NCBI GenBank assembly: GCA_021736645.1
Contig: JAIPFM010000051.1
Coordinates: 2,513 to 66,512, forward strand
DNA length: 64,000 nucleotides
Direction: 5' to 3'
Source: Phycisphaerae bacterium
GTDB lineage: Bacteria > Planctomycetota > Phycisphaerae > Sedimentisphaerales > Anaerobacaceae
In this document: one piece after another, positions 1 through 64,000 of the stretch
Position numbering within the stretch: the stretch's first letter is position 1
Layout of the letters: each line of letters begins with the position of its first letter
Notes under the pieces: model-generated
What the model was told of the DNA's origin: nothing
Databases searched by the model: none
What the model saw: the letters and a program-made list of their open reading frames with translations, nothing else
Program-made: the position numbers and the translations under genes

Positions 1-2
1 CA

Positions 3-224
3 TTTCGGTTGCGATTTCCAACGGTCATCTACTATAAACCCAAATCAGGCCAGGAACCTCAGGCCGGCGATAGCGGGTCCAGCCTGCTGTGCGACGAGAA
101 ATTAGTAGGCATGCACTTCGGATTGACTGGAAGCGGGTTCGGTGTGGCCATGTTTGCCCGCGATATATTTCGGCAGTCAATCTTTAGCCGCGAAATCGAA
201 TTGGTGTCTGACCACAATCTCTAA
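3..224 (+). CDS. C-terminal fragment (5' end outside window) of a trypsin-like (S1 family) serine peptidase
   Basis: The frame is open from the window edge. 'GDSGSSLLCDEKLVGMHFG' resembles the chymotrypsin-family GDSGGP active-site Ser motif followed by the 'VGI.SWG' region. Confidence 0.45.
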   Translation, partial: FRLRFPTVIYYKPKSGQEPQAGDSGSSLLCDEKLVGMHFGLTGSGFGVAMFARDIFRQSIFSREIELVSDHNL

Positions 225-529
225 TTCACTCAGCCCTTCACACCCTGCAATTTTGTGGTGAGGTCCTGCCTTTCAAAAACCAGTTCTGAGGCGTGACAAA
301 GAAAACCGTGCGTAGTCTTCTCAGTGCAATACATGGGTCATTACAGGATGTCCAAAATCTGCAGAGGCCATCAAGGTTGCGCCGCTGAAGACGATTGTCA
401 AGTCTGCAGAGAAGCGGAATAAGAAGGTGAAAGACCGGGTAGACAATGCCGAGCAATGGTCAGGAAGCACACTACGATTGCTGGAAAGGTCTCTTTGAAA
501 CCTGACCAACTCAGAGTACTTTTGGATCC

Positions 530-1576
530 GTGAACAGGAGTGTTTGTATTATGTTCAATCACTTTGTGGCCTTTTGGAATCTGGAAAATCTGTTCGCCCC
601 TGAGGGCTTTGCACAGCGAGAGCCATGGATTGCTCAACAAATGGCCTCGGATCTGTCCGGTTGGACCCAGGCACTTTTTGAGATCAAGATTGATCAACTG
701 GTGTCAATCATCCGACAAATGAACGGCCACCAGGGCCCGGACATCCTCGGGGTCTGTGAGGCTGAAAATGCCTTTGTGCTGGAGCAATTGACGGCACGCC
801 TGAACGGGCAAATCAACAGCCGAACCTATGCTGTGGCGCATGTGGACTCAACCCTGGACTTCAGAGGCATAGATACCGCTTTTGTGTATGACGCTTCAAG
901 GTACGAGGTTGATCCGAACGCGATCTTTTCTCACTTCGTGATGCGGCGCACGGGAACCCGTGACATCACGCAGATCACACTCACAACCCCGGGGGGCAGC
1001 GAACTCATTGTGCTGTGCAACCATTGGCCGTCTCGAAGCGGCGGGGCCTATGAAAGCCGGGGGTATCGTATGACTGCCGGGGAAACCCTTTCATACTGGC
1101 ACCAGCGAATCTGGGAGGAGAAAGGCAACACCCAGCCGATCATTGCGATGGGTGACTTCAATGATGATCCCTTTGACGAGTCCATTCAGATCCATGCGCG
1201 TGCGACCCGGGAGCGAGGCGATGTGGAGCGCGTGCAGACCGCAGTTCGCTTCTACAACCTGGCGTGGCACTATCTGGAACAACAGGGCCAGGACTGCCAG
1301 GGAAATCCAAAGCACTTGCATGGCACCCTCTATCATCAGGGCGACGGTTACGTGTTTGATCAGCTTTTTGTGTCCAAGGGACTCGTGATGCGAAGCAGCC
1401 CGATCACGGTGCTTGAGGACACGGCCAGGATTGAAATGTTCCCTGAGATGGTCGACCACAGGGTCTCGCAGGGGCCCAAGCGCTTTGGCCTGCCCAAGGG
1501 GAATGCCTCACAGAATGTAGAGACCGATGGTTTCAGCGACCATTTTCCAGTGTCCGTTGTGATCCAGGAACAATGA
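530..1576 (+). CDS. endonuclease/exonuclease/phosphatase (EEP) family protein
   Basis: Has an N-terminal 'FWNLENLF' motif and a C-terminal '[10 protein letters not shown]' motif, both typical of the EEP fold. The true start may be the Met at 551. Confidence 0.8.
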
Positions 1577-1644
1577 GTCCACACGGACAATACAGTATCG
1601 CTCAGGGCGACAAAGCAATCCGAACAGATTGACGCACCCACCCG

Positions 1645-2898
1645 CTAAGGGTTCATCCCCCCGGGAAACATCAACTCACTTGAAATGGTGGTGTCGCGAT
1701 CATCTGTGACCGTGACAAAACAAATCACCGTGTGTTCAGGGGGCGGATCTGCGATCACCTGATTTTCAAGGAGGGTGGCAGGCTTCTCTACCCACGTGCG
1801 CTGTTTGGGATCACCGGGGAGTGTGTCCAGTGTATAATACAGGTGTGCGCGGACCAGTCTGGTTTCTGTGATTACAGGTGCTGTGACCTGCGTTTTCGTC
1901 AGAGTTGCAGAGGGAATCCGGGCAAGGGGAAGTCCCTGCCTGAGGTGATGATCCATGAAAACCTCGATGGCCTTGGGACGGTCAAAGATGTGTCCGTGGC
2001 TCAGTGTTGGAGAGAATCGAATGGTCCTTGGGGACTGTACCAGTGAATAGGTCCTGGCAAAGCTGTCCGGCGGGTAGGCAAAGTCCGTGCCGCCATTGAC
2101 AAACAGCATGGGCATCACGGCTGACCCCACATAGCGCGAAGGGTCCCAGAGCTGCACCCATTTTGCCTTGTTCTGGGGTGACATCTCTGCAAATTGAGCC
2201 AGCCAGCAACTGTTCACATGGAGGAATCCGCAGCCGTAGACAGGCACGGCTGCTGCAAAGCGGCTGTCCAATCCTGCCGCAATACAGGTGAGGTAGCCGC
2301 CCCAACTGATCCCAGTGAGCGCGGTTCGCTCAGGATCCACCTCCGGGAAGGCGAGGATCAAGGAATGGGCCTTAATCACATTGGCCACGGCATGATAAGT
2401 CCACTGGTCGGTGACGGGCTGGTCAATCGCGCCAAACTTGGTCTGGTCGCTCTGATCCGGACCGCCGTTGTCCAGTCGCGTCTTGCCGGGGCCGCACCCT
2501 GCCAGATCCATGGCAATGGCAGCATAGCCGCGTGCGGCCCACAGTGTCACCCACGGACTGAAAGCCTGTCCACCGCCTCCGTGGACCAGGACGATCGCTG
2601 GCAGGTTCTTGTCCAGTGTTGGATCGCCTGCCAGAGACCCTGGTGTGGCATAATAGGCGAACACGCGTGTGGGTTTGCCCTTATAGGGTTCGCCTGTGTA
2701 ATACAGGGATCGAACTTCCGTGCCGTCGGCCCATTCATGCACAGGGGCGTGACTCAGTGCATCAAGGTCCCAAGGCGTGCTTTCAGGCAGAGATTCCGCA
2801 CGCTGAATCTGACACCTGTCGCCCCCCAGGGCAATCTGTGAACTCAACGCAGCCAGGACGATTGCGCCCAGCCAACAACGCCAATGTTTTGTGATCAT
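1645..2898 (-). CDS. secreted alpha/beta-hydrolase (acetyl-xylan-esterase / dienelactone-hydrolase-like)
   Basis: Signal peptide present. 'LVHGGGG' oxyanion region and 'GISWGG' nucleophile elbow (GxSxG). Confidence 0.7.
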   Translation of the reverse strand: MITKHWRCWLGAIVLAALSSQIALGGDRCQIQRAESLPESTPWDLDALSHAPVHEWADGTEVRSLYYTGEPYKGKPTRVFAYYATPGSLAGDPTLDKNLPAIVLVHGGGGQAFSPWVTLWAARGYAAIAMDLAGCGPGKTRLDNGGPDQSDQTKFGAIDQPVTDQWTYHAVANVIKAHSLILAFPEVDPERTALTGISWGGYLTCIAAGLDSRFAAAVPVYGCGFLHVNSCWLAQFAEMSPQNKAKWVQLWDPSRYVGSAVMPMLFVNGGTDFAYPPDSFARTYSLVQSPRTIRFSPTLSHGHIFDRPKAIEVFMDHHLRQGLPLARIPSATLTKTQVTAPVITETRLVRAHLYYTLDTLPGDPKQRTWVEKPATLLENQVIADPPPEHTVICFVTVTDDRDTTISSELMFPGGMNP

Positions 2899-2930
2899 GG
2901 CCGCTCCTAAGACGCTCTAACGAAAGATTG

Positions 2931-4034
2931 TCAGACCTTTAAAAACACCTGTTTTTTGTACAGAAACCAGAGGAACAGCCACTCCACGATGACGACACTC
3001 ACGGTCAGCACGAACGGTTCCCAGTGGCCGGCTTTGGCGGCCACGCCGCCGAACAGGATGTGGGACGTGTGTTCAAAATCGATGAGACGTGTACCCATGT
3101 AGATGGTAATGGAGTTGAGGCCGATCACGCGCAGGACAAGTGATCCTTTCCGGAATTTCCACACGTCGATTACCCCGTAGAAGAGCGTGAGCAGGAGCAG
3201 GCTGATGCCGCCAGCCACGAGATTGAAGGTCGTGGTCCAGGCGGCCTTGATCAGGGGGTACCAGGGACTCAGTTCCTTGCCAAGCACAATAAAGGCCATG
3301 CCGCAGCCTGCGAGCATGGCCATTTTTGTTGGTGTCTCGAGTTTGTCATGTCTGAGCACGGATCCCGCCAATGATCCCATGAGGCAAAGGCCGCCCGCAG
3401 ACACAATGCAGAGCAGGCCTTCAGGGTCAAACTGGCCGCCGTACAGACGCCCGGGCAGGAACAACCGGTCGATGTAGCCATTGATGCATCCCTCAGGTGT
3501 GAGCACACCAGCCCCGTGACCTGGCACAGGCACAAACAATTGGAGTATGGCATACCCCACAAGCAGTCCCACGAGCCAGACGATCTGAGCCTTGACGCTC
3601 CTGAAAAAGAGGGTGATCAGGGCTGCGATCATGTAGGCCAGACCGACCTGGGCGAGCACACTGGCCACGCGCAGATTTCCGAAGTCCAGGTCCAACAGGC
3701 CATTGTACACCAGGCCGAGACCCACCAGCAGGCCGGCCCGTTTGAGGACCTTCAGGACGAGTCGGTTTCTGGGCTGGCCCTGTTCCAGTTTTCGCGTGAG
3801 CGCAAAGGGAATGGCGACACCCGCAATGAAGACAAACAACGGAAACACGAGGTCAAGGGCTTGAAAACCGGCCCAGGCCACGTGGTGCAATTGGTGAGAC
3901 CACCAGTGGGCCACAGGATTGTCCGTGACCCTGGCAAGTGCTGCGAAGATTTCCTCTCCGCCGATGATCCAGAACATGTCAAAGCCTCGCAGGGCATCCA
4001 GTGACAGGAGTCGTTGTTTTGCATCCAGGGACAT
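2931..4034 (-). CDS. DUF5009 / HGSNAT-like membrane acyltransferase (heparan-alpha-glucosaminide N-acetyltransferase-like)
   Basis: N-terminal 'RLLSLDALRGFDMFWIIGGE' motif followed by a polytopic membrane profile, typical of this family. Confidence 0.6.
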   Translation of the reverse strand: MSLDAKQRLLSLDALRGFDMFWIIGGEEIFAALARVTDNPVAHWWSHQLHHVAWAGFQALDLVFPLFVFIAGVAIPFALTRKLEQGQPRNRLVLKVLKRAGLLVGLGLVYNGLLDLDFGNLRVASVLAQVGLAYMIAALITLFFRSVKAQIVWLVGLLVGYAILQLFVPVPGHGAGVLTPEGCINGYIDRLFLPGRLYGGQFDPEGLLCIVSAGGLCLMGSLAGSVLRHDKLETPTKMAMLAGCGMAFIVLGKELSPWYPLIKAAWTTTFNLVAGGISLLLLTLFYGVIDVWKFRKGSLVLRVIGLNSITIYMGTRLIDFEHTSHILFGGVAAKAGHWEPFVLTVSVVIVEWLFLWFLYKKQVFLKV

Positions 4035-4060
4035 GGGGATTCACCTTTCTCAGAGAGTTG

Positions 4061-5539
4061 TCACGGTTCCACGTACAGGGCCAGTTCGCTGAGTGCCGGA
4101 CAGGCACCTGCCTGCGTGATACGAAGGCGCACCCTGGAGCTGGTGACGCGGTCCGTTCGGATCAGACGCCGGTTTCCGATACTGGTGCCTGTGGCAAATT
4201 CAACCCAGCGGCCGTCCTGCCAGCGATCCAGGGCAAAGGCCTCGATGCGCTGGCCCAGGGGCAGGTACTCGCGCAGACTCACCACGTTAAAGGTCATGGG
4301 TTTGCCCAGATCCAGGAGGAGCTCTGCTTTGGTGACATCGTCATCCGTGGCCCAGTAGGTCTCCCGGTCTTGATCCGTCACATTCTGTGGGCCAAATGAG
4401 GCAGCGTTCGCACGTGTCTGGCTGGCCGTGATGCTGGCATTCTGTGCCAGGTCTTTGGCAAAGGTCTGATCCAGGATCTGTCGGAACTTTGTGAGCGAAG
4501 CCACATCATTGTCATGGATCTGGCCGCGACGATCCGGGGGCAGATTCAGATTCAGGCACGCACCCCGTCCCACGGATTTGTAATAGATCTCCAGTAACTG
4601 GGCCGGGGTTTTGACTTGTGCATCCTGGCTGGCATGGTAGAACCAGCCCGGACGGATGGACACGTCACACTCAGGCGGTATCCAGTTTGCGCCTGGACGT
4701 TCGCCCTGGTTCAGGTTGGCCTTGGTATTGCCTGGCACGCCGTCCCCCACGTTAATGGTGGCCCAGCAGGGTTCACCGGCAAAGCCCCTCTCATTGCCCA
4801 CCCATCGGAAATCCGGGCCAACGTCACTGAACATACAGGCCATGGGCATCAAATCCCTGACGATCTTCCAGGTGTTGGGCCAGTCGTAAAAGGTGCGGTT
4901 GTCAATGCGCCGCATCTCCCGGGCGCCGCCGTAATAGCCGTCGCCGCCATTGGCCCCATCGAACCACACGGTGAACAGGTCACCATAGCTGGTGAGCAGT
5001 TCGCAGAGTTGGTTTCTGTAATAGGTGATATAGGCGGGCTTGCCATAGTCTGCATGGTTGCGGTCCCAGGGCGACAGATACAGACCGAATTTGAGACCCT
5101 GTTGTTTGCAGGCCTTGCTCAGTTCCCTGACCACATCGCCCTTGCCGTTCTTCCATGTGGAATTTTTGACACTGTGCTCCGTGTACTTGGAGGGCCACAG
5201 GCAGAAACCATCGTGGTGCTTGGCTGTGAGGATCAGGCCCTTCATGCCGCCGGCCTTGGCAGTCCGTGCAATCTGGTTGGCATCAAAATCTGTGGGATTG
5301 AAGACATTGGGTGATTCGTCGCCATAGCCCCATTCCTTATCTGTAAATGTATTCACAGTGAAATGAATGAAACCGTAGAACTCCATGTCATGCCACGCCA
5401 GTTGACGGGCTGTGGGGATTGGGCCAAAGGGGGCCGGTGCATTGGCCAGGCGTGTGGCTGAAAGGACCGCAGGTGAGAGGCCCAGGACTGTGCACCAGAC
5501 CGCTGTCATGATTAACAGGCGCTGTGGGATTTTCTTCAT
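4061..5539 (-). CDS. GH29 alpha-L-fucosidase with C-terminal F5/8-type-C-like domain
   Basis: Signal peptide; 'HHDGFCLWPSKYTEHSV' GH29 signature; C-terminal beta-sandwich region. Confidence 0.85.
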   Translation of the reverse strand: MKKIPQRLLIMTAVWCTVLGLSPAVLSATRLANAPAPFGPIPTARQLAWHDMEFYGFIHFTVNTFTDKEWGYGDESPNVFNPTDFDANQIARTAKAGGMKGLILTAKHHDGFCLWPSKYTEHSVKNSTWKNGKGDVVRELSKACKQQGLKFGLYLSPWDRNHADYGKPAYITYYRNQLCELLTSYGDLFTVWFDGANGGDGYYGGAREMRRIDNRTFYDWPNTWKIVRDLMPMACMFSDVGPDFRWVGNERGFAGEPCWATINVGDGVPGNTKANLNQGERPGANWIPPECDVSIRPGWFYHASQDAQVKTPAQLLEIYYKSVGRGACLNLNLPPDRRGQIHDNDVASLTKFRQILDQTFAKDLAQNASITASQTRANAASFGPQNVTDQDRETYWATDDDVTKAELLLDLGKPMTFNVVSLREYLPLGQRIEAFALDRWQDGRWVEFATGTSIGNRRLIRTDRVTSSRVRLRITQAGACPALSELALYVEP

Positions 5540-5741
5540 GGGTATTCTCCTAACCAGAGTTTCAAATGGACCGTACGAAACTCCATTCTAATACCAGGAA
5601 ATGGACTTTTGTGCAAGGCATTGGTTTTGTCCTTTTTTCATGGGATCATCGCTGTCGTCTTGAATCATATTGGTGGGAGTGGTATAACACGATCAGCAAA
5701 GGATATTGTATTGTCATGAACCCTGGTCAGGAGACTGCCGC

Positions 5742-7523
5742 ATGAGACATACCATGGCGTTGCTGTTATGCACAGGATTTGCATGGCTTTCCGGGGTGTC
5801 ATGTGACGGGGCAGTGTCTGAGGGGACAGATCTGTTGGCTGACACCTGGGTGGCCACGGATGCCCTGGGCCGAGAGGTTCCGGAGTATGCGGCATGTGGG
5901 CCTGTCAAGGCAGACAAGTGGGTGGGGCTCTTCTACTGGACCTGGCACATCCCCGGGCGCGGCGGTCCCTATGACAATACAAAGCTCCTGGCTCAGGCCC
6001 AGGGAAAACAGGTGGCGTGGCCCTCCGGATTGCATGCATCCCACCACTGGGGTGAGCCGGAACTGGGTTATTACCTCATGACCGATCCGTTTGTGATCCG
6101 CAAGCACGCCAGTATGCTGGCCGATGCCGGGATCGACGTGATCATCTTTGACACCACCAATTCGCCCTTTACCTGGAAGGAGGAGTATGAAGCCCTGTGC
6201 CGGGAATACACGACCATGCGGAGTGAAGGCACGGCAACGCCCAGCATCGCCTTTATTGCGCCTTTTGGTGATCCCCGGCCTGTGACAGATCAGCTTTGGC
6301 AGGACCTGTACAGGCCAGGCCTGTGGCGGGACCTGTGGTTTCAGTGGGAAGGCAAACCGCTGCTCCTGGCCAACAAGGACTACATCAAGGACAAGGCTCA
6401 ATTGGACTTCTTTACCTTCCGCCGTCCCATGCCGGACTACTGGATCGGCCCATCCGGCCCGGATCAGTGGAGCTGGCTCGAGGTATTTCCCCAGCACGTA
6501 TTCAAGAACAGCCGCGGTGACACAGAGCAGATGAGCGTGGGTGTGGCCCAAAATGCCCTGCCCGAGACGCCCGGGCCTGCACCCATGAGCCACAAGGCCG
6601 GCGCCATGGGACGATCCTGGCATCAGGGCAAAAAAGACGGCCGTGCAGGGGCCGTGAATCTCGGGCTCAACTTTGACGAGCAGTGGACGCGTGTGATGAC
6701 TGCAGATCCGAAATTCGTGTTTGTCACGGGCTGGAATGAGTGGATTGCAGGACGCTTTGTTCAGTGGAGTAAATACACGGATGCAGACTGTTATTTTCCT
6801 GGCGGCATGTTCGTGGATCAGTACAACCAAGAGTACAGCCGGGATTGCGAGCCCATGCGCGGCGGACACACGGATAACTACTATTATCAACTGGCCAGTT
6901 GGGTACGCCGTTTCAAGGGTGTACGTCCAAGGCCTGCGGCGACAGCACAACACGCTGTCAACATCGACGGGGCATTCGACGACTGGCTGGCAGTGACCCC
7001 CGAGTATCGAGATACCCTGGGTGACACGCTCCACAGAGACTTTCCGGGGTATGGGGATCTGGTGTATCGCAATGACACGGGACGCAATGACTTTGTTCAG
7101 GCCAGAGTGGCCCATGACAGAGACACACTGTCGTTTTATGTACAGACTCGGGATAAGATCACGCCGCACACCGATCCCCGGTGGATGCTCCTGCTGCTCG
7201 ATACAGATCAGAACGCAGGCACGGGCTGGCTCGGGTATGACTATGTCGTGAATCTCGAGGTACTCAGTGACACCAGAACGACCTTGAAGGCCTGGCAGGG
7301 CACGACGTGGAAAACCGTGGCCACGATGGCCTACCGCATGAGCGGCCGTGAGCTGGAATTGTCCATGCCCAGGGCCCTGATAAAAAAGGAACGTGGGCCA
7401 TTGTCCCTGGATTTTCACTGGGCCGACCATATCCGGAGTTTTGGTGACGTGTCGGAACTGGGACTCCATGGTGACAGTGCGCCCAATCGAAGATGGAATT
7501 ATCGTTATGAAACTGCAGAGTAA
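5742..7523 (+). CDS. secreted glycoside hydrolase, GH99-like (endo-alpha-mannosidase-like) TIM barrel plus C-terminal beta-sandwich
   Basis: Signal peptide. 'ELGYYLMTDPFVIRKHASMLADAGIDVIIFD' and 'VTGWNEWIAG' resemble the conserved GH99 blocks. Family assignment is tentative. Confidence 0.55.
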   Translation: MRHTMALLLCTGFAWLSGVSCDGAVSEGTDLLADTWVATDALGREVPEYAACGPVKADKWVGLFYWTWHIPGRGGPYDNTKLLAQAQGKQVAWPSGLHASHHWGEPELGYYLMTDPFVIRKHASMLADAGIDVIIFDTTNSPFTWKEEYEALCREYTTMRSEGTATPSIAFIAPFGDPRPVTDQLWQDLYRPGLWRDLWFQWEGKPLLLANKDYIKDKAQLDFFTFRRPMPDYWIGPSGPDQWSWLEVFPQHVFKNSRGDTEQMSVGVAQNALPETPGPAPMSHKAGAMGRSWHQGKKDGRAGAVNLGLNFDEQWTRVMTADPKFVFVTGWNEWIAGRFVQWSKYTDADCYFPGGMFVDQYNQEYSRDCEPMRGGHTDNYYYQLASWVRRFKGVRPRPAATAQHAVNIDGAFDDWLAVTPEYRDTLGDTLHRDFPGYGDLVYRNDTGRNDFVQARVAHDRDTLSFYVQTRDKITPHTDPRWMLLLLDTDQNAGTGWLGYDYVVNLEVLSDTRTTLKAWQGTTWKTVATMAYRMSGRELELSMPRALIKKERGPLSLDFHWADHIRSFGDVSELGLHGDSAPNRRWNYRYETAE

Positions 7524-7535
7524 GGAGTCAACGGA

Positions 7536-10500
7536 ATGCGTAAGACAATCTCGTTATGTGGTTTGATCTGTGTGGCAGGTCTGTGTGCGGGCGTCACGGC
7601 CCAGGACAAGCTTGTGACCTCTGCTCAGGTCCGACAGGTGTTTGCCGATCCCCCCAGGGAGTACAGTTCCGGGCCGCTCTGGGTGTGGAACGACAGGCTG
7701 ACGCCTGAGCAGATTGTCAGCACCCTGCAGGACATGGCAGGGCAGCACGTGAGGCAGGTGTTTGTCCATCCCAGGCCGGGCCTGATGACACCCTATCTGT
7801 CCGACGAGTGGTTTGACCTGTGGCGCGTGGCGTTAAAAGAAGCCGAGCGCCTGGACATGAATGTGTGGATCTATGACGAAAACTCGTATCCGTCGGGATT
7901 TGCGGGCGGCTTTGTGCCCAGGCTCATGCCCGAGGCCAGGGGCCGTGGCCTGATCATGCGTGACACGGAGACACCCAAATGGCAGGCCGGCACGCTGGCC
8001 GTGTTTCGCCTGGAAAATGGTGAGTCTCAGAATGTGAGCCAGGCAGTCAAGGCAGGTGAGGCAGTTGCGCCAGGCCAGTATCTGGTCGCTGAAATCCGGC
8101 GGGCCGACAACAAGGCCTGGAATGCAGGGGGGCCGTATGTCGATCTTCTGTATCCTGGTGTCACGGAGAAGTTCCTGGAGGTGACTCTGGAGGCCTATCG
8201 CCGCGAGGTCGGCGATCAGTTCGGCAAGCGTGTGCCTGGTTCTTTCACCGACGAACCGGAGCTTCAGCCGGCCGGGGGTTGGCCCTGGACAGAAGATCTG
8301 CCGGAACAGTTTGAAAAACAGTGGGGCTACAGCCTGATCGACCACCTGTCCAGTCTGACCCGAGAAGTGGGCGACTGGCGTACGGTGCGTCACAACTACT
8401 TTCAGACCGTCTTGACACTGTTCATTGAACGCTGGGCAAAACCCTACTATGAGTATTGCGAAAAGCACGATCTGGAATTTACAGGTCACTACTGGGAACA
8501 TGGATGGCCCGGGGCCCTGGGCGTACCTGACAACATGGCCATGGCTGCGTGGCAGCAGCGTCCGGGCATTGACACGCTCATGAACCAGTATGCTGAGAAC
8601 ACGCACGCCCAGTTCGGCAATATCCGGGCCTGCCGTGAGATTTCCAGTCTGGCCAATCAACTGGGGCGCGACCGCACGCTGGTGGAACTCTACGGCGCAG
8701 GCGGATGGGACCTGCGATTCGAGGATATGAAACGGATCGGCGACTGGCTCGAGGTTTTGGGTGTGAACACGCTCAATGAACACCTGTCGTACATCACACT
8801 GCGCGGTGCGCGCAAACGCGATCATCCCCAGTCCTTCTCCTATCACGAGCCGTGGTGGACCGATTACCATGTCATAGCCGATTACTTCACGCGTGTGACA
8901 GCGGCCATGACACAGGGCGAGCAGGTCAATCGAATCCTGGTTCTGGAACCCACGACCACGGCCTGGATGTACCAGGGCAATGCCAGGTTGAATACCATAG
9001 GCGACACCTTCTTCGATCTGCTCAAGAGACTGGAGGCTGCTCAGGTGGAATACGATCTGGGCTGTGAAAACACCATGGCGGATCACGGTTCTGTTCGCGG
9101 CAAGGAACTGGTCATAGGTCAGCGAAGCTATCCTGTGGTGGTCCTGCCCTCTGCTGTGGAGAACCTGGATAACAGCACATTTAGACTGTTGGAGCAATTT
9201 GTCAGGGCAGGCGGTACCGTGTATCGTGTGCTGCAGGGAAACACTGAAAAATGGCCGACCTTTATTGAGGGTAAGCCGTCTGGTCAGGCCCGGAGCCTGG
9301 CACAGGAATCCAATTGGAGGACGCTGCAGGCCGGAAACGCAGCGTCGGTTCTCAGTGGTTTGGACGCGGAAGATCACTTTGCCATTCGCAGGGCGGAGGG
9401 TGACACAGGCATCCTGTTTCATCATCGGCGTCTTCTGGCTGACGGTCAGATACTCTTTCTGGTCAACACCAGTGACACTGCATCCAGTTCAGGCACCATC
9501 GAATCTGATATGAAGGGTATCGAGCAGTGGGACCTGACGGCAGGTCACGCCATACCTTACAGATTTGACAAGACGGTTGCCGGCGTGAAGGCCCGGTTTA
9601 CACTGCAGCCCTGTGAAAGTCTGCTCCTGTTCCTTTCAGAGCAGGCCTGCGAGTCCAAACCCGCGGTCACTGAGACGGCCGTCCAGGTGGCTGCGTCCGG
9701 AACCGTGGCAGTGAGGCGTTCACATCCCAATGTGCTCACACTCGACTACGTGAACATCACAGCAGGCGGTGAAACGCGTGAGAACGTGTATGTGTACCAG
9801 GCCAACCAGTTTGCATTTCGAAAAAACGGCCTGGATCGAAATCCCTGGGACAGCGCAGTCCAGTACAAGGATGAACTCATCACACGCACGTTTCCACCGG
9901 GCAGCGGTTTTACAGCGACCTACGCGTTCACCATTGAAACCACCGTCCCTGAAAACCTGGCCATTGTGATTGAGCGCCCTGACCTGTACAGGATCACCTG
10001 TAATGGTGAACCTGTCGTGTGGGACAAAACACTGTGGTGGCTGGACAAGGCGTTCGGCAAGATGGCCATTGCGGATCTGGCAAAGACCGGACGTAATACA
10101 GTGACGCTTCAGGCCTCGCCCTTTACCATGTATCATGAACTGGAATCAGCGTACGTGCTGGGTGATTTTTCACTCAAGAACACGTCACAGGGATTTGTGA
10201 TCGCCTCGGATGCGTCCCTGACCGTGGCGCCCAACGGGTGGAATGAGCAGGGCCATCCCTTTTACAGCGCCGGTGTGGTCTATACCCAAGTCTTTGATGT
10301 CACCAGGCCTGTCGGCAGATACGAAGTGTCTGTGCCTGCCTGGTACGGGAGCACAGCACGCGTGAGCATCAACGGCCAGACGGCCGGCCGCCTCGTGGCC
10401 AGACCCTGGACCTGCGAGGTCACGAACTTCATCAAGGCCGGCCGAAACCGCATCCAGGTGGAGGTCATCGGCACCTTAAAAAACACGCTCGGCCCGCACC

Positions 10501-10643
10501 ACGGCAAACCAGGCCTGGGCACGGCCTGGCCCAGCATGTTCCATAACGGCCCGGAGCCGGGGCCTCCGCCGGGCAGCCAGTATCACACGGTGGCCTACGG
10601 ACTCTTCGAGCCATTTACATTAATACAGATCAAGCCGAAATAG
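7536..10643 (+). CDS. large secreted glycoside hydrolase (GH106-like / family uncertain) with C-terminal carbohydrate-binding-like domains
   Basis: Signal peptide; 1035 aa. N-terminal 'PLWVWNDRLT...VHPRPGL...IYDENSYPSGFAGG' block as seen in large Bacteroidetes/PVC glycosidases. Coding periodicity is strong. The AGGAG RBS lies at 7524-7528, 8 nt upstream of the ATG at 7536. Confidence 0.65.
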   Translation: MRKTISLCGLICVAGLCAGVTAQDKLVTSAQVRQVFADPPREYSSGPLWVWNDRLTPEQIVSTLQDMAGQHVRQVFVHPRPGLMTPYLSDEWFDLWRVALKEAERLDMNVWIYDENSYPSGFAGGFVPRLMPEARGRGLIMRDTETPKWQAGTLAVFRLENGESQNVSQAVKAGEAVAPGQYLVAEIRRADNKAWNAGGPYVDLLYPGVTEKFLEVTLEAYRREVGDQFGKRVPGSFTDEPELQPAGGWPWTEDLPEQFEKQWGYSLIDHLSSLTREVGDWRTVRHNYFQTVLTLFIERWAKPYYEYCEKHDLEFTGHYWEHGWPGALGVPDNMAMAAWQQRPGIDTLMNQYAENTHAQFGNIRACREISSLANQLGRDRTLVELYGAGGWDLRFEDMKRIGDWLEVLGVNTLNEHLSYITLRGARKRDHPQSFSYHEPWWTDYHVIADYFTRVTAAMTQGEQVNRILVLEPTTTAWMYQGNARLNTIGDTFFDLLKRLEAAQVEYDLGCENTMADHGSVRGKELVIGQRSYPVVVLPSAVENLDNSTFRLLEQFVRAGGTVYRVLQGNTEKWPTFIEGKPSGQARSLAQESNWRTLQAGNAASVLSGLDAEDHFAIRRAEGDTGILFHHRRLLADGQILFLVNTSDTASSSGTIESDMKGIEQWDLTAGHAIPYRFDKTVAGVKARFTLQPCESLLLFLSEQACESKPAVTETAVQVAASGTVAVRRSHPNVLTLDYVNITAGGETRENVYVYQANQFAFRKNGLDRNPWDSAVQYKDELITRTFPPGSGFTATYAFTIETTVPENLAIVIERPDLYRITCNGEPVVWDKTLWWLDKAFGKMAIADLAKTGRNTVTLQASPFTMYHELESAYVLGDFSLKNTSQGFVIASDASLTVAPNGWNEQGHPFYSAGVVYTQVFDVTRPVGRYEVSVPAWYGSTARVSINGQTAGRLVARPWTCEVTNFIKAGRNRIQVEVIGTLKNTLGPHHGKPGLGTAWPSMFHNGPEPGPPPGSQYHTVAYGLFEPFTLIQIKPK

Positions 10644-10657
10644 AGGCAGGGTGGGCC

Positions 10658-12022
10658 TTGGCCCATGCTGCGGGACTGTTAACCGCGTACAATTTGAGAG
10701 GAATCATGATGGCAAAGACTGTGATCGTACTGGTTGCAGGGCTGCTGATGAGTGCGGGTGCTGCGCAGGACCTGGCTGCACCGGTTCGCATTCTGGCAGA
10801 CGGGCAGCCTATTGACACAGATGTGGGCCACGCTGCCCCGTTTGTGTGTGATTTTGATGGTGATGGAGTGCAGGATCTGCTCGTGGGCCAGTTTGGCCAG
10901 GGCAGCCTTTGGATCTATCGCAATGAAGGCACGAATCAAACCCCCAAGCTCGCAGCCGGTCGGAAATTCAAAGACGGTCATGAAGACGGTTGCGTGCCCT
11001 ATGGCTGATGCATTGGATTTGGTCCACATGTTGTGGACCTCGACAATGATGGGCACATGGACCTGATATCCGGTTCCTGGCCCGGGGAAGTCTATCTGTT
11101 CAAGGGCGGCCCGAACCACACATTTGCCAAGCCTGTCATGCTGAAACACAAGCAGGGCGATCCAATCAATGTGGGTGGAGGCATTGAAGAACGTGCTGAC
11201 GGGAGCATGCTGGTCAGGGGCAAGGTGGACTGGGAGACCACCGATGAGGGAACGGTGGTGGTGTACCGCGGCAAACGCATCAAGAGCACACCTGAGAAAC
11301 CCCTCTCCTCCACAGGCACAGCCTCCACAGTGCGCGCCGCAGATTGGGACGGCGACGGTGACATGGACTTGATCGTGGGTTCCATTAGTGGCGAAGTGCA
11401 CTGGATTCCTAATGAAGGTACGCCTGAGGCCTGGGCCTTTGGCCAAGCCGTGCCTCTTAAGGTGGGCAGCCAGCCTCTGGACGTGGGCGGTCGTGCAGGA
11501 CCCTTTGCCGCGGACTGGGATGGTGACGGCGATCTGGATCTGATCGTTGGTGCGGAAAACGGCAGTGTCTCTCTGTTTGCCAATACAGGTACGCGGACCG
11601 CACCCATACTGGCCAAGGCCACGGAGATTGTGCCGCCGGGTCAAGTCACGTACGGCCCCGGCGCCTCAAAAACCCCCCAGCGCGGCAGCAGGGCAAAGGT
11701 TTGCGTGGCGGATTGGAACGGCGACGGCAAGCTGGATCTGCTGGTGGGCGATATGGCCACGCAGAAACCGGATCTGCCGGACCCCACGCCTGACCAGGTT
11801 GCAGAGTATGACCGTTTGCGCAAGGCACTGGAGCCTCTGAACAAACGCTACAGCGAACTGATTGATAAGCTCATGGGCCAGTCGCGCGTGCGCACGGAAA
11901 AGGAACGTGCAGAGGTTCAGGCGGAATTGCAGAAGGTGGGCCAACACATGCAGGAACTCCAAAGCAGGCTTCCGCGTGACTATGAAACGCATGGTTGGGT
12001 GTGGCTGTTTTTGAGAAAATAA
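10658..12022 (+). pseudogene. FG-GAP/VCBS-repeat secreted protein in one reading frame, interrupted by in-frame TGA at 11006-11008 (pseudogene, sequencing error, or recoded UGA)
   Basis: ORFs 10658-11008 and 11033-12022 are in the same frame. An FG-GAP repeat ('IGFGPHVVDLDNDGHMDLISG') continues straight across the stop. There are several 'DWDGDGD.DLIVG' repeats and a C-terminal coiled coil. Confidence 0.55.
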
Positions 12023-12244
12023 CGGTGTGCCCGGTCCGGGCAGTCTAAGCAGATGCCGGAGGATGTTTGTCGGGTCAAGTCATGCCCTGTCATCTGAGGC
12101 CGGTTTGCAGTTCAGGGTGTTGACAAGACAGGTCTGCGCGGGCATACTTGACGCCTGTCAGTCTGTGTTGGAAGCGATTGGGCCGTGACTGTCTCGTGAA
12201 GGGCGGCCCGGTCGACCGTCTGAGTCTACTCTGTGGGATGGATC

Positions 12245-13435
12245 ATGAAGACATACGAGCAAATCAACGACCGTATTGAATCAGGCAAGGCGGTGGTGCT
12301 CACGGCCGAGGAAATTATCGACTATGTGGACAGGAAGGGGCTTGCGGCCGCTGCCCAGGAGGTCGATGTGGTGACCACGGCCACGTTCGGCCCCATGTGT
12401 TCGTCCGGCTGTGTGCTCAATTTCGGGCATTCCAAGCCCAAGATTCGCATGACAGAGGCCTGGATTCAGGATGTGCTCGTGTATACAGGTCTGGCAGCCG
12501 TGGATGTGTATCTCGGCGCCACGCAACTGCGCCACGGCGATTCCGCCAACATGTACCACCCCGGGGAGTTTCGATACGGCGGGGCCCATGTGATCGAGGA
12601 CCTGGTCGCCGGCAAGACGCTTCAGTTGTTTGCCCTGTCGTACGGCACGGACTGCTATCCGCTTCGGGAGATCAGGACCTACTTCACGATCAACGATCTG
12701 AATCAGGCCACCATGACCAATCCTCGCAACTGCTATCAGAATTATAACGTGGCGATCAACAATTCTGACAAGACCATTTATACGTACATGGGGACACTCG
12801 AACCCCAGCGAAAAAACGCCAATTACTGTTCTGCAGGTCAGCTCTCGCCTTTGCTCAATGATCCCTTGTACGAGACCATTGGCATTGGTACGCGCGTGTG
12901 GCTTGCCGGGGCCCACGGCCATGTGTATTGCGAGGGGACACAGCATGCAGGCGGGGGCGCACGCACGCCGGACGGTGTGCCCACAGGTGGTGCCGGGACA
13001 CTGGCACTCACCGCGGACATGAAATGCATGAAGCCTGAGTTTGTACGTGGTGTGAGTCTCCGGGGGTATGGCGTGTCCCTGGCCCTGGGCGTGGGCATTC
13101 CCATTCCCATCCTGAACGAACAGGTGCTCAAGCGGACCTGCGTGCGGGATCGTGACATTCTGGCCCCGGTCGTGGATTACAGTCACGAGTATCCGCAAAA
13201 TACAGGCAAGGTCGTGGCCCAGGTCAACTATGAGCAGTTGCGCAGCGGCCGGATCGAGATTGAGGGCAAACAGATTGCCGTGGGGTCGCTGTCGTCCTAT
13301 TACAAGGCCCTGGAGATCGCGAATCTGTTGGCCGATGAGATCAGGCGGGGTGATTTCCGGTTGTCGCAGCCCCTGGCCTATCTGCCCAAGGACACCACCA
13401 TGAAACCACTTGTTGCAAGGGAGAAGCCGGCATGA
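12245..13435 (+). CDS. COG1900/DUF39 homocysteine-biosynthesis enzyme (sulfide-dependent, MA1821-like)
   Basis: Family-typical N-terminus 'KTYEQINDRIESGKAVVLTAEEI...VDVVTTATFGPMCSSG'. Next to a NIL-ferredoxin gene with a 4-bp overlap. Confidence 0.75.
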   Translation: MKTYEQINDRIESGKAVVLTAEEIIDYVDRKGLAAAAQEVDVVTTATFGPMCSSGCVLNFGHSKPKIRMTEAWIQDVLVYTGLAAVDVYLGATQLRHGDSANMYHPGEFRYGGAHVIEDLVAGKTLQLFALSYGTDCYPLREIRTYFTINDLNQATMTNPRNCYQNYNVAINNSDKTIYTYMGTLEPQRKNANYCSAGQLSPLLNDPLYETIGIGTRVWLAGAHGHVYCEGTQHAGGGARTPDGVPTGGAGTLALTADMKCMKPEFVRGVSLRGYGVSLALGVGIPIPILNEQVLKRTCVRDRDILAPVVDYSHEYPQNTGKVVAQVNYEQLRSGRIEIEGKQIAVGSLSSYYKALEIANLLADEIRRGDFRLSQPLAYLPKDTTMKPLVAREKPA

Positions 13436-13851
13436 GTGACACTGTAAAGCAGAAATTGATGCTGGATTTTCCCAGGTGTGAGTGTGAAAAGCCCATCATC
13501 TATCATCTGGTCAAGGATTATGATCTTGTCGTGAATGTGTTTCGGGCCAAGGTGACACCTGAAGAACGCGGCTACCTGGTCCTGGATGTGACCGGTACAC
13601 CGGAAAACATCGGGCGGGCCATTGACTATGTCAAGACCTTTCATGTGATCGTGAACACCACAGGCAAGGGCGTGACTCGAGACCTGGATCGGTGTACGCA
13701 TTGCGGCCACTGTGTCACGCACTGTCCCACTGAAGCCCTGCGCATCGGCGATCCAGCGACGCGGGAAGTCACCTACAACGAGGCCGAGTGCATTGAATGC
13801 CTGGCCTGCGTGCGAGTGTGTCCCTATGGGGCCTGCGCCTCGGCCTTTTAG
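13432..13851 (+). CDS. NIL-domain / 2x[4Fe-4S] ferredoxin protein (MA1822-like partner of COG1900)
   Basis: N-terminal NIL-like domain, then 'CTHCGHCVTHCP' and 'CIECLACVRVCP' ferredoxin motifs. Start overlaps the upstream stop (ATGA). Confidence 0.75.
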   Translation: MSDTVKQKLMLDFPRCECEKPIIYHLVKDYDLVVNVFRAKVTPEERGYLVLDVTGTPENIGRAIDYVKTFHVIVNTTGKGVTRDLDRCTHCGHCVTHCPTEALRIGDPATREVTYNEAECIECLACVRVCPYGACASAF

Positions 13852-14565
13852 GTGCGGCGAGTAAAAAGTCTTGTGGCCACCCAACGCATTTATCAGACGT
13901 TTACGTATCGAGAGGCGGTATTTCGCATCTGTTGTGCGCGGTATGATGCAGTCACTCGCGAAATCGTGCGACAGCGTCACGTGCTGGAGGCCTATATCGA
14001 ATACCATCCCGAGTTTCAAAAGGCCCTGATGCCCATTGAGCTGCTCCCGGATGCCCCTGAGGTGGCACAGCAGATGGCCCGGGCAGCGCGGCTCGTGGGT
14101 GTGGGGCCCATGGCAGCGGTGGCAGGGGCCATGGCACAGTGCGCAGCCAGGGCCGGTCTTGAGGCCGGAGCCCCAGAGGCCATCATTGAAAACGGTGGTG
14201 ACATCTACGTGCAGACAGTGACCCCTGTGGTGATCGGTCTGGGCCCGGGCACGCATAAACTGACCGGTCAACTGGCCTTTTCCCTGCAGCCCCATGAAAC
14301 GCCCATCTCGATCTGTTCCTCTTCCGGGCGCATGGGCCATTCGATGAGCCTGGGACAGTGTGACCTGGCCACGGTGGTGGCCCCGGACGCGGCCCTGGCA
14401 GACGCTGCTGCCACGCAGGCGGCCAATGGTGTGAAGACCGAGAAAGACATCAATCCGACCTTGGAGCGCATCGCAGCCATTCCGGGTGTTCATGGCGTCT
14501 TGATCGTGAAGAATGATCGCATCGGCCTGGCCGGTGCATTACCCTCGCTGGTCAGGATTGAATGA
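13852..14565 (+). CDS. UPF0280 / ApbE-like superfamily protein
   Basis: GTG start directly after the upstream stop. 'GVGPMAAVAGAMAQ...IIENGGDIYV' resembles the ApbE-fold core. Confidence 0.5.
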   Translation: MRRVKSLVATQRIYQTFTYREAVFRICCARYDAVTREIVRQRHVLEAYIEYHPEFQKALMPIELLPDAPEVAQQMARAARLVGVGPMAAVAGAMAQCAARAGLEAGAPEAIIENGGDIYVQTVTPVVIGLGPGTHKLTGQLAFSLQPHETPISICSSSGRMGHSMSLGQCDLATVVAPDAALADAAATQAANGVKTEKDINPTLERIAAIPGVHGVLIVKNDRIGLAGALPSLVRIE

Positions 14566-14847
14566 GTGCGCATGGACTGGTTCTCATGCAGACTTTCCCC
14601 CGGGGACAGGGTGTTGACAAGATCTGGTCCAGGGTGCATACTGAACACCGTAATTCACGGGTACCGGAGCGTGTGCCTTCAGGGTCTCGTTGAGGGTCGG
14701 TCAAGGATGTTTATGCTGGGAGACCTCGTGAAGATCGGTCTGTGAGACACCGGGGTCTTCATGTGAATGAGAAGCCCGTGATTGGGTTTGGTTGTTTTTG
14801 TTTGATGAATAGAGTTAAACTGAGACTGTGTTTAAGGAGATGTTGTC

Positions 14848-15624
14848 ATGAAGAAGAGACTGTTTGTTGTGATCACCTGTTTGACCGTCATTTTGGGGTT
14901 GAGTTGCCAGGGCTTTGCCCAGAATGCCCGGTCCGCTTCAAACCAGGTGCTGGAGCTGCGTCACTACACCTTTGCTGATGCCCAGCAACAGAAGGTCATG
15001 ATCGACTTCCTGAACAAGGTGGCCATTCCTGCGTGGAATCGTCTGGAAATTTCACCTGTGGGTGTGTTCCAAATGGCAGGGGGCGAGAACACCGACCTGT
15101 ACGTGCTGCTGCCCCACCCGTCTCTGCGATCCGTGGTCAGGGCGAATACAAGGTTTCTGGCCGATGAAAAGGTGCAGCAGGATGGGGCCGCTATGTGGCA
15201 AACCCCTATGAAAGAACCTGTGTACAAACGGATTGAAAGCAGTCTCCTGCTGAGTTTTGAAGGATGTCCCAAGGTGGAAGTGCCCACCAAGAAAGATACG
15301 CGTGTCTTTCAGTTGCGCATCTATGAAAGTCACAATGAAACCAAGGCCAAGCGAAAAATCGAGATGTTCAACAAGGGTGAAATTGCCACGTTCCGCAAAA
15401 CGGGCCTGAATCCCGTATTCTTTGGCGAATCCCTGGTGGGGGACAAGATGCCCAATCTCACATACATGGTCGGCTTTGACGATGCCGCTGCACAAAAGGC
15501 CGCCTGGAGCGCCTTTGGCCAGCATCCTGAATGGAAGAAGATGAGTTCCGATCCGTATTATGCTGACACGGTCTCGAACATCACCAACCTGGTGCTGAAG
15601 CCTGCCCCGGGCTCACAGATCTAA
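14848..15624 (+). CDS. NIPSNAP-family (dimeric alpha/beta-barrel) lipoprotein, paralog 1
   Basis: AGGAG RBS; signal peptide with Cys; two NIPSNAP-like half domains ('LELRHYTFAD...', 'LRIYESHNETKAKRKIEMFN'). Confidence 0.6.
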   Translation: MKKRLFVVITCLTVILGLSCQGFAQNARSASNQVLELRHYTFADAQQQKVMIDFLNKVAIPAWNRLEISPVGVFQMAGGENTDLYVLLPHPSLRSVVRANTRFLADEKVQQDGAAMWQTPMKEPVYKRIESSLLLSFEGCPKVEVPTKKDTRVFQLRIYESHNETKAKRKIEMFNKGEIATFRKTGLNPVFFGESLVGDKMPNLTYMVGFDDAAAQKAAWSAFGQHPEWKKMSSDPYYADTVSNITNLVLKPAPGSQI

Positions 15625-15642
15625 CTATTTGAACAGCCGTCA

Positions 15643-15688
15643 CACACATGCCGTGCCTTTCAAGGTGCGGCATGTGTTATTCTCTCTT
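15643..15688 (+). terminator. hairpin terminator after NIPSNAP paralog 1
   Basis: Inverted repeat ACACATGCCG...CGGCATGTGT, followed by a T-rich tail. Confidence 0.45.
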
Positions 15689-15850
15689 GCTCACCCCATG
15701 CCCGTCCCTCCCGTGGATCATGTCTGCATGCCCTCTGTTTGTCCGGATCACCTCAGATTTTAAAACTAGATCTTTTCGTTCTTTTTGAGACATGGTAGAA
15801 TTACGCCTCGTGTCAGTTCTTATAGATAACCAGAACAAAAGGAGATTCGT

Positions 15851-16627
15851 ATGAAGCCAGGACCATGTGTTAAATCAATCTGTCTGATCATGATGATCTG
15901 TGTGGCTGCTACAGGGTGCAAGCCCCTGAGCTACAGTGCTGGTTCCAGGCAATGCCTGGAATTGCGTCACTATGAATTCGCCGATGAAGCACACCAACAG
16001 ACCATGGTCGATTTTCTGGCTGAGACTGCCATTCCTGCGTGGAATCGCCTGGGTGTGTCCCCTGTGGGCGTGTTTCAACTGGCAGATGGCAGCAGTACTG
16101 ACCTCTATGTGCTCTTGCCGCACAAGAATCTGAAGTCTGTGGCCACAACCCAGACAGCCTGGATCGCCGATCCCGAGATGAAGGCCAAGAGTGCTGTGGT
16201 GGATGGTCCCAAAAAGGATCCTGTGTACAAACGATTCGACAGCGCCTTGCTTCTGGCATTCGAAGGCTGTCCCAAGGTGGAAGTGCCCAGTCAGGCTGCA
16301 TCGCGCGTGCTCCAGTTGCGCATCTATGAAAGTCACAACAGCACCAAGGCCAAGCGCAAGATCGAGATGTTCAATTCCGGAGAGATTCCCGTGTTTCGCG
16401 AAACCGGTTTGAATCCCGTGTTCTTTGGCGAGTCCCTGGTGGGCGGCAAAATGCCGAACCTCACGTACATGGTCGGCTTTGATTCTGTGGACGCCCAGAC
16501 AAAGGCCTGGGACACATTCCGTGCGCATCCGAAATGGAAGGCCATGAGTTCTGATCCGTACTATGCAGACACCGTCTCAAACATCACCAACCTCATATTG
16601 AAGCCAGCCAAGGGGTCTCAGATTTAG
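15851..16627 (+). CDS. NIPSNAP-family lipoprotein, paralog 2 (tandem duplicate)
   Basis: About 70% amino-acid identity to 14848-15624, with stretches of identical DNA. AAGGAG RBS; lipobox 'AATGC'. Confidence 0.6.
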   Translation: MKPGPCVKSICLIMMICVAATGCKPLSYSAGSRQCLELRHYEFADEAHQQTMVDFLAETAIPAWNRLGVSPVGVFQLADGSSTDLYVLLPHKNLKSVATTQTAWIADPEMKAKSAVVDGPKKDPVYKRFDSALLLAFEGCPKVEVPSQAASRVLQLRIYESHNSTKAKRKIEMFNSGEIPVFRETGLNPVFFGESLVGGKMPNLTYMVGFDSVDAQTKAWDTFRAHPKWKAMSSDPYYADTVSNITNLILKPAKGSQI

Positions 16628-17120
16628 ACACTCCATAATCGCTCCCCAGGTTCTTTGGTGGCTGTTTCTTATAGGTCGCCGCGACATTGCCATCTGTGAC
16701 AGGCGACGAGGAGGTGGCCGTATTGTTCTTGTTGTAACATCATTGGCAGGTGTTTTATTATGAGTCAATGCCTGGGGGCGCATACTCATAACCGCAGGGT
16801 TTGTGCAGGTACCCGGGATCTCTTTGCGATTGAAAAACCAAAATAAGGCCCGATAGTCTTATTTGAGAAGACTGCCATCCCGGTGTTTTTTGCCTCTGGG
16901 TCACAATAAAAAATGGCCTGCAGTCGAATGACGGCCCATTTGTGGACAGGACACATCATCTGGCCAAAAGTGAGATCCTTTAAGTTCGATTTAAAGGTAA
17001 TACTGTGGTCTTTTTGATCGATAAGCATCTATAGTCTATTGAGGTGCTCTGTGCATAAACTGCGGGGAACTTGCATTGCACGCTTTGGCCTCAAACACAG
17101 ATATTTGAAAAGGGTGAACA

Positions 17121-17561
17121 ATGTCCATTGAAAAAGTAACAGAGGTAGATCCGTCAGTACAGCTCAAAAAGAACGCGCTGCATCAGGGTGACAGGGGGAA
17201 TTCTACTCCCATGATTGCCAAAGATTCTGATAATGATGGATTTATGTCTCTGGATGAACTTAAGCTCAAGAACAAAGTCAAAGACCAGGTTCTGGGGGAC
17301 GCGGACCTGGATGGTGACGGTATTGTCAGCCCAAAGGAACAGGTGATCAAAGGCAATTCAACTGAAAATATGGAGTATGACCTAAGTTATGCCCAAGAGA
17401 ACGCGGCCAAATTGTTGGGGATGTTAACCGGCCAGGTCGGGATAGACACTCCTGCCCAACGTATGCTTGAAGTCATGCATAAATGCGGTACTGGCCAGGC
17501 AAATGACGAGAAACTCCAAAGTTTGCTTCAAAGCGAGGACGACTTGAACCTCTTGGCTTAA
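17121..17561 (+). CDS. small acidic protein with two EF-hand Ca-binding loops
   Basis: 'DSDNDGFMSLDE' and 'DLDGDGIVSPKE' match the canonical 12-residue EF-hand loop. Lower-GC gene inside an AT-rich island. Confidence 0.55.
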   Translation: MSIEKVTEVDPSVQLKKNALHQGDRGNSTPMIAKDSDNDGFMSLDELKLKNKVKDQVLGDADLDGDGIVSPKEQVIKGNSTENMEYDLSYAQENAAKLLGMLTGQVGIDTPAQRMLEVMHKCGTGQANDEKLQSLLQSEDDLNLLA

Positions 17562-17735
17562 CCCGAATTATTCATGATCCATCGGCTGCAATCGCGTATC
17601 TCCCACCATCTCAAGGCCTTATCTTGATCGCCGACCTTGACGTATTTCAATACTACTGCGCCCGGCTCACTGCGCTAATCCCTGGATCTGACGGAAGCTA
17701 CACGATTTCGCTTCGATGTTCATGAATAATCCGGG
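17562..17735. mobile_element. MITE-like element: 174 bp bounded by 16-bp terminal inverted repeats
   Basis: CCCGAATTATTCATGA at 17562-17577 and TCATGAATAATCCGGG at 17720-17735 match 15/16 as reverse complements. The interior is non-coding, between convergent genes. Confidence 0.3.
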
Positions 17736-17788
17736 CTAACGCAATACGTGTGATCACAGCTCACATCTTCCACATCCTTTAGCTATCC

Positions 17789-18775
17789 TTACTGGCCCTT
17801 GACCAGCCAGATATTTCGGTATTGAACCGGGTGCCCATGATCCTGTAAATGAATCGGGCCCGTAGCTTCGCTCTTACCTTTCCATCGATCTCCAGAGTAC
17901 TCAATTTCCACATCGTCCTGGATCGTAATGCCATTGTGAATCACGGTAATTCGGGGGTTTTCTCGCACCGTCCCGTCTGAATTCAGACGCGGCGCCCTAA
18001 AAGTGACATCGTAGGTCTGCCAGGTTTCGGGCGGCAGGCAGGCATTGACTCTGGCGCGGGCACGATTGTACAGTCCGCCGCAGTCCCCAGAGGTATGCAC
18101 CAGGCCAAAGGAATCCAGCACCTGCACCTCAAACTCGCCGGCAAAATACACACCACTGTTGGCACGACCCTGCCCTCGATTGTTGGGTTCCAGGGGAAGC
18201 TTGAATTCCAGGTGAAAGTGCTTGATGTCCCCAAAATGTTGTTTTGTCTCATTGCCACCCTTGTTCACTGACATGGCGCCGTTGTCCAGAGCTTTCCATT
18301 CGGCATTCGTCCAAGCACTCATGTCCGGTGTCACGCCTTCTTTAAATGCAAGCAGCACCACTGCATCCTGAGGCGGCTTCAAGCCTTCCTTGGGTGACTT
18401 TCGAGAGATCTTCTGTAACTCAAAGTGCTGTCCGTATTCTGACCGGACAGAGAGGTGGTCATTTTGAATCTGTCCGTGCCAGTAATAGCCCCCGGCCCTG
18501 TCCGCAATGATCAAGGTTGAACCTTTGCGATGGCCATACAACTCGATATTCCCGCCATCCTGATTTTTCTGGCCGGGCGTTGTGGTGATCATAATGCGAT
18601 AAAACACATCATCCCCTTCAGCCACCACCTTGGCAGACGCAGGCATGGTCTGGAGCCCATCCGGGTAGTACGTCCCATCATACTCGCCCATAAAGACCTC
18701 TGCCCAGCCCACTGAAAGGCCTGTCAAGCTGATGATGCTCATTGCCAGCCACATGACTCGATTCTGCGTGTTCAT
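17789..18775 (-). CDS. secreted DUF1080 (3-keto-disaccharide hydrolase-like / LamG-fold) protein
   Basis: Signal peptide. C-terminal 'IHLQDHGHPVQYRNIWL' is the DUF1080 hallmark. Confidence 0.75.
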   Translation of the reverse strand: MNTQNRVMWLAMSIISLTGLSVGWAEVFMGEYDGTYYPDGLQTMPASAKVVAEGDDVFYRIMITTTPGQKNQDGGNIELYGHRKGSTLIIADRAGGYYWHGQIQNDHLSVRSEYGQHFELQKISRKSPKEGLKPPQDAVVLLAFKEGVTPDMSAWTNAEWKALDNGAMSVNKGGNETKQHFGDIKHFHLEFKLPLEPNNRGQGRANSGVYFAGEFEVQVLDSFGLVHTSGDCGGLYNRARARVNACLPPETWQTYDVTFRAPRLNSDGTVRENPRITVIHNGITIQDDVEIEYSGDRWKGKSEATGPIHLQDHGHPVQYRNIWLVKGQ

Positions 18776-18926
18776 ATTGAGAACTCCTTCTGTTATGTAT
18801 CATGGTCACCTACTCATCTTGCAGAAAGTAACATGCCGTGAATTCGGGTGCAATCGTATTTCCTGAAAACCAGGGTAGTTATCCGTGCCAGACAACTAGA
18901 AATGCTGTGATCTGATCTTTAAATAT

Positions 18927-18935
18927 GGTATATTG
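18927..18935 (+). promoter_or_regulatory. extended -10 promoter (TGGTATATT) for LTD-CotH gene 1
   Basis: TGnTATAtT about 58 nt upstream of the ATG at 18994, in an AT-rich stretch. Near-identical element upstream of the paralog at 36686. Confidence 0.4.
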
Positions 18936-18993
18936 GTACCTAATATTGTTTTTGATTCACATGGGTGATTAGCACAGGATAGGGTGGTCTTTG

Positions 18994-21900
18994 ATGAAGT
19001 ACAGGGTGTTTCAGTCGTTTTCCTTTGGGTCCGTATGGGTGTGTGCAGTCCTGGGTATGATGCTGATGTTGGCGGAAGCCCTGGCTCAAGTGCCGGTGAT
19101 TAATGAATTTCTGGCTTATAATGATAGTGCTCTACCGCTGGAGGGGGGAGAACGACTGGATGAAGACGGCGATGCTTCAGACTGGATTGAGTTGTTCAAT
19201 CCCACCACTGAGGTGATTGACCTGCAGGGCTGGTCGCTCACGGACGACGCCGGTGACCTGACCCGATGGGCTTTGCCCCAGGTCGATCTTTGGCCAGGTC
19301 ACTTTTTGGTGATCTTTGCCTCAGGCAAGGACCGTATGAATCCGTCCACCGGCTTACATACGAATTTTCGATTGAGCCGTGTTCAGGGCTTCCTGGCCCT
19401 GGTCCACCCGGATGGGCAGACCATGGCCTCCTCCTTTGAGTACCCCGGCCAGTTGCGCAATGTGTCCTATGGCAGGGTAGAGGTGGCCCCTTCCTTGGGG
19501 GAGATCCTGGTTTCTGAAGGCGCCCAGGCCACTGTGGGATTACCGCTCATGGCGATGCAGGACGATACCTGGACTGAGCCCGATTACAATGACAGTGCGT
19601 GGCTCAGTACGACCACAGGCGTGGGGTATGGTTATGACGATGTCCTTGGTTTCGAGATCGAGTTCCTGCGTTACCTGTCCCCGGGGCTTTTCTGCCGGAT
19701 ACCATTCGAGGTGAGCGACCCGGCAGAATATGTGCGCCTGTTGCTGCGCATGAAATATGATGATGGCTTTGTGGCCTTTTTGAATGGGTTGCCCGTGGCC
19801 AGTGCCAATGCACCGGGGCCGGACCAGCTCGCATGGGACAGCCTTGCCTTGTCACGTCACGACAATGCCATGGCCTTGATGTACGAGGAGTTTGTCCTGC
19901 CCCAGGCAGGCCTGGATGCCCTGAGAACAGGGCACAATGTACTGGCCATCCATCAGTTGAATGTCACGGTGGACAGTGCCGGTCTTTTGTCGCTGCCCGA
20001 ACTGTGGGCCCAGCGGTCCGAGGACATCGAACAGGACCTCCCAAAGCAGGGCTACATGGTCCGCCCCACACCGGGGAGTGTGAATGCTGCAGGGTCCCTT
20101 GATTTTGTGCGGGACGTGACATTCAGTGCAGCGCACGGATTCTACGAGGACGCCTTTGCCCTGACCCTGACCACCATAACACCCTCTGCGCAGATCAGAT
20201 ACACCCTGGATGGGTCTACACCGACACTGACCCACGGCCAGATCTATGCAGGGCCGATCATCATGGATCACACCACGGTGGTTCGGGCGGTTGCGTTTAA
20301 ACAGGACTATCTGACCTCGAACGTCAGGACCCAGACCTATCTCTTTGCAGCGGACGTTGCAGTACAGTCGCCCAAGGGCGAAGCCCCTGCACCTGACTGG
20401 CCCGACCGCAATGTGAACGGCCAGGTCCTGGACTACGGCATGGACCCGGATGTGGTGAACAACCCGCGATGGGCCGATCTCATGGAAGAGGCCTTGCTGA
20501 GTATTCCCACGCTGTCTCTGGTGACCGACCTGGAGAATCTCTTTGATCCGCGCACGGGCATCTATGTGAATCCGGGCAACGATGGCCTGGCCTGGGAGCG
20601 ACGGACGTCTGTGGAGCTGATCGACCCTGACGGTACACCGGGTTTCGATCAGGATGCAGGCCTGCGCATCCGAGGGGCGTTCAGCCGCAGCAAGAGTAAT
20701 CCCAAGCATTCGTTCCGGCTGTTCTTTCGCAGTGACTATGGGGCCGGTAAGCTGGCCTACCCCTTGTTTGGCAGCGAAGGCGGCCGCGAATTCGATAAGG
20801 TTGATTTGCGCACCAGCCAGAACTACGCCTGGGCATTTGAAGGCAGCACGCAGAATACATTCCTGCGAGACGTATTTTCCAGAGATGTGCAGCGTGATAT
20901 GGGCCGGCCCTATACGCGGAGTCGCTACTATCATCTGTACCTGAATGGACAATATTGGGGACTCTATCAGACCGAAGAGCGCGCGGATGCGGATTTTGCC
21001 GAGTCCTATCTGGGAGGCCGTGCCCAGGACTATGATGTGATCAAGAACGATTCCTCGAGCTCGCGAGCCCTGCAGGCTACGGACGGCACCATGGAGGCCT
21101 ACCGCAGGCTGTACAATGCTGCCAAAGCAGGCTTTGCATCAAAACAGGCCTATATGGCCATCCAGGGATTACGCCCTGATGGGACCCCGGATCCAGCGGG
21201 TGAACGATTGCTCGATCCTGAAAACCTGATGGATTACATGATCTGCACCTACTACACCGGTGATCCTGATGCACCGGTCAGTTGCTGGGGGCACTTCTCG
21301 AACAATGTCTTTGCCATTTATAACCGTGTCACTTCCCAGGGATTCACCTGGTATCGCCATGATGCCGAACATTCCCTGGGTGCCAATGGCGGCCTCAATG
21401 AGGGCCGACTTCTCACCGATCCGACGGATCGTATGATCGGCAGCCAGTGGCAGCATTTTAATCCTGCCTGGCTCCACGTACGTTTGTGTGACAATCCGGA
21501 CTACCTCGCACAGTTTACTGACCGGGTCGCCGGGTACTTTACCAATGACGGATTATTGACGGCGTCTCACAATATTGCCCGGTGGATGGCGCGTGCCGAA
21601 CAGATTGACCTGGCCGTGATTGCCGAGTCTGCACGCTGGGGCGATGCCAAGCGTTCATCGCCTCTCACACGCGATGACTGGCAGGCCCAGACCGATAGCA
21701 TGGTTAATACGTACTTCCCCAATCGCACTGACATCGTGATCAACCAGATGCGTTCTGTGGCCATGTTCCCTGAGCCTGCACTGGTCTCATTCAATCAATC
21801 CGGCGGGGGCATTGTGCCGGGATTCCAATTGCTGATGTCACAGTCCAACGGCACGCCCGGGTCCATCTACTACACGCTGGATGGCTCTGATCCCCGCTTA

Positions 21901-23031
21901 CCGGACGGGACCGTGCATCCCAGAGCCGCCGTTTTCACGGACGAAACCACCGAGGCGGCGGTCATCATGCGCGGCGCCACCTGGAAGTATCTGGACAACG
22001 GTTCCAATCAGGGCACGGCCTGGCGAGAGGCGGATTTTGATGACAGCACCTGGCTGGCCGGCCGTGCGCCCCTGGGCTATGGAGATGGGGACGAAACCAC
22101 AGTGGTCGGGTATGGCCCCAATGCGGGCAGCAAATATCCAACCACCTACTTCCGGTCCACGTTCAACGTGGCGAACCCTGCAAGCCTCACCGAATTGACC
22201 CTGGGCCTGGTGCGTGATGATGGCGCTGTCATTTATGTCAACGGTGTGGAAGCCACGCCGCGTATCAACATGCCTGGAGGTGACATTGATTATCTCACCT
22301 GGGCATCGGGTTCAGGCGTGCCCGTGGGCGGTGCGGATGAATCAACAATGTACCCCTACGAGATCGATCCTGACCTGCTTGTGCCTGGCACCAATGTCAT
22401 GGCTGTGGAGATTCACCAGGCCAATGCCGGCAGTTCGGATATCAGCTTTGATTTGGAACTCACCGGATTGATGGCCAGCGCGGCTTCAGTGCCCATCATC
22501 CTGGACCGTACTACCATCGTGAACGCCAGGGTGTACAGTGGGGCACAATGGGGTGCCCTGGCCCGCACGCGATTCACCCTGGGTCTGGATGCCCTGGTCC
22601 TCAATGAAATCATGGCCAGCAACCTCACGACTCTGGAGGACCCTGGTGAGGCCGGCGAGTATCCCGATTGGATCGAGATCTACAATGGTTCAGCCTTCAC
22701 ACTGGACCTGGATGGCATGTTTCTGACGGATGACTTATCCAACCTGACCCAGTGGCAGATCGCGCCAGGCACGCGTCTCGGCGCAGGTCAGACCATGATC
22801 TTTTTTGCGGACAGTGATCCTCTGCAGGGCCCCAACCACATGAGCTTCAAACTCAGCAGTCAAGGCGAGACCCTGGCCCTGGTGGATACGGACGGTGTCA
22901 CCATTCTGGACTCAGCCGACTTTGGCATTCAAACGGATGACATCTCCTACGGTCGGTTCCCGGACGGCATGGACCCATGGGACTATCAAACGAACCCGAC
23001 ACCAGGTTTGCCGAACATGGCATCACCCTAA
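18994..23031 (+). CDS. giant secreted CotH-family (atypical kinase) protein with N- and C-terminal lamin-tail (LTD) domains, a CHB_HEX_C-like module and jelly-roll modules
   Basis: Signal peptide. LTD 'VINEFLAYND...DWIELFNPT'. CotH core '...RDVFSRDVQRDMGRPYTRSRYYHLYLNGQYWGLYQTEER'. Second LTD 'LVLNEIMASN...DWIEIYNGS'. Confidence 0.85.
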   Translation: MKYRVFQSFSFGSVWVCAVLGMMLMLAEALAQVPVINEFLAYNDSALPLEGGERLDEDGDASDWIELFNPTTEVIDLQGWSLTDDAGDLTRWALPQVDLWPGHFLVIFASGKDRMNPSTGLHTNFRLSRVQGFLALVHPDGQTMASSFEYPGQLRNVSYGRVEVAPSLGEILVSEGAQATVGLPLMAMQDDTWTEPDYNDSAWLSTTTGVGYGYDDVLGFEIEFLRYLSPGLFCRIPFEVSDPAEYVRLLLRMKYDDGFVAFLNGLPVASANAPGPDQLAWDSLALSRHDNAMALMYEEFVLPQAGLDALRTGHNVLAIHQLNVTVDSAGLLSLPELWAQRSEDIEQDLPKQGYMVRPTPGSVNAAGSLDFVRDVTFSAAHGFYEDAFALTLTTITPSAQIRYTLDGSTPTLTHGQIYAGPIIMDHTTVVRAVAFKQDYLTSNVRTQTYLFAADVAVQSPKGEAPAPDWPDRNVNGQVLDYGMDPDVVNNPRWADLMEEALLSIPTLSLVTDLENLFDPRTGIYVNPGNDGLAWERRTSVELIDPDGTPGFDQDAGLRIRGAFSRSKSNPKHSFRLFFRSDYGAGKLAYPLFGSEGGREFDKVDLRTSQNYAWAFEGSTQNTFLRDVFSRDVQRDMGRPYTRSRYYHLYLNGQYWGLYQTEERADADFAESYLGGRAQDYDVIKNDSSSSRALQATDGTMEAYRRLYNAAKAGFASKQAYMAIQGLRPDGTPDPAGERLLDPENLMDYMICTYYTGDPDAPVSCWGHFSNNVFAIYNRVTSQGFTWYRHDAEHSLGANGGLNEGRLLTDPTDRMIGSQWQHFNPAWLHVRLCDNPDYLAQFTDRVAGYFTNDGLLTASHNIARWMARAEQIDLAVIAESARWGDAKRSSPLTRDDWQAQTDSMVNTYFPNRTDIVINQMRSVAMFPEPALVSFNQSGGGIVPGFQLLMSQSNGTPGSIYYTLDGSDPRLPDGTVHPRAAVFTDETTEAAVIMRGATWKYLDNGSNQGTAWREADFDDSTWLAGRAPLGYGDGDETTVVGYGPNAGSKYPTTYFRSTFNVANPASLTELTLGLVRDDGAVIYVNGVEATPRINMPGGDIDYLTWASGSGVPVGGADESTMYPYEIDPDLLVPGTNVMAVEIHQANAGSSDISFDLELTGLMASAASVPIILDRTTIVNARVYSGAQWGALARTRFTLGLDALVLNEIMASNLTTLEDPGEAGEYPDWIEIYNGSAFTLDLDGMFLTDDLSNLTQWQIAPGTRLGAGQTMIFFADSDPLQGPNHMSFKLSSQGETLALVDTDGVTILDSADFGIQTDDISYGRFPDGMDPWDYQTNPTPGLPNMASP

Positions 23032-24167
23032 GAGGACTGCATGGATGCGGATCTGCGATCGCTTATGGTCTGAAGCGCTGCCCAAAGCAAACCGCAGACA
23101 AACCCGCCAATATGGGAAAACCAGCCAATACCGCCACCCTCAGTGTCCGTGGTGAGCATGCTGCTCAGGATTTGAAGGCCAAACCAGCCCAACAGATAAA
23201 ACACGGCAGGGATGTCCCAGATGAAACCCCACACATAGGTCTTGATGCGAGCCATGGGGAAGAACACCACATAAGCCCCCATGATGCCTGAGATGGCACC
23301 GCTGGCTCCAATGCTCGGCACAGTGGGGTCCGACGCGGTGACTGCATGCAGGATTGAGCCAGCCAATGCACTGGCCAGGTAGAGCCCGAGAAATTTCCAC
23401 CACCCCAACCTGTCTTCAATATTGTCTCCAAAGAGCCACAGAAAAAGCATGTTGCCCAGCAAATGCCAGAGGCTCCCATGTAGAAACGTCGAGGTGAACA
23501 GTCCAATGCCAAAGAAGTGGCTTGGGAGAAATCCAAACTGCGTCACAAAGCTCTCCACATCCTCAACCCATACCATCTGGCCCGCAAATACCAGGCAGCA
23601 CAACACAATCAGACTGATCGTGGCCCATGGTACGATGTCACAGGTTTCGTCATCTCCAAGCGGAAGAATGAACTTGGGCAAAAACATGAATCGAAGCAGA
23701 GAATTGCGAGTGCGGACTCCAGGGGGACTCAGGTTCTTGATCTTCTGAGACTCATGAACCTCCTCTGCCAGCGCCTGCCCCAGCGCAGCAGCCTTCGGGT
23801 CAGGTTTGACATGTTGCGCGATACGCACGGCCTTTCCTTCATCCGTCCAGATGCCCTCACAGGTCGGGCAACGATCCACAAACACGTTGGAATCATACGC
23901 GTAGTTGAACGCACGCATCGTGACATGGCAGCGCGGACATGTTTTGGGCAGGGCATTCAATTCCCGCTGAACATGGACTTCACGCCGCTTGAACAACTGA
24001 GTTTGGGTGGGTTGAATGTCCCCACTCTGAGACAGGGCCTTGACATAGGCGGGTAGCATTCCTGGATCAAACCACATGCCCCGGCAGGTCGGGCAGCTGT
24101 GAACCTCGCACCCAAGCAGGGACATGACATCCAAAGGGTCTGAGCAGGCAGGGCAGTGCATCGGCAT
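23028..24167 (-). CDS. rhomboid-family intramembrane serine protease with two N-terminal zf-TFIIB-like zinc ribbons
   Basis: Two 'CPxC...CPTC(R/E)G(M/I)W(F/T)D' ribbons. Rhomboid core with 'GASGAISG' (catalytic Ser) and 'HIGGF' (catalytic His). Confidence 0.85.
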   Translation of the reverse strand: MPMHCPACSDPLDVMSLLGCEVHSCPTCRGMWFDPGMLPAYVKALSQSGDIQPTQTQLFKRREVHVQRELNALPKTCPRCHVTMRAFNYAYDSNVFVDRCPTCEGIWTDEGKAVRIAQHVKPDPKAAALGQALAEEVHESQKIKNLSPPGVRTRNSLLRFMFLPKFILPLGDDETCDIVPWATISLIVLCCLVFAGQMVWVEDVESFVTQFGFLPSHFFGIGLFTSTFLHGSLWHLLGNMLFLWLFGDNIEDRLGWWKFLGLYLASALAGSILHAVTASDPTVPSIGASGAISGIMGAYVVFFPMARIKTYVWGFIWDIPAVFYLLGWFGLQILSSMLTTDTEGGGIGWFSHIGGFVCGLLWAALQTISDRRSASMQSS

Positions 24168-24183
24168 CTCTCAGTGACTCCTA

Positions 24184-24651
24184 TCAATCATTGGACCTGG
24201 AGGTACGCCGCCACATGAGCACCACCAACCAGAAGATGAAAACCCAGTTCGGCGTGTCCATCGAATCAGGAAGGTCCAGCACACAGGCTCGTGTCAGGAG
24301 ATGGTTGGGACGAATGGTACCGACAATCGTGCCGTGCTGGGTCAACTGAAATGTACGTCCGAACGGTGATCTGGCAGAGAGGATCATTGACTGCCCCCGG
24401 ATCTCGAGTCTGAATGTTCTGGTAAATGGACTGGTTTTTTTGGCACGGGCCATGGCCTGATCGTTTCGTGTCAGAAGGAAATCACCGGACCAGAATCCCT
24501 CCCTGCCCAAGTGAAACTGGGCATCGTTCCACTGAAATGTGCCCCCTTCCCTGAGCCATTTCAGGGTCAGGGTTGCCAGAAGGATCTCGTCCTCAAACAA
24601 ATCAAATCCCCAACTCAACATGTGTCTGGGTCTGGCTTTAAGTATTGACAT
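24184..24651 (-). CDS. hypothetical protein (PH/GRAM-like soluble region plus C-terminal TM helix), first gene of the rhomboid operon
   Basis: ORF sits 17 bp upstream of the rhomboid gene. The GTG at 24660 overlaps the repeat array, so the ATG at 24651 is preferred as start. Confidence 0.45.
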   Translation of the reverse strand: MSILKARPRHMLSWGFDLFEDEILLATLTLKWLREGGTFQWNDAQFHLGREGFWSGDFLLTRNDQAMARAKKTSPFTRTFRLEIRGQSMILSARSPFGRTFQLTQHGTIVGTIRPNHLLTRACVLDLPDSMDTPNWVFIFWLVVLMWRRTSRSND

Positions 24652-24655
24652 ATGC

Positions 24656-24722
24656 TTCACGGTTCACGGTTAAAGGGTTCACGGTTAAAGGATTCACGGT
24701 TAAAGGATTCACGGTTCCGGAT
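24656..24722. promoter_or_regulatory. array of TTCACGGTT boxes (one overlapping partial copy plus four full copies at exact 15-bp phase: TTCACGGTTAAAGGR)
   Basis: Direct repeats start at 24663, 24678, 24693 and 24708, with a partial copy at 24656 and an extra degenerate copy at 24828-24836. The array abuts the start of the 24184-24651 gene and follows the end of the giant-ATPase operon. Confidence 0.7.
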
Positions 24723-24851
24723 AGTGGCCACAGAAAAAGAACTTATCATTCTAGTTGTTCGTTTGAAGATCACCACTTCATCACGCGTTTCACCATAGGC
24801 CTGATTAGTGTCACGGGTTGTGTGACGTTCACGGTCCTCTCCTTTGGATCG

Positions 24852-25115
24852 TCAATGCCGTTCAGGCAATGCCGGCCACTTTGCAAATGCGATATAAAAA
24901 GGCAATACGATATTGGCAACCGGTACGAGCATCAGCAGAGACAGGACGCCTGGAAAACCGGCCTTGGAACAGATCTTCCAAAAGGGCAGCACTGTCAAGA
25001 GTGAAACGCCCACTGACACAAACAGGGTGATGAGCAGGATCACGATGATTTCAGTGCCTCCCACCACGGGAAAACTCATTGTCGGTTCCATAGCGCTAAT
25101 CTCCTGATTGGTCAT
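24852..25115 (-). CDS. small two-TM membrane protein (PLDc_N-like?)
   Basis: Hydrophobic 87-aa ORF. 4-bp overlap with the upstream DUF4177 gene. Confidence 0.5.
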   Translation of the reverse strand: MTNQEISAMEPTMSFPVVGGTEIIVILLITLFVSVGVSLLTVLPFWKICSKAGFPGVLSLLMLVPVANIVLPFYIAFAKWPALPERH

Positions 25116-25381
25116 GACAATTGTCGTTTAAAAATGACAACCACGTCGCGTGTTTCGCCATAAGATTTATTCGTGTCAAATGCTGAAACAAGTTCCCACC
25201 CCTGACGTCCCAGATCATTCATAAAAGCATCAAGTGTTGACTCATCAAATTTGCCACCCAAAAATCCAGTGGCCGCAAGTTTTATAGTTTTGTATTCCCA
25301 TTTTGCATTCATAAAAGTCCTTTTATAATGAGCCGTTTCACGGGCTGATTCAATAGATCCCTCAATGCTTCGAGATGACAA
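25112..25381 (-). CDS. DUF4177-domain protein
   Basis: 'WEYKTIKLAATGF...LGRQGWELVSA' matches the DUF4177 pattern. Confidence 0.6.
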   Translation of the reverse strand: MSSRSIEGSIESARETAHYKRTFMNAKWEYKTIKLAATGFLGGKFDESTLDAFMNDLGRQGWELVSAFDTNKSYGETRDVVVIFKRQLS

Positions 25382-25541
25382 GTCGTGGTGTACGGTTGCT
25401 CTTGTTGATTCACCTCGACTCTGTCATGCCGCCTGTCCCTTGGGGGAACGTACGTGAGACATCTGTTGAAACAGCATTGCGCAGCAATTCAAAATCCATT
25501 CAAAGTTCTCGGTTCTAAGTCCTAGGTCCCGCGTTCCATCT

Positions 25542-28500
25542 TTATCCCTCAGTCTTGGGCGGCTTCCTCTTCCCTTCAGCCTTCCGCCTTGCCCCTCGGG
25601 GGCTTCCACTCCCCTGGGGACCTGCGGCTTCAGCCTTGTTAACTGATCCCTGATCCCGAACTCCTGACCCCTGTTTTTTCGCATTCAGCACCTCGATCAG
25701 TTTCTGATACCCCTTGACCATGCCCTCGAATCGCTGCGTGAGTTCCCCTATGACCTTGTCTTTGTCTTTTCTCTCGCCGTGAGTCATGGGCATGAGCCAG
25801 GTCTCCATGGCGTGGAATTGTTCTTCCAGGACTGCCACGAGGTTATGTGCGTCCTGGGTCTGCTTGAGCGTCTGCTGCGTCTTGGCCAGGTCAGTCTGAA
25901 GGGTCTGGCTGTGTTTCACTTCCTGGATGAGTTGAGTCATTTGAGCGAGGACGGCTTGGGCGGTTTGTTTGAGGTCGTTGGTTTCTGCTGCGGGTTTTTG
26001 GGGTGAAGCCATGGATGTGACGCCTGTAGCAATGGCGTCCTTGATGTGGTCCAGGCCCTGCGTGACGCTGGTGAGTTGGCCCATGAGGCGGGTCATGCTG
26101 TCCGAGCCTTCACCCCCGAGCAGGAGGTTGCGCTGGAATGTCTTCTTGATGTCATTCCAGCGTTGAGTGTGTTCTTCTGTGAGACGGCCCACGAGTTCTC
26201 GGAACTTGAGGAGGTTGGCTTCTGCACCGCTGGTGAGTGTCTGTGCGTCCTGTTCGTAGGCAGAGACAATCAACGTCCAGAGTTCTTCGTCATTCATCAT
26301 GGGCAGGACTCGCCCGCCGATGCGGTTCATGTTTCTGTAAGAGCCCTGGAGCAGGAAGGGCGGTTCCGTGCGGTAGGCAGAGGACTGGCCTGCGGACCGG
26401 ATGTACTCGGTATTGACCCTGAGCACCACGTCGCGCACCACAAAGAGCTTTTTCATGCAGGCCACATATTCCGCAATTTCTTCGACTGTGTAGTTGCCTT
26501 CAAAGTCGATGCCTTCCTGGGATCCGGTTTGAGCGATCTTCATGATGGCGTACGCGTCTGTCTGGCTGCGGCGCGTGAGACCTTCCAGCACGGGATTTGA
26601 AATGAGGCAGTTTTCGATGTAGCTCTGCGCGAACGGGTCGTAATTGTCGCCCACAATGTCACCGATGTTGTACGTGTCTGCGCGGTTGGCGAGCATGTCC
26701 GGGATCTTGAAGCGTTCGCCGCTTTCCGTGTAGGGGTTGCCTGCCATGATCACGCACACGCGCTTGCCCCGCAGGTCGTACGTGCGGGGCTGGCCCCTGA
26801 ACACGCCCTCCACGCGCCGCTGCGCATCGCACAGGGAGATGAACTTCTGCAGGAACTCGGGGTTGGTGTGCTGGATGTCGTCCACGTAGATCATGACATT
26901 GTCGCCCATTTCAAAGGCGAGGTTGAGCTTGTTGAGTTCTTCGCGTGCCGTGGCATTGGGCGCCTCAGCCGGATCAAAGGACAACACGCGGTGGCCAATG
27001 GCAGGGCCGTTGATCTTCATGAAGGTCAGGCCCAGGCGGTTGGCTGTGTATTCCATCAGCGTGGTTTTGCCATAACCGGGCGGGGAGATGAGCAGGAGCA
27101 TGCCCTGGTGGTCGGTGCGTTTGGTGACACCTTCTGCCCCGATCTGCTTGGCCAGATTGTCACCGATCAGGGGCAGGTAGATCTTGTCAATGAGCTGATT
27201 GCGCACGAAGGTGGTCATCACACGCGGCTTGAAGTCCTCCAGATGCAGTTTCTGGCTCATGCATTGGACAAGGGTATTGCGCAGGGTCTGGAACTGATGG
27301 AACCTGGGGACTGTGTGCGTGTCGTGGTGGCGCAGACGCGTCATGAAGCGGCAGTAGTGGAGTGCGTACACCTGGTCTTGGATCCGGGCGTGCGAACCGA
27401 CCATGTCCGGGATCTCGCACAGGACGCTCTGAAGGATGACCTGGCGTTCTGGAAAGTCACCCGGCAGGAGCAGGGCTGCGAGTTCGTCTGCGTATTCGGC
27501 CTGGTCCCGGCCCATCAGAAAGGATCTGGTCCAGTCACGGATCACACGCAGGCACTGAACTGGCGAGTCTGTGAGATCTTTGATGGACTGGGCAAAGGCC
27601 TGCGTATACTGCTTGGCAGCCAGGTGCTGCTCAAAGGTCTGCTTGAGATCCAGAACAGTTTTGTCTGTGACAAACGCAGGCCCCTGACAGAGTTGGTGGA
27701 ACAGGTACTCGGCTGCCTCTGCCACGAGAGTATCAGCGAAGAGATGGGTGTCCTCAATGAACTGCTGCAGATTCATGCGCAGTTCCTGAAGGTAGCTGTC
27801 CAAGGCATCGCCCGTGCCAAACAAACTGTGGGCGTGACCCATGCCGGTGATCTTGGCAGACATGAGGTCTCTGGTCGGTAGATCAGCCAGATGCCAGAAG
27901 GCCCAGGCCAGTGTGCGTGCCGAGGTACTGTAGCGGAGCAGGCCAATGGCCGGTTCCAGTGTGAGCAGGCCCTTCAGGATCAGGGCTGCATCATGGTCGT
28001 GCACGCCCTTGACATACCCTTCGTTATAGCGTGGGCCCATAAAGGTCTGCACGCGATGTGTGATGTCTTCGACGGAGGACTTCCTCAGGGGTTCGACTTC
28101 AGAGGCTGCCAGGGACAAACGCATGACATAGGCCAGGTATTCGGCACGGTACACATCCAGTGTTTCAGACGCGACCTCCAGGTGCCACACATCCCGGGTT
28201 TCATTCAGAGTCTCATCTTCGATCCGTTCAAAAAAGCCGGTGCTGGTCAGGTGAAAAAAGAAACCATCATCCTTTTGTACGAGCGTGCCGGTCAGGGTCT
28301 GCTTGTTCACGCTGAACCGATGTACTCCCAGACGGATGAGTGTGTCACCGTCTTCGTACAGGGCGAGTCGGTCTTTGAGCTGGCGCACGACATCCTGGTG
28401 GATGGTCTTGAGGCGTCCCTTGATGTCATCCGCCTTGACTGAGTCACCCAGGTCCGTGAGCTTGGCAATGGTGTCACGCACCCGTTCGATCATGATGTCC

Positions 28501-30899
28501 GCAGCAAAGTAGCCGTTGATCTCGTTGATCGTCTTGAACGCCTGGACCCGGTTGTCGATGCCCTTGAGGATGCGTTCGGCTGAGGCCATCAGGGCAGAGG
28601 CACGCTGGTTGCGTTTGGCTGTGAGCTGGACCTTGCGTGATTCAAAGGCATTGTACAGTTCTTCACGTTTGTCTGCCAGGGCCACGATAAAGTCTTCAAA
28701 GTCAGCAAAGCGGCCTTCCAGATTTTCCAGCGCGACCATGGTCTTGGACAGGTATTCGTCACACTTGTCCGGCGTGTCACACACGTCCAGCGTGTTGATC
28801 ACGGACTGGTCAATGAGCTTGAGCTGGGAAGCAAACTCGGCCTGGCCCTCCACGCGACCGATCTCGTTGAGCTTATTTTTGAGTGCGGATTTGACCTGGT
28901 TGACCTTGGCGTACACCAGGGAGATGTTTTCAATAATGGTGATGGTCTGGGTGGCATCCTCGATCTTGAGGTTGCTGACAATGTCTGTGAGCATCTCCAG
29001 GTCTGACGCGGTGCGGCCCACCTCTTCCTGCAGGGCCCTGGCATCCGTGACCTTGGCCAGTTCCGGGACCTGCCGGTTCTGGGTCTCAATGGTTGAAATA
29101 TAGGGGGTCAGGGCATCGGGTTCCAGGAGGAATTCCACGCATTTCTGAGAGAGCGTGTCTGTCTGCTCAGCCACCTGGGTGTCGATCAGGCCAATCTGAG
29201 TGATGTCTGCATAACGCAGGTCACGCAGGGACACGACCTCCCCGCGAAGCGCGCGCAACTGGCTGAGGTGTTCCACAAAGGGGGTAATGCTGTTAAACTC
29301 GCTCAGGTCAATGGCACGAAGGACCTCCGCCACCTGGGTCGTAACACGGTCGATTTCGGAACGCGTGTGGGCCTTGGTACGCTGGACCTTTTCGTATTCC
29401 TCAACCGCGGCGTCCGCAGCCTGTTTGATGGCCCCAAGCGGCTCATTGAGCTGGAACGTCTCTGGCGTGTTGATCCAGAAGTAGGTATCAACAATGTCCT
29501 CTGCCTTGCGCCCGATATCCAGGTACAGGTTGGCGTAGGTGTCTTCCTGGTCTATGAGGTTGAGTACTTCAGTACATTCTGCCATGCAGCGGACAATGTC
29601 CTTGTTGCCGATCTTGTGGAGATCGGATTCTGTCTGTACTGGAATGATGAAATCCGCGCCGTAGTAGGGCGTTTGCCAGATCTGGATCACGTGATGCTTT
29701 TTGGCCTCGTCGTCAGCCCGGAAGTAGCAGAGCTTGCCGTCCTGAAAGAATGAATAGCCGTTGCACACCACGGGCGTGGCGATCTTCTGTTCAATGAGGT
29801 TGTACGACAGGAGCACATACACGCCGCTTTCGCGGTTATAGAAGATGTAGAGATAATCCTCGCCATTCGGGCTGATCACGCGTTTTTCAAAGACCATGGC
29901 CCGCATGTCTGTCTCGAATTGCTTGAATGCCCCGGTGAGCAGGTAGTAGCCCTTGGGGAAGATCAGGCCATGACCTTCAGGCAGGAGCACGCATGCCTCC
30001 TGAATGGCGTCCAGGCGAAAGGCCTGTTGGACCTTTTCATTATACACAATGTACCGGAAGGTCTTTTCCTCATAAGGCCGGATCTTGAGCAGGATCACAT
30101 TGCCCACGGTGGCAAAATAGATCTCCGCGTCACTGAGTGTCTGGTCCGCATTGTCCACAGGCTCGGAATAGATGCCTTCGCCGGTTTCCGTGTTGTCTTC
30201 GATCTTGATGGTGAGGTCGCCGCCCACGGTCTCCACAAACACGCGGTCATTAATGGAGATGTGCGGATAGCGGCCCTCGTGGAACATGTCCTGGGTGGTT
30301 CGCCGCCATTCAAACTCGTGCTGCGAAGGGAACCGGAACTCGTGATCACTGCGGTTGTCCAGGTATTCCAGACGATCGCCGCGTATCAGCCATTTGAAGG
30401 TCTTGACATCCTTGACGTCACGGCCCACACGGAACACCATGAACAGGTGGTGGCCGATCACTGCAAACTTGGTGAAGGTGGTGCGTTTGTAATATCTGTA
30501 GAGATTCTTGAAGTCTGCCAGAAACTGTGGGTTCTGGATGAGATCCAGGGGGCACGTGGAAAAACTATTTTCCTGCCACGCATACACGGCAAACACGTCT
30601 TCCAGCGTGGTCTCGTTGCGCAGGCCCACGAATACATTGTAGCCAAAGAGAAAAGCGTCCCCTATGGGCACCATGTCACGCGGTACGCAGTTATTGTCCG
30701 TGGAGATCCGCTCACTGGCCAGGAGCTTGTACTCTACAGCTCCAAACGCGTTCCTGCGTGCCGCATTGAGCTGATCAATACGCCCGCGCAGCGACTTGCT
30801 GTGGGTCTTCAACCGATTCTGAATGATCTCGTACGCACCACCGCGGAGCACGGGTTCATCGTCAGGCTGCTTCGGTTCATTTATTTCGTTGTCTGCCAT
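25542..30899 (-). CDS. giant (1785 aa) cytoplasmic AAA+ ATPase (MoxR/dynein-like AAA_5 signature, possibly DUF3686-type) with beta-rich N-terminal domain, long coiled coils and K/R-rich C-terminal tail
   Basis: Walker A 'LISPPGYGKTT', Walker B 'VMIYVDDIQHTNPEFLQKF', sensor 'VCVIMAGNPYTESGERFKIPDMLANRADTYNIGD'. No signal peptide or TM helix. RBS GGUGGA before the ATG. Confidence 0.85.
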   Translation of the reverse strand: MADNEINEPKQPDDEPVLRGGAYEIIQNRLKTHSKSLRGRIDQLNAARRNAFGAVEYKLLASERISTDNNCVPRDMVPIGDAFLFGYNVFVGLRNETTLEDVFAVYAWQENSFSTCPLDLIQNPQFLADFKNLYRYYKRTTFTKFAVIGHHLFMVFRVGRDVKDVKTFKWLIRGDRLEYLDNRSDHEFRFPSQHEFEWRRTTQDMFHEGRYPHISINDRVFVETVGGDLTIKIEDNTETGEGIYSEPVDNADQTLSDAEIYFATVGNVILLKIRPYEEKTFRYIVYNEKVQQAFRLDAIQEACVLLPEGHGLIFPKGYYLLTGAFKQFETDMRAMVFEKRVISPNGEDYLYIFYNRESGVYVLLSYNLIEQKIATPVVCNGYSFFQDGKLCYFRADDEAKKHHVIQIWQTPYYGADFIIPVQTESDLHKIGNKDIVRCMAECTEVLNLIDQEDTYANLYLDIGRKAEDIVDTYFWINTPETFQLNEPLGAIKQAADAAVEEYEKVQRTKAHTRSEIDRVTTQVAEVLRAIDLSEFNSITPFVEHLSQLRALRGEVVSLRDLRYADITQIGLIDTQVAEQTDTLSQKCVEFLLEPDALTPYISTIETQNRQVPELAKVTDARALQEEVGRTASDLEMLTDIVSNLKIEDATQTITIIENISLVYAKVNQVKSALKNKLNEIGRVEGQAEFASQLKLIDQSVINTLDVCDTPDKCDEYLSKTMVALENLEGRFADFEDFIVALADKREELYNAFESRKVQLTAKRNQRASALMASAERILKGIDNRVQAFKTINEINGYFAADIMIERVRDTIAKLTDLGDSVKADDIKGRLKTIHQDVVRQLKDRLALYEDGDTLIRLGVHRFSVNKQTLTGTLVQKDDGFFFHLTSTGFFERIEDETLNETRDVWHLEVASETLDVYRAEYLAYVMRLSLAASEVEPLRKSSVEDITHRVQTFMGPRYNEGYVKGVHDHDAALILKGLLTLEPAIGLLRYSTSARTLAWAFWHLADLPTRDLMSAKITGMGHAHSLFGTGDALDSYLQELRMNLQQFIEDTHLFADTLVAEAAEYLFHQLCQGPAFVTDKTVLDLKQTFEQHLAAKQYTQAFAQSIKDLTDSPVQCLRVIRDWTRSFLMGRDQAEYADELAALLLPGDFPERQVILQSVLCEIPDMVGSHARIQDQVYALHYCRFMTRLRHHDTHTVPRFHQFQTLRNTLVQCMSQKLHLEDFKPRVMTTFVRNQLIDKIYLPLIGDNLAKQIGAEGVTKRTDHQGMLLLISPPGYGKTTLMEYTANRLGLTFMKINGPAIGHRVLSFDPAEAPNATAREELNKLNLAFEMGDNVMIYVDDIQHTNPEFLQKFISLCDAQRRVEGVFRGQPRTYDLRGKRVCVIMAGNPYTESGERFKIPDMLANRADTYNIGDIVGDNYDPFAQSYIENCLISNPVLEGLTRRSQTDAYAIMKIAQTGSQEGIDFEGNYTVEEIAEYVACMKKLFVVRDVVLRVNTEYIRSAGQSSAYRTEPPFLLQGSYRNMNRIGGRVLPMMNDEELWTLIVSAYEQDAQTLTSGAEANLLKFRELVGRLTEEHTQRWNDIKKTFQRNLLLGGEGSDSMTRLMGQLTSVTQGLDHIKDAIATGVTSMASPQKPAAETNDLKQTAQAVLAQMTQLIQEVKHSQTLQTDLAKTQQTLKQTQDAHNLVAVLEEQFHAMETWLMPMTHGERKDKDKVIGELTQRFEGMVKGYQKLIEVLNAKKQGSGVRDQGSVNKAEAAGPQGSGSPRGARRKAEGKRKPPKTEG

Positions 30900-30926
30900 C
30901 TATCCACCGCCGTTGGTATGAAGGTA

Positions 30927-30984
30927 GGAAGGTAAGAGGATAAGAAGGTTGGCGACATCCTGCCTTCTTCGATTCTTACCTTCC
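30927..30984 (-). promoter_or_regulatory. intercistronic RNA hairpin (11 + 7 bp stem with internal mismatch, 14-nt loop) between the flotillin stop and the giant-ATPase start
   Basis: GGAAGGTAAGAGGATAAGAAGG and CCTTCTTCGATTCTTACCTTCC form an imperfect inverted repeat. It lies in a purine/pyrimidine-skewed tract full of CTTACCTTCC repeats. No U-tract. Confidence 0.4.
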
Positions 30985-31009
30985 TCACTTCTTATCTTCT
31001 CAACCTCGC

Positions 31010-32992
31010 CTATTTCTTACCTTCCAGCCCCAGTGTGCTGGCCTTGACGTGGCCAATGCCGAGCTGCTTGACTTGATCGAGCATCGTGGCGAGCACGCCT
31101 TTGTCGTCGTCATCGGCCTTGGCCATGAGCTTGACCATGAGGGCTGAGATGGTGAGGTTTTTGAGGTCCTGGCTGGTCACGCCGAATCTGGACACGAACT
31201 GCTGAATCTTCTGGCGCGTGGCCTCTGCATCTTCACCCAGGAATGTGTCCTTGAGGTCTGTGAGCACGGCGCTGTTGTCCACCATGCGGTCCACGCTCTT
31301 GCCTGTGGTGATGGAATTGACAAGGCGTTCGAAGAATTGATTTTCGCCGCCCACAATGTCGATCTTGGCGGACTTGAGGGCCTCGCCCACCAGCTTGGAC
31401 TGCTCTGCGGCAATGTCTTTGCGTACGTTGATTTCTGCCAGTTCGATCTGGATGTCCTTGTTGAGGTTGAGTTTGAATTCTTCGTGGTCTTTGCCCACGG
31501 CGTCGAAGATCTTCATGGCTTCGGCCTTGTCGCGGATACCATCAGCTTCCGCGTGGTACTTCATCTCCATGACCTTGGCCTCTGCAGTGCCTTCCTTTTC
31601 CAGGGCCACGGCCTTGAGTTCCGTGACTTCCGCTTCGGCTGTGCCTGTCACGGCCTGCTCCTTGACAGAGGCAGTGGCCAGGACCTTCTTGGCTTCCGCA
31701 TTCTTCACGGCTGCCTCCTGGTTGGCCTGGGCCTCGATGATGACCTGTTCTGCGTAGAACTCCTGGGCCTTTTTGGCGGCTTCGGCCTTTTTGATGTCCT
31801 TGACCAGGGCCTGTTCTGCTTCTTCTTCGGCCTTGGTGATCTGAACCTTTTTACTACGGTCCGCACTGGCAAATTCGCGAACATCCTTGATGCGTTCTTC
31901 TTCTGTGGCCACCAGTTTTTCCACCATCACGCGATCCTTGATCACGGTTTGGAGTTCTTTCTTTTCGACTTCCACGACCTTGTCTCTTTCGACCTGGGCG
32001 ATTGTGACCACACGCTCGCGTTCCGTGGCTTCCAGACCCCGGTCGCGTTCCACGCGTTCGGTCTCAACGGCGTCCGTGCGTTCCTTGTTACGCGCTGCCA
32101 CGATGATCTGACGCTGCTTGTTCTCTTCTGCTACGGCCAGTTCCTCATCGGTGGTAATACGGGCCTTTTGTGCCTTTTCACGTTCTTCCTGCTGGACCTT
32201 CATGGTGTCGGCCTCTTCGCGTGCCTGGACACTGGCGATCTCGCGTTTCTGCTTTGCCTCAGCTTCTGCGAGTTGCTTATTCAGTTCCAGGATGGCCTCC
32301 TTGGCCTCCACGTTTTGCTGCGTGATGGTCTTGTCTTTTTCACGCTCACGTGCATTGGCCATTTCATACTGAGCTGCCGTCAGGACCGTAATCTTCTTGA
32401 TACCCTCTGCATCCAGGATGTTGTCCGGGTTGAGCAGCTGCTTGTCCGTCTGCTCCAGGTAGTCAATGGCCGCGTCTTCCAGGATGTAGCCGCTGAGGTC
32501 CGTGCCAATGATCTGGAGGATCTGTTCGCGGAATCGCATGCGGTCCGTGTACAGTTCCGAGAAGTCAAACTGCTTGCCCACGGTCTTAAGGGCCTCTGAG
32601 AACTTGGCGTCGAACAGTTCCACCAAAGCATGTTGATCTGATGCTCTTTTACAGCCCAGAGCCTGCGCCACCTGGATCACGTCCTCGACAGTATTGTTCA
32701 CGCGCACAAAAAAGGCCACCACTATGTCGGCCCTGAGGTTGTCCTTGCAGATCAAACCCTGCTGCGCGCGACGGTCGATCTCAATGCGTTTCACGGACAC
32801 GTCCATGTATTCGGCCCTGTGCAGGATCGGAATCACCAACATGCCTGAGAAGCAGACCTTGGTGCCGCCCATGCCGTTCCGGATCAGGGCCTGACCTTGC
32901 AGCACTTTTCTGTAGCATTTGATAAGGACCATGAGGCCCAGCACGATCAAGCCTGCAATGATGGCTACGACTGTCATGACTTCTGTTGGCAT
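31010..32992 (-). CDS. flotillin / SPFH (band-7) family membrane scaffold protein with long EA-rich coiled coil
   Basis: N-terminal TM helix. The SPFH core 'YRKVLQGQALIRNGMGGTKV...SVKRIEIDRRAQQGLICKDNLRADI' is flotillin/YqiK-like. Confidence 0.9.
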   Translation of the reverse strand: MPTEVMTVVAIIAGLIVLGLMVLIKCYRKVLQGQALIRNGMGGTKVCFSGMLVIPILHRAEYMDVSVKRIEIDRRAQQGLICKDNLRADIVVAFFVRVNNTVEDVIQVAQALGCKRASDQHALVELFDAKFSEALKTVGKQFDFSELYTDRMRFREQILQIIGTDLSGYILEDAAIDYLEQTDKQLLNPDNILDAEGIKKITVLTAAQYEMANAREREKDKTITQQNVEAKEAILELNKQLAEAEAKQKREIASVQAREEADTMKVQQEEREKAQKARITTDEELAVAEENKQRQIIVAARNKERTDAVETERVERDRGLEATERERVVTIAQVERDKVVEVEKKELQTVIKDRVMVEKLVATEEERIKDVREFASADRSKKVQITKAEEEAEQALVKDIKKAEAAKKAQEFYAEQVIIEAQANQEAAVKNAEAKKVLATASVKEQAVTGTAEAEVTELKAVALEKEGTAEAKVMEMKYHAEADGIRDKAEAMKIFDAVGKDHEEFKLNLNKDIQIELAEINVRKDIAAEQSKLVGEALKSAKIDIVGGENQFFERLVNSITTGKSVDRMVDNSAVLTDLKDTFLGEDAEATRQKIQQFVSRFGVTSQDLKNLTISALMVKLMAKADDDDKGVLATMLDQVKQLGIGHVKASTLGLEGKK

Positions 32993-33003
32993 AATACTCT
33001 CTC

Positions 33004-33645
33004 CTATTTAGGGGGGACTATAAAATAGATGTTGCTCTTCTGATCTCTCTCGACAATCACGGCCGGATCGTGTTCGTGGAACACGTGGTCGTGTTTGGAA
33101 CGTACATTCAATCGAATGGGCGCGCCCTTGGTATGGACCTCCAACTGGCCCATCAGCTCTGCCGTGACCTGGGTTGTGACCACCAGGCCCTGGCTGCCAA
33201 TCACCTTTCGGGGGGCATTAAAGTCCTTGTAAAACAGGGCATACAGGGGACGCAGAGGCAAAGCCACACACTTGACCACCAGACTGCTGATGGCCACATT
33301 GCAGATAAACACACCCAGGGCCTGGAGTATGTGTTGACCCGGGTTCAGGTAGTAGTTGCCCAGAATGGCAATGGCCCAGAGGCTCAGGATAAAGCAGCTC
33401 AGCAGGACCATGACCGGTATTTCACCCACATGGAACCAGTGGAGTATCCCCCATGCCATGCCTGGTCCCAGATCCACATCAGACCCTGCGTCAAGGTCCC
33501 CGTCCATTTCAGGCATGTCAAAATCGAACAGATCCGTGTCCAGTACGCCCACGATCACCACCAGCCAGTATATGACGATGGTGATGAGTAGCAGCGTAAA
33601 GACCACATTGATCGGAGAGAATGCCAGTTGCATCAACTCAACCAT
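33004..33645 (-). CDS. short NfeD-like membrane protein (YuaF/YqiJ-type partner of flotillin)
   Basis: Multi-TM N-terminus plus a C-terminal soluble beta domain. It ends 11 bp upstream of the flotillin start, matching the conserved nfeD-floT arrangement. Confidence 0.65.
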   Translation of the reverse strand: MVELMQLAFSPINVVFTLLLITIVIYWLVVIVGVLDTDLFDFDMPEMDGDLDAGSDVDLGPGMAWGILHWFHVGEIPVMVLLSCFILSLWAIAILGNYYLNPGQHILQALGVFICNVAISSLVVKCVALPLRPLYALFYKDFNAPRKVIGSQGLVVTTQVTAELMGQLEVHTKGAPIRLNVRSKHDHVFHEHDPAVIVERDQKSNIYFIVPPK

Positions 33646-33901
33646 GATTCGATCCTCTGTTTGCCTTAATATCCACGCTCAATCTCTCAAAAACCCTGAA
33701 AAGGCCTCCGTCAAGACGCCATGCCTTATTCGACTGTATGCTAAGGCTGGACCAGAGACCCGTCAAGGATCAAGTTGGCACTATAGTTTTTACCTCACCA
33801 GACGCCAGACCCAGGAGTCATCCATCTGTTGTGCTTTGAACATCTTTAAGAGAGGACGGTTCTCTATCAGGATTATTCATTGAAACCGCAAAAAAAGAAT
33901 A

Positions 33902-33929
33902 CTTTGGCAAATTAAACACTTTGCCAAAG
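33902..33929. promoter_or_regulatory. perfect palindromic operator CTTTGGCAAA-N8-TTTGCCAAAG
   Basis: 10-bp perfect inverted arms in the divergent nfeD / ykgJ intergenic region. Spacing is incompatible with a sigma-54 -24/-12 element. Confidence 0.4.
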
Positions 33930-33930
33930 C

Positions 33931-34018
33931 GGGTCACAGTTCACGGTTCCAGGTTCACAGTTGACAGAATAAGCTAGTTTTATGGCAGGAAACCGTGAAC
34001 CTTTTTAACCGTGAACCA
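33931..34018. promoter_or_regulatory. cluster of TTCACGGTT boxes in both orientations (same motif as at 24.66 kb)
   Basis: GTTCACGGTTCC at 33939-33950 and degenerate GGTTCACAG at 33952-33960. AACCGTGAAC at 33991-34000 and 34008-34017 are reverse-complement copies. 70 bp upstream of the ykgJ-like gene and about 290 bp upstream of nfeD. Confidence 0.55.
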
Positions 34019-34087
34019 CACTTTTGCTTCCCATAGCTAAAGTGCTGCAGGTATTTCTTTAAAAATCCTGAGACAGGGTGTATAGTC

Positions 34088-34642
34088 TTGGCCATGAATG
34101 AGCAAGAAACGCCACACACAGAGCCTACAGGTGAGCAGTTGACCGAACTCCTGGCCCGCTTCTACAGGGAAGTGGACCAGCGTGCTCAAACCTTGATCGA
34201 TATGAATGGGGATCGATTGCACTGCCAAAAGGGGTGCTACTCCTGCTGTGTGGACGACATCACCGTGTTTCAGGTCGAAGCTGACCATATTCTCAAGGCT
34301 CACGGTGAATTACTGGAAACTGACACACCCCATGATACAGGGGCCTGTGCCTTTCTGGATGGGGAAGGTGCCTGCCGCATCTATGAAAATCGTCCGTATG
34401 TGTGCCGGTCCCAGGGTTTGCCCTTGCGGTGGCTCGATGAAACACCGGACGGACGCGAAGTGGAGATGCGTGACATCTGTCCCCTCAACGATATCGAACA
34501 GGATCTGGAGATCCTGCCCAGCGACCAGTTCTGGATGATCGGCCCGTTCGAAGAGGTGCTGGCCAATATCCAGACTTACGTGGGCCAGGGAGACCTGACG
34601 CGTGTCAAGTTGAGGGATCTTTGGGATAGAACCGGTTCTTAG
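34088..34642 (+). CDS. YkgJ-family (UPF0153) cysteine-cluster protein
   Basis: Hallmark 'CQKGCYSCC' Cys cluster plus additional C-terminal Cys residues. Confidence 0.7.
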   Translation: MAMNEQETPHTEPTGEQLTELLARFYREVDQRAQTLIDMNGDRLHCQKGCYSCCVDDITVFQVEADHILKAHGELLETDTPHDTGACAFLDGEGACRIYENRPYVCRSQGLPLRWLDETPDGREVEMRDICPLNDIEQDLEILPSDQFWMIGPFEEVLANIQTYVGQGDLTRVKLRDLWDRTGS

Positions 34643-34853
34643 TGGTTGGTTGCTGGTTTCCGGAAGGCGGTGCCTATACGAAGCCAGGTATCAGCGATTT
34701 CCTGGTTGTGCATTGGCTTGAGGGACTGTACAATCCTATTCGAGATGTGACTCTTTTTTGACCGCGCCAGTTAATTTGGCCAGTATCCAAGCGACCTTGT
34801 TTTGTCTATTGGCAAAAAAATTCTACATGGGTTCAACATGAGAGGAAGCGGAT

Positions 34854-35789
34854 ATGACCGGGACTAGACTTATTGGATTTGCTTTTGGGCTATTGATACT
34901 GAGCACCACGGCTTTGGGGCAGAATATTTCTCCTGATGAAATCGAGAAGAAGGTTGCAGATTCGTACCAGGCTCTGGACACGTACAAGGCTGAAGGCACG
35001 ATCACCTCGGACATCGGCTCAGGCGGTACTCAGCACAAGCTTGAGACTTCCTTTACAGTTCTCATGAAGAAGCCGAATCTTTATCGGATTACCTGGACAC
35101 AGGCACACAAGTCCACGCCTGGTCTGGAGGCCCAATCTGGTGCTGTGTGGAGTGACGGCACGCAGCCCTATATGTATATGAGCGCGATGCACGCGTATTC
35201 CAAAATGTCCAGTGACGACATGGCCCTGGGCGCGGCCACAGGCATCTCTGGAGGGGCGGCCTTCACCGTGCCTTCGCTTTTTCTACCCGGCTTCATGGGA
35301 CAGCCTCGACCGTTTTCCCTTTTGAGAGAACCCAGAGTTGAAACCGCTGAAAAAGTGGGAGACGAAGAATGCCATGTTCTGACAGGGTCCTCATCTATAT
35401 CAAAAAAAGAGACCTATTGGATTTCTAAGAGCAGCCATCTGATCCGGAAATACGCGCGTTCCCTTGAAGCTCCGGAAGACGGCGGCCCAGTCATACCAGA
35501 ACTGACAGATGAAATGCTAGAGCAGACGCTCACAGCCATGGGGCAGACCGTGACCCCAGAGGCCAAAGAGAACATGAAGCAGATACTGGAGAACTTAAAG
35601 ACGACGCTCAAGACCACAAAGCTCCAGGGGACTTCCACCGAACTGCATGCGAAGGTCTCGTTTCCGAAACTCAGCAAGAGCGACTTCAAGTTTGCCCTGC
35701 CGGAAGGGACAGTGCTCGAAGATTCGCTGTTTGGGGGCATGCTCAAGGCAAACAAGACGGCATCTGACAGGGCCAAGGGTGCGCTTTAA
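34854..35789 (+). CDS. secreted hypothetical protein (LolA-like fold suspected)
   Basis: Signal peptide, GAGGAAG RBS, good coding periodicity. No motif I can name confidently. Confidence 0.45.
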   Translation: MTGTRLIGFAFGLLILSTTALGQNISPDEIEKKVADSYQALDTYKAEGTITSDIGSGGTQHKLETSFTVLMKKPNLYRITWTQAHKSTPGLEAQSGAVWSDGTQPYMYMSAMHAYSKMSSDDMALGAATGISGGAAFTVPSLFLPGFMGQPRPFSLLREPRVETAEKVGDEECHVLTGSSSISKKETYWISKSSHLIRKYARSLEAPEDGGPVIPELTDEMLEQTLTAMGQTVTPEAKENMKQILENLKTTLKTTKLQGTSTELHAKVSFPKLSKSDFKFALPEGTVLEDSLFGGMLKANKTASDRAKGAL

Positions 35790-35807
35790 AGGACAGGGAG
35801 TGTTTGA

Positions 35808-36374
35808 TACCTGAACAAGACAATCTGTCTTGGGACTGGCGCCTTTGAGGCGGATGCCCTCCATGTGGGTATGGACGAGGTCTTCCTGATCGGGTCCGAG
35901 CATTCACCCTCCACTAAGGGCAAGGATCCGGCACCCATCTTGGCCAAGGCCATCAATGATCTGCACAGGCATCTGGTGAAGAGGCGGGGCGTGGACATGC
36001 TCATGTGGGGTGATCGACTGATTGACGGCCAGGTGTACAAATACGGCGACTGGGAATCTGCCAACAACGGCACAGCGCCAGCCATTGACCTGATTTCGAA
36101 AGACATCATCATCTGCGACTGGCACTATACCTTGCGAGAGAGCTATCCCTCAGTCAAGATGTTTGCAGACCAGGGATTTCGCGTGTGGCCCAGTGGGTGG
36201 AACAAGGTGGACGCGACCGAGGCACTCATCAGATACAGCCGTGACCTCAAACATCCCAATGTGCTGGGCCGCCTGTTCACCACGTGGAGTGGGCGCAAAC
36301 AATGGCTCGAATGGCCGCCTGTGGTTGAAGGGCTCAAACTCCTGCGACAAGACAAAACTCCTTCATCACCATAG
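35808..36374 (+). pseudogene. C-terminal remnant of a GH20-like TIM-barrel glycosidase (N-terminal about two-thirds missing)
   Basis: The frame opens right after a stop at 35805. 'ALHVGMDEVF' resembles the GH20 catalytic 'H-x-G-G-D-E' block, followed by a 'ICDWHY' segment. At 169-188 aa it is far too short for an intact enzyme and has no signal peptide. Confidence 0.3.
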
Positions 36375-36685
36375 AGCCGGACGCAGTCCTGTCACAAAAC
36401 GAGCCACTCGAAGCCAGATCGGATTCTTCGACAGGTTGCCAGGGGATGAATGTTTTTAGGAGCGTCTGTAAATGGTCAGGGGACACTTCTCGGATGGCAT
36501 AGACACATCAGTCAGGGTTCCCAGACTACAGGAATGAACGGTCGGCAGGTCAGATTCTTCCCCTAATTTCCGTTTTTGTGAAACTTTCAGACACATATAA
36601 TCGACTCTTAGAGTGAAGTCGAATGCCTGCCCTTGGCTGCAAAGCTCAATTTTGGACGAAACGGGGCACATCAAAGGCTGTTTTT

Positions 36686-36694
36686 TGGTATAAT
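36686..36694 (+). promoter_or_regulatory. extended -10 promoter (TGGTATAAT) for LTD-CotH gene 2
   Basis: TTTTTTGGTATAATATTAG about 48 nt upstream of the ATG at 36743. Mirrors the element at 18927. Confidence 0.45.
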
Positions 36695-36742
36695 ATTAGT
36701 CTTTAGGCGGTCAATTTGAAGAAGGTTCAATTGAGGTATGTG

Positions 36743-39700
36743 ATGAAATCAGGGTTATTATCTGTGTTACTATGTGTTTTTTGCCTATTCACGCCTGCTT
36801 TTTCCCAGGATGTCCAGCAGGCGTTGGTGATCAATGAGGTCCATTATGATCCGGATGTGAAGACCGAACTCGTGGAGTTCATTGAGATCTTCAATCCAGG
36901 ACCATCCAGGGTTTCCTTGAAGGATTGGCAGATCGCCGATGCAGTGGTTTATACCTTTCCAGATGTTGGTATTGAGCCAGACGCATACATGGTGGTGGCA
37001 CAGACGCCTTCATTGGTCCGGAACAAGTGGCATAATTTGGCCGCTAACCAGGTGCTGGGGCCTTTTGAGGGAAAACTGAGCAATCAGGGGGAGCAGGTGA
37101 CATTGATCGATCCGGACGGCATGGTGGTGGATCAGGTGGATTACCAACTTGGATTTCCCTGGCCTACCGTGGGCGTACCCCTGTCCGGGCCCGGTTCAGG
37201 TGCCTCCATTCAACTGGTCAATCCGGATCTGGACAATGATCTGGGGGGGGCATGGCGGTCTGAATCACCCACGCCCGGACAGAGCAACAGCAGGGTATAC
37301 AGCCTCAATGCAGACCTCATGATTCGCCAGGTCAAACATACCCCCAACCAGCCTCTGGCAGACGAAGCAGTGGTGATCTCTGCCAAGATCACGGATCCGG
37401 ACGGTTTCCTGCGCGTGTTCATGCAGTATCAGGTGGTCGAACCCGGACAATATGTGGGCCTGGACCAGATCGAGTATCAGTTGAACTGGGTCATGGTGGA
37501 TATGCATGATGATGGTTTAAATGGTGATGAGCAGGCCGGAGACGGCACGTTTTCAGTGCTCCTGAATGCCGCGATCCAGAAGCACAGACGCCTGATTCGC
37601 TACCGCGTGGGTGCCATTGATACAGGGGGACAGTATTTGACAGTGCCGTATGACGATGATCCCTGCCCGAACTTTGCGTACTTTGTGTATAACGGCGTGC
37701 CCGCCTGGCAGGGGGCTGTCAGGCCCGGCCAGGATAGCCCTGTGGTTTATCATGAACACGTCATGAATTCGCTGCCCGTATATCATCTGATCAGCCGTCA
37801 GGAAGATGTGGAGGCGAGCACCTGGCGCGAGCGATACGGCGGAGACGAATACAAGTGGTGGGGTACTCTGATCTATGACGGAGAGGTGTACGACCACATT
37901 CGGTATCGTGCGCGCGGCGGTGTGTGGCGATATGCCATGGGCAAGAATATGTGGAAGTTTGACTTCAATCACGGCCATTCATTTCAGGCCAGAGATGATT
38001 ACGGCAAGAAGTACAATACCACATGGAGCAAACTGAACCTGTCTGCCTGTATTCAGCAGGGTGACTATGGCAACCGGGGAGAACAGGGTATGTTTGAAGC
38101 GGCCTCCTTCAGGCTGTTCAATATGATGGGGGCGCCTGCGTCCAAGACCCACTGGCTGCAACTGCGTATCATTGACGAGACCGATGAAACCGGTGCCACC
38201 CAGTACGAAGGGGATTACTGGGGCCTGTACATGGCCATTGAACAGATGGACGGCCGTTTTCTGGATGAGCATAAACTGCCGGATGGCAACCTCTATAAAA
38301 TCGAGGGCAGCGGTGTGCTGAATAATCAGGGACCTACGGCAGTGACCAATGGGTCTGATTTGAACAGGTTCATGTCACAATACAGAAATGCCAGCGAACA
38401 GTGGTGGCGAGACAATGTGAACCTGGAGTCCTACTATGGGTATCGCTGTGTGGTTGAGGGTGTGCACCAAGGCGATATCGGGTATGGCAAGAACTATTTC
38501 TTCTACCTGAATCCTGAGACCGGCTTGTGGAGTCAGTTGCCCTGGGATACGGACCTGACCTGGGCAGAGACCATGTATGGCAATGGCCAGGAGCCATTTA
38601 TCAGTCAGGGAAGAATCTTCAACCAGGAAAACCTGGACATCGAGTACAAAAACCGGATGCGTGAATTTCTGGACCTGCTCTACAACCAGGACCAGATGGG
38701 CCAGATGATCGAGGAACTGGCTGCCGTGATTCACGATCCCCATGGCGGGCTGTCGCCTGTGGATGCGGATCGGGCCATGTGGGATTACAATCCAGTGATG
38801 AAGTCCAGTTATGTGAACGGCAGCAAAGCCGGGCAAGGGCGTTTTTACCAGGCTGCTGCAACCCAGGATTTTCCTGGCATGATCCAGCTCATGAAGGATT
38901 ATGTGGAGTATTGCACAAACAACCGGAGAAACTGGATGGGTATGGGTGGCGCCAGCATGACAGACGTTGCCCAGGACAATGCCATCCCTGATACGCCAGT
39001 GATCCGCTATGCGGGCGAGTCCGACTATGCGTCCAACGACCTTTTCTTTGAGGTGTCTCCCTTCAGCGATCCCAAGGGTCAGGCGTCCTTTGCTGCACTT
39101 CAATGGCGCATGGCTGAGGTGGAACCCTTCAGTCATCCTGGTCCGGCTGCGCAGGGTCCGGATTCGACCAGCCCCGGTCATACCCTGATTGATGCACAGG
39201 AGATCTGGAAATATTACAGGGGAGAAAACGCGCCCTCCGGATCCGAGACCCTGTGGCGTGTCCCCGGGTACGATGATGCTTCATGGGATGTCGGCCAGGG
39301 ACCCATCGGCTACGGTGAGGCCTTTGTACAAACCGTGCTGGACGACATGCGATACAATTACACCACCGTGTATCTGCGCAAGGCCTTTACTGTGGACACG
39401 GACGCGCCCATTGAGACCCTGACACTGGAGGTGCGATTTGACGACGCCATCGCCGTCTGGCTCAATGGCACACTGGTGGTCCTGAACAATGTGGCTGAAA
39501 GCGCCCTGGCCTACAATGCCGTGGCCAATGGCAACAATGAAGTCACTGATTTTACCCCGGTTGATCTGACTCCGTTTAGAGACCTTCTTGTTCAGGGCAC
39601 CAATGTGCTGGCAGTACATCTGGTCAATCTGTCATTGACCACCAGCAGCGACTGCTTCTTTGACGCCCGCCTGACCCTGACCGAGGGCGTGGACGATCAT

Positions 39701-40447
39701 TCAACAGACCCTGCATCAGGGCCTCAAACCTCCGTGATTGTGACTGGGAGACGCGGCCACTACGAGATTGATCCAGTCTGGCAGACCGATGACATCACGT
39801 CCTTTGTGGGTCGCATTCAGATACCGTCCTCCGAGGTCACACCCCATGCCACGTATCGTGTCCGCTGTCGCATGAAGGACGACACCGGACGCTGGTCTCA
39901 CTGGTCAGCGCCCGAGCAATTTATGGTGACAGATTCTGTGGCCACGTCCATGCACAGTCAATTGAGAATTACAGAGATCATGTTTAACCCACGCGATCCT
40001 GGCATTGGATCGCCTTATAACAACGATGACTATGAATTCATTGAAGTCACCAATATCGGGTCACAGGTTCTGGATCTCTCTTCCGTGACGTTTACGCAGG
40101 GTATTGACTTTGACTTTATCGAATCAGCCATCACGTCTCTCTCCCCGGGTGACTCCCTGCTGATCGTCGAAAATGTCGATGCCTTTGTGGAGCGATATGG
40201 CACGAGCCTCCAACCCCAGATTGCCGGCGAATTCAAAGGCAAGTTGAGCAATGGTGGGGAGACCCTGCAGGTCGCAGACATGTGGCAGGGCGTGATTCTG
40301 GATTTCACCTATGACGACAAATGGTATTCAGGCACAGACGGTGATGGCTTATCCCTGGAATTGGTCAACGAGGATCTGGGCGCACTCGGACAGGCCGCTG
40401 CCTGGCGAGCCAGTCAGGTCCAGGACGGCACACCGGGCAGTCGTTAA
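36743..40447 (+). CDS. giant secreted LTD-CotH-LTD protein, paralog 2
   Basis: Signal peptide. LTD 'LVINEVHYDPD...EFIEIFNPG'. CotH core with the same 'YHLISRQEDV...RYRARGG' blocks. C-terminal LTD 'LRITEIMFNPRDPG...YEFIEVTNIG'. Confidence 0.85.
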   Translation: MKSGLLSVLLCVFCLFTPAFSQDVQQALVINEVHYDPDVKTELVEFIEIFNPGPSRVSLKDWQIADAVVYTFPDVGIEPDAYMVVAQTPSLVRNKWHNLAANQVLGPFEGKLSNQGEQVTLIDPDGMVVDQVDYQLGFPWPTVGVPLSGPGSGASIQLVNPDLDNDLGGAWRSESPTPGQSNSRVYSLNADLMIRQVKHTPNQPLADEAVVISAKITDPDGFLRVFMQYQVVEPGQYVGLDQIEYQLNWVMVDMHDDGLNGDEQAGDGTFSVLLNAAIQKHRRLIRYRVGAIDTGGQYLTVPYDDDPCPNFAYFVYNGVPAWQGAVRPGQDSPVVYHEHVMNSLPVYHLISRQEDVEASTWRERYGGDEYKWWGTLIYDGEVYDHIRYRARGGVWRYAMGKNMWKFDFNHGHSFQARDDYGKKYNTTWSKLNLSACIQQGDYGNRGEQGMFEAASFRLFNMMGAPASKTHWLQLRIIDETDETGATQYEGDYWGLYMAIEQMDGRFLDEHKLPDGNLYKIEGSGVLNNQGPTAVTNGSDLNRFMSQYRNASEQWWRDNVNLESYYGYRCVVEGVHQGDIGYGKNYFFYLNPETGLWSQLPWDTDLTWAETMYGNGQEPFISQGRIFNQENLDIEYKNRMREFLDLLYNQDQMGQMIEELAAVIHDPHGGLSPVDADRAMWDYNPVMKSSYVNGSKAGQGRFYQAAATQDFPGMIQLMKDYVEYCTNNRRNWMGMGGASMTDVAQDNAIPDTPVIRYAGESDYASNDLFFEVSPFSDPKGQASFAALQWRMAEVEPFSHPGPAAQGPDSTSPGHTLIDAQEIWKYYRGENAPSGSETLWRVPGYDDASWDVGQGPIGYGEAFVQTVLDDMRYNYTTVYLRKAFTVDTDAPIETLTLEVRFDDAIAVWLNGTLVVLNNVAESALAYNAVANGNNEVTDFTPVDLTPFRDLLVQGTNVLAVHLVNLSLTTSSDCFFDARLTLTEGVDDHSTDPASGPQTSVIVTGRRGHYEIDPVWQTDDITSFVGRIQIPSSEVTPHATYRVRCRMKDDTGRWSHWSAPEQFMVTDSVATSMHSQLRITEIMFNPRDPGIGSPYNNDDYEFIEVTNIGSQVLDLSSVTFTQGIDFDFIESAITSLSPGDSLLIVENVDAFVERYGTSLQPQIAGEFKGKLSNGGETLQVADMWQGVILDFTYDDKWYSGTDGDGLSLELVNEDLGALGQAAAWRASQVQDGTPGSR

Positions 40448-40770
40448 TTCACCAACATGCCGCAACCAGATTTTGCCCAGTGAGGCATAACCCGTTGACA
40501 AGCTGTCTCTCTTGTTGGGCAGTTCTCCGTTGTCTTGGAGATTCAACCTGGAACCAAAAGCTGCGTGAAAACCTGCCGTTTCATGTCTCATCAAAGGCCG
40601 CCCCCCGGCTCCGGGCCGACACGAGGGGCGGGGTATGGGGGAATGTCGGGAGGCGATCACCTTGAAAAACACTTGCAGAAACTCAGTTTCACTGTTACGC
40701 TTTAGGTCTTTTATCGAAAGTCAAATTGTAGGTAATGAGTGATTGGGTCTTTAGTTTACGGGAATTTTCA

Positions 40771-42786
40771 ATGAGTGGAACAAAACTGGACAAAGCAAAA
40801 TTAGACAGATTGTGTATTGACACGATTCGTTTTCTGGCAGCAGAGGGCGTTCAAAAGGCCAAGTCCGGACATCCGGGTATGCCTATTGGTATGGCGCCGA
40901 CCGCGTATGTGCTGTTCAAGAACATCATGAAACACAATCCGGCCAATCCCAGGTGGATCAATCGAGACCGCTTTATCCTGTCCGGCGGCCATGGGAGTAT
41001 GCTGCTCTATTCCATGCTATATCTGTGCGGATATGACTGGGCGCTGGAGGATCTCAAGAATTTCCGTCAGTTGAAAAGTAAGACTGCGGGCCATCCTGAA
41101 TTTGATCTGGACCTGGGCATTGAAGTCACCACCGGTCCTTTGGGCCAGGGATTTTCCAATGGCGTGGGTATGGCCATTGCTCAGAAGTATCTGGCCAGCC
41201 AGTTCAACAGGGATGGCTTCCCCATCTTTGACTACAACATTTATGCGCTTTGCGGTGACGGTGACCTTCAAGAGGGCATTTCTTCTGAAGCGGCCTCTCT
41301 GGCAGGGCACCTCGGCCTGGACAATCTGGTGGTGGTGTACGATGACAACCGCATCACCATTGATGGTGACACCAGTCTTTCCTTTACGGAAGATGTGGCC
41401 AAACGTTTTGAAGCCTATCACTGGAATGTCATTGTCATGAATGGAGACGGCACAGAGATTGACGCCATTCAAGCGGCGATTGAAAGCGGAACCGCTCAGA
41501 CCGGCAAGCCCACCTTGATCAAACTCAAGGGCCACATTGCCTATGGCGCTCCCAATAAACAGGATACCCATGGGGCTCATGGTTCACCCTTGGGTGATGA
41601 TGAGATCCGTTTGATGAAAGAAAGCTTTGGATGGGACCCCAACACCAGTTTTTACGTGCCGGATGAAGTCAAGGCTCACATGGGCGACTGTGTGACACAG
41701 GGCAAGGCCACTCAGGCCGAGTGGGAGGCCATGTTCGCTGAGTATACCAACACCTACCCTGATCTGGCCAGGCAGATTACAGAGGCCCAGGCCGGTAAAT
41801 TACCGGTGAATCTGGATGATGTGCTGCCCACCTTTGAACCAGGGACGTCTCTGGCCACGCGATCAGCCTCAGGCACAATACTGGCTGCAGTGATGCCGCA
41901 TCTTCCGCTGATATTGGGTGGTTCCGCGGACCTGACCCCATCCAACAACACCTGGTTTGAAGGGGCCAAGGATTTCCAGAAGGGCAGTTTTGACGGCCGG
42001 TACATCCGGTTCGGTATACGCGAACATGCCATGGGCGCTATTTTGAATGCGATCTCAGTGAGCGGACTGGTGAGGGCCTACGGCGGTACGTTCATGGTGT
42101 TCAGTGATTATATGCGGGGTGCCATTCGCGTGGCCGCCATTTCCAAATACCCCAGTATCTTTGTGCTGACACATGACAGTATTGGCGTGGGCGAGGATGG
42201 CCCGACCCATCAGCCTGTGGAGCACATTGCGGCATTGCGAGCGATCCCCAATCTGTTGACCTTCCGCCCTGCAGATGCCAATGAAACCGTGCAGATGTGG
42301 AAGTACGTGCTGGAACATACAGATGGCCCTGTGGCCCTGTGTCTGACGCGTCAGAATCTGCCGACCCTGGATCAAGCCAAATACGGCTCAGCCAAGGGCC
42401 TGACCAAGGGCGCGTATGTGCTGGTCAAGGCCGATAAACCGGATGTGATACTCCTGGCCACCGGATCAGAGGTCGAGCTGGCATTGAAGGCCGCTGAGAC
42501 CCTGGCCACGGACGATATCAAGGCTCAGGTGGTGAGTATGCCATGTTGGGAATTGTTCGAACAGCAAGGCCAGGCCTACAAGGATAAGGTCCTTCCGCCT
42601 TCCTGTAAGGCCAGAGTGGGTGTGGAGGCTCAGGTCGAACTGGGTTGGCACAAGTATATCGGAGATAATGGCCTCTTTATTGGCATGTCGGGCTTTGGGA
42701 TCTCTGGACCCCAGGCCCAGGTCTTTGATGCCTTTGGTATTACCGCTGACGCTGTGGTCAAGGCGGCCAAGAGTCTGGTGGGGTAA
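40771..42786 (+). CDS. tkt: transketolase
   Basis: 'SGHPGMPIGMAPTAYVLF' ThDP-binding N-terminus and 'GEDGPTHQPVEH' motif. Full three-domain length. Confidence 0.95.
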   Translation: MSGTKLDKAKLDRLCIDTIRFLAAEGVQKAKSGHPGMPIGMAPTAYVLFKNIMKHNPANPRWINRDRFILSGGHGSMLLYSMLYLCGYDWALEDLKNFRQLKSKTAGHPEFDLDLGIEVTTGPLGQGFSNGVGMAIAQKYLASQFNRDGFPIFDYNIYALCGDGDLQEGISSEAASLAGHLGLDNLVVVYDDNRITIDGDTSLSFTEDVAKRFEAYHWNVIVMNGDGTEIDAIQAAIESGTAQTGKPTLIKLKGHIAYGAPNKQDTHGAHGSPLGDDEIRLMKESFGWDPNTSFYVPDEVKAHMGDCVTQGKATQAEWEAMFAEYTNTYPDLARQITEAQAGKLPVNLDDVLPTFEPGTSLATRSASGTILAAVMPHLPLILGGSADLTPSNNTWFEGAKDFQKGSFDGRYIRFGIREHAMGAILNAISVSGLVRAYGGTFMVFSDYMRGAIRVAAISKYPSIFVLTHDSIGVGEDGPTHQPVEHIAALRAIPNLLTFRPADANETVQMWKYVLEHTDGPVALCLTRQNLPTLDQAKYGSAKGLTKGAYVLVKADKPDVILLATGSEVELALKAAETLATDDIKAQVVSMPCWELFEQQGQAYKDKVLPPSCKARVGVEAQVELGWHKYIGDNGLFIGMSGFGISGPQAQVFDAFGITADAVVKAAKSLVG

Positions 42787-42821
42787 CGCTTTTACGAAGC
42801 GTGGTTTATCAAGTAATGTGA

Positions 42822-42851
42822 GGCAGGCCGTTTTGGGGCCTGCCTTTTTTT
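42822..42851 (+). terminator. rho-independent terminator of tkt
   Basis: GGCAGGCC-GTTTTGG-GGCCTGCC followed by a run of eight T. Confidence 0.8.
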
Positions 42852-43000
42852 GTGTCCATGGTTTGATTCTCTCGCAATGTTTGCAGGATCATGCATTGTT
42901 TGGCATACTTTATAGAATGTGGACTCCTTTGAATCAGAGAGTCCCGTTCGTATGTAAGGCGGAATAGTGTACTCGAATTCATTCAAGTCCGGGGGAAAGC

Positions 43001-44320
43001 GTGAATCACAAAGTCTTCATGAATTGCGACGATTTTATCACGGACGCAGAGTTGCTCAGCCAAAAGGTGAGGGAGCTGGACCTTGCCAAGACGGAGTTTC
43101 TGTCGGGTATCAGCCAAGCGGTGCACTCCACCATGAATGGTGTCATAGGCATGCTCGACATCGTTTTGGATGAGACGGTCTCTGATAAAATAAAAGACTG
43201 CCTGTACACGGCCAGATCTTCAGCCAATGGTCTGGTCTCTATGATGCACGATATTGTGGATATCTCGGGCATTGAGACAGGAGAGATTCAGGTGGAACGT
43301 AGTCACTGCTTGCTCAGTGACGTGCTGCTCGATATAGAGAGCGTGATGGACTCTCATATCCTCGAAGCCTGTAGTGCCTTTGAGATGACACTCGTTGGGC
43401 CTGTTCCTGAAACCCTGTATACAGACCCGGTTCGACTCAGACAATGTCTGTTTGACATTCTCAACAGCACTGCCAGAAAGTTGAAGAGCGATAAAGTCAC
43501 ATTGGTTGTTTCTTCTGAACTGGGCACAGAGGAGTCGTGGCTCCATTTTGAGGTGACCAACCACTGCTACCACCGTCGTAGTGATGACGCGGACGCATAT
43601 CACCGCCTGTGTCAGGACTATCGAACGCGCCTTGAGGCAATTGTGAACCAGGAAGACCTCATATATGACAGGCCAAGCAGTGTGGATTTGGGTCTTATGG
43701 TTGCCCGTCAACTCAGTGAGTTATTGGGAGGACGGCTGTCTTTCAAGAGTGAGGTGAACAGGTCTTTAGGTTTGTCTTTGGCCATTCCTTTTGGCCTCGG
43801 CAGCCATCCTGTGAAAATGATTACCGAACTGAGCCGAGGGAAGCCCGGCTCCCAGGTTCTCCGTAAAAACCGGACGATCTCGTTTCAGGGAAATGTGCTG
43901 CTGGCTGATGATGATTTAATCGACCAGCGTTTGATTGCCACGATATTAAGAAAATTCGGTCTGAATGTAACGGTGGTCAATGGTGGGTTTGAAGCCTTGA
44001 AACAGGGACGCATGGGCAATTACGATATCATGATCCTGGACATGATAATGCCGGATATGAATGGCAGTGAAGTCGCCTGCCGACTCAGGGGACAGGGCCT
44101 CGATATTCCGATCGTGACCGTCACGGGCAGCACCCGGAAGCTGGATATTGACGCGTGCCTGTCTTCCGGCTCCAACGAACATCTGGCCAAGCCAGTGGAC
44201 GCGGAACCCCTGGCACGTGTGCTGGCAAAGTATCTCGCATCCAATGATCTGGCAGACCCTATATCAGTGCCATCCGACGCAGAACCGTGTACTTTGGCAG
44301 GGACACCTCAAGGCGGATAA
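43001..44320 (+). CDS. hybrid sensor-kinase-like protein (degenerate HisKA/HATPase plus intact C-terminal receiver domain)
   Basis: The 'FLSGISQAVHSTMNGVIGM' block aligns to HisKA 'MSHEIRTPMNGVIGM' but has Gln at the His position. G2-like 'DLGLMVARQLSELLGG'. REC domain 'LLADDD...IMILDMIMP...LAKPV'. Confidence 0.7.
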   Translation: MNHKVFMNCDDFITDAELLSQKVRELDLAKTEFLSGISQAVHSTMNGVIGMLDIVLDETVSDKIKDCLYTARSSANGLVSMMHDIVDISGIETGEIQVERSHCLLSDVLLDIESVMDSHILEACSAFEMTLVGPVPETLYTDPVRLRQCLFDILNSTARKLKSDKVTLVVSSELGTEESWLHFEVTNHCYHRRSDDADAYHRLCQDYRTRLEAIVNQEDLIYDRPSSVDLGLMVARQLSELLGGRLSFKSEVNRSLGLSLAIPFGLGSHPVKMITELSRGKPGSQVLRKNRTISFQGNVLLADDDLIDQRLIATILRKFGLNVTVVNGGFEALKQGRMGNYDIMILDMIMPDMNGSEVACRLRGQGLDIPIVTVTGSTRKLDIDACLSSGSNEHLAKPVDAEPLARVLAKYLASNDLADPISVPSDAEPCTLAGTPQGG

Positions 44321-45461
44321 ACTGTGAATTGTTGGCCACATCCACGACCTTGCCATACTGATCGATCAAGGGATCAGGCAAGGTCAGTGCCGACAGATTA
44401 CCATCAGGTGTGAGCACTTCCAGTGTGTCGCCCGGTTGCATGGTATTGCGAACCTCCACAAGGCATCGCCCCTGGTCGTCACAATCACAGACATTGCCCA
44501 CAAATCTGGCCGTACCCTTTGAACCGCTGCGTTCCAGGCTGTAGTCGTCCGGTGTAATGCATCCCTTCATAAAGCCTGTGGAGTAGCCACGATTCGGAAT
44601 TCGCGCCAGCAGCGTACCCGCGTCTTCTCTTGAGAATTCACGGCCGTCAATCACCTGTCTGTAAAAGGCCACGGTGCTGGCAATGTAGTGAATGGACTTC
44701 ATGCGTCCTTCAATTTTAAAGCTCTGCACGCCAGCCCGGGCCATGGCCGGGATAAACTCGTACAGGGCAAGATCCTTGTTGTGAAACAGATACAATCCCC
44801 GATCATCTTCAAACACAGGCATGTATTCACCAGGTCGCTTCTCCTCCATCAAGGTGTAGCTCCACCGGCAGGGATGCTTGCATTCCCCGTGATTCGCACG
44901 GAAGCCTGTGAGATAGTCACTGATGGCACAGCGTCCCGAATAGGAGAAGCACACAGCGCCGTGCACAAAGACTTCCGTGTCGATCACACCTGCCACCTGG
45001 GCCTGTATGGCCTCAATGCGCTGCAGGGATAATTCCCGGGCCAGATTTACACGTGTGGCGCCCAGCGATGCATACGCCAGGGCGGCCTGGGCACTGACCG
45101 TGTTGGCCTGGGTGCTGATATGTATCGCTGCCTTGAGTCCCATGTTGGCCACCATGGTCAGCACACCCAGATCGGCCACGATCAGGGCGTCTACTCCCAT
45201 GTCATCCAGGGCACCGGCAGTGGCTTGAACCTGATCATACTCTTCTGAAAAGGGGTAGATATTGAGCGTGACATAGCCCTTGCGATCCTGTTCATGCAGA
45301 TAGGCCAGCCCCTGGGCCGCCTCGTCCAGGGTCAAGTTGCCTGCAAAGCTCCGCAGGGAGCCGAACTCCGTGCCAAAATACACGGCGTCCGCGCCATAGG
45401 CCACGGCCCACTTGAGTTTTTCCAGGGTACCTGCTGGGGCAAGGAGTTCGGGTTTTGTCAT
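44259..45461 (-). CDS. peptidase U32 family protein
   Basis: 'LLAPAGTLEKLKWAVAYGADAVYFG' is the canonical U32 N-terminus. Confidence 0.85.
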   Translation of the reverse strand: MTKPELLAPAGTLEKLKWAVAYGADAVYFGTEFGSLRSFAGNLTLDEAAQGLAYLHEQDRKGYVTLNIYPFSEEYDQVQATAGALDDMGVDALIVADLGVLTMVANMGLKAAIHISTQANTVSAQAALAYASLGATRVNLARELSLQRIEAIQAQVAGVIDTEVFVHGAVCFSYSGRCAISDYLTGFRANHGECKHPCRWSYTLMEEKRPGEYMPVFEDDRGLYLFHNKDLALYEFIPAMARAGVQSFKIEGRMKSIHYIASTVAFYRQVIDGREFSREDAGTLLARIPNRGYSTGFMKGCITPDDYSLERSGSKGTARFVGNVCDCDDQGRCLVEVRNTMQPGDTLEVLTPDGNLSALTLPDPLIDQYGKVVDVANNSQFIRLEVSLPKYTVLRRMALI

Positions 45462-46600
45462 GAGATCATGTCCAGTGCAATGCGGGCCACTGTGTCAGCC
45501 GTGTTTTGCCGGGCCAGAGGTTGTGTGATGCTGATCAGGTCGCGGCTGGTCTGTGCCAGTTGTACGGGATCTTGAATCAGGGCCAGTGACCTGTCCACAA
45601 TCGGGTCAATACTCGTAAAGTACGGCATGAATTCTGGCACCAGTTCTCGATTTGCGAGAATATTGACAAGAGACATGTGTCGTGTCTTGATCATCCAACG
45701 TGCCACCAGGTGCCAACCCAGGCGACTGGCCTGATACATCACACACATGGGGCATCCTGCTGTGGCCACCTCCACAGTGGCACTGCCGCTTGCCACCAGA
45801 CAGAAATCCATGCGCATGGCAGTCTCTCTGACTGAGTCCACTGTATACTCGCATGCGAATCCAGGTATCTCACTGGCTGCGAGTGTTTGCCGTCTGTCTT
45901 CGTCTGCTGCCACCACCGTAAATGTTGCCTGCGGAAGTTTTTCAGTTATCCTGAGTGCTATCTCTTGCATAGGCTGCCACAGAGTCTGGATCTCAGCAGA
46001 GCGTGATCCAGGCATCAAGGCAATCCTGACTTGATTGGGATCAAAGTCTGCGTAGTCTCTGATGCGGGGCGTGAGATCCTGTGTCACGCCATCCAGCAAC
46101 GGATTGGACACAAACACAGCATCCATACCTCGTTCCTTGAACCAGGCCTCTTCAAACGGCAGAATGCAGCACAGCTTGTCACAACATCGCTTGAGCTTGT
46201 GTATGCGCCATGCAGCCCAGGCCCACAGTTGAGGTGCCACATAGAATAGGGTCTGGATGCCTGCCTTTTTTGCAGCCTTGGCCACATGGAAGTTGAATGA
46301 GGGTGAATCACACACAATCACCAGGTCCACTGACTCCTCTCGAAACAGGGTCTTGATGCGTTTCAGAACCTTCCAGAAATACGCCACTTCCTTGAACGCA
46401 TTGTGCAGCATACTGGCCTTGGCAGACGTATTCTCAAGAAGCTGACATCCTGCGGCAGCCATCTTGGGCCCGCCAATGCCCACAAACTGGATGGACGTAT
46501 CCAGTCTCCGGCATGCCTTGATCAGATTGGCGCAGTGTCGTTCTCCACTCGGCTCAGCTGCACTCACAAAGATTCGAATCGGATTTTTTGTCTCAGTCAT
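45458..46600 (-). CDS. lpxB: lipid-A-disaccharide synthase
   Basis: 'RIFVSAAEPSGERHCANLIKACRRL...FVGIGGPKMAAAG' matches LpxB blocks. The ATG at 46600 is preferred over the long upstream extension. Overlaps the downstream U32 gene by 4 bp. Confidence 0.8.
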   Translation of the reverse strand: MTETKNPIRIFVSAAEPSGERHCANLIKACRRLDTSIQFVGIGGPKMAAAGCQLLENTSAKASMLHNAFKEVAYFWKVLKRIKTLFREESVDLVIVCDSPSFNFHVAKAAKKAGIQTLFYVAPQLWAWAAWRIHKLKRCCDKLCCILPFEEAWFKERGMDAVFVSNPLLDGVTQDLTPRIRDYADFDPNQVRIALMPGSRSAEIQTLWQPMQEIALRITEKLPQATFTVVAADEDRRQTLAASEIPGFACEYTVDSVRETAMRMDFCLVASGSATVEVATAGCPMCVMYQASRLGWHLVARWMIKTRHMSLVNILANRELVPEFMPYFTSIDPIVDRSLALIQDPVQLAQTSRDLISITQPLARQNTADTVARIALDMIS

Positions 46601-47002
46601 ACTGTCCTTGGGAAAGAGGCTCATATTAAAGGGGCTATTGTACATGGTTTCTGCAAAAAAGCAACTCATGGAAACGTAGAAGCTACCAGGGGTAGCAGCA
46701 TGCTTTGAGATCGGATTCCAGCATGCCAGCAGCAGTACAGAGGCATGGAACATGCACTGATGTTGATTGTCGGTGCTGCACGGTTTATATGCAGACACGA
46801 CCTGAGACGGCATTGTCGCCTCAGGTCGTGTCAATTGAAGCCAAAAGCCCTGCTGCAAAGCCATACGCAGGTCTAGTGGCATGCTGCTGTCATGTTCACT
46901 GTCAACCCGGCACCCCTGGCATTGGCCTGCACGACAAGGCAAAAATGCCCGCTATCCGAGTCGTGTCACGCGATTGGTGTCTGGCCGGGCCAAGCGATAC
47001 CG

Positions 47003-47530
47003 TTATTGACCAGCCCCTCTTTGTCCGCCTCTTTGTCCGCCTCGGGCGCCGAATCCTTGACCGCTGGCCCGGCCAATCAGCCTCTGGATAAGCTGACTTG
47101 TGTTTGTGGCCTGCTCTGTGGTGGCCGCTTCCTGCATTGACTTCAGTTCAGTGGTGCTGACGATGACATACTGCACGCCTTCTTCCTCAGGCGCCCTGCG
47201 TCCCTGGAGTTTGTAAACATCGGCCAAGATGGATTGGAATACCTTCTGCTGCGCCTCGCGAGCCGCGGTCATCTGTTCTCTGAATGCGGTTCTCTCTGTC
47301 TCAGACATGTCAGCAAATCCGCCTGCAGCCCGTGGTCTCTGGCGTGCCTCTTTGAGTTTCGCAAGCTGAGCTTCAATTGATTCGATTGCTTTGATGCGGT
47401 CCTCCTGGGTCAAACGAGGTCCTCTGGCGCCTCTTTGTTGTGGCTGGCCCAATGCAGAAAAGACCACTGTCAGAACCATTGAAACAGCAACCATTGAAAT
47501 AAGATACCTCTTCATAATACTGACCTCCAA
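47003..47530 (-). CDS. secreted hypothetical protein (helical, Spy/CpxP-like composition), Gly/Arg-rich tail
   Basis: Signal peptide; charged helical repeats ending in 'GARGGQRGGQRGAGQ'. No specific motif. Confidence 0.4.
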   Translation of the reverse strand: MEVSIMKRYLISMVAVSMVLTVVFSALGQPQQRGARGPRLTQEDRIKAIESIEAQLAKLKEARQRPRAAGGFADMSETERTAFREQMTAAREAQQKVFQSILADVYKLQGRRAPEEEGVQYVIVSTTELKSMQEAATTEQATNTSQLIQRLIGRASGQGFGARGGQRGGQRGAGQ

Positions 47531-48252
47531 ATAAAGTTGAACCTTGAATCTCTGCCAGCTCCCACTCCAAGGGCAGGATTGAACTGGTGAAAGCTATTGT
47601 AGAACCAAAAGGTAGGCTATGGTTTTAAAATCTTGGAAAATGAGCAAAAATAATGAGTGGTCAAATCTGTGGATGGATGAAGGCTTCGGAGTTGAATGCC
47701 CAAAGCGCCTCAGCCTTCCTCCCAGGTGCCTCCTCGAGCCGGGACCGGGTGAACGATTACTGGGTACACCAGGGGCGGGCAGACCGCGAACTCGGTCATT
47801 TGAAGCCCTGTGTAGCGAGGGCATTGACGATCGGATGGACGCATGATTTGAACCCTCCACATTACAGACGCCTCTTGACGGGTGGAGGCAAAGGCATGAT
47901 GATACTCACGCTTGCGACCCCCTATTAGGGGTAAATCCAGGCCATGGCCTCTTGGCTTGGTGGCTCATTGATTTGAATGGGAAATCCAAAATGACCACAA
48001 GAAACGCTCGTTTCGTGTGGGCTGGTTCTTTCATGGGTTCCTTTTGTCGTGAGGCATGTGCGTCTGGGCGCCCGGCACCGACCCTGCAGACGTCACGGAA
48101 TCCATGGTCATTCTTAAGATTTTTGTCAACCGACCCTCGGAATTACGGGAGATAGCGAGTATGATTTCTAGGGTCCGGCAATGCTCGAGGTGCATTGAGC
48201 TTATGTGCGGACAGTCGTGATGCAGGGTGACCCTATGAACGAAGGAGTGGCC

Positions 48253-49671
48253 ATGGTGATGTGGAACTGTCGATGTCTTATTTGTTTGATGTGCATGTGG
48301 GGCACCCTGTGCATGGGGGCCGAGACTGCCCTGCAGACGCCGCCCATACCCGCGGTTCGCCTGCTTGACGGCCAGGCCATGGCCGCGGTCAAGGCCCGGA
48401 TTCAAGGAGGTGCGGCCGATCTGCAGCCGGCACTGAACCGCCTGTGCACCGAGGCGGATGCTGCGCTCAATCAGGGTCCCGTGTCTGTCATGGACAAGCA
48501 GGCCGTGCCGCCCAGCGGTGACAGGCACGACTATATGAGCATGGGGCCGTACTGGTGGCCCAATCCGGACACCGTAGACGGCCTGCCCTATATTCGAAGA
48601 GACGGCCATGCCAATCCTGAGCGAGAGCAGTTCGATTATGTCCCCCTGGGAACCCTGACAGATTCCGTGCATGTGTTGTCTTTGGCCTATTATTTGACGG
48701 ACAAGCAAGTCTATGCTGCACATGCAGCCACGATGATCCGGACCTGGTTCCTCGACGAAGCCACGCGCATGAATCCGAACCTCACCTTTGGGCAGCACAT
48801 CCCAGGCATCACAGAGGGACGCGGGATCGGCCTCATCGAAACGCGCAGATTCGTGGATATTCTCGAGGACGTGTCACTCCTGGCCGGATCCAACGCGTGG
48901 CAGGCTGCAGATGCGCGGGCCTTGAAGCAGTGGTTCAGCGACTTCCTGACCTGGATGCTGGAAAGCAAGAATGGCCAGGACGAGGCAGCCACAAAAAACA
49001 ATCACGGGTCATGGTACGATGTGCAGGTGGCCTACTATGCGTTGTTCACGGGTCGTGACTCAATCGCACAAGACGTACTGGGCCGGTTCGCTGAAAAACG
49101 TCTGGCCCGACACATAGAACCGGACGGCAGCCAGCCGTATGAACTGGACCGGACAAAGTCGTATGGATACAGCGTGTTCAATCTCGAAGCTCTGTTCGCA
49201 GGGGCGACATTGGCCCGGGACCTGGGTATTGACCTGTGGCACTGGTCTGACCAGGAACACGGTAGTCTTCAGAAAGCTCTGGATTATTTGATGCCTCATA
49301 CATTTTCCGGCAAGCCATGGCCCCACACGCAAATCGTGAATATCGCAGCATACAGGGAACGACTGTTGAGACTCCTGTCCCAGGCAGCGATCGTGTATCC
49401 GGATACAGGGTATGAAAGATTCCTTAACGAGCCTGGTGAATCGTTGCAGGATACCTTGATGCCATGGATGACTGGAATTCTGCATGTAGAAACACGCGAT
49501 CTGAAGTCCTGCATCGGCCCTGCCAAAAAGAAGGGCGGTTTTACCATGGACGGGTATATCCATACCAATGACGGGGGCGAGGCCATTGCCCTGTTCACCG
49601 CCTGCCTGCCCCTTGAAGGCCTGACACGCGTGGTGGCCCAACCCGTGGGCCACTATTATCCCGGAAATTGA
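48253..49671 (+). CDS. alginate-lyase/heparinase-II/III-like polysaccharide lyase family protein
   Basis: GAAGGAG RBS plus signal peptide. 'MGPYWWPNPDTVDGLPYIRRDGHANPE' resembles the Alginate_lyase (PF05426-like) block. Confidence 0.55.
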   Translation: MVMWNCRCLICLMCMWGTLCMGAETALQTPPIPAVRLLDGQAMAAVKARIQGGAADLQPALNRLCTEADAALNQGPVSVMDKQAVPPSGDRHDYMSMGPYWWPNPDTVDGLPYIRRDGHANPEREQFDYVPLGTLTDSVHVLSLAYYLTDKQVYAAHAATMIRTWFLDEATRMNPNLTFGQHIPGITEGRGIGLIETRRFVDILEDVSLLAGSNAWQAADARALKQWFSDFLTWMLESKNGQDEAATKNNHGSWYDVQVAYYALFTGRDSIAQDVLGRFAEKRLARHIEPDGSQPYELDRTKSYGYSVFNLEALFAGATLARDLGIDLWHWSDQEHGSLQKALDYLMPHTFSGKPWPHTQIVNIAAYRERLLRLLSQAAIVYPDTGYERFLNEPGESLQDTLMPWMTGILHVETRDLKSCIGPAKKKGGFTMDGYIHTNDGGEAIALFTACLPLEGLTRVVAQPVGHYYPGN

Positions 49672-49694
49672 AACGGAAGGGAGTGCAAGTGATA

Positions 49695-52253
49695 ATGCGA
49701 CCGACCATGACGATGTGTGTAAACACGGTTTTTCTTGCCCTGGTCTTTGTGGTAGGTGCAGCGCAGGCCCTGGCCAAAGGCCATCCGGTTGCGGTAGACT
49801 ATGACAAACTGATTGCACGGTCAGATCTACATGACAACGGGCCTGCGGAACGCAGCGAAGCGGGCCTCCCGATCGGCAACGGTCGCATGGGCAGTCTGCT
49901 CTGGACTGTGCCCACGGCCCTGCGCATGCAGATCAACCGGGTAGATGTATTCGGCAATAATAAGAATACCAACAGCTTTCCTCAAAGATACTCGGATTAC
50001 TGCGGCGGTTGTGCATTCGTGGATGTGAGTGTGCCCGGTTATGGGGATGCGATCTTTCCCGAAGAGGGTACCCGACAGCACCTTTCGTGCATAGATGGTC
50101 TGGCCACCATTCAGGGCCTGGGCGTACGCGTGCGTGCCCTGGCATGGATGGACCAGGATGTGATGGCCCTGGAGGTGACAGATGAACGCTCGCATCCCGA
50201 TTCCATCAGCATCGACCTGCGCATGCTGCGTTTTGCCTGGACCCGGGCTGCACGCACCTCGCGCGAGCCGCTTGTATCTGTGGTTCGAACGTTGAGCCAG
50301 ACCGCAACCTCGCGACTCGAAGCCAAAGGGGACAGCCTGGTCCTGACTCAGCGTTTTGAAGAGGATGTGTATTTTTGCAGTTCCGCGGTGGCTGTGGAGG
50401 TCATAGGCCGTGACACACAGATTCGGCAGACCCGTGACGATGAGATGAGCCTGGTGGTGGCACCTGGACAGGGCACCTTTACGGTCCTGATCTCCAGTGC
50501 AGCCACCTTCAACCCGGACGAGGACGTCACACGCACCGCAATCGGACTGTTGGGTCACGCTGCGCAGAGACAATTTACCGGTCTGCATGAAGCGAATAAA
50601 GCCTGGTGGAAGGCGTTCTGGAGCAAGGGATTCATCTCTCTGCACAGTGAAGACGGCATCGCAGACACGATCGCACAGAACTATCTGTATTACCTGTATA
50701 TCATGGCCTCTTCGTCTCGCGGTTCGTATCCTGCCAAGTTCAACGGCATGATCTGGATCACAGGGGGAGACGAGCGCCAGTGGGGCAGCCAGTACTGGGG
50801 GGCAAACCAGAGCTGCCTGTACAATGCCCTGTTTGCCGCGAATCGTCTGGATCTCCTGGACCCCATGTTCGACATGTACACCGGAATGATGACATCCTGT
50901 TCAAAGGCTGCACAACAGCAGTGGGGCAGTCAGGGCATCTTTCTGCCCGAGACCTTTGCGTTCGACGGACTGGAGGAAATGCCCAGCGACATCGCGGCCG
51001 AGATGCAGGATCTCTATTTGATGCGCCAGCCCTGGGCACAGGCGTCAGTGCGATTCCGCGAGTTTGCCGCCAACAAACAGCCCCACTCGAGCCGGTGGAA
51101 CTGGATCAGCGGGGGACAGTGGGTCAACGGCCGCTGGCAGCCCACAGAACGCGCAGAAGCGCCCTTTGGGGCAGTGACACACATCTTCTCACGCGGGGCC
51201 AAGATCGCGTACCAGTTCTGGATGCAGTACGAGTACACACTGGACAGGACCTGGCTTGCAGAGCGGGCCTACCCCATGATCAAGGGCGTGGCAGAATTCT
51301 ATCGCAACCTGCCCAATGTCAGGCAGGGCCAGGACGGCAAGATCCACATCTACAGTGTGAACAGCAACGAATCCGTGCGTGACGGTATGGACACGGACGA
51401 GGAGATCGCTGCCATGCAGGGGATCTTCCCTGTGGCGATCGGGGCTTCCGAAATCCTCGGCGTGGATACCGAACTGCGCAACACGTGGCAGGACTTTCTC
51501 GGTCATCTGGCACCTCTGGCGCAAAGCGATGCGTCGGCGACCGGGACCGACCCGCACTGGGTCCGAGCTGCGAACACTGCAGGGGGACGCGGGGCAGGGC
51601 GACCGGACGGCAACACCATGCCCATGTGGTTCTTTGACCTGTGTACACTTGAGAATCCGGACAACGACACCCTGCAACTGGCCAACAACACGCTGGACGG
51701 CTACAGGCAGAGCAATATCGGTGTACTCTCGAAGATCGGTGTCACGGCTGCCATGATGGGCCGTGCAGACTGGGTAAAGATGCTCCTGCCGGATCAACTC
51801 CTGAATCCTGATCGTGCACCGATCATGGCCAATCGTATGGACCAGAGAGAGGGACGCCAAACCACCAGTGCCCAACGTCTCGGTCGCGTGGCAGATGCAC
51901 TGCACAATGCCCTGCTGCAGAGCGTGCCCCCTGGGCCTGCGCAGAACCCGGTGATTCGTGTGTATCCTGCATGGCCAAAGCAATGGGATGCCGCGTACAC
52001 ATTGCTGGCGCGAGGCGCCTTTCTGGTGAGTTCGTCCATGACAGGGGGACAGATCGAGTTCGTGCAGATCCAGTCGCAAAAGGGTGGCGAGTGCCGCCTG
52101 CGTAATCCCTGGCCGGACAGGACGGTGACATTGCATCGCAACGGGGACAGGGGCGAAGACCTGTCCGGCTCGCTGTTGACATTTTCGACCTCAGTGGACG
52201 AGACTATTGTGGTGGCGATCAAGGGAGTGACACCTTCACTGAAGCAGATATGA
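49695..52253 (+). CDS. GH95-family glycoside hydrolase (alpha-L-fucosidase/galactosidase)
   Basis: Signal peptide. 'GLPIGNGRMGSLLW...LRMQINRVDVF' matches the GH95 N-terminal block. Size 850 aa fits. Confidence 0.7.
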   Translation: MRPTMTMCVNTVFLALVFVVGAAQALAKGHPVAVDYDKLIARSDLHDNGPAERSEAGLPIGNGRMGSLLWTVPTALRMQINRVDVFGNNKNTNSFPQRYSDYCGGCAFVDVSVPGYGDAIFPEEGTRQHLSCIDGLATIQGLGVRVRALAWMDQDVMALEVTDERSHPDSISIDLRMLRFAWTRAARTSREPLVSVVRTLSQTATSRLEAKGDSLVLTQRFEEDVYFCSSAVAVEVIGRDTQIRQTRDDEMSLVVAPGQGTFTVLISSAATFNPDEDVTRTAIGLLGHAAQRQFTGLHEANKAWWKAFWSKGFISLHSEDGIADTIAQNYLYYLYIMASSSRGSYPAKFNGMIWITGGDERQWGSQYWGANQSCLYNALFAANRLDLLDPMFDMYTGMMTSCSKAAQQQWGSQGIFLPETFAFDGLEEMPSDIAAEMQDLYLMRQPWAQASVRFREFAANKQPHSSRWNWISGGQWVNGRWQPTERAEAPFGAVTHIFSRGAKIAYQFWMQYEYTLDRTWLAERAYPMIKGVAEFYRNLPNVRQGQDGKIHIYSVNSNESVRDGMDTDEEIAAMQGIFPVAIGASEILGVDTELRNTWQDFLGHLAPLAQSDASATGTDPHWVRAANTAGGRGAGRPDGNTMPMWFFDLCTLENPDNDTLQLANNTLDGYRQSNIGVLSKIGVTAAMMGRADWVKMLLPDQLLNPDRAPIMANRMDQREGRQTTSAQRLGRVADALHNALLQSVPPGPAQNPVIRVYPAWPKQWDAAYTLLARGAFLVSSSMTGGQIEFVQIQSQKGGECRLRNPWPDRTVTLHRNGDRGEDLSGSLLTFSTSVDETIVVAIKGVTPSLKQI

Positions 52254-52311
52254 GGAGTGTATCATACTGAAACTAAAGCCATCAGTCACCTGCAAAATAT
52301 TGGAGGTTAAC

Positions 52312-54156
52312 ATGAATCAAAAGACATCACGAATAAAACTAATCTGTTGGGCCATGGCGGGTGCGATTCTCCTGGGGCATGCCTTGTACGCTGCTGAATC
52401 CGGGGTCTCTTCTCCGGACGGGCGCATCACGGCCGCGCTGGTCTTTGACGAGACTGCTGGTGCAGTCACTTACAGTGTCAAGAGCGGTTGGGTGACTATC
52501 ATTGAATCCAGCCCCATGGGCATGATCACGGACATGGCTGATTTTACACATGGGATGTCTCTGAAGTCTGTCACCACTGAGAACGTCGATGAAACATATC
52601 AATTGCCTGTGGGCAAGCGATCGACCTATGTGAACCGGGCCAATGAATTGGCCTTGCTTCTGGGCAAAAACGGGACGGACATGCGCTTTCGTTTTCGCGT
52701 GTACAATGACGGCATTGCCTTCAGTTATGCAGTGAATGGTACAGGCCCCATTGCCATTTCCGGTGAGACCAGTGCGTTCAGACTGCCTGCCACAGGCCCT
52801 GTGACCTATTGGGGACAGAACCATCCCAACAACTATGGGTATGAAACCATGCTGGGACGCATTAATGGAAACCGCATGTCCATTCCGGTTCTGGCTGAAC
52901 TGGAAGACCAGGATCACTTTGTGTTCCTGGCCCAGGCCGCGTCCTACGGCACTTATATTATTCCCAATTTCAAACGGGACGGCCGCCAATTCAATGTCAG
53001 TTTTCCCATGGACCAGGATGGGCCTGTCAAGACGACATTGCCGTTTCAGTCTCCGTGGCGTGTGGCGATCCTCTCACCGAAGAATCCTGGAAAGATCGTG
53101 GAATCTGTGATGCTGGAAAATCTCAATCCGCCCACAGAGCCTGACCTGATCAACGCCGACTGGCTCAAGGCAGGCCGTGCCAGTTGGGACTACCTGGCCG
53201 GTGACAGGGACAATCCCCAGGTGTGGATCGATTTCGTGGCAGACATGGGCTGGGAATATCACCTGGTGGATGCACGCTTTGAAAATCGGTTCGATGTGCC
53301 TGCAGCCACCAAGTATGCACGTGAAAAGGGAGTCGAAATCATCGGGTGGGGGTACACACCGGATTTAAATACACGGGAAAAGGCCGAGCAGGTCCTGACG
53401 CACTACAAGCAATGGGGACTCAGGGGGGCCAAGCTCGATTTCTTTGATCACCATCCGTTTGTGGAGAACAAGCGCACCAATGACTTTGAAGACACCCAGG
53501 CCAGCCTGCAGATGCGCGACACTTTCATGGAGATTGCTGCGAAGCTGCATCTTGTCCTGGAGTTTCATGGCTGCACGCTGCCCACAGGCGAGCGTCGCAG
53601 GTATCCCAACTTCATCACCGCCGAGGGTATTGCAGGCATGGAAAAACGAAATCCAAAGGCGTCCAATGAGATGACCATTCCGTACGTGCGCAACATCATG
53701 GGACCTGCCAGCTTCACGGTGGTCAATTTCAGTCGCTCTTTGGGGTCCCTGGCCTATCAGATGGGGCAGTCTGTGGTGTATGAAGCAGGTATCCAGATCT
53801 ATGCGGAGCGACATGACCGGCTGCGCGCCTTTGCCGGCGTAGACTTTTTGAAGAAACTCCCTGCGGCCTGGGATGACATTCATTTTGTAGACGGGTATCC
53901 TGAAAGTCACGCCATCTTTGCACGGCGCAAGGGCAATGACTGGTTTGTGGGCGGCATCACGGATCAGGCCAGAGACGCACGTGTGCCGCTGGATTTTCTC
54001 AAGCCGAATACCACCTATCAGGCCAAGATCTACAAAGACGGGGCCGCAAAGGCAGACCTCGTGATCGAAGACAAGACCGTGACGAGAGAGGACATCTTGG
54101 CCTTGCCCATGCTGCAAAATGGCGGTTTTGCAGTGTATCTGAAACCGGTTCAATAG
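52312..54156 (+). CDS. GH97-family glycoside hydrolase
   Basis: GGAGG RBS plus signal peptide. 'SSPDGRITAALVFDETAGAVTYSV' N-terminus is like GH97 (SusB-like). TIM-barrel block 'WIDFVADMGWEYHLVD'. Confidence 0.7.
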   Translation: MNQKTSRIKLICWAMAGAILLGHALYAAESGVSSPDGRITAALVFDETAGAVTYSVKSGWVTIIESSPMGMITDMADFTHGMSLKSVTTENVDETYQLPVGKRSTYVNRANELALLLGKNGTDMRFRFRVYNDGIAFSYAVNGTGPIAISGETSAFRLPATGPVTYWGQNHPNNYGYETMLGRINGNRMSIPVLAELEDQDHFVFLAQAASYGTYIIPNFKRDGRQFNVSFPMDQDGPVKTTLPFQSPWRVAILSPKNPGKIVESVMLENLNPPTEPDLINADWLKAGRASWDYLAGDRDNPQVWIDFVADMGWEYHLVDARFENRFDVPAATKYAREKGVEIIGWGYTPDLNTREKAEQVLTHYKQWGLRGAKLDFFDHHPFVENKRTNDFEDTQASLQMRDTFMEIAAKLHLVLEFHGCTLPTGERRRYPNFITAEGIAGMEKRNPKASNEMTIPYVRNIMGPASFTVVNFSRSLGSLAYQMGQSVVYEAGIQIYAERHDRLRAFAGVDFLKKLPAAWDDIHFVDGYPESHAIFARRKGNDWFVGGITDQARDARVPLDFLKPNTTYQAKIYKDGAAKADLVIEDKTVTREDILALPMLQNGGFAVYLKPVQ

Positions 54157-54201
54157 AGTAAGATGATACAAACACTGTCACCTTGACAAGGAGATCGATC
54201 T

Positions 54202-55551
54202 ATGAGTTCGACAAATGTGAATCACACAGGCCGGCATGCGGCACAGTGGATTCTTGTACTGGCCGTGATTGCCGGGATTTCTGCATACGGCCAGGCACCG
54301 GTTCAGAGTGCCTCATCCTCGAAGAACAAGGCCGACCGTGAGGCCTGGTTTATGGACCAGGGTCTCGGCCTGTTTATCCATTGGAGCGTGGATTCCCAGT
54401 TGGGGTCCGTGATCAGCCACTCCATGGTAGGGGCGTCTCAGGCGTATCTGGATCGATTCGTGAACGAGCTGCCCAAGACCTTCTGCCCGGATCAGTTCAA
54501 TCCCGAACAGTGGGCACGTCTGGCCAGAATCGCGGGCGTGAAGTATGTGGTCTTTACCACCAAGCATCACAGCGGCTTCTGCATGTTCGACACGGAGACC
54601 ACGCCCTTCAATGTGATGAATACGCCGTATGCGAGGGACATCACGCGACAGATCGTGAATGCCTTTCGCAGTCAGGGCATCTCCGTGGGTTTCTATTTTT
54701 CGCCGGACGACTTCTGGGTCCTGTACCAGCAGGGTAAGGACATCAGCCGCCGCCGTGCCGAGGCCCTGCCCCTGAACAATCCGGAACTCATGGCCCACAA
54801 CAAGGCCCAACTCAGAGAACTGCTCTCCAGCTATGGCCCGATTGACACGCTCTTTCTGGACGGCCAGCCCGACGGACTCAAGGCACTGGCCTGGGACATG
54901 GACCCCAATGTGATCATCACGCGCGGGGCCATGGAAACGCCCGAACAGAAGACGCCGGACGGGCCCATGCCGGGTCCGTGGGAGGCCTGCTACACACTGG
55001 GGACCCAGTGGCAGTTCAAGCCGACGAATGACGAATACAAATCCGGCACGCAATTGATCGAGATGCTCATCGAGATCCGCGCCAAGGGCGGCAACTTCCT
55101 GCTCAATGTAGGGCCCGAGCCGTCAGGTGTTATTCCCTTTGAGCAGGAGCGCCGCATGCGTGAATTGGGCCTGTGGTTGTTTGTCAACGGCGAGGCCATC
55201 TATGCCATCCGGCCCTGGCACGTGATCCGGGAAGAGAATATCTGGTTCACCCGGGCCAGAGACGCTGACACTGTGTATGCCTTTGTGACCGGTATCCCGG
55301 ACTGGAAAAAGGGTCAGCGCAGGCAGTTCACACTGAAAAGCGTGCGTGTGACAGAGGCCAGTGACATCGAGATCCTGGGCCAATCCGGTCGCGTTCTGGA
55401 ATACAACCCTCAGGCCAACCCCAGGGCCAAATGGACCCAGGACGAAAACGGTCTGCACATCGATGTGATGCGTGCGCAGCGACTCTACAACAACAGCCAG
55501 TGGCCCAATCCTGTGGTGATCAAGATCACCCATGCACAGCCCGTGAAATGA
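54202..55551 (+). CDS. GH29 alpha-L-fucosidase
   Basis: AAGGAG RBS, signal peptide, 'HHSGFCMFDTETTPFNVMNTPY' GH29 signature. Confidence 0.85.
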   Translation: MSSTNVNHTGRHAAQWILVLAVIAGISAYGQAPVQSASSSKNKADREAWFMDQGLGLFIHWSVDSQLGSVISHSMVGASQAYLDRFVNELPKTFCPDQFNPEQWARLARIAGVKYVVFTTKHHSGFCMFDTETTPFNVMNTPYARDITRQIVNAFRSQGISVGFYFSPDDFWVLYQQGKDISRRRAEALPLNNPELMAHNKAQLRELLSSYGPIDTLFLDGQPDGLKALAWDMDPNVIITRGAMETPEQKTPDGPMPGPWEACYTLGTQWQFKPTNDEYKSGTQLIEMLIEIRAKGGNFLLNVGPEPSGVIPFEQERRMRELGLWLFVNGEAIYAIRPWHVIREENIWFTRARDADTVYAFVTGIPDWKKGQRRQFTLKSVRVTEASDIEILGQSGRVLEYNPQANPRAKWTQDENGLHIDVMRAQRLYNNSQWPNPVVIKITHAQPVK

Positions 55552-55558
55552 GAGATTT

Positions 55559-57016
55559 ATGAATACATCTGTGAAGCACCCGCTGACTATCCTTATATAT
55601 GTCTCATCGCTCCTGCTGCTCATGGCAAGTCAGGGCAATGCGCAGACGCTGGTGTCCAGTGCTGAGTCGCTGACGCGCGCACTTTTGACGGCACGGCCTG
55701 GTGACGAGATCGTGATACAAAACGGCACGTATCAGGATTGGGTCCTGGACATCGGCTGTTCCGGCAGTGCAGAGAGACGTCTTGTGGTGCGTGCAGAAAC
55801 ACCGGGTCAGGCGATTTTGACCGGTGACTCGCGCATGAGGATCAGCGGGGATCATGTGACAGTTGCCGGTCTCTGTTTCAAGGACGGGCAGGCCACTAGC
55901 GAGATCTGGCAGGTGACTGGGTCGTTTGTGCGCATTACAGACTGCGCATTGGTCAATTACAAAGATGGCGGGCGAAAATGGATCAGGATGTATGTGGGCA
56001 GGGAAAACCGCCTGGATCACAACATGATTAGCGGCAAGACAGAAAAGGACGTGACCCTGCAGATTGACGTGTCCGAGTCAGGCGAGCTCAACCACCACCG
56101 CATTGACCACAATGTGTTCGGCCCTCGGGCACGCGGCCAAGGCAATGGGTGGGAGACCATCCGCAACGGGTACAGCCACCAGCAGAACAATCCTGCGCAC
56201 AATCTGTTCGAACACAATCTTTTCTATGCGTGCGATGGGGAGAACGAGATCATCTCCAGCAAGAGTTCGTACAATACGTATCAGTACAACACCTTCCGCA
56301 ACTGCGCGGGCGAACTGACACTACGCCACGGAAAATACAATCGGGTGGAGGGCAACTTCTTTTTTGGGGAGGGCAAGCGGGGCTCTGCCGGCATTCGCAT
56401 CATTGGCGAGGGGCACCGGGTGGTGAACAACTACATTGAAAACACACGCGGCATCGGCATTCAGATCTATGAAGGTGAAGGCACTGCCCAGGCCACAGGC
56501 TACCAGGCAGCCAATGACGTGCTGGTCGCGTTCAACACGATCGTGCGCAACCGCGGCAATGGCATCAATGTCAGGGATTATGAACGGACCCCGCGTCACA
56601 TGGTGATCGCCAACAATCTGGTGGTGGGCAACGTGTCCGCTGTGTCACGTCTGACACCGGCACAGTTATCTGAGAGTTATGCACTGGTCGGTAATATGGC
56701 CTGGGATAATCCTATAGAGATTCCTGCGCCGGAAACTGCGTTCAGGCTGTGCGATCCGGCACTGAGCCGAGATGCAACAGGCGTCCTGCGGCCCGGGCCC
56801 GACAGCAGCGTGGTGGGCCGTGCAGTGTCTTTGACGATTGACATCAAGACTGACCTGGACGGACAGGTACGAGCCAATCCAATGGATGTGGGTGCAGACC
56901 AGGTCAATGGTACGGGTGACACAATTAATCGGCCGTTGGCGGTCACGGATATTGGAATACGTGTGGGTCCGTCCTGGACAAAGGATGGGTCGTTCATGAT
57001 CGAACCGAATAATTAG
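55559..57016 (+). CDS. PL6-family polysaccharide lyase (chondroitinase-B / alginate-lyase-like right-handed beta-helix)
   Basis: N-terminal 'ARPGDEIVIQNGTYQD...RAETPGQAILTGDSRMRISGDHVTVAGLCFKDG' and 'ENEIISSKSSYNTYQYNTFRNCAGELTLRHG' align block-for-block with chondroitinase B. Confidence 0.8.
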   Translation: MNTSVKHPLTILIYVSSLLLLMASQGNAQTLVSSAESLTRALLTARPGDEIVIQNGTYQDWVLDIGCSGSAERRLVVRAETPGQAILTGDSRMRISGDHVTVAGLCFKDGQATSEIWQVTGSFVRITDCALVNYKDGGRKWIRMYVGRENRLDHNMISGKTEKDVTLQIDVSESGELNHHRIDHNVFGPRARGQGNGWETIRNGYSHQQNNPAHNLFEHNLFYACDGENEIISSKSSYNTYQYNTFRNCAGELTLRHGKYNRVEGNFFFGEGKRGSAGIRIIGEGHRVVNNYIENTRGIGIQIYEGEGTAQATGYQAANDVLVAFNTIVRNRGNGINVRDYERTPRHMVIANNLVVGNVSAVSRLTPAQLSESYALVGNMAWDNPIEIPAPETAFRLCDPALSRDATGVLRPGPDSSVVGRAVSLTIDIKTDLDGQVRANPMDVGADQVNGTGDTINRPLAVTDIGIRVGPSWTKDGSFMIEPNN

Positions 57017-57042
57017 GATGAACCATAAAGGAGACTGGATCC

Positions 57043-58293
57043 ATGGATCGACGTCATTTTCTGGAATTGGGTGTGGGTATTGGCGGGACACTTGTTTCGG
57101 GCTGCGGGTTAAAGGCAAACAGGGCCCAGCGCATCAGGGAGGCTGACGAGGCCACGCGCACTGCACTGGATCAGATCGCCCGAGATCCTGTGCTGCGTCT
57201 GGTGGACCTCGAATCTCCAGTGCTGATCGATTCCATTCAGTTGGTCAGCGACGGACGAGACACCTTTGTGCATGTGCGTTCCAAAGACGGGGCCCAGGGT
57301 CTTTCCGTGACCAATGGTCGGGCCTATCTGCATGAGATTCTGCGGAAATGTGTGATCCCCTATTTCAAGGGCAAGGATGCACGCGACCTGGAGGCGCACC
57401 TGTTCGAGGTGTATCGCCACGGGAGTAACTACAAACTGCAGGGTCTGGCCCTGTGGTGTCCTGTGGCCTGGGTGGAGATGGCGATCCTGGACATGCTGGG
57501 CCGGATCAACGGCCGGTCCATGGGGCAGCTCCTGGGTGACCCGGTCCGAGATGCCGTGCCCTTTTATGTGGCCAGCAGTCGTCGTGACACAACCCCGGAG
57601 CAGGAAGTCGTGCATCTGCAGTCCCTGATCGATGAAACCGGGGCCAAGGCAGTCAAATACCGGGTGGGCGGGCGCATGAGCCGCAATGAAGATTCGCTGC
57701 CTGGACGCACAGAAGGACTCATTCCCCTGTCCCGAAAGGCCCTGGGCGATCAGATCGCGATTCACGCAGATGCCAACAGCTCCTACGACGCTTCCCATGC
57801 CATTGAGGTGGGCAGGATGCTGGAGGCCATCGGTGCCGAACACTTTGAGGAACCCTGTCCCTTCGATGATCTGGAGGCCACACGCCAGGTGACACAGGCC
57901 CTGACCATCCCCATTGCCGGGGGCGAACAGGAATTCAGCGAGGCCCGTTTTCGTGACATGATCGCGCGTCGGTGCGTGGACATCACACAGCCGGATCTGC
58001 ACTACTATGGCGGCATGATCCGTTCGACGCGCGTGGCACGCATGTCCGCGGCGCTCGGCATGCCCACCACCGTGCATATCTCGGGCGGATTCGGGTTTGT
58101 GTACATGCTGCATTTTGCGTCGTTTACACCGGACATCGGCCCGTACCAGGAATACAAAACCGGTGTGGAACGTTATGGCAAATGGTTTGATCCGGCCCTG
58201 GAAATTCGAGACGGGGCCTTGACCGTGCCGCAGGGCCCGGGTGTGGGCATCAAGGACATCGATGCGGTTCTCAAGGGGGCGAAACCCGTGTAA
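57043..58293 (+). CDS. Tat-exported enolase-superfamily (mandelate racemase/muconate lactonizing enzyme-like) sugar-acid dehydratase
   Basis: Twin-arginine signal 'RRHFLELGVGIGG'. MR/MLE N-terminal and C-terminal domain motifs, with K.K and D/E/D metal ligands implied. Confidence 0.75.
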   Translation: MDRRHFLELGVGIGGTLVSGCGLKANRAQRIREADEATRTALDQIARDPVLRLVDLESPVLIDSIQLVSDGRDTFVHVRSKDGAQGLSVTNGRAYLHEILRKCVIPYFKGKDARDLEAHLFEVYRHGSNYKLQGLALWCPVAWVEMAILDMLGRINGRSMGQLLGDPVRDAVPFYVASSRRDTTPEQEVVHLQSLIDETGAKAVKYRVGGRMSRNEDSLPGRTEGLIPLSRKALGDQIAIHADANSSYDASHAIEVGRMLEAIGAEHFEEPCPFDDLEATRQVTQALTIPIAGGEQEFSEARFRDMIARRCVDITQPDLHYYGGMIRSTRVARMSAALGMPTTVHISGGFGFVYMLHFASFTPDIGPYQEYKTGVERYGKWFDPALEIRDGALTVPQGPGVGIKDIDAVLKGAKPV

Positions 58294-58310
58294 ACTGCGG
58301 TAGATTTATC

Positions 58311-59414
58311 ATGACAATGAATCAAGACGAGAGTGAAACGTTGAAACAGCATGCATGCGGTGATACCGGGCCGACACTGTCTGCCCTGGGACTGGGCTGC
58401 TGGCAGTTGGGCGGCGGGGACTACTGGGGACCGTCCGATCAGGCCGGGGCCTCACGGCTTGTCCATCAGGCCGTGGACTGGGGCATCAATTATTTTGACA
58501 CGGCTGAGATGTACAACGAGGGACGCAGCGAGACATTCCTGGGCCGCGCCCTCAAGGGCATGGCCAGGGAGAGGTTCGTGGTGGGCACCAAGGTGTGGCC
58601 CACGCACCTCGATCCTCAGGCCCTGCGGCGCAGTTGCGAAAAATCCCTGAGACGCCTGGACCTGGACAGGATCGATCTGTACATGATTCACTGGCCACTG
58701 GCGACGGACACCTTTGACAGGTTCACGGATGTGTCCAGGCAGGGCGTGAGCGGCCAGACCGGCCGGGCGGTGACTGTGCCGAGCCTGGCCGATGCAGTCG
58801 CGACACTGCTGGAGCTGCAGCGCGAGGGCAAGATCCGCTGGCTCGGGCTCAGCAATTACGGCGCAACTCGACTGAACCACATTCAGCAGGTGGGCGGTGT
58901 GTACGTGGTGGACCAGGTGGCGTACAATCTCGTGACGCGGGCTGCGGAATATGAACTCCTGCCGTACTGCCAGGCGCATCACATCGGGGTCATGACCTAC
59001 ATGACACTCATGCAGGGCCTGCTCACAGACAAGTATCAGACGCTGGACGCCATGCCGGACTGGTATACGCGCACCCGTCACTTCAACTGTCAGCGCAATC
59101 CCAAGACCCGTCATGGTGAATCCGGTGCAGAACCGGAACTGATCCAGGCACTGCAGGGCATTCGTGACCTGGCCCGCGAATACGGATCGTCCATGGCGGA
59201 CCTGGCCCTGCAATGGGTCATTGCCAACCCGGCCGTGACCTGCGCATTGATTGGCACACACAGTCTGGACAGTCTGAAGAAAAATGTCACGGCCGCCGCT
59301 CGGCCCCTGGACCCGGATTTGGTTTACCGCCTGAACAGGATCACCGAGCCACTCAAACATCGCCTGGGCCCTGGCCTGGATATCTTTGAAAACACACAGT
59401 GCGACCGTACATGA
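58311..59414 (+). CDS. aldo/keto reductase
   Basis: 'LGLGCWQLGG...YFDTAEMYNEGRSE' is the AKR signature. Confidence 0.9.
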   Translation: MTMNQDESETLKQHACGDTGPTLSALGLGCWQLGGGDYWGPSDQAGASRLVHQAVDWGINYFDTAEMYNEGRSETFLGRALKGMARERFVVGTKVWPTHLDPQALRRSCEKSLRRLDLDRIDLYMIHWPLATDTFDRFTDVSRQGVSGQTGRAVTVPSLADAVATLLELQREGKIRWLGLSNYGATRLNHIQQVGGVYVVDQVAYNLVTRAAEYELLPYCQAHHIGVMTYMTLMQGLLTDKYQTLDAMPDWYTRTRHFNCQRNPKTRHGESGAEPELIQALQGIRDLAREYGSSMADLALQWVIANPAVTCALIGTHSLDSLKKNVTAAARPLDPDLVYRLNRITEPLKHRLGPGLDIFENTQCDRT

Positions 59415-59540
59415 CTTGGAAAATCCTTAAAACATTCGATGTAATTTGTAAAAACCAGATCCCGCACCGTGCACTTTCTGACACGAATGGCTATAATTGC
59501 TGGGTCGACGAATCTAAATGTTGAGCTAATGAGGTGTCAC

Positions 59541-61409
59541 ATGTGTATCAAAAAATCTGGGCTTCTGCCAATTATTGCGGCTTGTTTGGTGTGCGTGACG
59601 GGCGTGCATGCATCGCCTGTGTCCGTGATCCCTAAACCTGTCAAGATGCAGGTGAATGAGGGATCCTTTGCCTTCGATGCAGGAACCGCAGTGGTCAGTC
59701 CGTCCACGCTGATGTCCCAAGCGCACCTGCTATCCACGCAACTGGCCCGGGCCACAGGATTCGGGGTGCCGGTGAAGGATGCCATTGAGGCCGGGGGGCG
59801 AACGATTCAGCTGCATCTGGAAGAGTCGCAACGCCTTGGCAAGGAGGGCTATCACCTGCAGGTGACACCAGAGCAAATTTCGATCAGGGCCCAGACCCAG
59901 GCCGGGATCTTTTATGGGTGTCAGACACTCAAACAACTGTGCGACCCGGGTATTTATGCGAGCCAGCCCCTTGCGGACCGGCAGTGGCTGATCCCCTGTG
60001 TGGACATCACGGACTATCCGGCCTACCCATGGCGCGGCATGATGCTGGATGTGTCACGCTATTTCCTGGACAAGGAGTTTGTGTTGCGTTATCTCGACAT
60101 CATGGCCCTGCACAAGCTGAATGTGCTGCAGTTACACCTGAACGATGACTGCGGGTGGCGTGTGGAAATCAAGGCGTACCCGGAGCTCACCACTCAGGGT
60201 GCGTTTCGTGGTAAGGGCGCTGAACGCGTGGGCGGTTTCTATTCCCAGGAGGATGTTCGCGAGATGGTCAGATACGCGGCCCAGCGAAACATCACGATTG
60301 TCCCTGAGCTTGAGCTGCCTGCCCATGCCCTGGCTGCGCTGGTGGCGTACCCCTATCTGGGATGTACAGGCAAAGCCCATGAAATGCCCACCAAGCACTT
60401 TATTTCCAAGGATCTCTACTGCCCGGGCAAGGACACCACCTGGACCTTCCTGGAGGGTGTCTTTCAAGAGATCATCACCCTGTTTCCCAGTGAGTATATT
60501 CACATAGGCGGTGACGAGGCCAGCTATGACCGGTGGAAAGAATGCCCGGATTGTCTGGCGAAAATGAAGGCATTGGGTATTGAACCTGGGCACGAATACG
60601 AACTCCAGGGGTGGATGAACCTGCGCATGGAAAAGTTCATGCTGGCGCACCATCGGCGCATCATTGGCTGGGACGAGATCCTCAAGTGCGGTGTCACGCC
60701 CCAGGCTGCGATCATGACCTGGCATCGCCCGGAAACCTCGGTCCAGGGCGCCAAGCGAGGCAATGGCGTGGTCATGGCACTGACGGGCCACTGCTACTTT
60801 GACACACCGGAAAGCAAGCTGCCCGGTGAACTGCCCGGTGCAGGGTGGCTGGCACCGATTACCCTGGAAAAGGCGTATGACTGGGAACCCAGGCCGGAGG
60901 GGCTGAGTGACATTGAGGCACGCAATATACTGGGGGCACAGGGCTGTGTGTGGACAGACATGTTTCTGCACCAGCCCTGGCTTGCTGACGTGCCTGTGCT
61001 GGGCGAAAGACGCTCCGAGTTGTATGTGGAATACTTCAGTCTCCCGCGCATGGCTGCCCTGGCCGAAGTGGTCTGGACGCCCCGGGGGCAGCGTCACTGG
61101 GAAGATTTTCAGCTGCGCATGAGACGGCAGTATACCCGGTATACAAACAGCCAGTTCAATTTCAGGGTCCCGGTGCCCAAGGTCATGGTCCGGGGACCAG
61201 GCAGTCCCTGGGTTGTCACGGTTGAGAATCCCGTGGAAGGGGGCCAGGTCCATTACACGGTGGACGGTACCTTTCCCACGGTCTACTCACCTACCTACCA
61301 GGGGCCAGTGACCGTGGAGGCCAGAGATGCGTTCAGGGCCATGACCGCGGCTGCTGACGGGAAACATCGTAGTCTGGTCTATGAGAGCACATCCGGGTCC
61401 ACACGATAA
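59541..61409 (+). CDS. GH20 beta-N-acetylhexosaminidase
   Basis: Signal peptide. 'RGMMLDVSRYF' and 'IHIGGDEASYDRW' catalytic blocks. Confidence 0.85.
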   Translation: MCIKKSGLLPIIAACLVCVTGVHASPVSVIPKPVKMQVNEGSFAFDAGTAVVSPSTLMSQAHLLSTQLARATGFGVPVKDAIEAGGRTIQLHLEESQRLGKEGYHLQVTPEQISIRAQTQAGIFYGCQTLKQLCDPGIYASQPLADRQWLIPCVDITDYPAYPWRGMMLDVSRYFLDKEFVLRYLDIMALHKLNVLQLHLNDDCGWRVEIKAYPELTTQGAFRGKGAERVGGFYSQEDVREMVRYAAQRNITIVPELELPAHALAALVAYPYLGCTGKAHEMPTKHFISKDLYCPGKDTTWTFLEGVFQEIITLFPSEYIHIGGDEASYDRWKECPDCLAKMKALGIEPGHEYELQGWMNLRMEKFMLAHHRRIIGWDEILKCGVTPQAAIMTWHRPETSVQGAKRGNGVVMALTGHCYFDTPESKLPGELPGAGWLAPITLEKAYDWEPRPEGLSDIEARNILGAQGCVWTDMFLHQPWLADVPVLGERRSELYVEYFSLPRMAALAEVVWTPRGQRHWEDFQLRMRRQYTRYTNSQFNFRVPVPKVMVRGPGSPWVVTVENPVEGGQVHYTVDGTFPTVYSPTYQGPVTVEARDAFRAMTAAADGKHRSLVYESTSGSTR

Positions 61410-61627
61410 ATTTCTGGCCATTCCTGCATGGGCCGTAGGGTGTCAGTCAAGCGTCTTGACAATCGCGAATGCTGCGGGTAAGCTTGAACGGGCTGGTCCT
61501 GGATGGGTTTTTGACAGACACAAGTTAGATCACAGGAAAGACGGCAGATCATTCTGGCGTAGACAATACTATGAAATGCTCACCCTATCATTCAGAGAGC
61601 AGTGTGCAGGACACACGGTACACTGCC

Positions 61628-63967
61628 ATGTTCACGACAGGCCTCCTCTTGACCCTCTTGCTCTTGGGTATTGCAGGGCCTGCCTGTGCTGAAGATTCCA
61701 CCGCGGACTATGTCGGATCCACGTCCTGCCGCGCGTGTCACGAGTCGTTTTATCAGCTCTGGGCACCTTCGCATCATGGGTTGGCCATGCAGCCCTATAC
61801 CCGGGAGTTTGCCAGGGCCAGTCTCACGGACCACCCCGATGTCCTCGAGATCGGGGACTTCTCCTATCACGCAGACATCTCCGGGGAAACCGGTGTCATT
61901 GTGGAAACGGGTGCGGACAAAGAGACACGTTATGAGATCGCCCATGTGCTGGGCGGCAAGAATGTTTTTTACTTTTTGACGCCCTATGACAGAGGCCGCC
62001 TGCAGACCCTGCCGCTGGCGTATGATGTCAACAAGAAACACTGGTTCGATACCGCGGCCAGCGGCGTGCGCCACTTTCCCGGGACAGAACGTGACATGGC
62101 CGTGCACTGGACGGATCCCATGTATACCTTTAACACGTCCTGCTACAGTTGTCACGTCAGTCAGCTCAAGAGCAACTACGACCTCACCACAGATACCTAC
62201 AACACCCAGTGGGCCGAGCCGGGCATCAATTGCGAGACCTGTCACGGTCCGTCGGAAAAGCATGTGACAACCTATCAGAAGGCCAAGGAAACCGGCGTCA
62301 AGCCCGCCGAGCTGGGGCTGATCAGTACGCATGTGTTCACCCCTGAGCAGACCAATTCCATGTGCAATTCCTGCCACGCCAAGATGTCACCCATCACCGT
62401 CTCTTTTATGGCCGGCGAGAACTACTTTGACCACTATGATCTGGTGGCCCTGGAGAATGTGGATTTTTATCCGGATGGCCGGGACCTGGGCGAAAACTAT
62501 ACCATGACCAGTTGGCGCATGAGTCCCTGTGTCCAAAAGGGTGAAATGGACTGTATGCACTGCCATACCTCCAGCGGACGCTACCGATTCAAGGAGCCCG
62601 CCGTGGCCAATGACGCCTGCCTGCCGTGCCATCAAGGCAAGGTGGCCAATATCGAGGCCCATTCACACCACAAACCCGGAGACGAGGCCCCGGCGTGCAT
62701 TGGGTGTCACATGCCCATGACCCAGTTTGCGCACATGAATCGCACGGATCACTCCATGCGTCCGCCTGTGCCGGCCGCCACGCTTAAATACAAGTCCAAC
62801 AATGCCTGTAATTTCTGCCACCAGGACAAGGATGCGGCATGGGCCCAGACCCAGGTCACGGAGTGGGGCCGCGTGACGCGCCAGGCGCAGTACATGAAAC
62901 TGGCCGGGTACATTGACCAGGCTCGCCATCAGAACTGGCAGCAGTTGGATCAGATCCTGGCCTATGTCCAACAACCGGACCGTGACGAGATCTTCGCAGG
63001 CTCACTGATTCGCCTGGTGCGTGCCAGTGACTCTCCGAAAAAGTGGCCCGTACTGATTGCGGCATTGGAGAAAGATCCGTCACCCTTTGTGCGAGCTGCT
63101 GCGGCCGAGGCCCTGGACGGCTATTATACGGATGATGCCCTGAAGGCCCTGTTGGCAGCCACAAAGGACAAGTATCGTCTCGTGCGTGTACGTGCCGGCA
63201 GCAGTATGGCGTCCATACCGCCGGGGCAGCTCCCTGCCACTCAGCAGCAGGATCTGGATCGGGCCATTGCGGAATTGATCGATGGCATGACCGCACGCTC
63301 GGACAATTACGGCTCGTACTATAATCTTGGCAATGTGTACATGGCCCAGCGCAAGCTCGATCAGGCTGTCACGGCATTCCAAACGGCGAGCAAGCTCCGG
63401 CCGGATTTTGTACCGCCCTATGTGAATGCTGCGTTTGTGTACAATGCCCAGGGGAACAATGTCAAGGCGGAGCAGAGTTTTCGAAAGGCCCTGTCACTGG
63501 ACCCCAACAATGTGATCACGCTCACCAATCTGGCCATGCTGCTCGGTGAAATGGGACGCACCCGGGAGATGGAGACGACTTTTCGTCAGGTGTTGAGTCA
63601 TGATCCCAATTCCGCAACGGCCAGCTATAATCTGGGTGTCCTGCTGGCCGATTCGAAGCCTGTCGAGTCCTTGGCCTGGTGCAAACGGGCCTATGAGTTG
63701 CGTCCGGACGATCCCAAGTATGTTTATACCTACGCCTTTTATCTGAAAGAGCAGGGCCGTGTGCCCCAGGCCATTGAGGTGCTGCAGAAGGTGGTAGGCA
63801 ATCAGACCGCTTCTGCTGATGCCTATATGCTGCTGGGCAGTCTGTTGGAAGGCCTCGGTGACCTGGCCAGAGCCAGGCAAGTCTACGGGCAGGGCGCTCG
63901 GAATCCCTCTCTGCCGCAGCAGGTTCGCGCCTATTTCCAGGGACAGGCGCAGCGTCTGGGAGGATGA
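61628..63967 (+). CDS. secreted multiheme cytochrome c (8 CxxCH) fused to C-terminal HEAT/TPR repeat domain
   Basis: Signal peptide. Eight CxxCH motifs (CRACH, CYSCH, CETCH, CNSCH, CMHCH, CLPCH, CIGCH, CNFCH), followed by TPR-like repeats. Confidence 0.8.
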   Translation: MFTTGLLLTLLLLGIAGPACAEDSTADYVGSTSCRACHESFYQLWAPSHHGLAMQPYTREFARASLTDHPDVLEIGDFSYHADISGETGVIVETGADKETRYEIAHVLGGKNVFYFLTPYDRGRLQTLPLAYDVNKKHWFDTAASGVRHFPGTERDMAVHWTDPMYTFNTSCYSCHVSQLKSNYDLTTDTYNTQWAEPGINCETCHGPSEKHVTTYQKAKETGVKPAELGLISTHVFTPEQTNSMCNSCHAKMSPITVSFMAGENYFDHYDLVALENVDFYPDGRDLGENYTMTSWRMSPCVQKGEMDCMHCHTSSGRYRFKEPAVANDACLPCHQGKVANIEAHSHHKPGDEAPACIGCHMPMTQFAHMNRTDHSMRPPVPAATLKYKSNNACNFCHQDKDAAWAQTQVTEWGRVTRQAQYMKLAGYIDQARHQNWQQLDQILAYVQQPDRDEIFAGSLIRLVRASDSPKKWPVLIAALEKDPSPFVRAAAAEALDGYYTDDALKALLAATKDKYRLVRVRAGSSMASIPPGQLPATQQQDLDRAIAELIDGMTARSDNYGSYYNLGNVYMAQRKLDQAVTAFQTASKLRPDFVPPYVNAAFVYNAQGNNVKAEQSFRKALSLDPNNVITLTNLAMLLGEMGRTREMETTFRQVLSHDPNSATASYNLGVLLADSKPVESLAWCKRAYELRPDDPKYVYTYAFYLKEQGRVPQAIEVLQKVVGNQTASADAYMLLGSLLEGLGDLARARQVYGQGARNPSLPQQVRAYFQGQAQRLGG

Positions 63968-64000
63968 TAGACATCATACCATCGGGTTGACAGATCAGAT

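Follow-up and report, generated by a model that had tools for sequence, protein, structure and literature searches.

Gene content of the locus

The window examined here, a 64-kb stretch of DNA from a Phycisphaerae bacterium, carries five minus-strand open reading frames (ORFs) that an earlier note had read as one operon, comprising nfeD, flotillin, a giant AAA+ ATPase gene, a DUF4177 gene and a gene for a tiny membrane protein. All five ORFs are present where that note had placed them, downstream of a promoter-like site identified by a consensus scan:

33738..33766, minus strand: promoter-like site (TTGACG, 17 nt, TAGCAT)
33004..33645, minus strand: core gene 1, YqiJ/YuaF-type membrane protein with three transmembrane (TM) segments, 213 aa
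31010..32992, minus strand: core gene 2, flotillin-type SPFH protein, 660 aa
25542..30899, minus strand: core gene 3, giant soluble AAA+ ATPase, 1785 aa
25112-25381, minus strand: DUF4177 protein, non-core downstream neighbour, ORF of 89 aa (25112..25312, 66 aa, from ATG 25312)
24852..25115, minus strand: small 2-TM protein, non-core neighbour, 87 aa (79 aa from ATG 25091)

With the longest-ORF starts, the reported gaps of 11, 110, 160 and -4 bp were reproduced. Homologs support a later start at ATG 25312 for the DUF4177 gene and possibly at ATG 25091 for the 2-TM gene, so that the last two gaps become ~229 bp and +20 bp. The promoter-like site lies ~90 bp upstream of the YqiJ-type gene and is likely the promoter of the first three genes. 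The surrounding genes are ordinary, encoding CotH/LTD proteins, a rhomboid protein and a transketolase, and an Rfam scan of positions 22500-35000 returned sub-threshold chance matches only.

A YqiJ-type protein and a long flotillin

The first gene had been named nfeD. Its product does pair with flotillin, has three TM segments by hydropathy and matches Pfam YqiJ_N (1.6e-6, 28.7 bits against a cut-off of 23), but the NfeD domain itself (PF01957) was absent from Pfam searches of the 213-aa protein (E ≤ 0.1), of its C-terminal 102 aa (E ≤ 1) and of 21 orthologs (E ≤ 0.01). On these profile matches, "YqiJ-type" is the safer label.

The flotillin consists of an N-terminal TM segment (approximately residues 6-24, by hydropathy, and the only one in the protein), a Band_7 domain, a long helical part rich in Glu, Ala and Lys, and a conserved C-terminal domain. 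Band_7 was detected by Pfam at residues 31-170 (1.3e-10) only when the N-terminal 214 aa were scanned alone; the full-length 660-aa protein gave no Pfam match, and the Flot domain reached an E value of 0.15, below threshold. Neither the flotillin and YqiJ-type proteins nor their profiles (YqiJ profile at E ≤ 0.1) matched any PDB entry, probably as a result of low-complexity and bias filtering, so that these searches carry no information either way.

Domains and family of the giant ATPase

The following parts of the giant protein were delimited:

29670..30728, minus strand: divergent beta-propeller, residues ~58-410, inside DUF3686 (residues 37-474), from an AlphaFold model and Foldseek propeller matches
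28866..29117, minus strand: DUF7902, residues 595-678 (Pfam 3e-25), in a middle region predicted to be helical or coiled coil from its helix-favouring composition
26640..27122, minus strand: MoxR-like AAA+ core, residues ~1260-1420

Pfam assigned DUF3686 (7.9e-188), DUF7902 and AAA/AAA_5 to the protein, DUF3686 and AAA_5 being families already suggested for it, while AAA_3 gave no match at E ≤ 0.1; by sequence, PDB matches were confined to generic AAA P-loop regions. The N-terminal domain, previously described as beta-rich, turned out to be the divergent beta-propeller, which in the model is clasped by an N-terminal helix (residues 21-52) and by helices at 426-519. The earlier note had proposed ~600 aa of coiled coil; residues 421-860 favour helix by composition, those at 426-519 being helical in the model as well, and residues 861-1230 contain conserved motifs of globular appearance. 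No TM segment was found by hydropathy, in agreement with the proposal that the protein is soluble. The Lys/Arg-rich tail is real, with 27% K+R in the last 45 aa, but it is not a family feature, since matches from Bacteroidota, Verrucomicrobiota and Clostridia mostly stop near query residue 1620-1690.

The AAA+ core contains Walker A (SPPGYGKTT, 1272-1280), Walker B (DD, 1340-1341), sensor 1 (MAGNPY, 1385-1390) and the sequence PDMLANR (1400-1406). The motifs quoted in the earlier note all lie here (GYGKTT at 1275-1280, VDD at 1339-1341, MAGNPY at 1385-1390), and they are invariant in 31 homologs sharing 29-49% identity with the giant protein. A MoxR-like assignment was likewise borne out: in structural comparisons of the model, the module was closest to the MoxR proteins CbbQ and NorQ, and Walker A, sensor 1 and the arginine residues are conserved. 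The model places a beta-hairpin at ~1362-1375, just before the sensor-1 strand, and shows no clear hairpin at the helix-2 position. Walker B is an invariant DD where DE is usual, and such a motif could indicate an ATPase that hydrolyses slowly or works as a switch, not as a motor.

The family is broad. The N-terminal 700 aa, used as a query, matched 942 representatives (50%-identity clusters) at E ≤ 0.001, and the species-representative genome collection contains at least 584 matching stretches. One metagenome-assembled genome protein at NCBI, "DNA repair ATPase [Phycisphaerae bacterium]", is 100% identical to the giant protein. That name, shared by other NCBI products and by the Pfam description of DUF3686, is what suggests a DNA repair ATPase, a role that we regard as extremely improbable. 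At E ≤ 0.1, Pfam detected neither an SMC, RecN, SbcC or ABC-type family nor any domain for DNA binding or nuclease activity, and the single P-loop sits in a C-terminal MoxR-like AAA+ module, not in a split ABC-type head flanking a coiled coil. Moreover, the fixed partners of the ATPase are membrane proteins (see below), and a literature search found no mention of DUF3686.

The conserved unit comprises three genes

We compared the locus with those of other species. Upstream sequence of 3.2 kb or more was available for 65 loci, the informative ones. In 62 of these, the gene immediately upstream of the giant ATPase and on the same strand encodes a flotillin ortholog, and in 53 a YqiJ-type gene is also present upstream of flotillin. 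The loci belong to Planctomycetota, Bacteroidota, Verrucomicrobiota, Desulfobacterota, Clostridia and Fibrobacterota. In the remaining three of the 65, the ATPase has no flotillin nearby; one of them, L021, has full 10-kb flanks. The functional coupling of the flotillin pair to the giant ATPase, as proposed in the earlier note, thus gains support from an order and strand kept across at least six phyla.

The two small downstream ORFs are what they had been taken for: the 89-aa ORF matches Pfam DUF4177 (3.3e-15), and the 87-aa ORF has two hydrophobic segments. Their genes are nevertheless absent from 79 of 80 cross-species loci, DUF4177 lying downstream of the ATPase in the single exception. Among close relatives, the DUF4177 protein is 84% identical to the product of an L086 gene that is placed differently downstream of the giant gene, and it is absent from L083 and L085; the 2-TM protein is 81% identical to a 79-aa protein encoded downstream of the ATPase in L085 and was found in none of the other loci. 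L083, whose giant ATPase is 84% identical, has neither gene. The two never occur together in these relatives, and their orders differ, mixed with baeRF and other genes. Even where the giant ATPase is 83-85% identical, the DUF4177 and 2-TM genes are lacking or differently arranged, so neither belongs to the core.

These observations bear on the idea of a new mechanochemical machine, anchored in the membrane and built from the products of all five genes (NfeD-like, flotillin, ATPase, DUF4177 and small membrane protein). The genes are indeed co-directional with short gaps, and DUF4177 recurs downstream of the ATPase in L086, as does the 2-TM gene in L085. However, the scattered occurrence of the small genes, including the absence of both from L083 and the 1-in-80 count for DUF4177, and the homolog-supported start that widens the gap before DUF4177 make a five-gene machine very unlikely. 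Judged by gene neighbourhoods, the conserved unit is the first three genes only (YqiJ-type, flotillin and ATPase).

The locus is flanked by short repeated boxes and a hairpin:

24656..24716, no strand assigned: five TTCACGGTT boxes, mostly with a 15-bp period, between the 2-TM gene and orf158
33901-33930: hairpin with a T-run, after the second box cluster
33940..34015, no strand assigned: second TTCACGGTT cluster, three exact copies and one near copy in inverted arrangement, upstream of the promoter-like site

The boxes bracket the unit as described earlier, these two places holding all 8 exact copies of the 64-kb window (0.25 expected by chance). The close relative L083 does not have the first array, neither L083 nor L085 contains the core GTTCACGG, and the equivalent intergenic regions of both are without the second cluster. 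The TTGACG...CCTTAGCATACAG stretch, in contrast, also lies upstream of the YqiJ gene in L083 and L085. Since relatives lacking the arrays keep the promoter-like site, we ruled out that the arrays regulate the operon as a conserved site; on these comparisons, they are specific to this genome and outside the conserved system. The array at 24656..24716 adjoins a DUF4177 3' fragment, in a stretch that is the site of a baeRF gene in three close relatives. The adjacent orf158 is 60% identical to a 155-aa gene product in L086; a reading of orf158 as a truncated baeRF was rejected, as the two share no similarity. The module thus leaves out several of its local neighbours: the DUF4177 and 2-TM genes, orf158, the box arrays and the gene for the rhomboid protein.

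An abbreviated copy of a PspA-linked operon

In 22 of 86 loci, the triad has PspA/IM30 genes beside it, and these are often accompanied by a CesT/Tir-like gene and a regulator of the HTH-S24 type; a representative PspA_IM30 gene matched Pfam at 5.7e-43. In Flavobacteriia and Hymenobacter, the layout is a divergent HTH+S24 regulator followed by CesT_Tir, PspA, YqiJ, flotillin and the giant ATPase. L084, whose giant ATPase is 68% identical, has a HisKA_3 kinase and a GerE response regulator, then a pair of PspA genes on the upstream side and a third on the downstream side, and L001 has three PspA genes. No homolog of PspA, CesT or HTH-S24 was found anywhere in the 64-kb window, so that the PspA link is indirect at this locus.

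This operon is already known. Ravi, Anantharaman, Aravind, Gennaro et al. (mSystems 2024; PMC11237479) described it and assigned it to the envelope-stress systems of the phage-shock (PspA) type, of which it forms one branch. It is composed of CesT/Tir, PspA, YqiJ/YuaF, a protein with Band-7, coiled coil and flotillin, and an ATPase with beta-propeller, coiled coil and AAA+ module (for example, Dokdonia donghaensis ANH61663.1). They also named abbreviated operons of flotillin, YqiJ/YuaF protein and AAA+ ATPase only, and they proposed sub-membrane assembly and remodelling roles. The coupling, which the earlier note had thought undescribed, has therefore been reported both in full and in its PspA-less form, and the present locus is one more example of a known operon; by its gene content, it is a PspA-less ("abbreviated") copy of the probable envelope-stress module. 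Its three core proteins agree with the published ones in kind, order and strand, and our Flavobacteriia loci match the published layout exactly, their flotillin orthologs being 53-58% identical to the one studied here. In contrast to that layout, neither the CesT/Tir-PspA dyad nor the HTH-S24 regulator is present here, and the Planctomycetota proteins add a C-terminal helical extension of ~130 aa and a basic tail.

A phospholipase D-type gene, noted by Ravi et al. in some carriers, was found near 5 of the 86 loci. Together with the baeRF genes beside the locus in relatives, it could point to an anti-phage defence or abortive-infection sensor around the large AAA+ protein, a role raised in the earlier note. 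PADLOC run on the five proteins, however, gave only marginal P-loop matches of the ATPase (E ~0.003), which amount to noise, and none for the other four; the neighbouring CotH/LTD, rhomboid and transketolase genes are ordinary, and the flotillin is 45-75% identical across phyla in a stable gene order. We know of no defence system with a cross-phylum conservation profile like that of the triad and consider such a function highly improbable.

A probable role in envelope remodelling

Because PspA genes recur in the same operons, envelope remodelling or repair, as suggested in the earlier note, is the best reading. The triad is probably a conserved envelope-stress module in which the ATPase drives remodelling of flotillin (and PspA) assemblies under envelope stress. 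On the cytoplasmic side of the membrane, flotillin would oligomerise along with the YqiJ-type protein; by hydropathy, both have TM segments whereas the giant protein has none. The ATPase would form a ring through its MoxR-like AAA+ module, and its N-terminal beta-propeller, carried on long helical stalks, would reach the flotillin assembly and interact with it physically. ATP may then be spent on remodelling, opening or recycling the flotillin scaffold when the membrane is stressed or under repair, and PspA/ESCRT-III-like polymers may be remodelled too where they are encoded alongside. The direction of remodelling and the stress trigger are likewise presumed.

Two pairs invite comparison with such a mechanism: Vps4 acting on ESCRT-III, and FtsH with HflK/C, an AAA+ protein with an SPFH cage. 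Vps4 and ESCRT-III (Snf7/CdvB) form the membrane-remodelling pair of archaea and eukaryotes, and the present system resembles them in the genetic linkage of an AAA+ ATPase to an ESCRT-III-superfamily polymer (here PspA, in the 22 loci above) and in the way it is proposed to work, with ATP driving the remodelling of a polymer at the membrane. The Vps4 hallmark, a classical-clade AAA domain with an N-terminal MIT domain, was not found in the giant ATPase. In the FtsH pair, the SPFH cage surrounds an AAA+ protease, a precedent for an SPFH scaffold with an AAA+ machine at the bacterial inner membrane; FtsH, however, is membrane anchored, of the classical AAA clade and equipped with a protease domain, whereas the giant ATPase is soluble and MoxR-like, with no protease domain detected.

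For the dynamic assembly and disassembly of flotillin scaffolds and PspA/ESCRT-III-like polymers in bacteria, an AAA+ protein almost inseparable from one flotillin subfamily, and often encoded in PspA operons, is an obvious candidate for the energy-consuming step. According to a 2025 review, bacteria appear to lack a Vps4-like ATPase. We tentatively propose, as a possibility, that the giant ATPase is this missing counterpart, dedicated to ATP-driven disassembly or recycling of flotillin scaffolds and PspA (ESCRT-III-like) polymers and docking by six propeller-tipped stalks; for the PspA-less triad, the substrate would be flotillin cages by themselves or a PspA whose gene lies elsewhere.

Within the same triad, the ATPase might instead be a MoxR-type assembly or maturation chaperone that helps to build or load the flotillin/YqiJ complex or its clients, comparable to CbbQ, NorQ and RavA with their partner complexes, and not a Vps4-like disassembler of polymers. 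The nearest structural neighbours are MoxR chaperones (CbbQ and NorQ), the DD Walker B fits a slow, switch-like ATPase, and Ravi et al. (PMC11237479) favour "chaperone-like" assembly roles for PspA partners. We nonetheless find a chaperone rather unlikely: the conserved neighbourhood does not encode a VWA/MIDAS partner, the usual MoxR co-factor, no VWA gene occurring among the annotated recurrent neighbours of the triad, and the recurrent PspA linkage resembles the Vps4/ESCRT-III logic. MoxR proteins, whose relatives include midasin and dynein, are about 300-500 aa long and usually paired with a VWA protein, unlike the 1785-aa giant ATPase with its propeller, long helical regions, DD Walker B and flotillin partner.

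Literature searches for DUF3686, for flotillin with MoxR and for YqiK/AAA+/PspA found no experimental work on any member of the family, which is broad yet misnamed "DNA repair ATPase" in databases. The locus does not reveal a new kind of system; its value is as a further example and a reminder of this one. The two-gene membrane pairs yqiJK of Escherichia coli and yuaF-floT of Bacillus subtilis have the same order and the same YqiJ_N and Band_7 domains, and to our knowledge neither has an adjacent giant ATPase. The flotillin described here differs from theirs in being longer (660 aa) and in belonging to a subfamily that is almost always accompanied by the ATPase.

The five ORFs and their domains

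Translation of the window bore out the five minus-strand ORFs that an earlier note on this DNA had placed here:

33004-33645, minus strand: YqiJ-type protein, 213 aa
31010-32992, minus strand: flotillin, 660 aa
25542-30899, minus strand: giant AAA+ ATPase, 1785 aa
downstream of the giant gene, minus strand: DUF4177 protein, 89-aa ORF
downstream of the DUF4177 ORF, minus strand: small membrane protein, 87 aa

In Pfam scans, the 213-aa protein matched YqiJ_N (1.6e-6) and the 89-aa ORF matched DUF4177 (3.3e-15). Flotillin gave no Pfam match at full length, and its first 214 residues, scanned alone, matched Band_7 (1.3e-10). The giant protein matched DUF3686 at residues 37-474 (7.9e-188), DUF7902 at residues 595-678 (3e-25), and AAA, AAA_22 and AAA_5 at about residues 1263-1394, DUF3686 and AAA_5 both having been named in the earlier note as hits to test for. 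By hydropathy, the YqiJ-type protein has three transmembrane (TM) segments, the 87-aa protein two and flotillin a single one, whereas the giant protein has no such segment. A 420-aa antisense ORF lies within the flotillin gene (31337-32599, plus strand) and recurs inside this gene in the loci of other species (ORF cluster c7). It is probably an effect of the repetitive Glu/Ala/Lys-rich coding region and not a gene; when ORFs of the loci were picked simply, such long antisense ORFs displaced the real flotillin gene.

Motifs and predicted folds of the giant ATPase

We aligned 31 diverse full-length homologs, 29 to 49% identical to the giant protein. The ATPase motifs quoted in the earlier note were found and did not vary in any of them: SPPGYGKTT (residues 1272-1280), DDIQH (1340-1344), MAGNPYT (1385-1391) and PDMLxNR (1400-1406). 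The Walker B motif, equally invariant, is DD (residues 1340-1341, window positions ~26877-26882) and not the usual DE, which could point to ATP hydrolysis that is slow or regulated. The structure model of the AAA+ region (residues 1191-1620, pLDDT 88) has a beta-hairpin immediately ahead of the sensor-1 strand. The label "MoxR/dynein-like" previously given to this core is supported. The giant ATPase differs from typical MoxR proteins by its invariant DD and by the lack of a VWA partner.

For residues 1-520, AlphaFold2 with a 39-sequence alignment gave a model (pLDDT 88, pTM 0.86) in which an all-beta domain (58-410) sits between a helix (21-52) and further helices (426-519). Among the Foldseek matches listed from the PDB, the recognisable ones were beta-propeller proteins, namely, DCAF1 WD40 (6e-8), the prolyl oligopeptidase propeller, Vps18 and the kelch protein KLHDC3, with low TM-scores (0.26-0.42). 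DUF3686 is thus a divergent propeller, in agreement with the annotation by Ravi, Anantharaman, Aravind, Gennaro et al. (mSystems 2024; PMC11237479). Residues 421-860 have a helix-favouring composition, and residues 861-1230 contain motifs conserved in the alignment of the 31 homologs. Since matches from Bacteroidota, Verrucomicrobiota and Clostridia mostly stop near residue 1620-1690, the helical extension and the basic tail at the C-terminus are largely limited to Planctomycetota.

NCBI lists a MAG protein identical to the giant one under the name "DNA repair ATPase [Phycisphaerae bacterium]", which would make it a DNA repair protein. That name is without support, since Pfam reported no SMC, RecN or SbcC-type family in it.

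Conservation of the locus

The alignment of homologs was then used to retrieve 80 loci from a species-representative genome collection, and contig look-ups added 6, giving 86. Neighbouring genes were searched for by tblastn with the proteins of the window, loci with 3.2 kb or more of DNA upstream being taken as informative (n = 65). In 62 of these, the gene immediately ahead of the giant one, and on its strand, encodes a flotillin ortholog; a YqiJ-type gene was present in 53. No flotillin was found near the giant gene in L019, L021 and L046, of which L021 has full 10-kb flanks. Carriers belong to Planctomycetota, Bacteroidota (Hymenobacter, Pontibacter and many Flavobacteriia), Verrucomicrobiota, Desulfobacterota and Clostridia, together with one Chitinispirillaceae MAG, and their flotillins are 45 to 75% identical to that of the window across phyla. 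The system with the giant ATPase is widespread and mis-annotated in databases.

The earlier note had read the five genes as one operon and one machine. While the YqiJ-type, flotillin and ATPase genes are conserved, tblastn of the loci gave no matches to DUF4177, the 2-TM protein, or orf158 and the rhomboid further downstream, save one DUF4177 in L059. Because the former recur and the small downstream genes do not, gene neighbourhoods indicate that the conserved unit is this triad and not a five-gene operon. At least one small unrelated ORF separates the flotillin and giant genes in L015, L023, L025, L024, L044, L065 and L078; inserted ORFs of ~120-230 aa (clusters c13 and c25) occur in some Bacteroidota and Verrucomicrobiota.

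PspA and the published operon class

All ORFs of the loci were clustered, and cluster representatives were scanned against Pfam. The recurrent accessory genes encode PspA_IM30 (5.7e-43 for the representative), a CesT_Tir_1 protein (1.1e-56 for the representative) and an HTH_3 regulator, divergently transcribed, that matches S24 peptidase weakly. PspA is the recurrent fourth partner and lies beside the triad in 22 of the 86 loci. The CesT-like and HTH regulator genes were found in 15 loci each, and a phospholipase D-type gene occurs in 5 loci. Among Phycisphaerae-like relatives, L001 has three PspA genes around the triad, two ahead of it and one behind, and the locus of L084 (giant ATPase 68% identical) additionally starts with a HisKA_3 kinase and a response regulator of GerE type. 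No PspA, CesT or HTH-S24 homolog was found within the 64-kb window.

Ravi et al. described an operon class of CesT/Tir-PspA with three further genes, one encoding a 3-TM YqiJ/YuaF protein (PMC11237479). As an example from Dokdonia donghaensis, their supplementary table lists a cHTH+protease regulator, CesT_Tir, YqiJ-YuaF, Band-7+coiled-coil+flotillin and beta-propeller+coiled-coil+AAA ATPase (PMC11237479), a layout equal to that of our Flavobacteriia loci. The existence of the system and the membrane-remodelling hypothesis are thus already in print, and literature searches found no experimental study of the module. According to a 2025 review, bacteria appear to be without a Vps4-like ATPase. 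Our locus is a PspA-less member of this known, experimentally uncharacterised module.

The function is most likely ATP-driven remodelling of flotillin, plus PspA where present, on the cytoplasmic side of the membrane during envelope stress. The soluble giant ATPase would form a MoxR-like ring and dock via its propeller. What is established here covers the genes present, their domain folds, the synteny and the linkage to PspA; we infer the physical contact, the ring, the trigger and the direction, disassembly versus assembly. Rival readings are an assembly-chaperone role for the ATPase and, all three unlikely, a machine of all five genes, a defence system, which the earlier note had also considered, and DNA repair. 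The observation of the earlier note was confirmed, and its interpretation was supported in part.

The region downstream and the box arrays

In the three closest relatives (giant ATPases 83 to 85% identical), the downstream gene set is shuffled.

Downstream genes at each locus
Window: DUF4177; 2-TM protein; DUF4177 3' fragment (24759-24812); box array; orf158; rhomboid; no baeRF
L083: baeRF (14419-15519); zinc-ribbon rhomboid (75% identical)
L085: 79-aa 2-TM protein (81% identical to that of the window); baeRF (11991-13094)
L086: 279 aa; 107 aa; DUF4177 (84% identical to that of the window); baeRF (8478-9578); 155-aa protein (60% identical to orf158)

The slot downstream is variable, and the small genes in it are lineage-specific neighbours. 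Homologs favour a later ATG for DUF4177 (25312), by which the gap behind the giant gene grows to ~229 bp, and possibly for the 2-TM gene (25091). A baeRF-family (bacterial eRF1-like) gene is found in 3/3 of the closest relatives with varying companions (DUF4177, the 79-aa 2-TM protein, the 155-aa protein), and may form with them a separate small module specific to the lineage.

The earlier note had the unit bracketed by arrays of short boxes. The window contains 8 exact copies of TTCACGGTT, versus 0.25 expected by chance, all confined to intergenic 24656-24716 and 33940-34015 at the edges of the unit; positions 24828 and 33954 have near copies. At one site the boxes form a tandem array of mostly 15-bp period. 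At the other they are arranged in inverted orientation, and a strong hairpin with a T-run comes after them (33901-33930). Since close relatives with giant ATPases 83 to 85% identical are devoid of them, the arrays are a feature of this genome and not of the flotillin/ATPase system, and do not serve the operon as conserved control elements. Regulator sites and a small repeat element are both candidate readings. A promoter-like TTGACG, 17 nt, TAGCAT upstream of the YqiJ-type gene is kept in relatives without boxes.

Further features adjoin the unit:

24759-24812, minus strand: piece of a DUF4177 C-terminus, reading YGETRDEVVIFKR... (94% identity to that of the L086 protein)
23028-24167, minus strand: rhomboid protease with two N-terminal zinc ribbons, downstream of the unit
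18991-23031 and 36716-40447, plus strand: two very large CotH kinase-like and lamin-tail domain proteins, flanking the region

The DUF4177 fragment adjoins the box array, in the stretch occupied by the baeRF gene in the three close relatives, and the site looks like a deletion or rearrangement scar. The rhomboid protease has its similarly placed counterpart in L083 and is absent from L085 and L086; its location next to the flotillin system is probably local synteny and not a functional link. A CotH kinase-like/lamin-tail protein similar to the pair in the window also adjoins the triad in L001.
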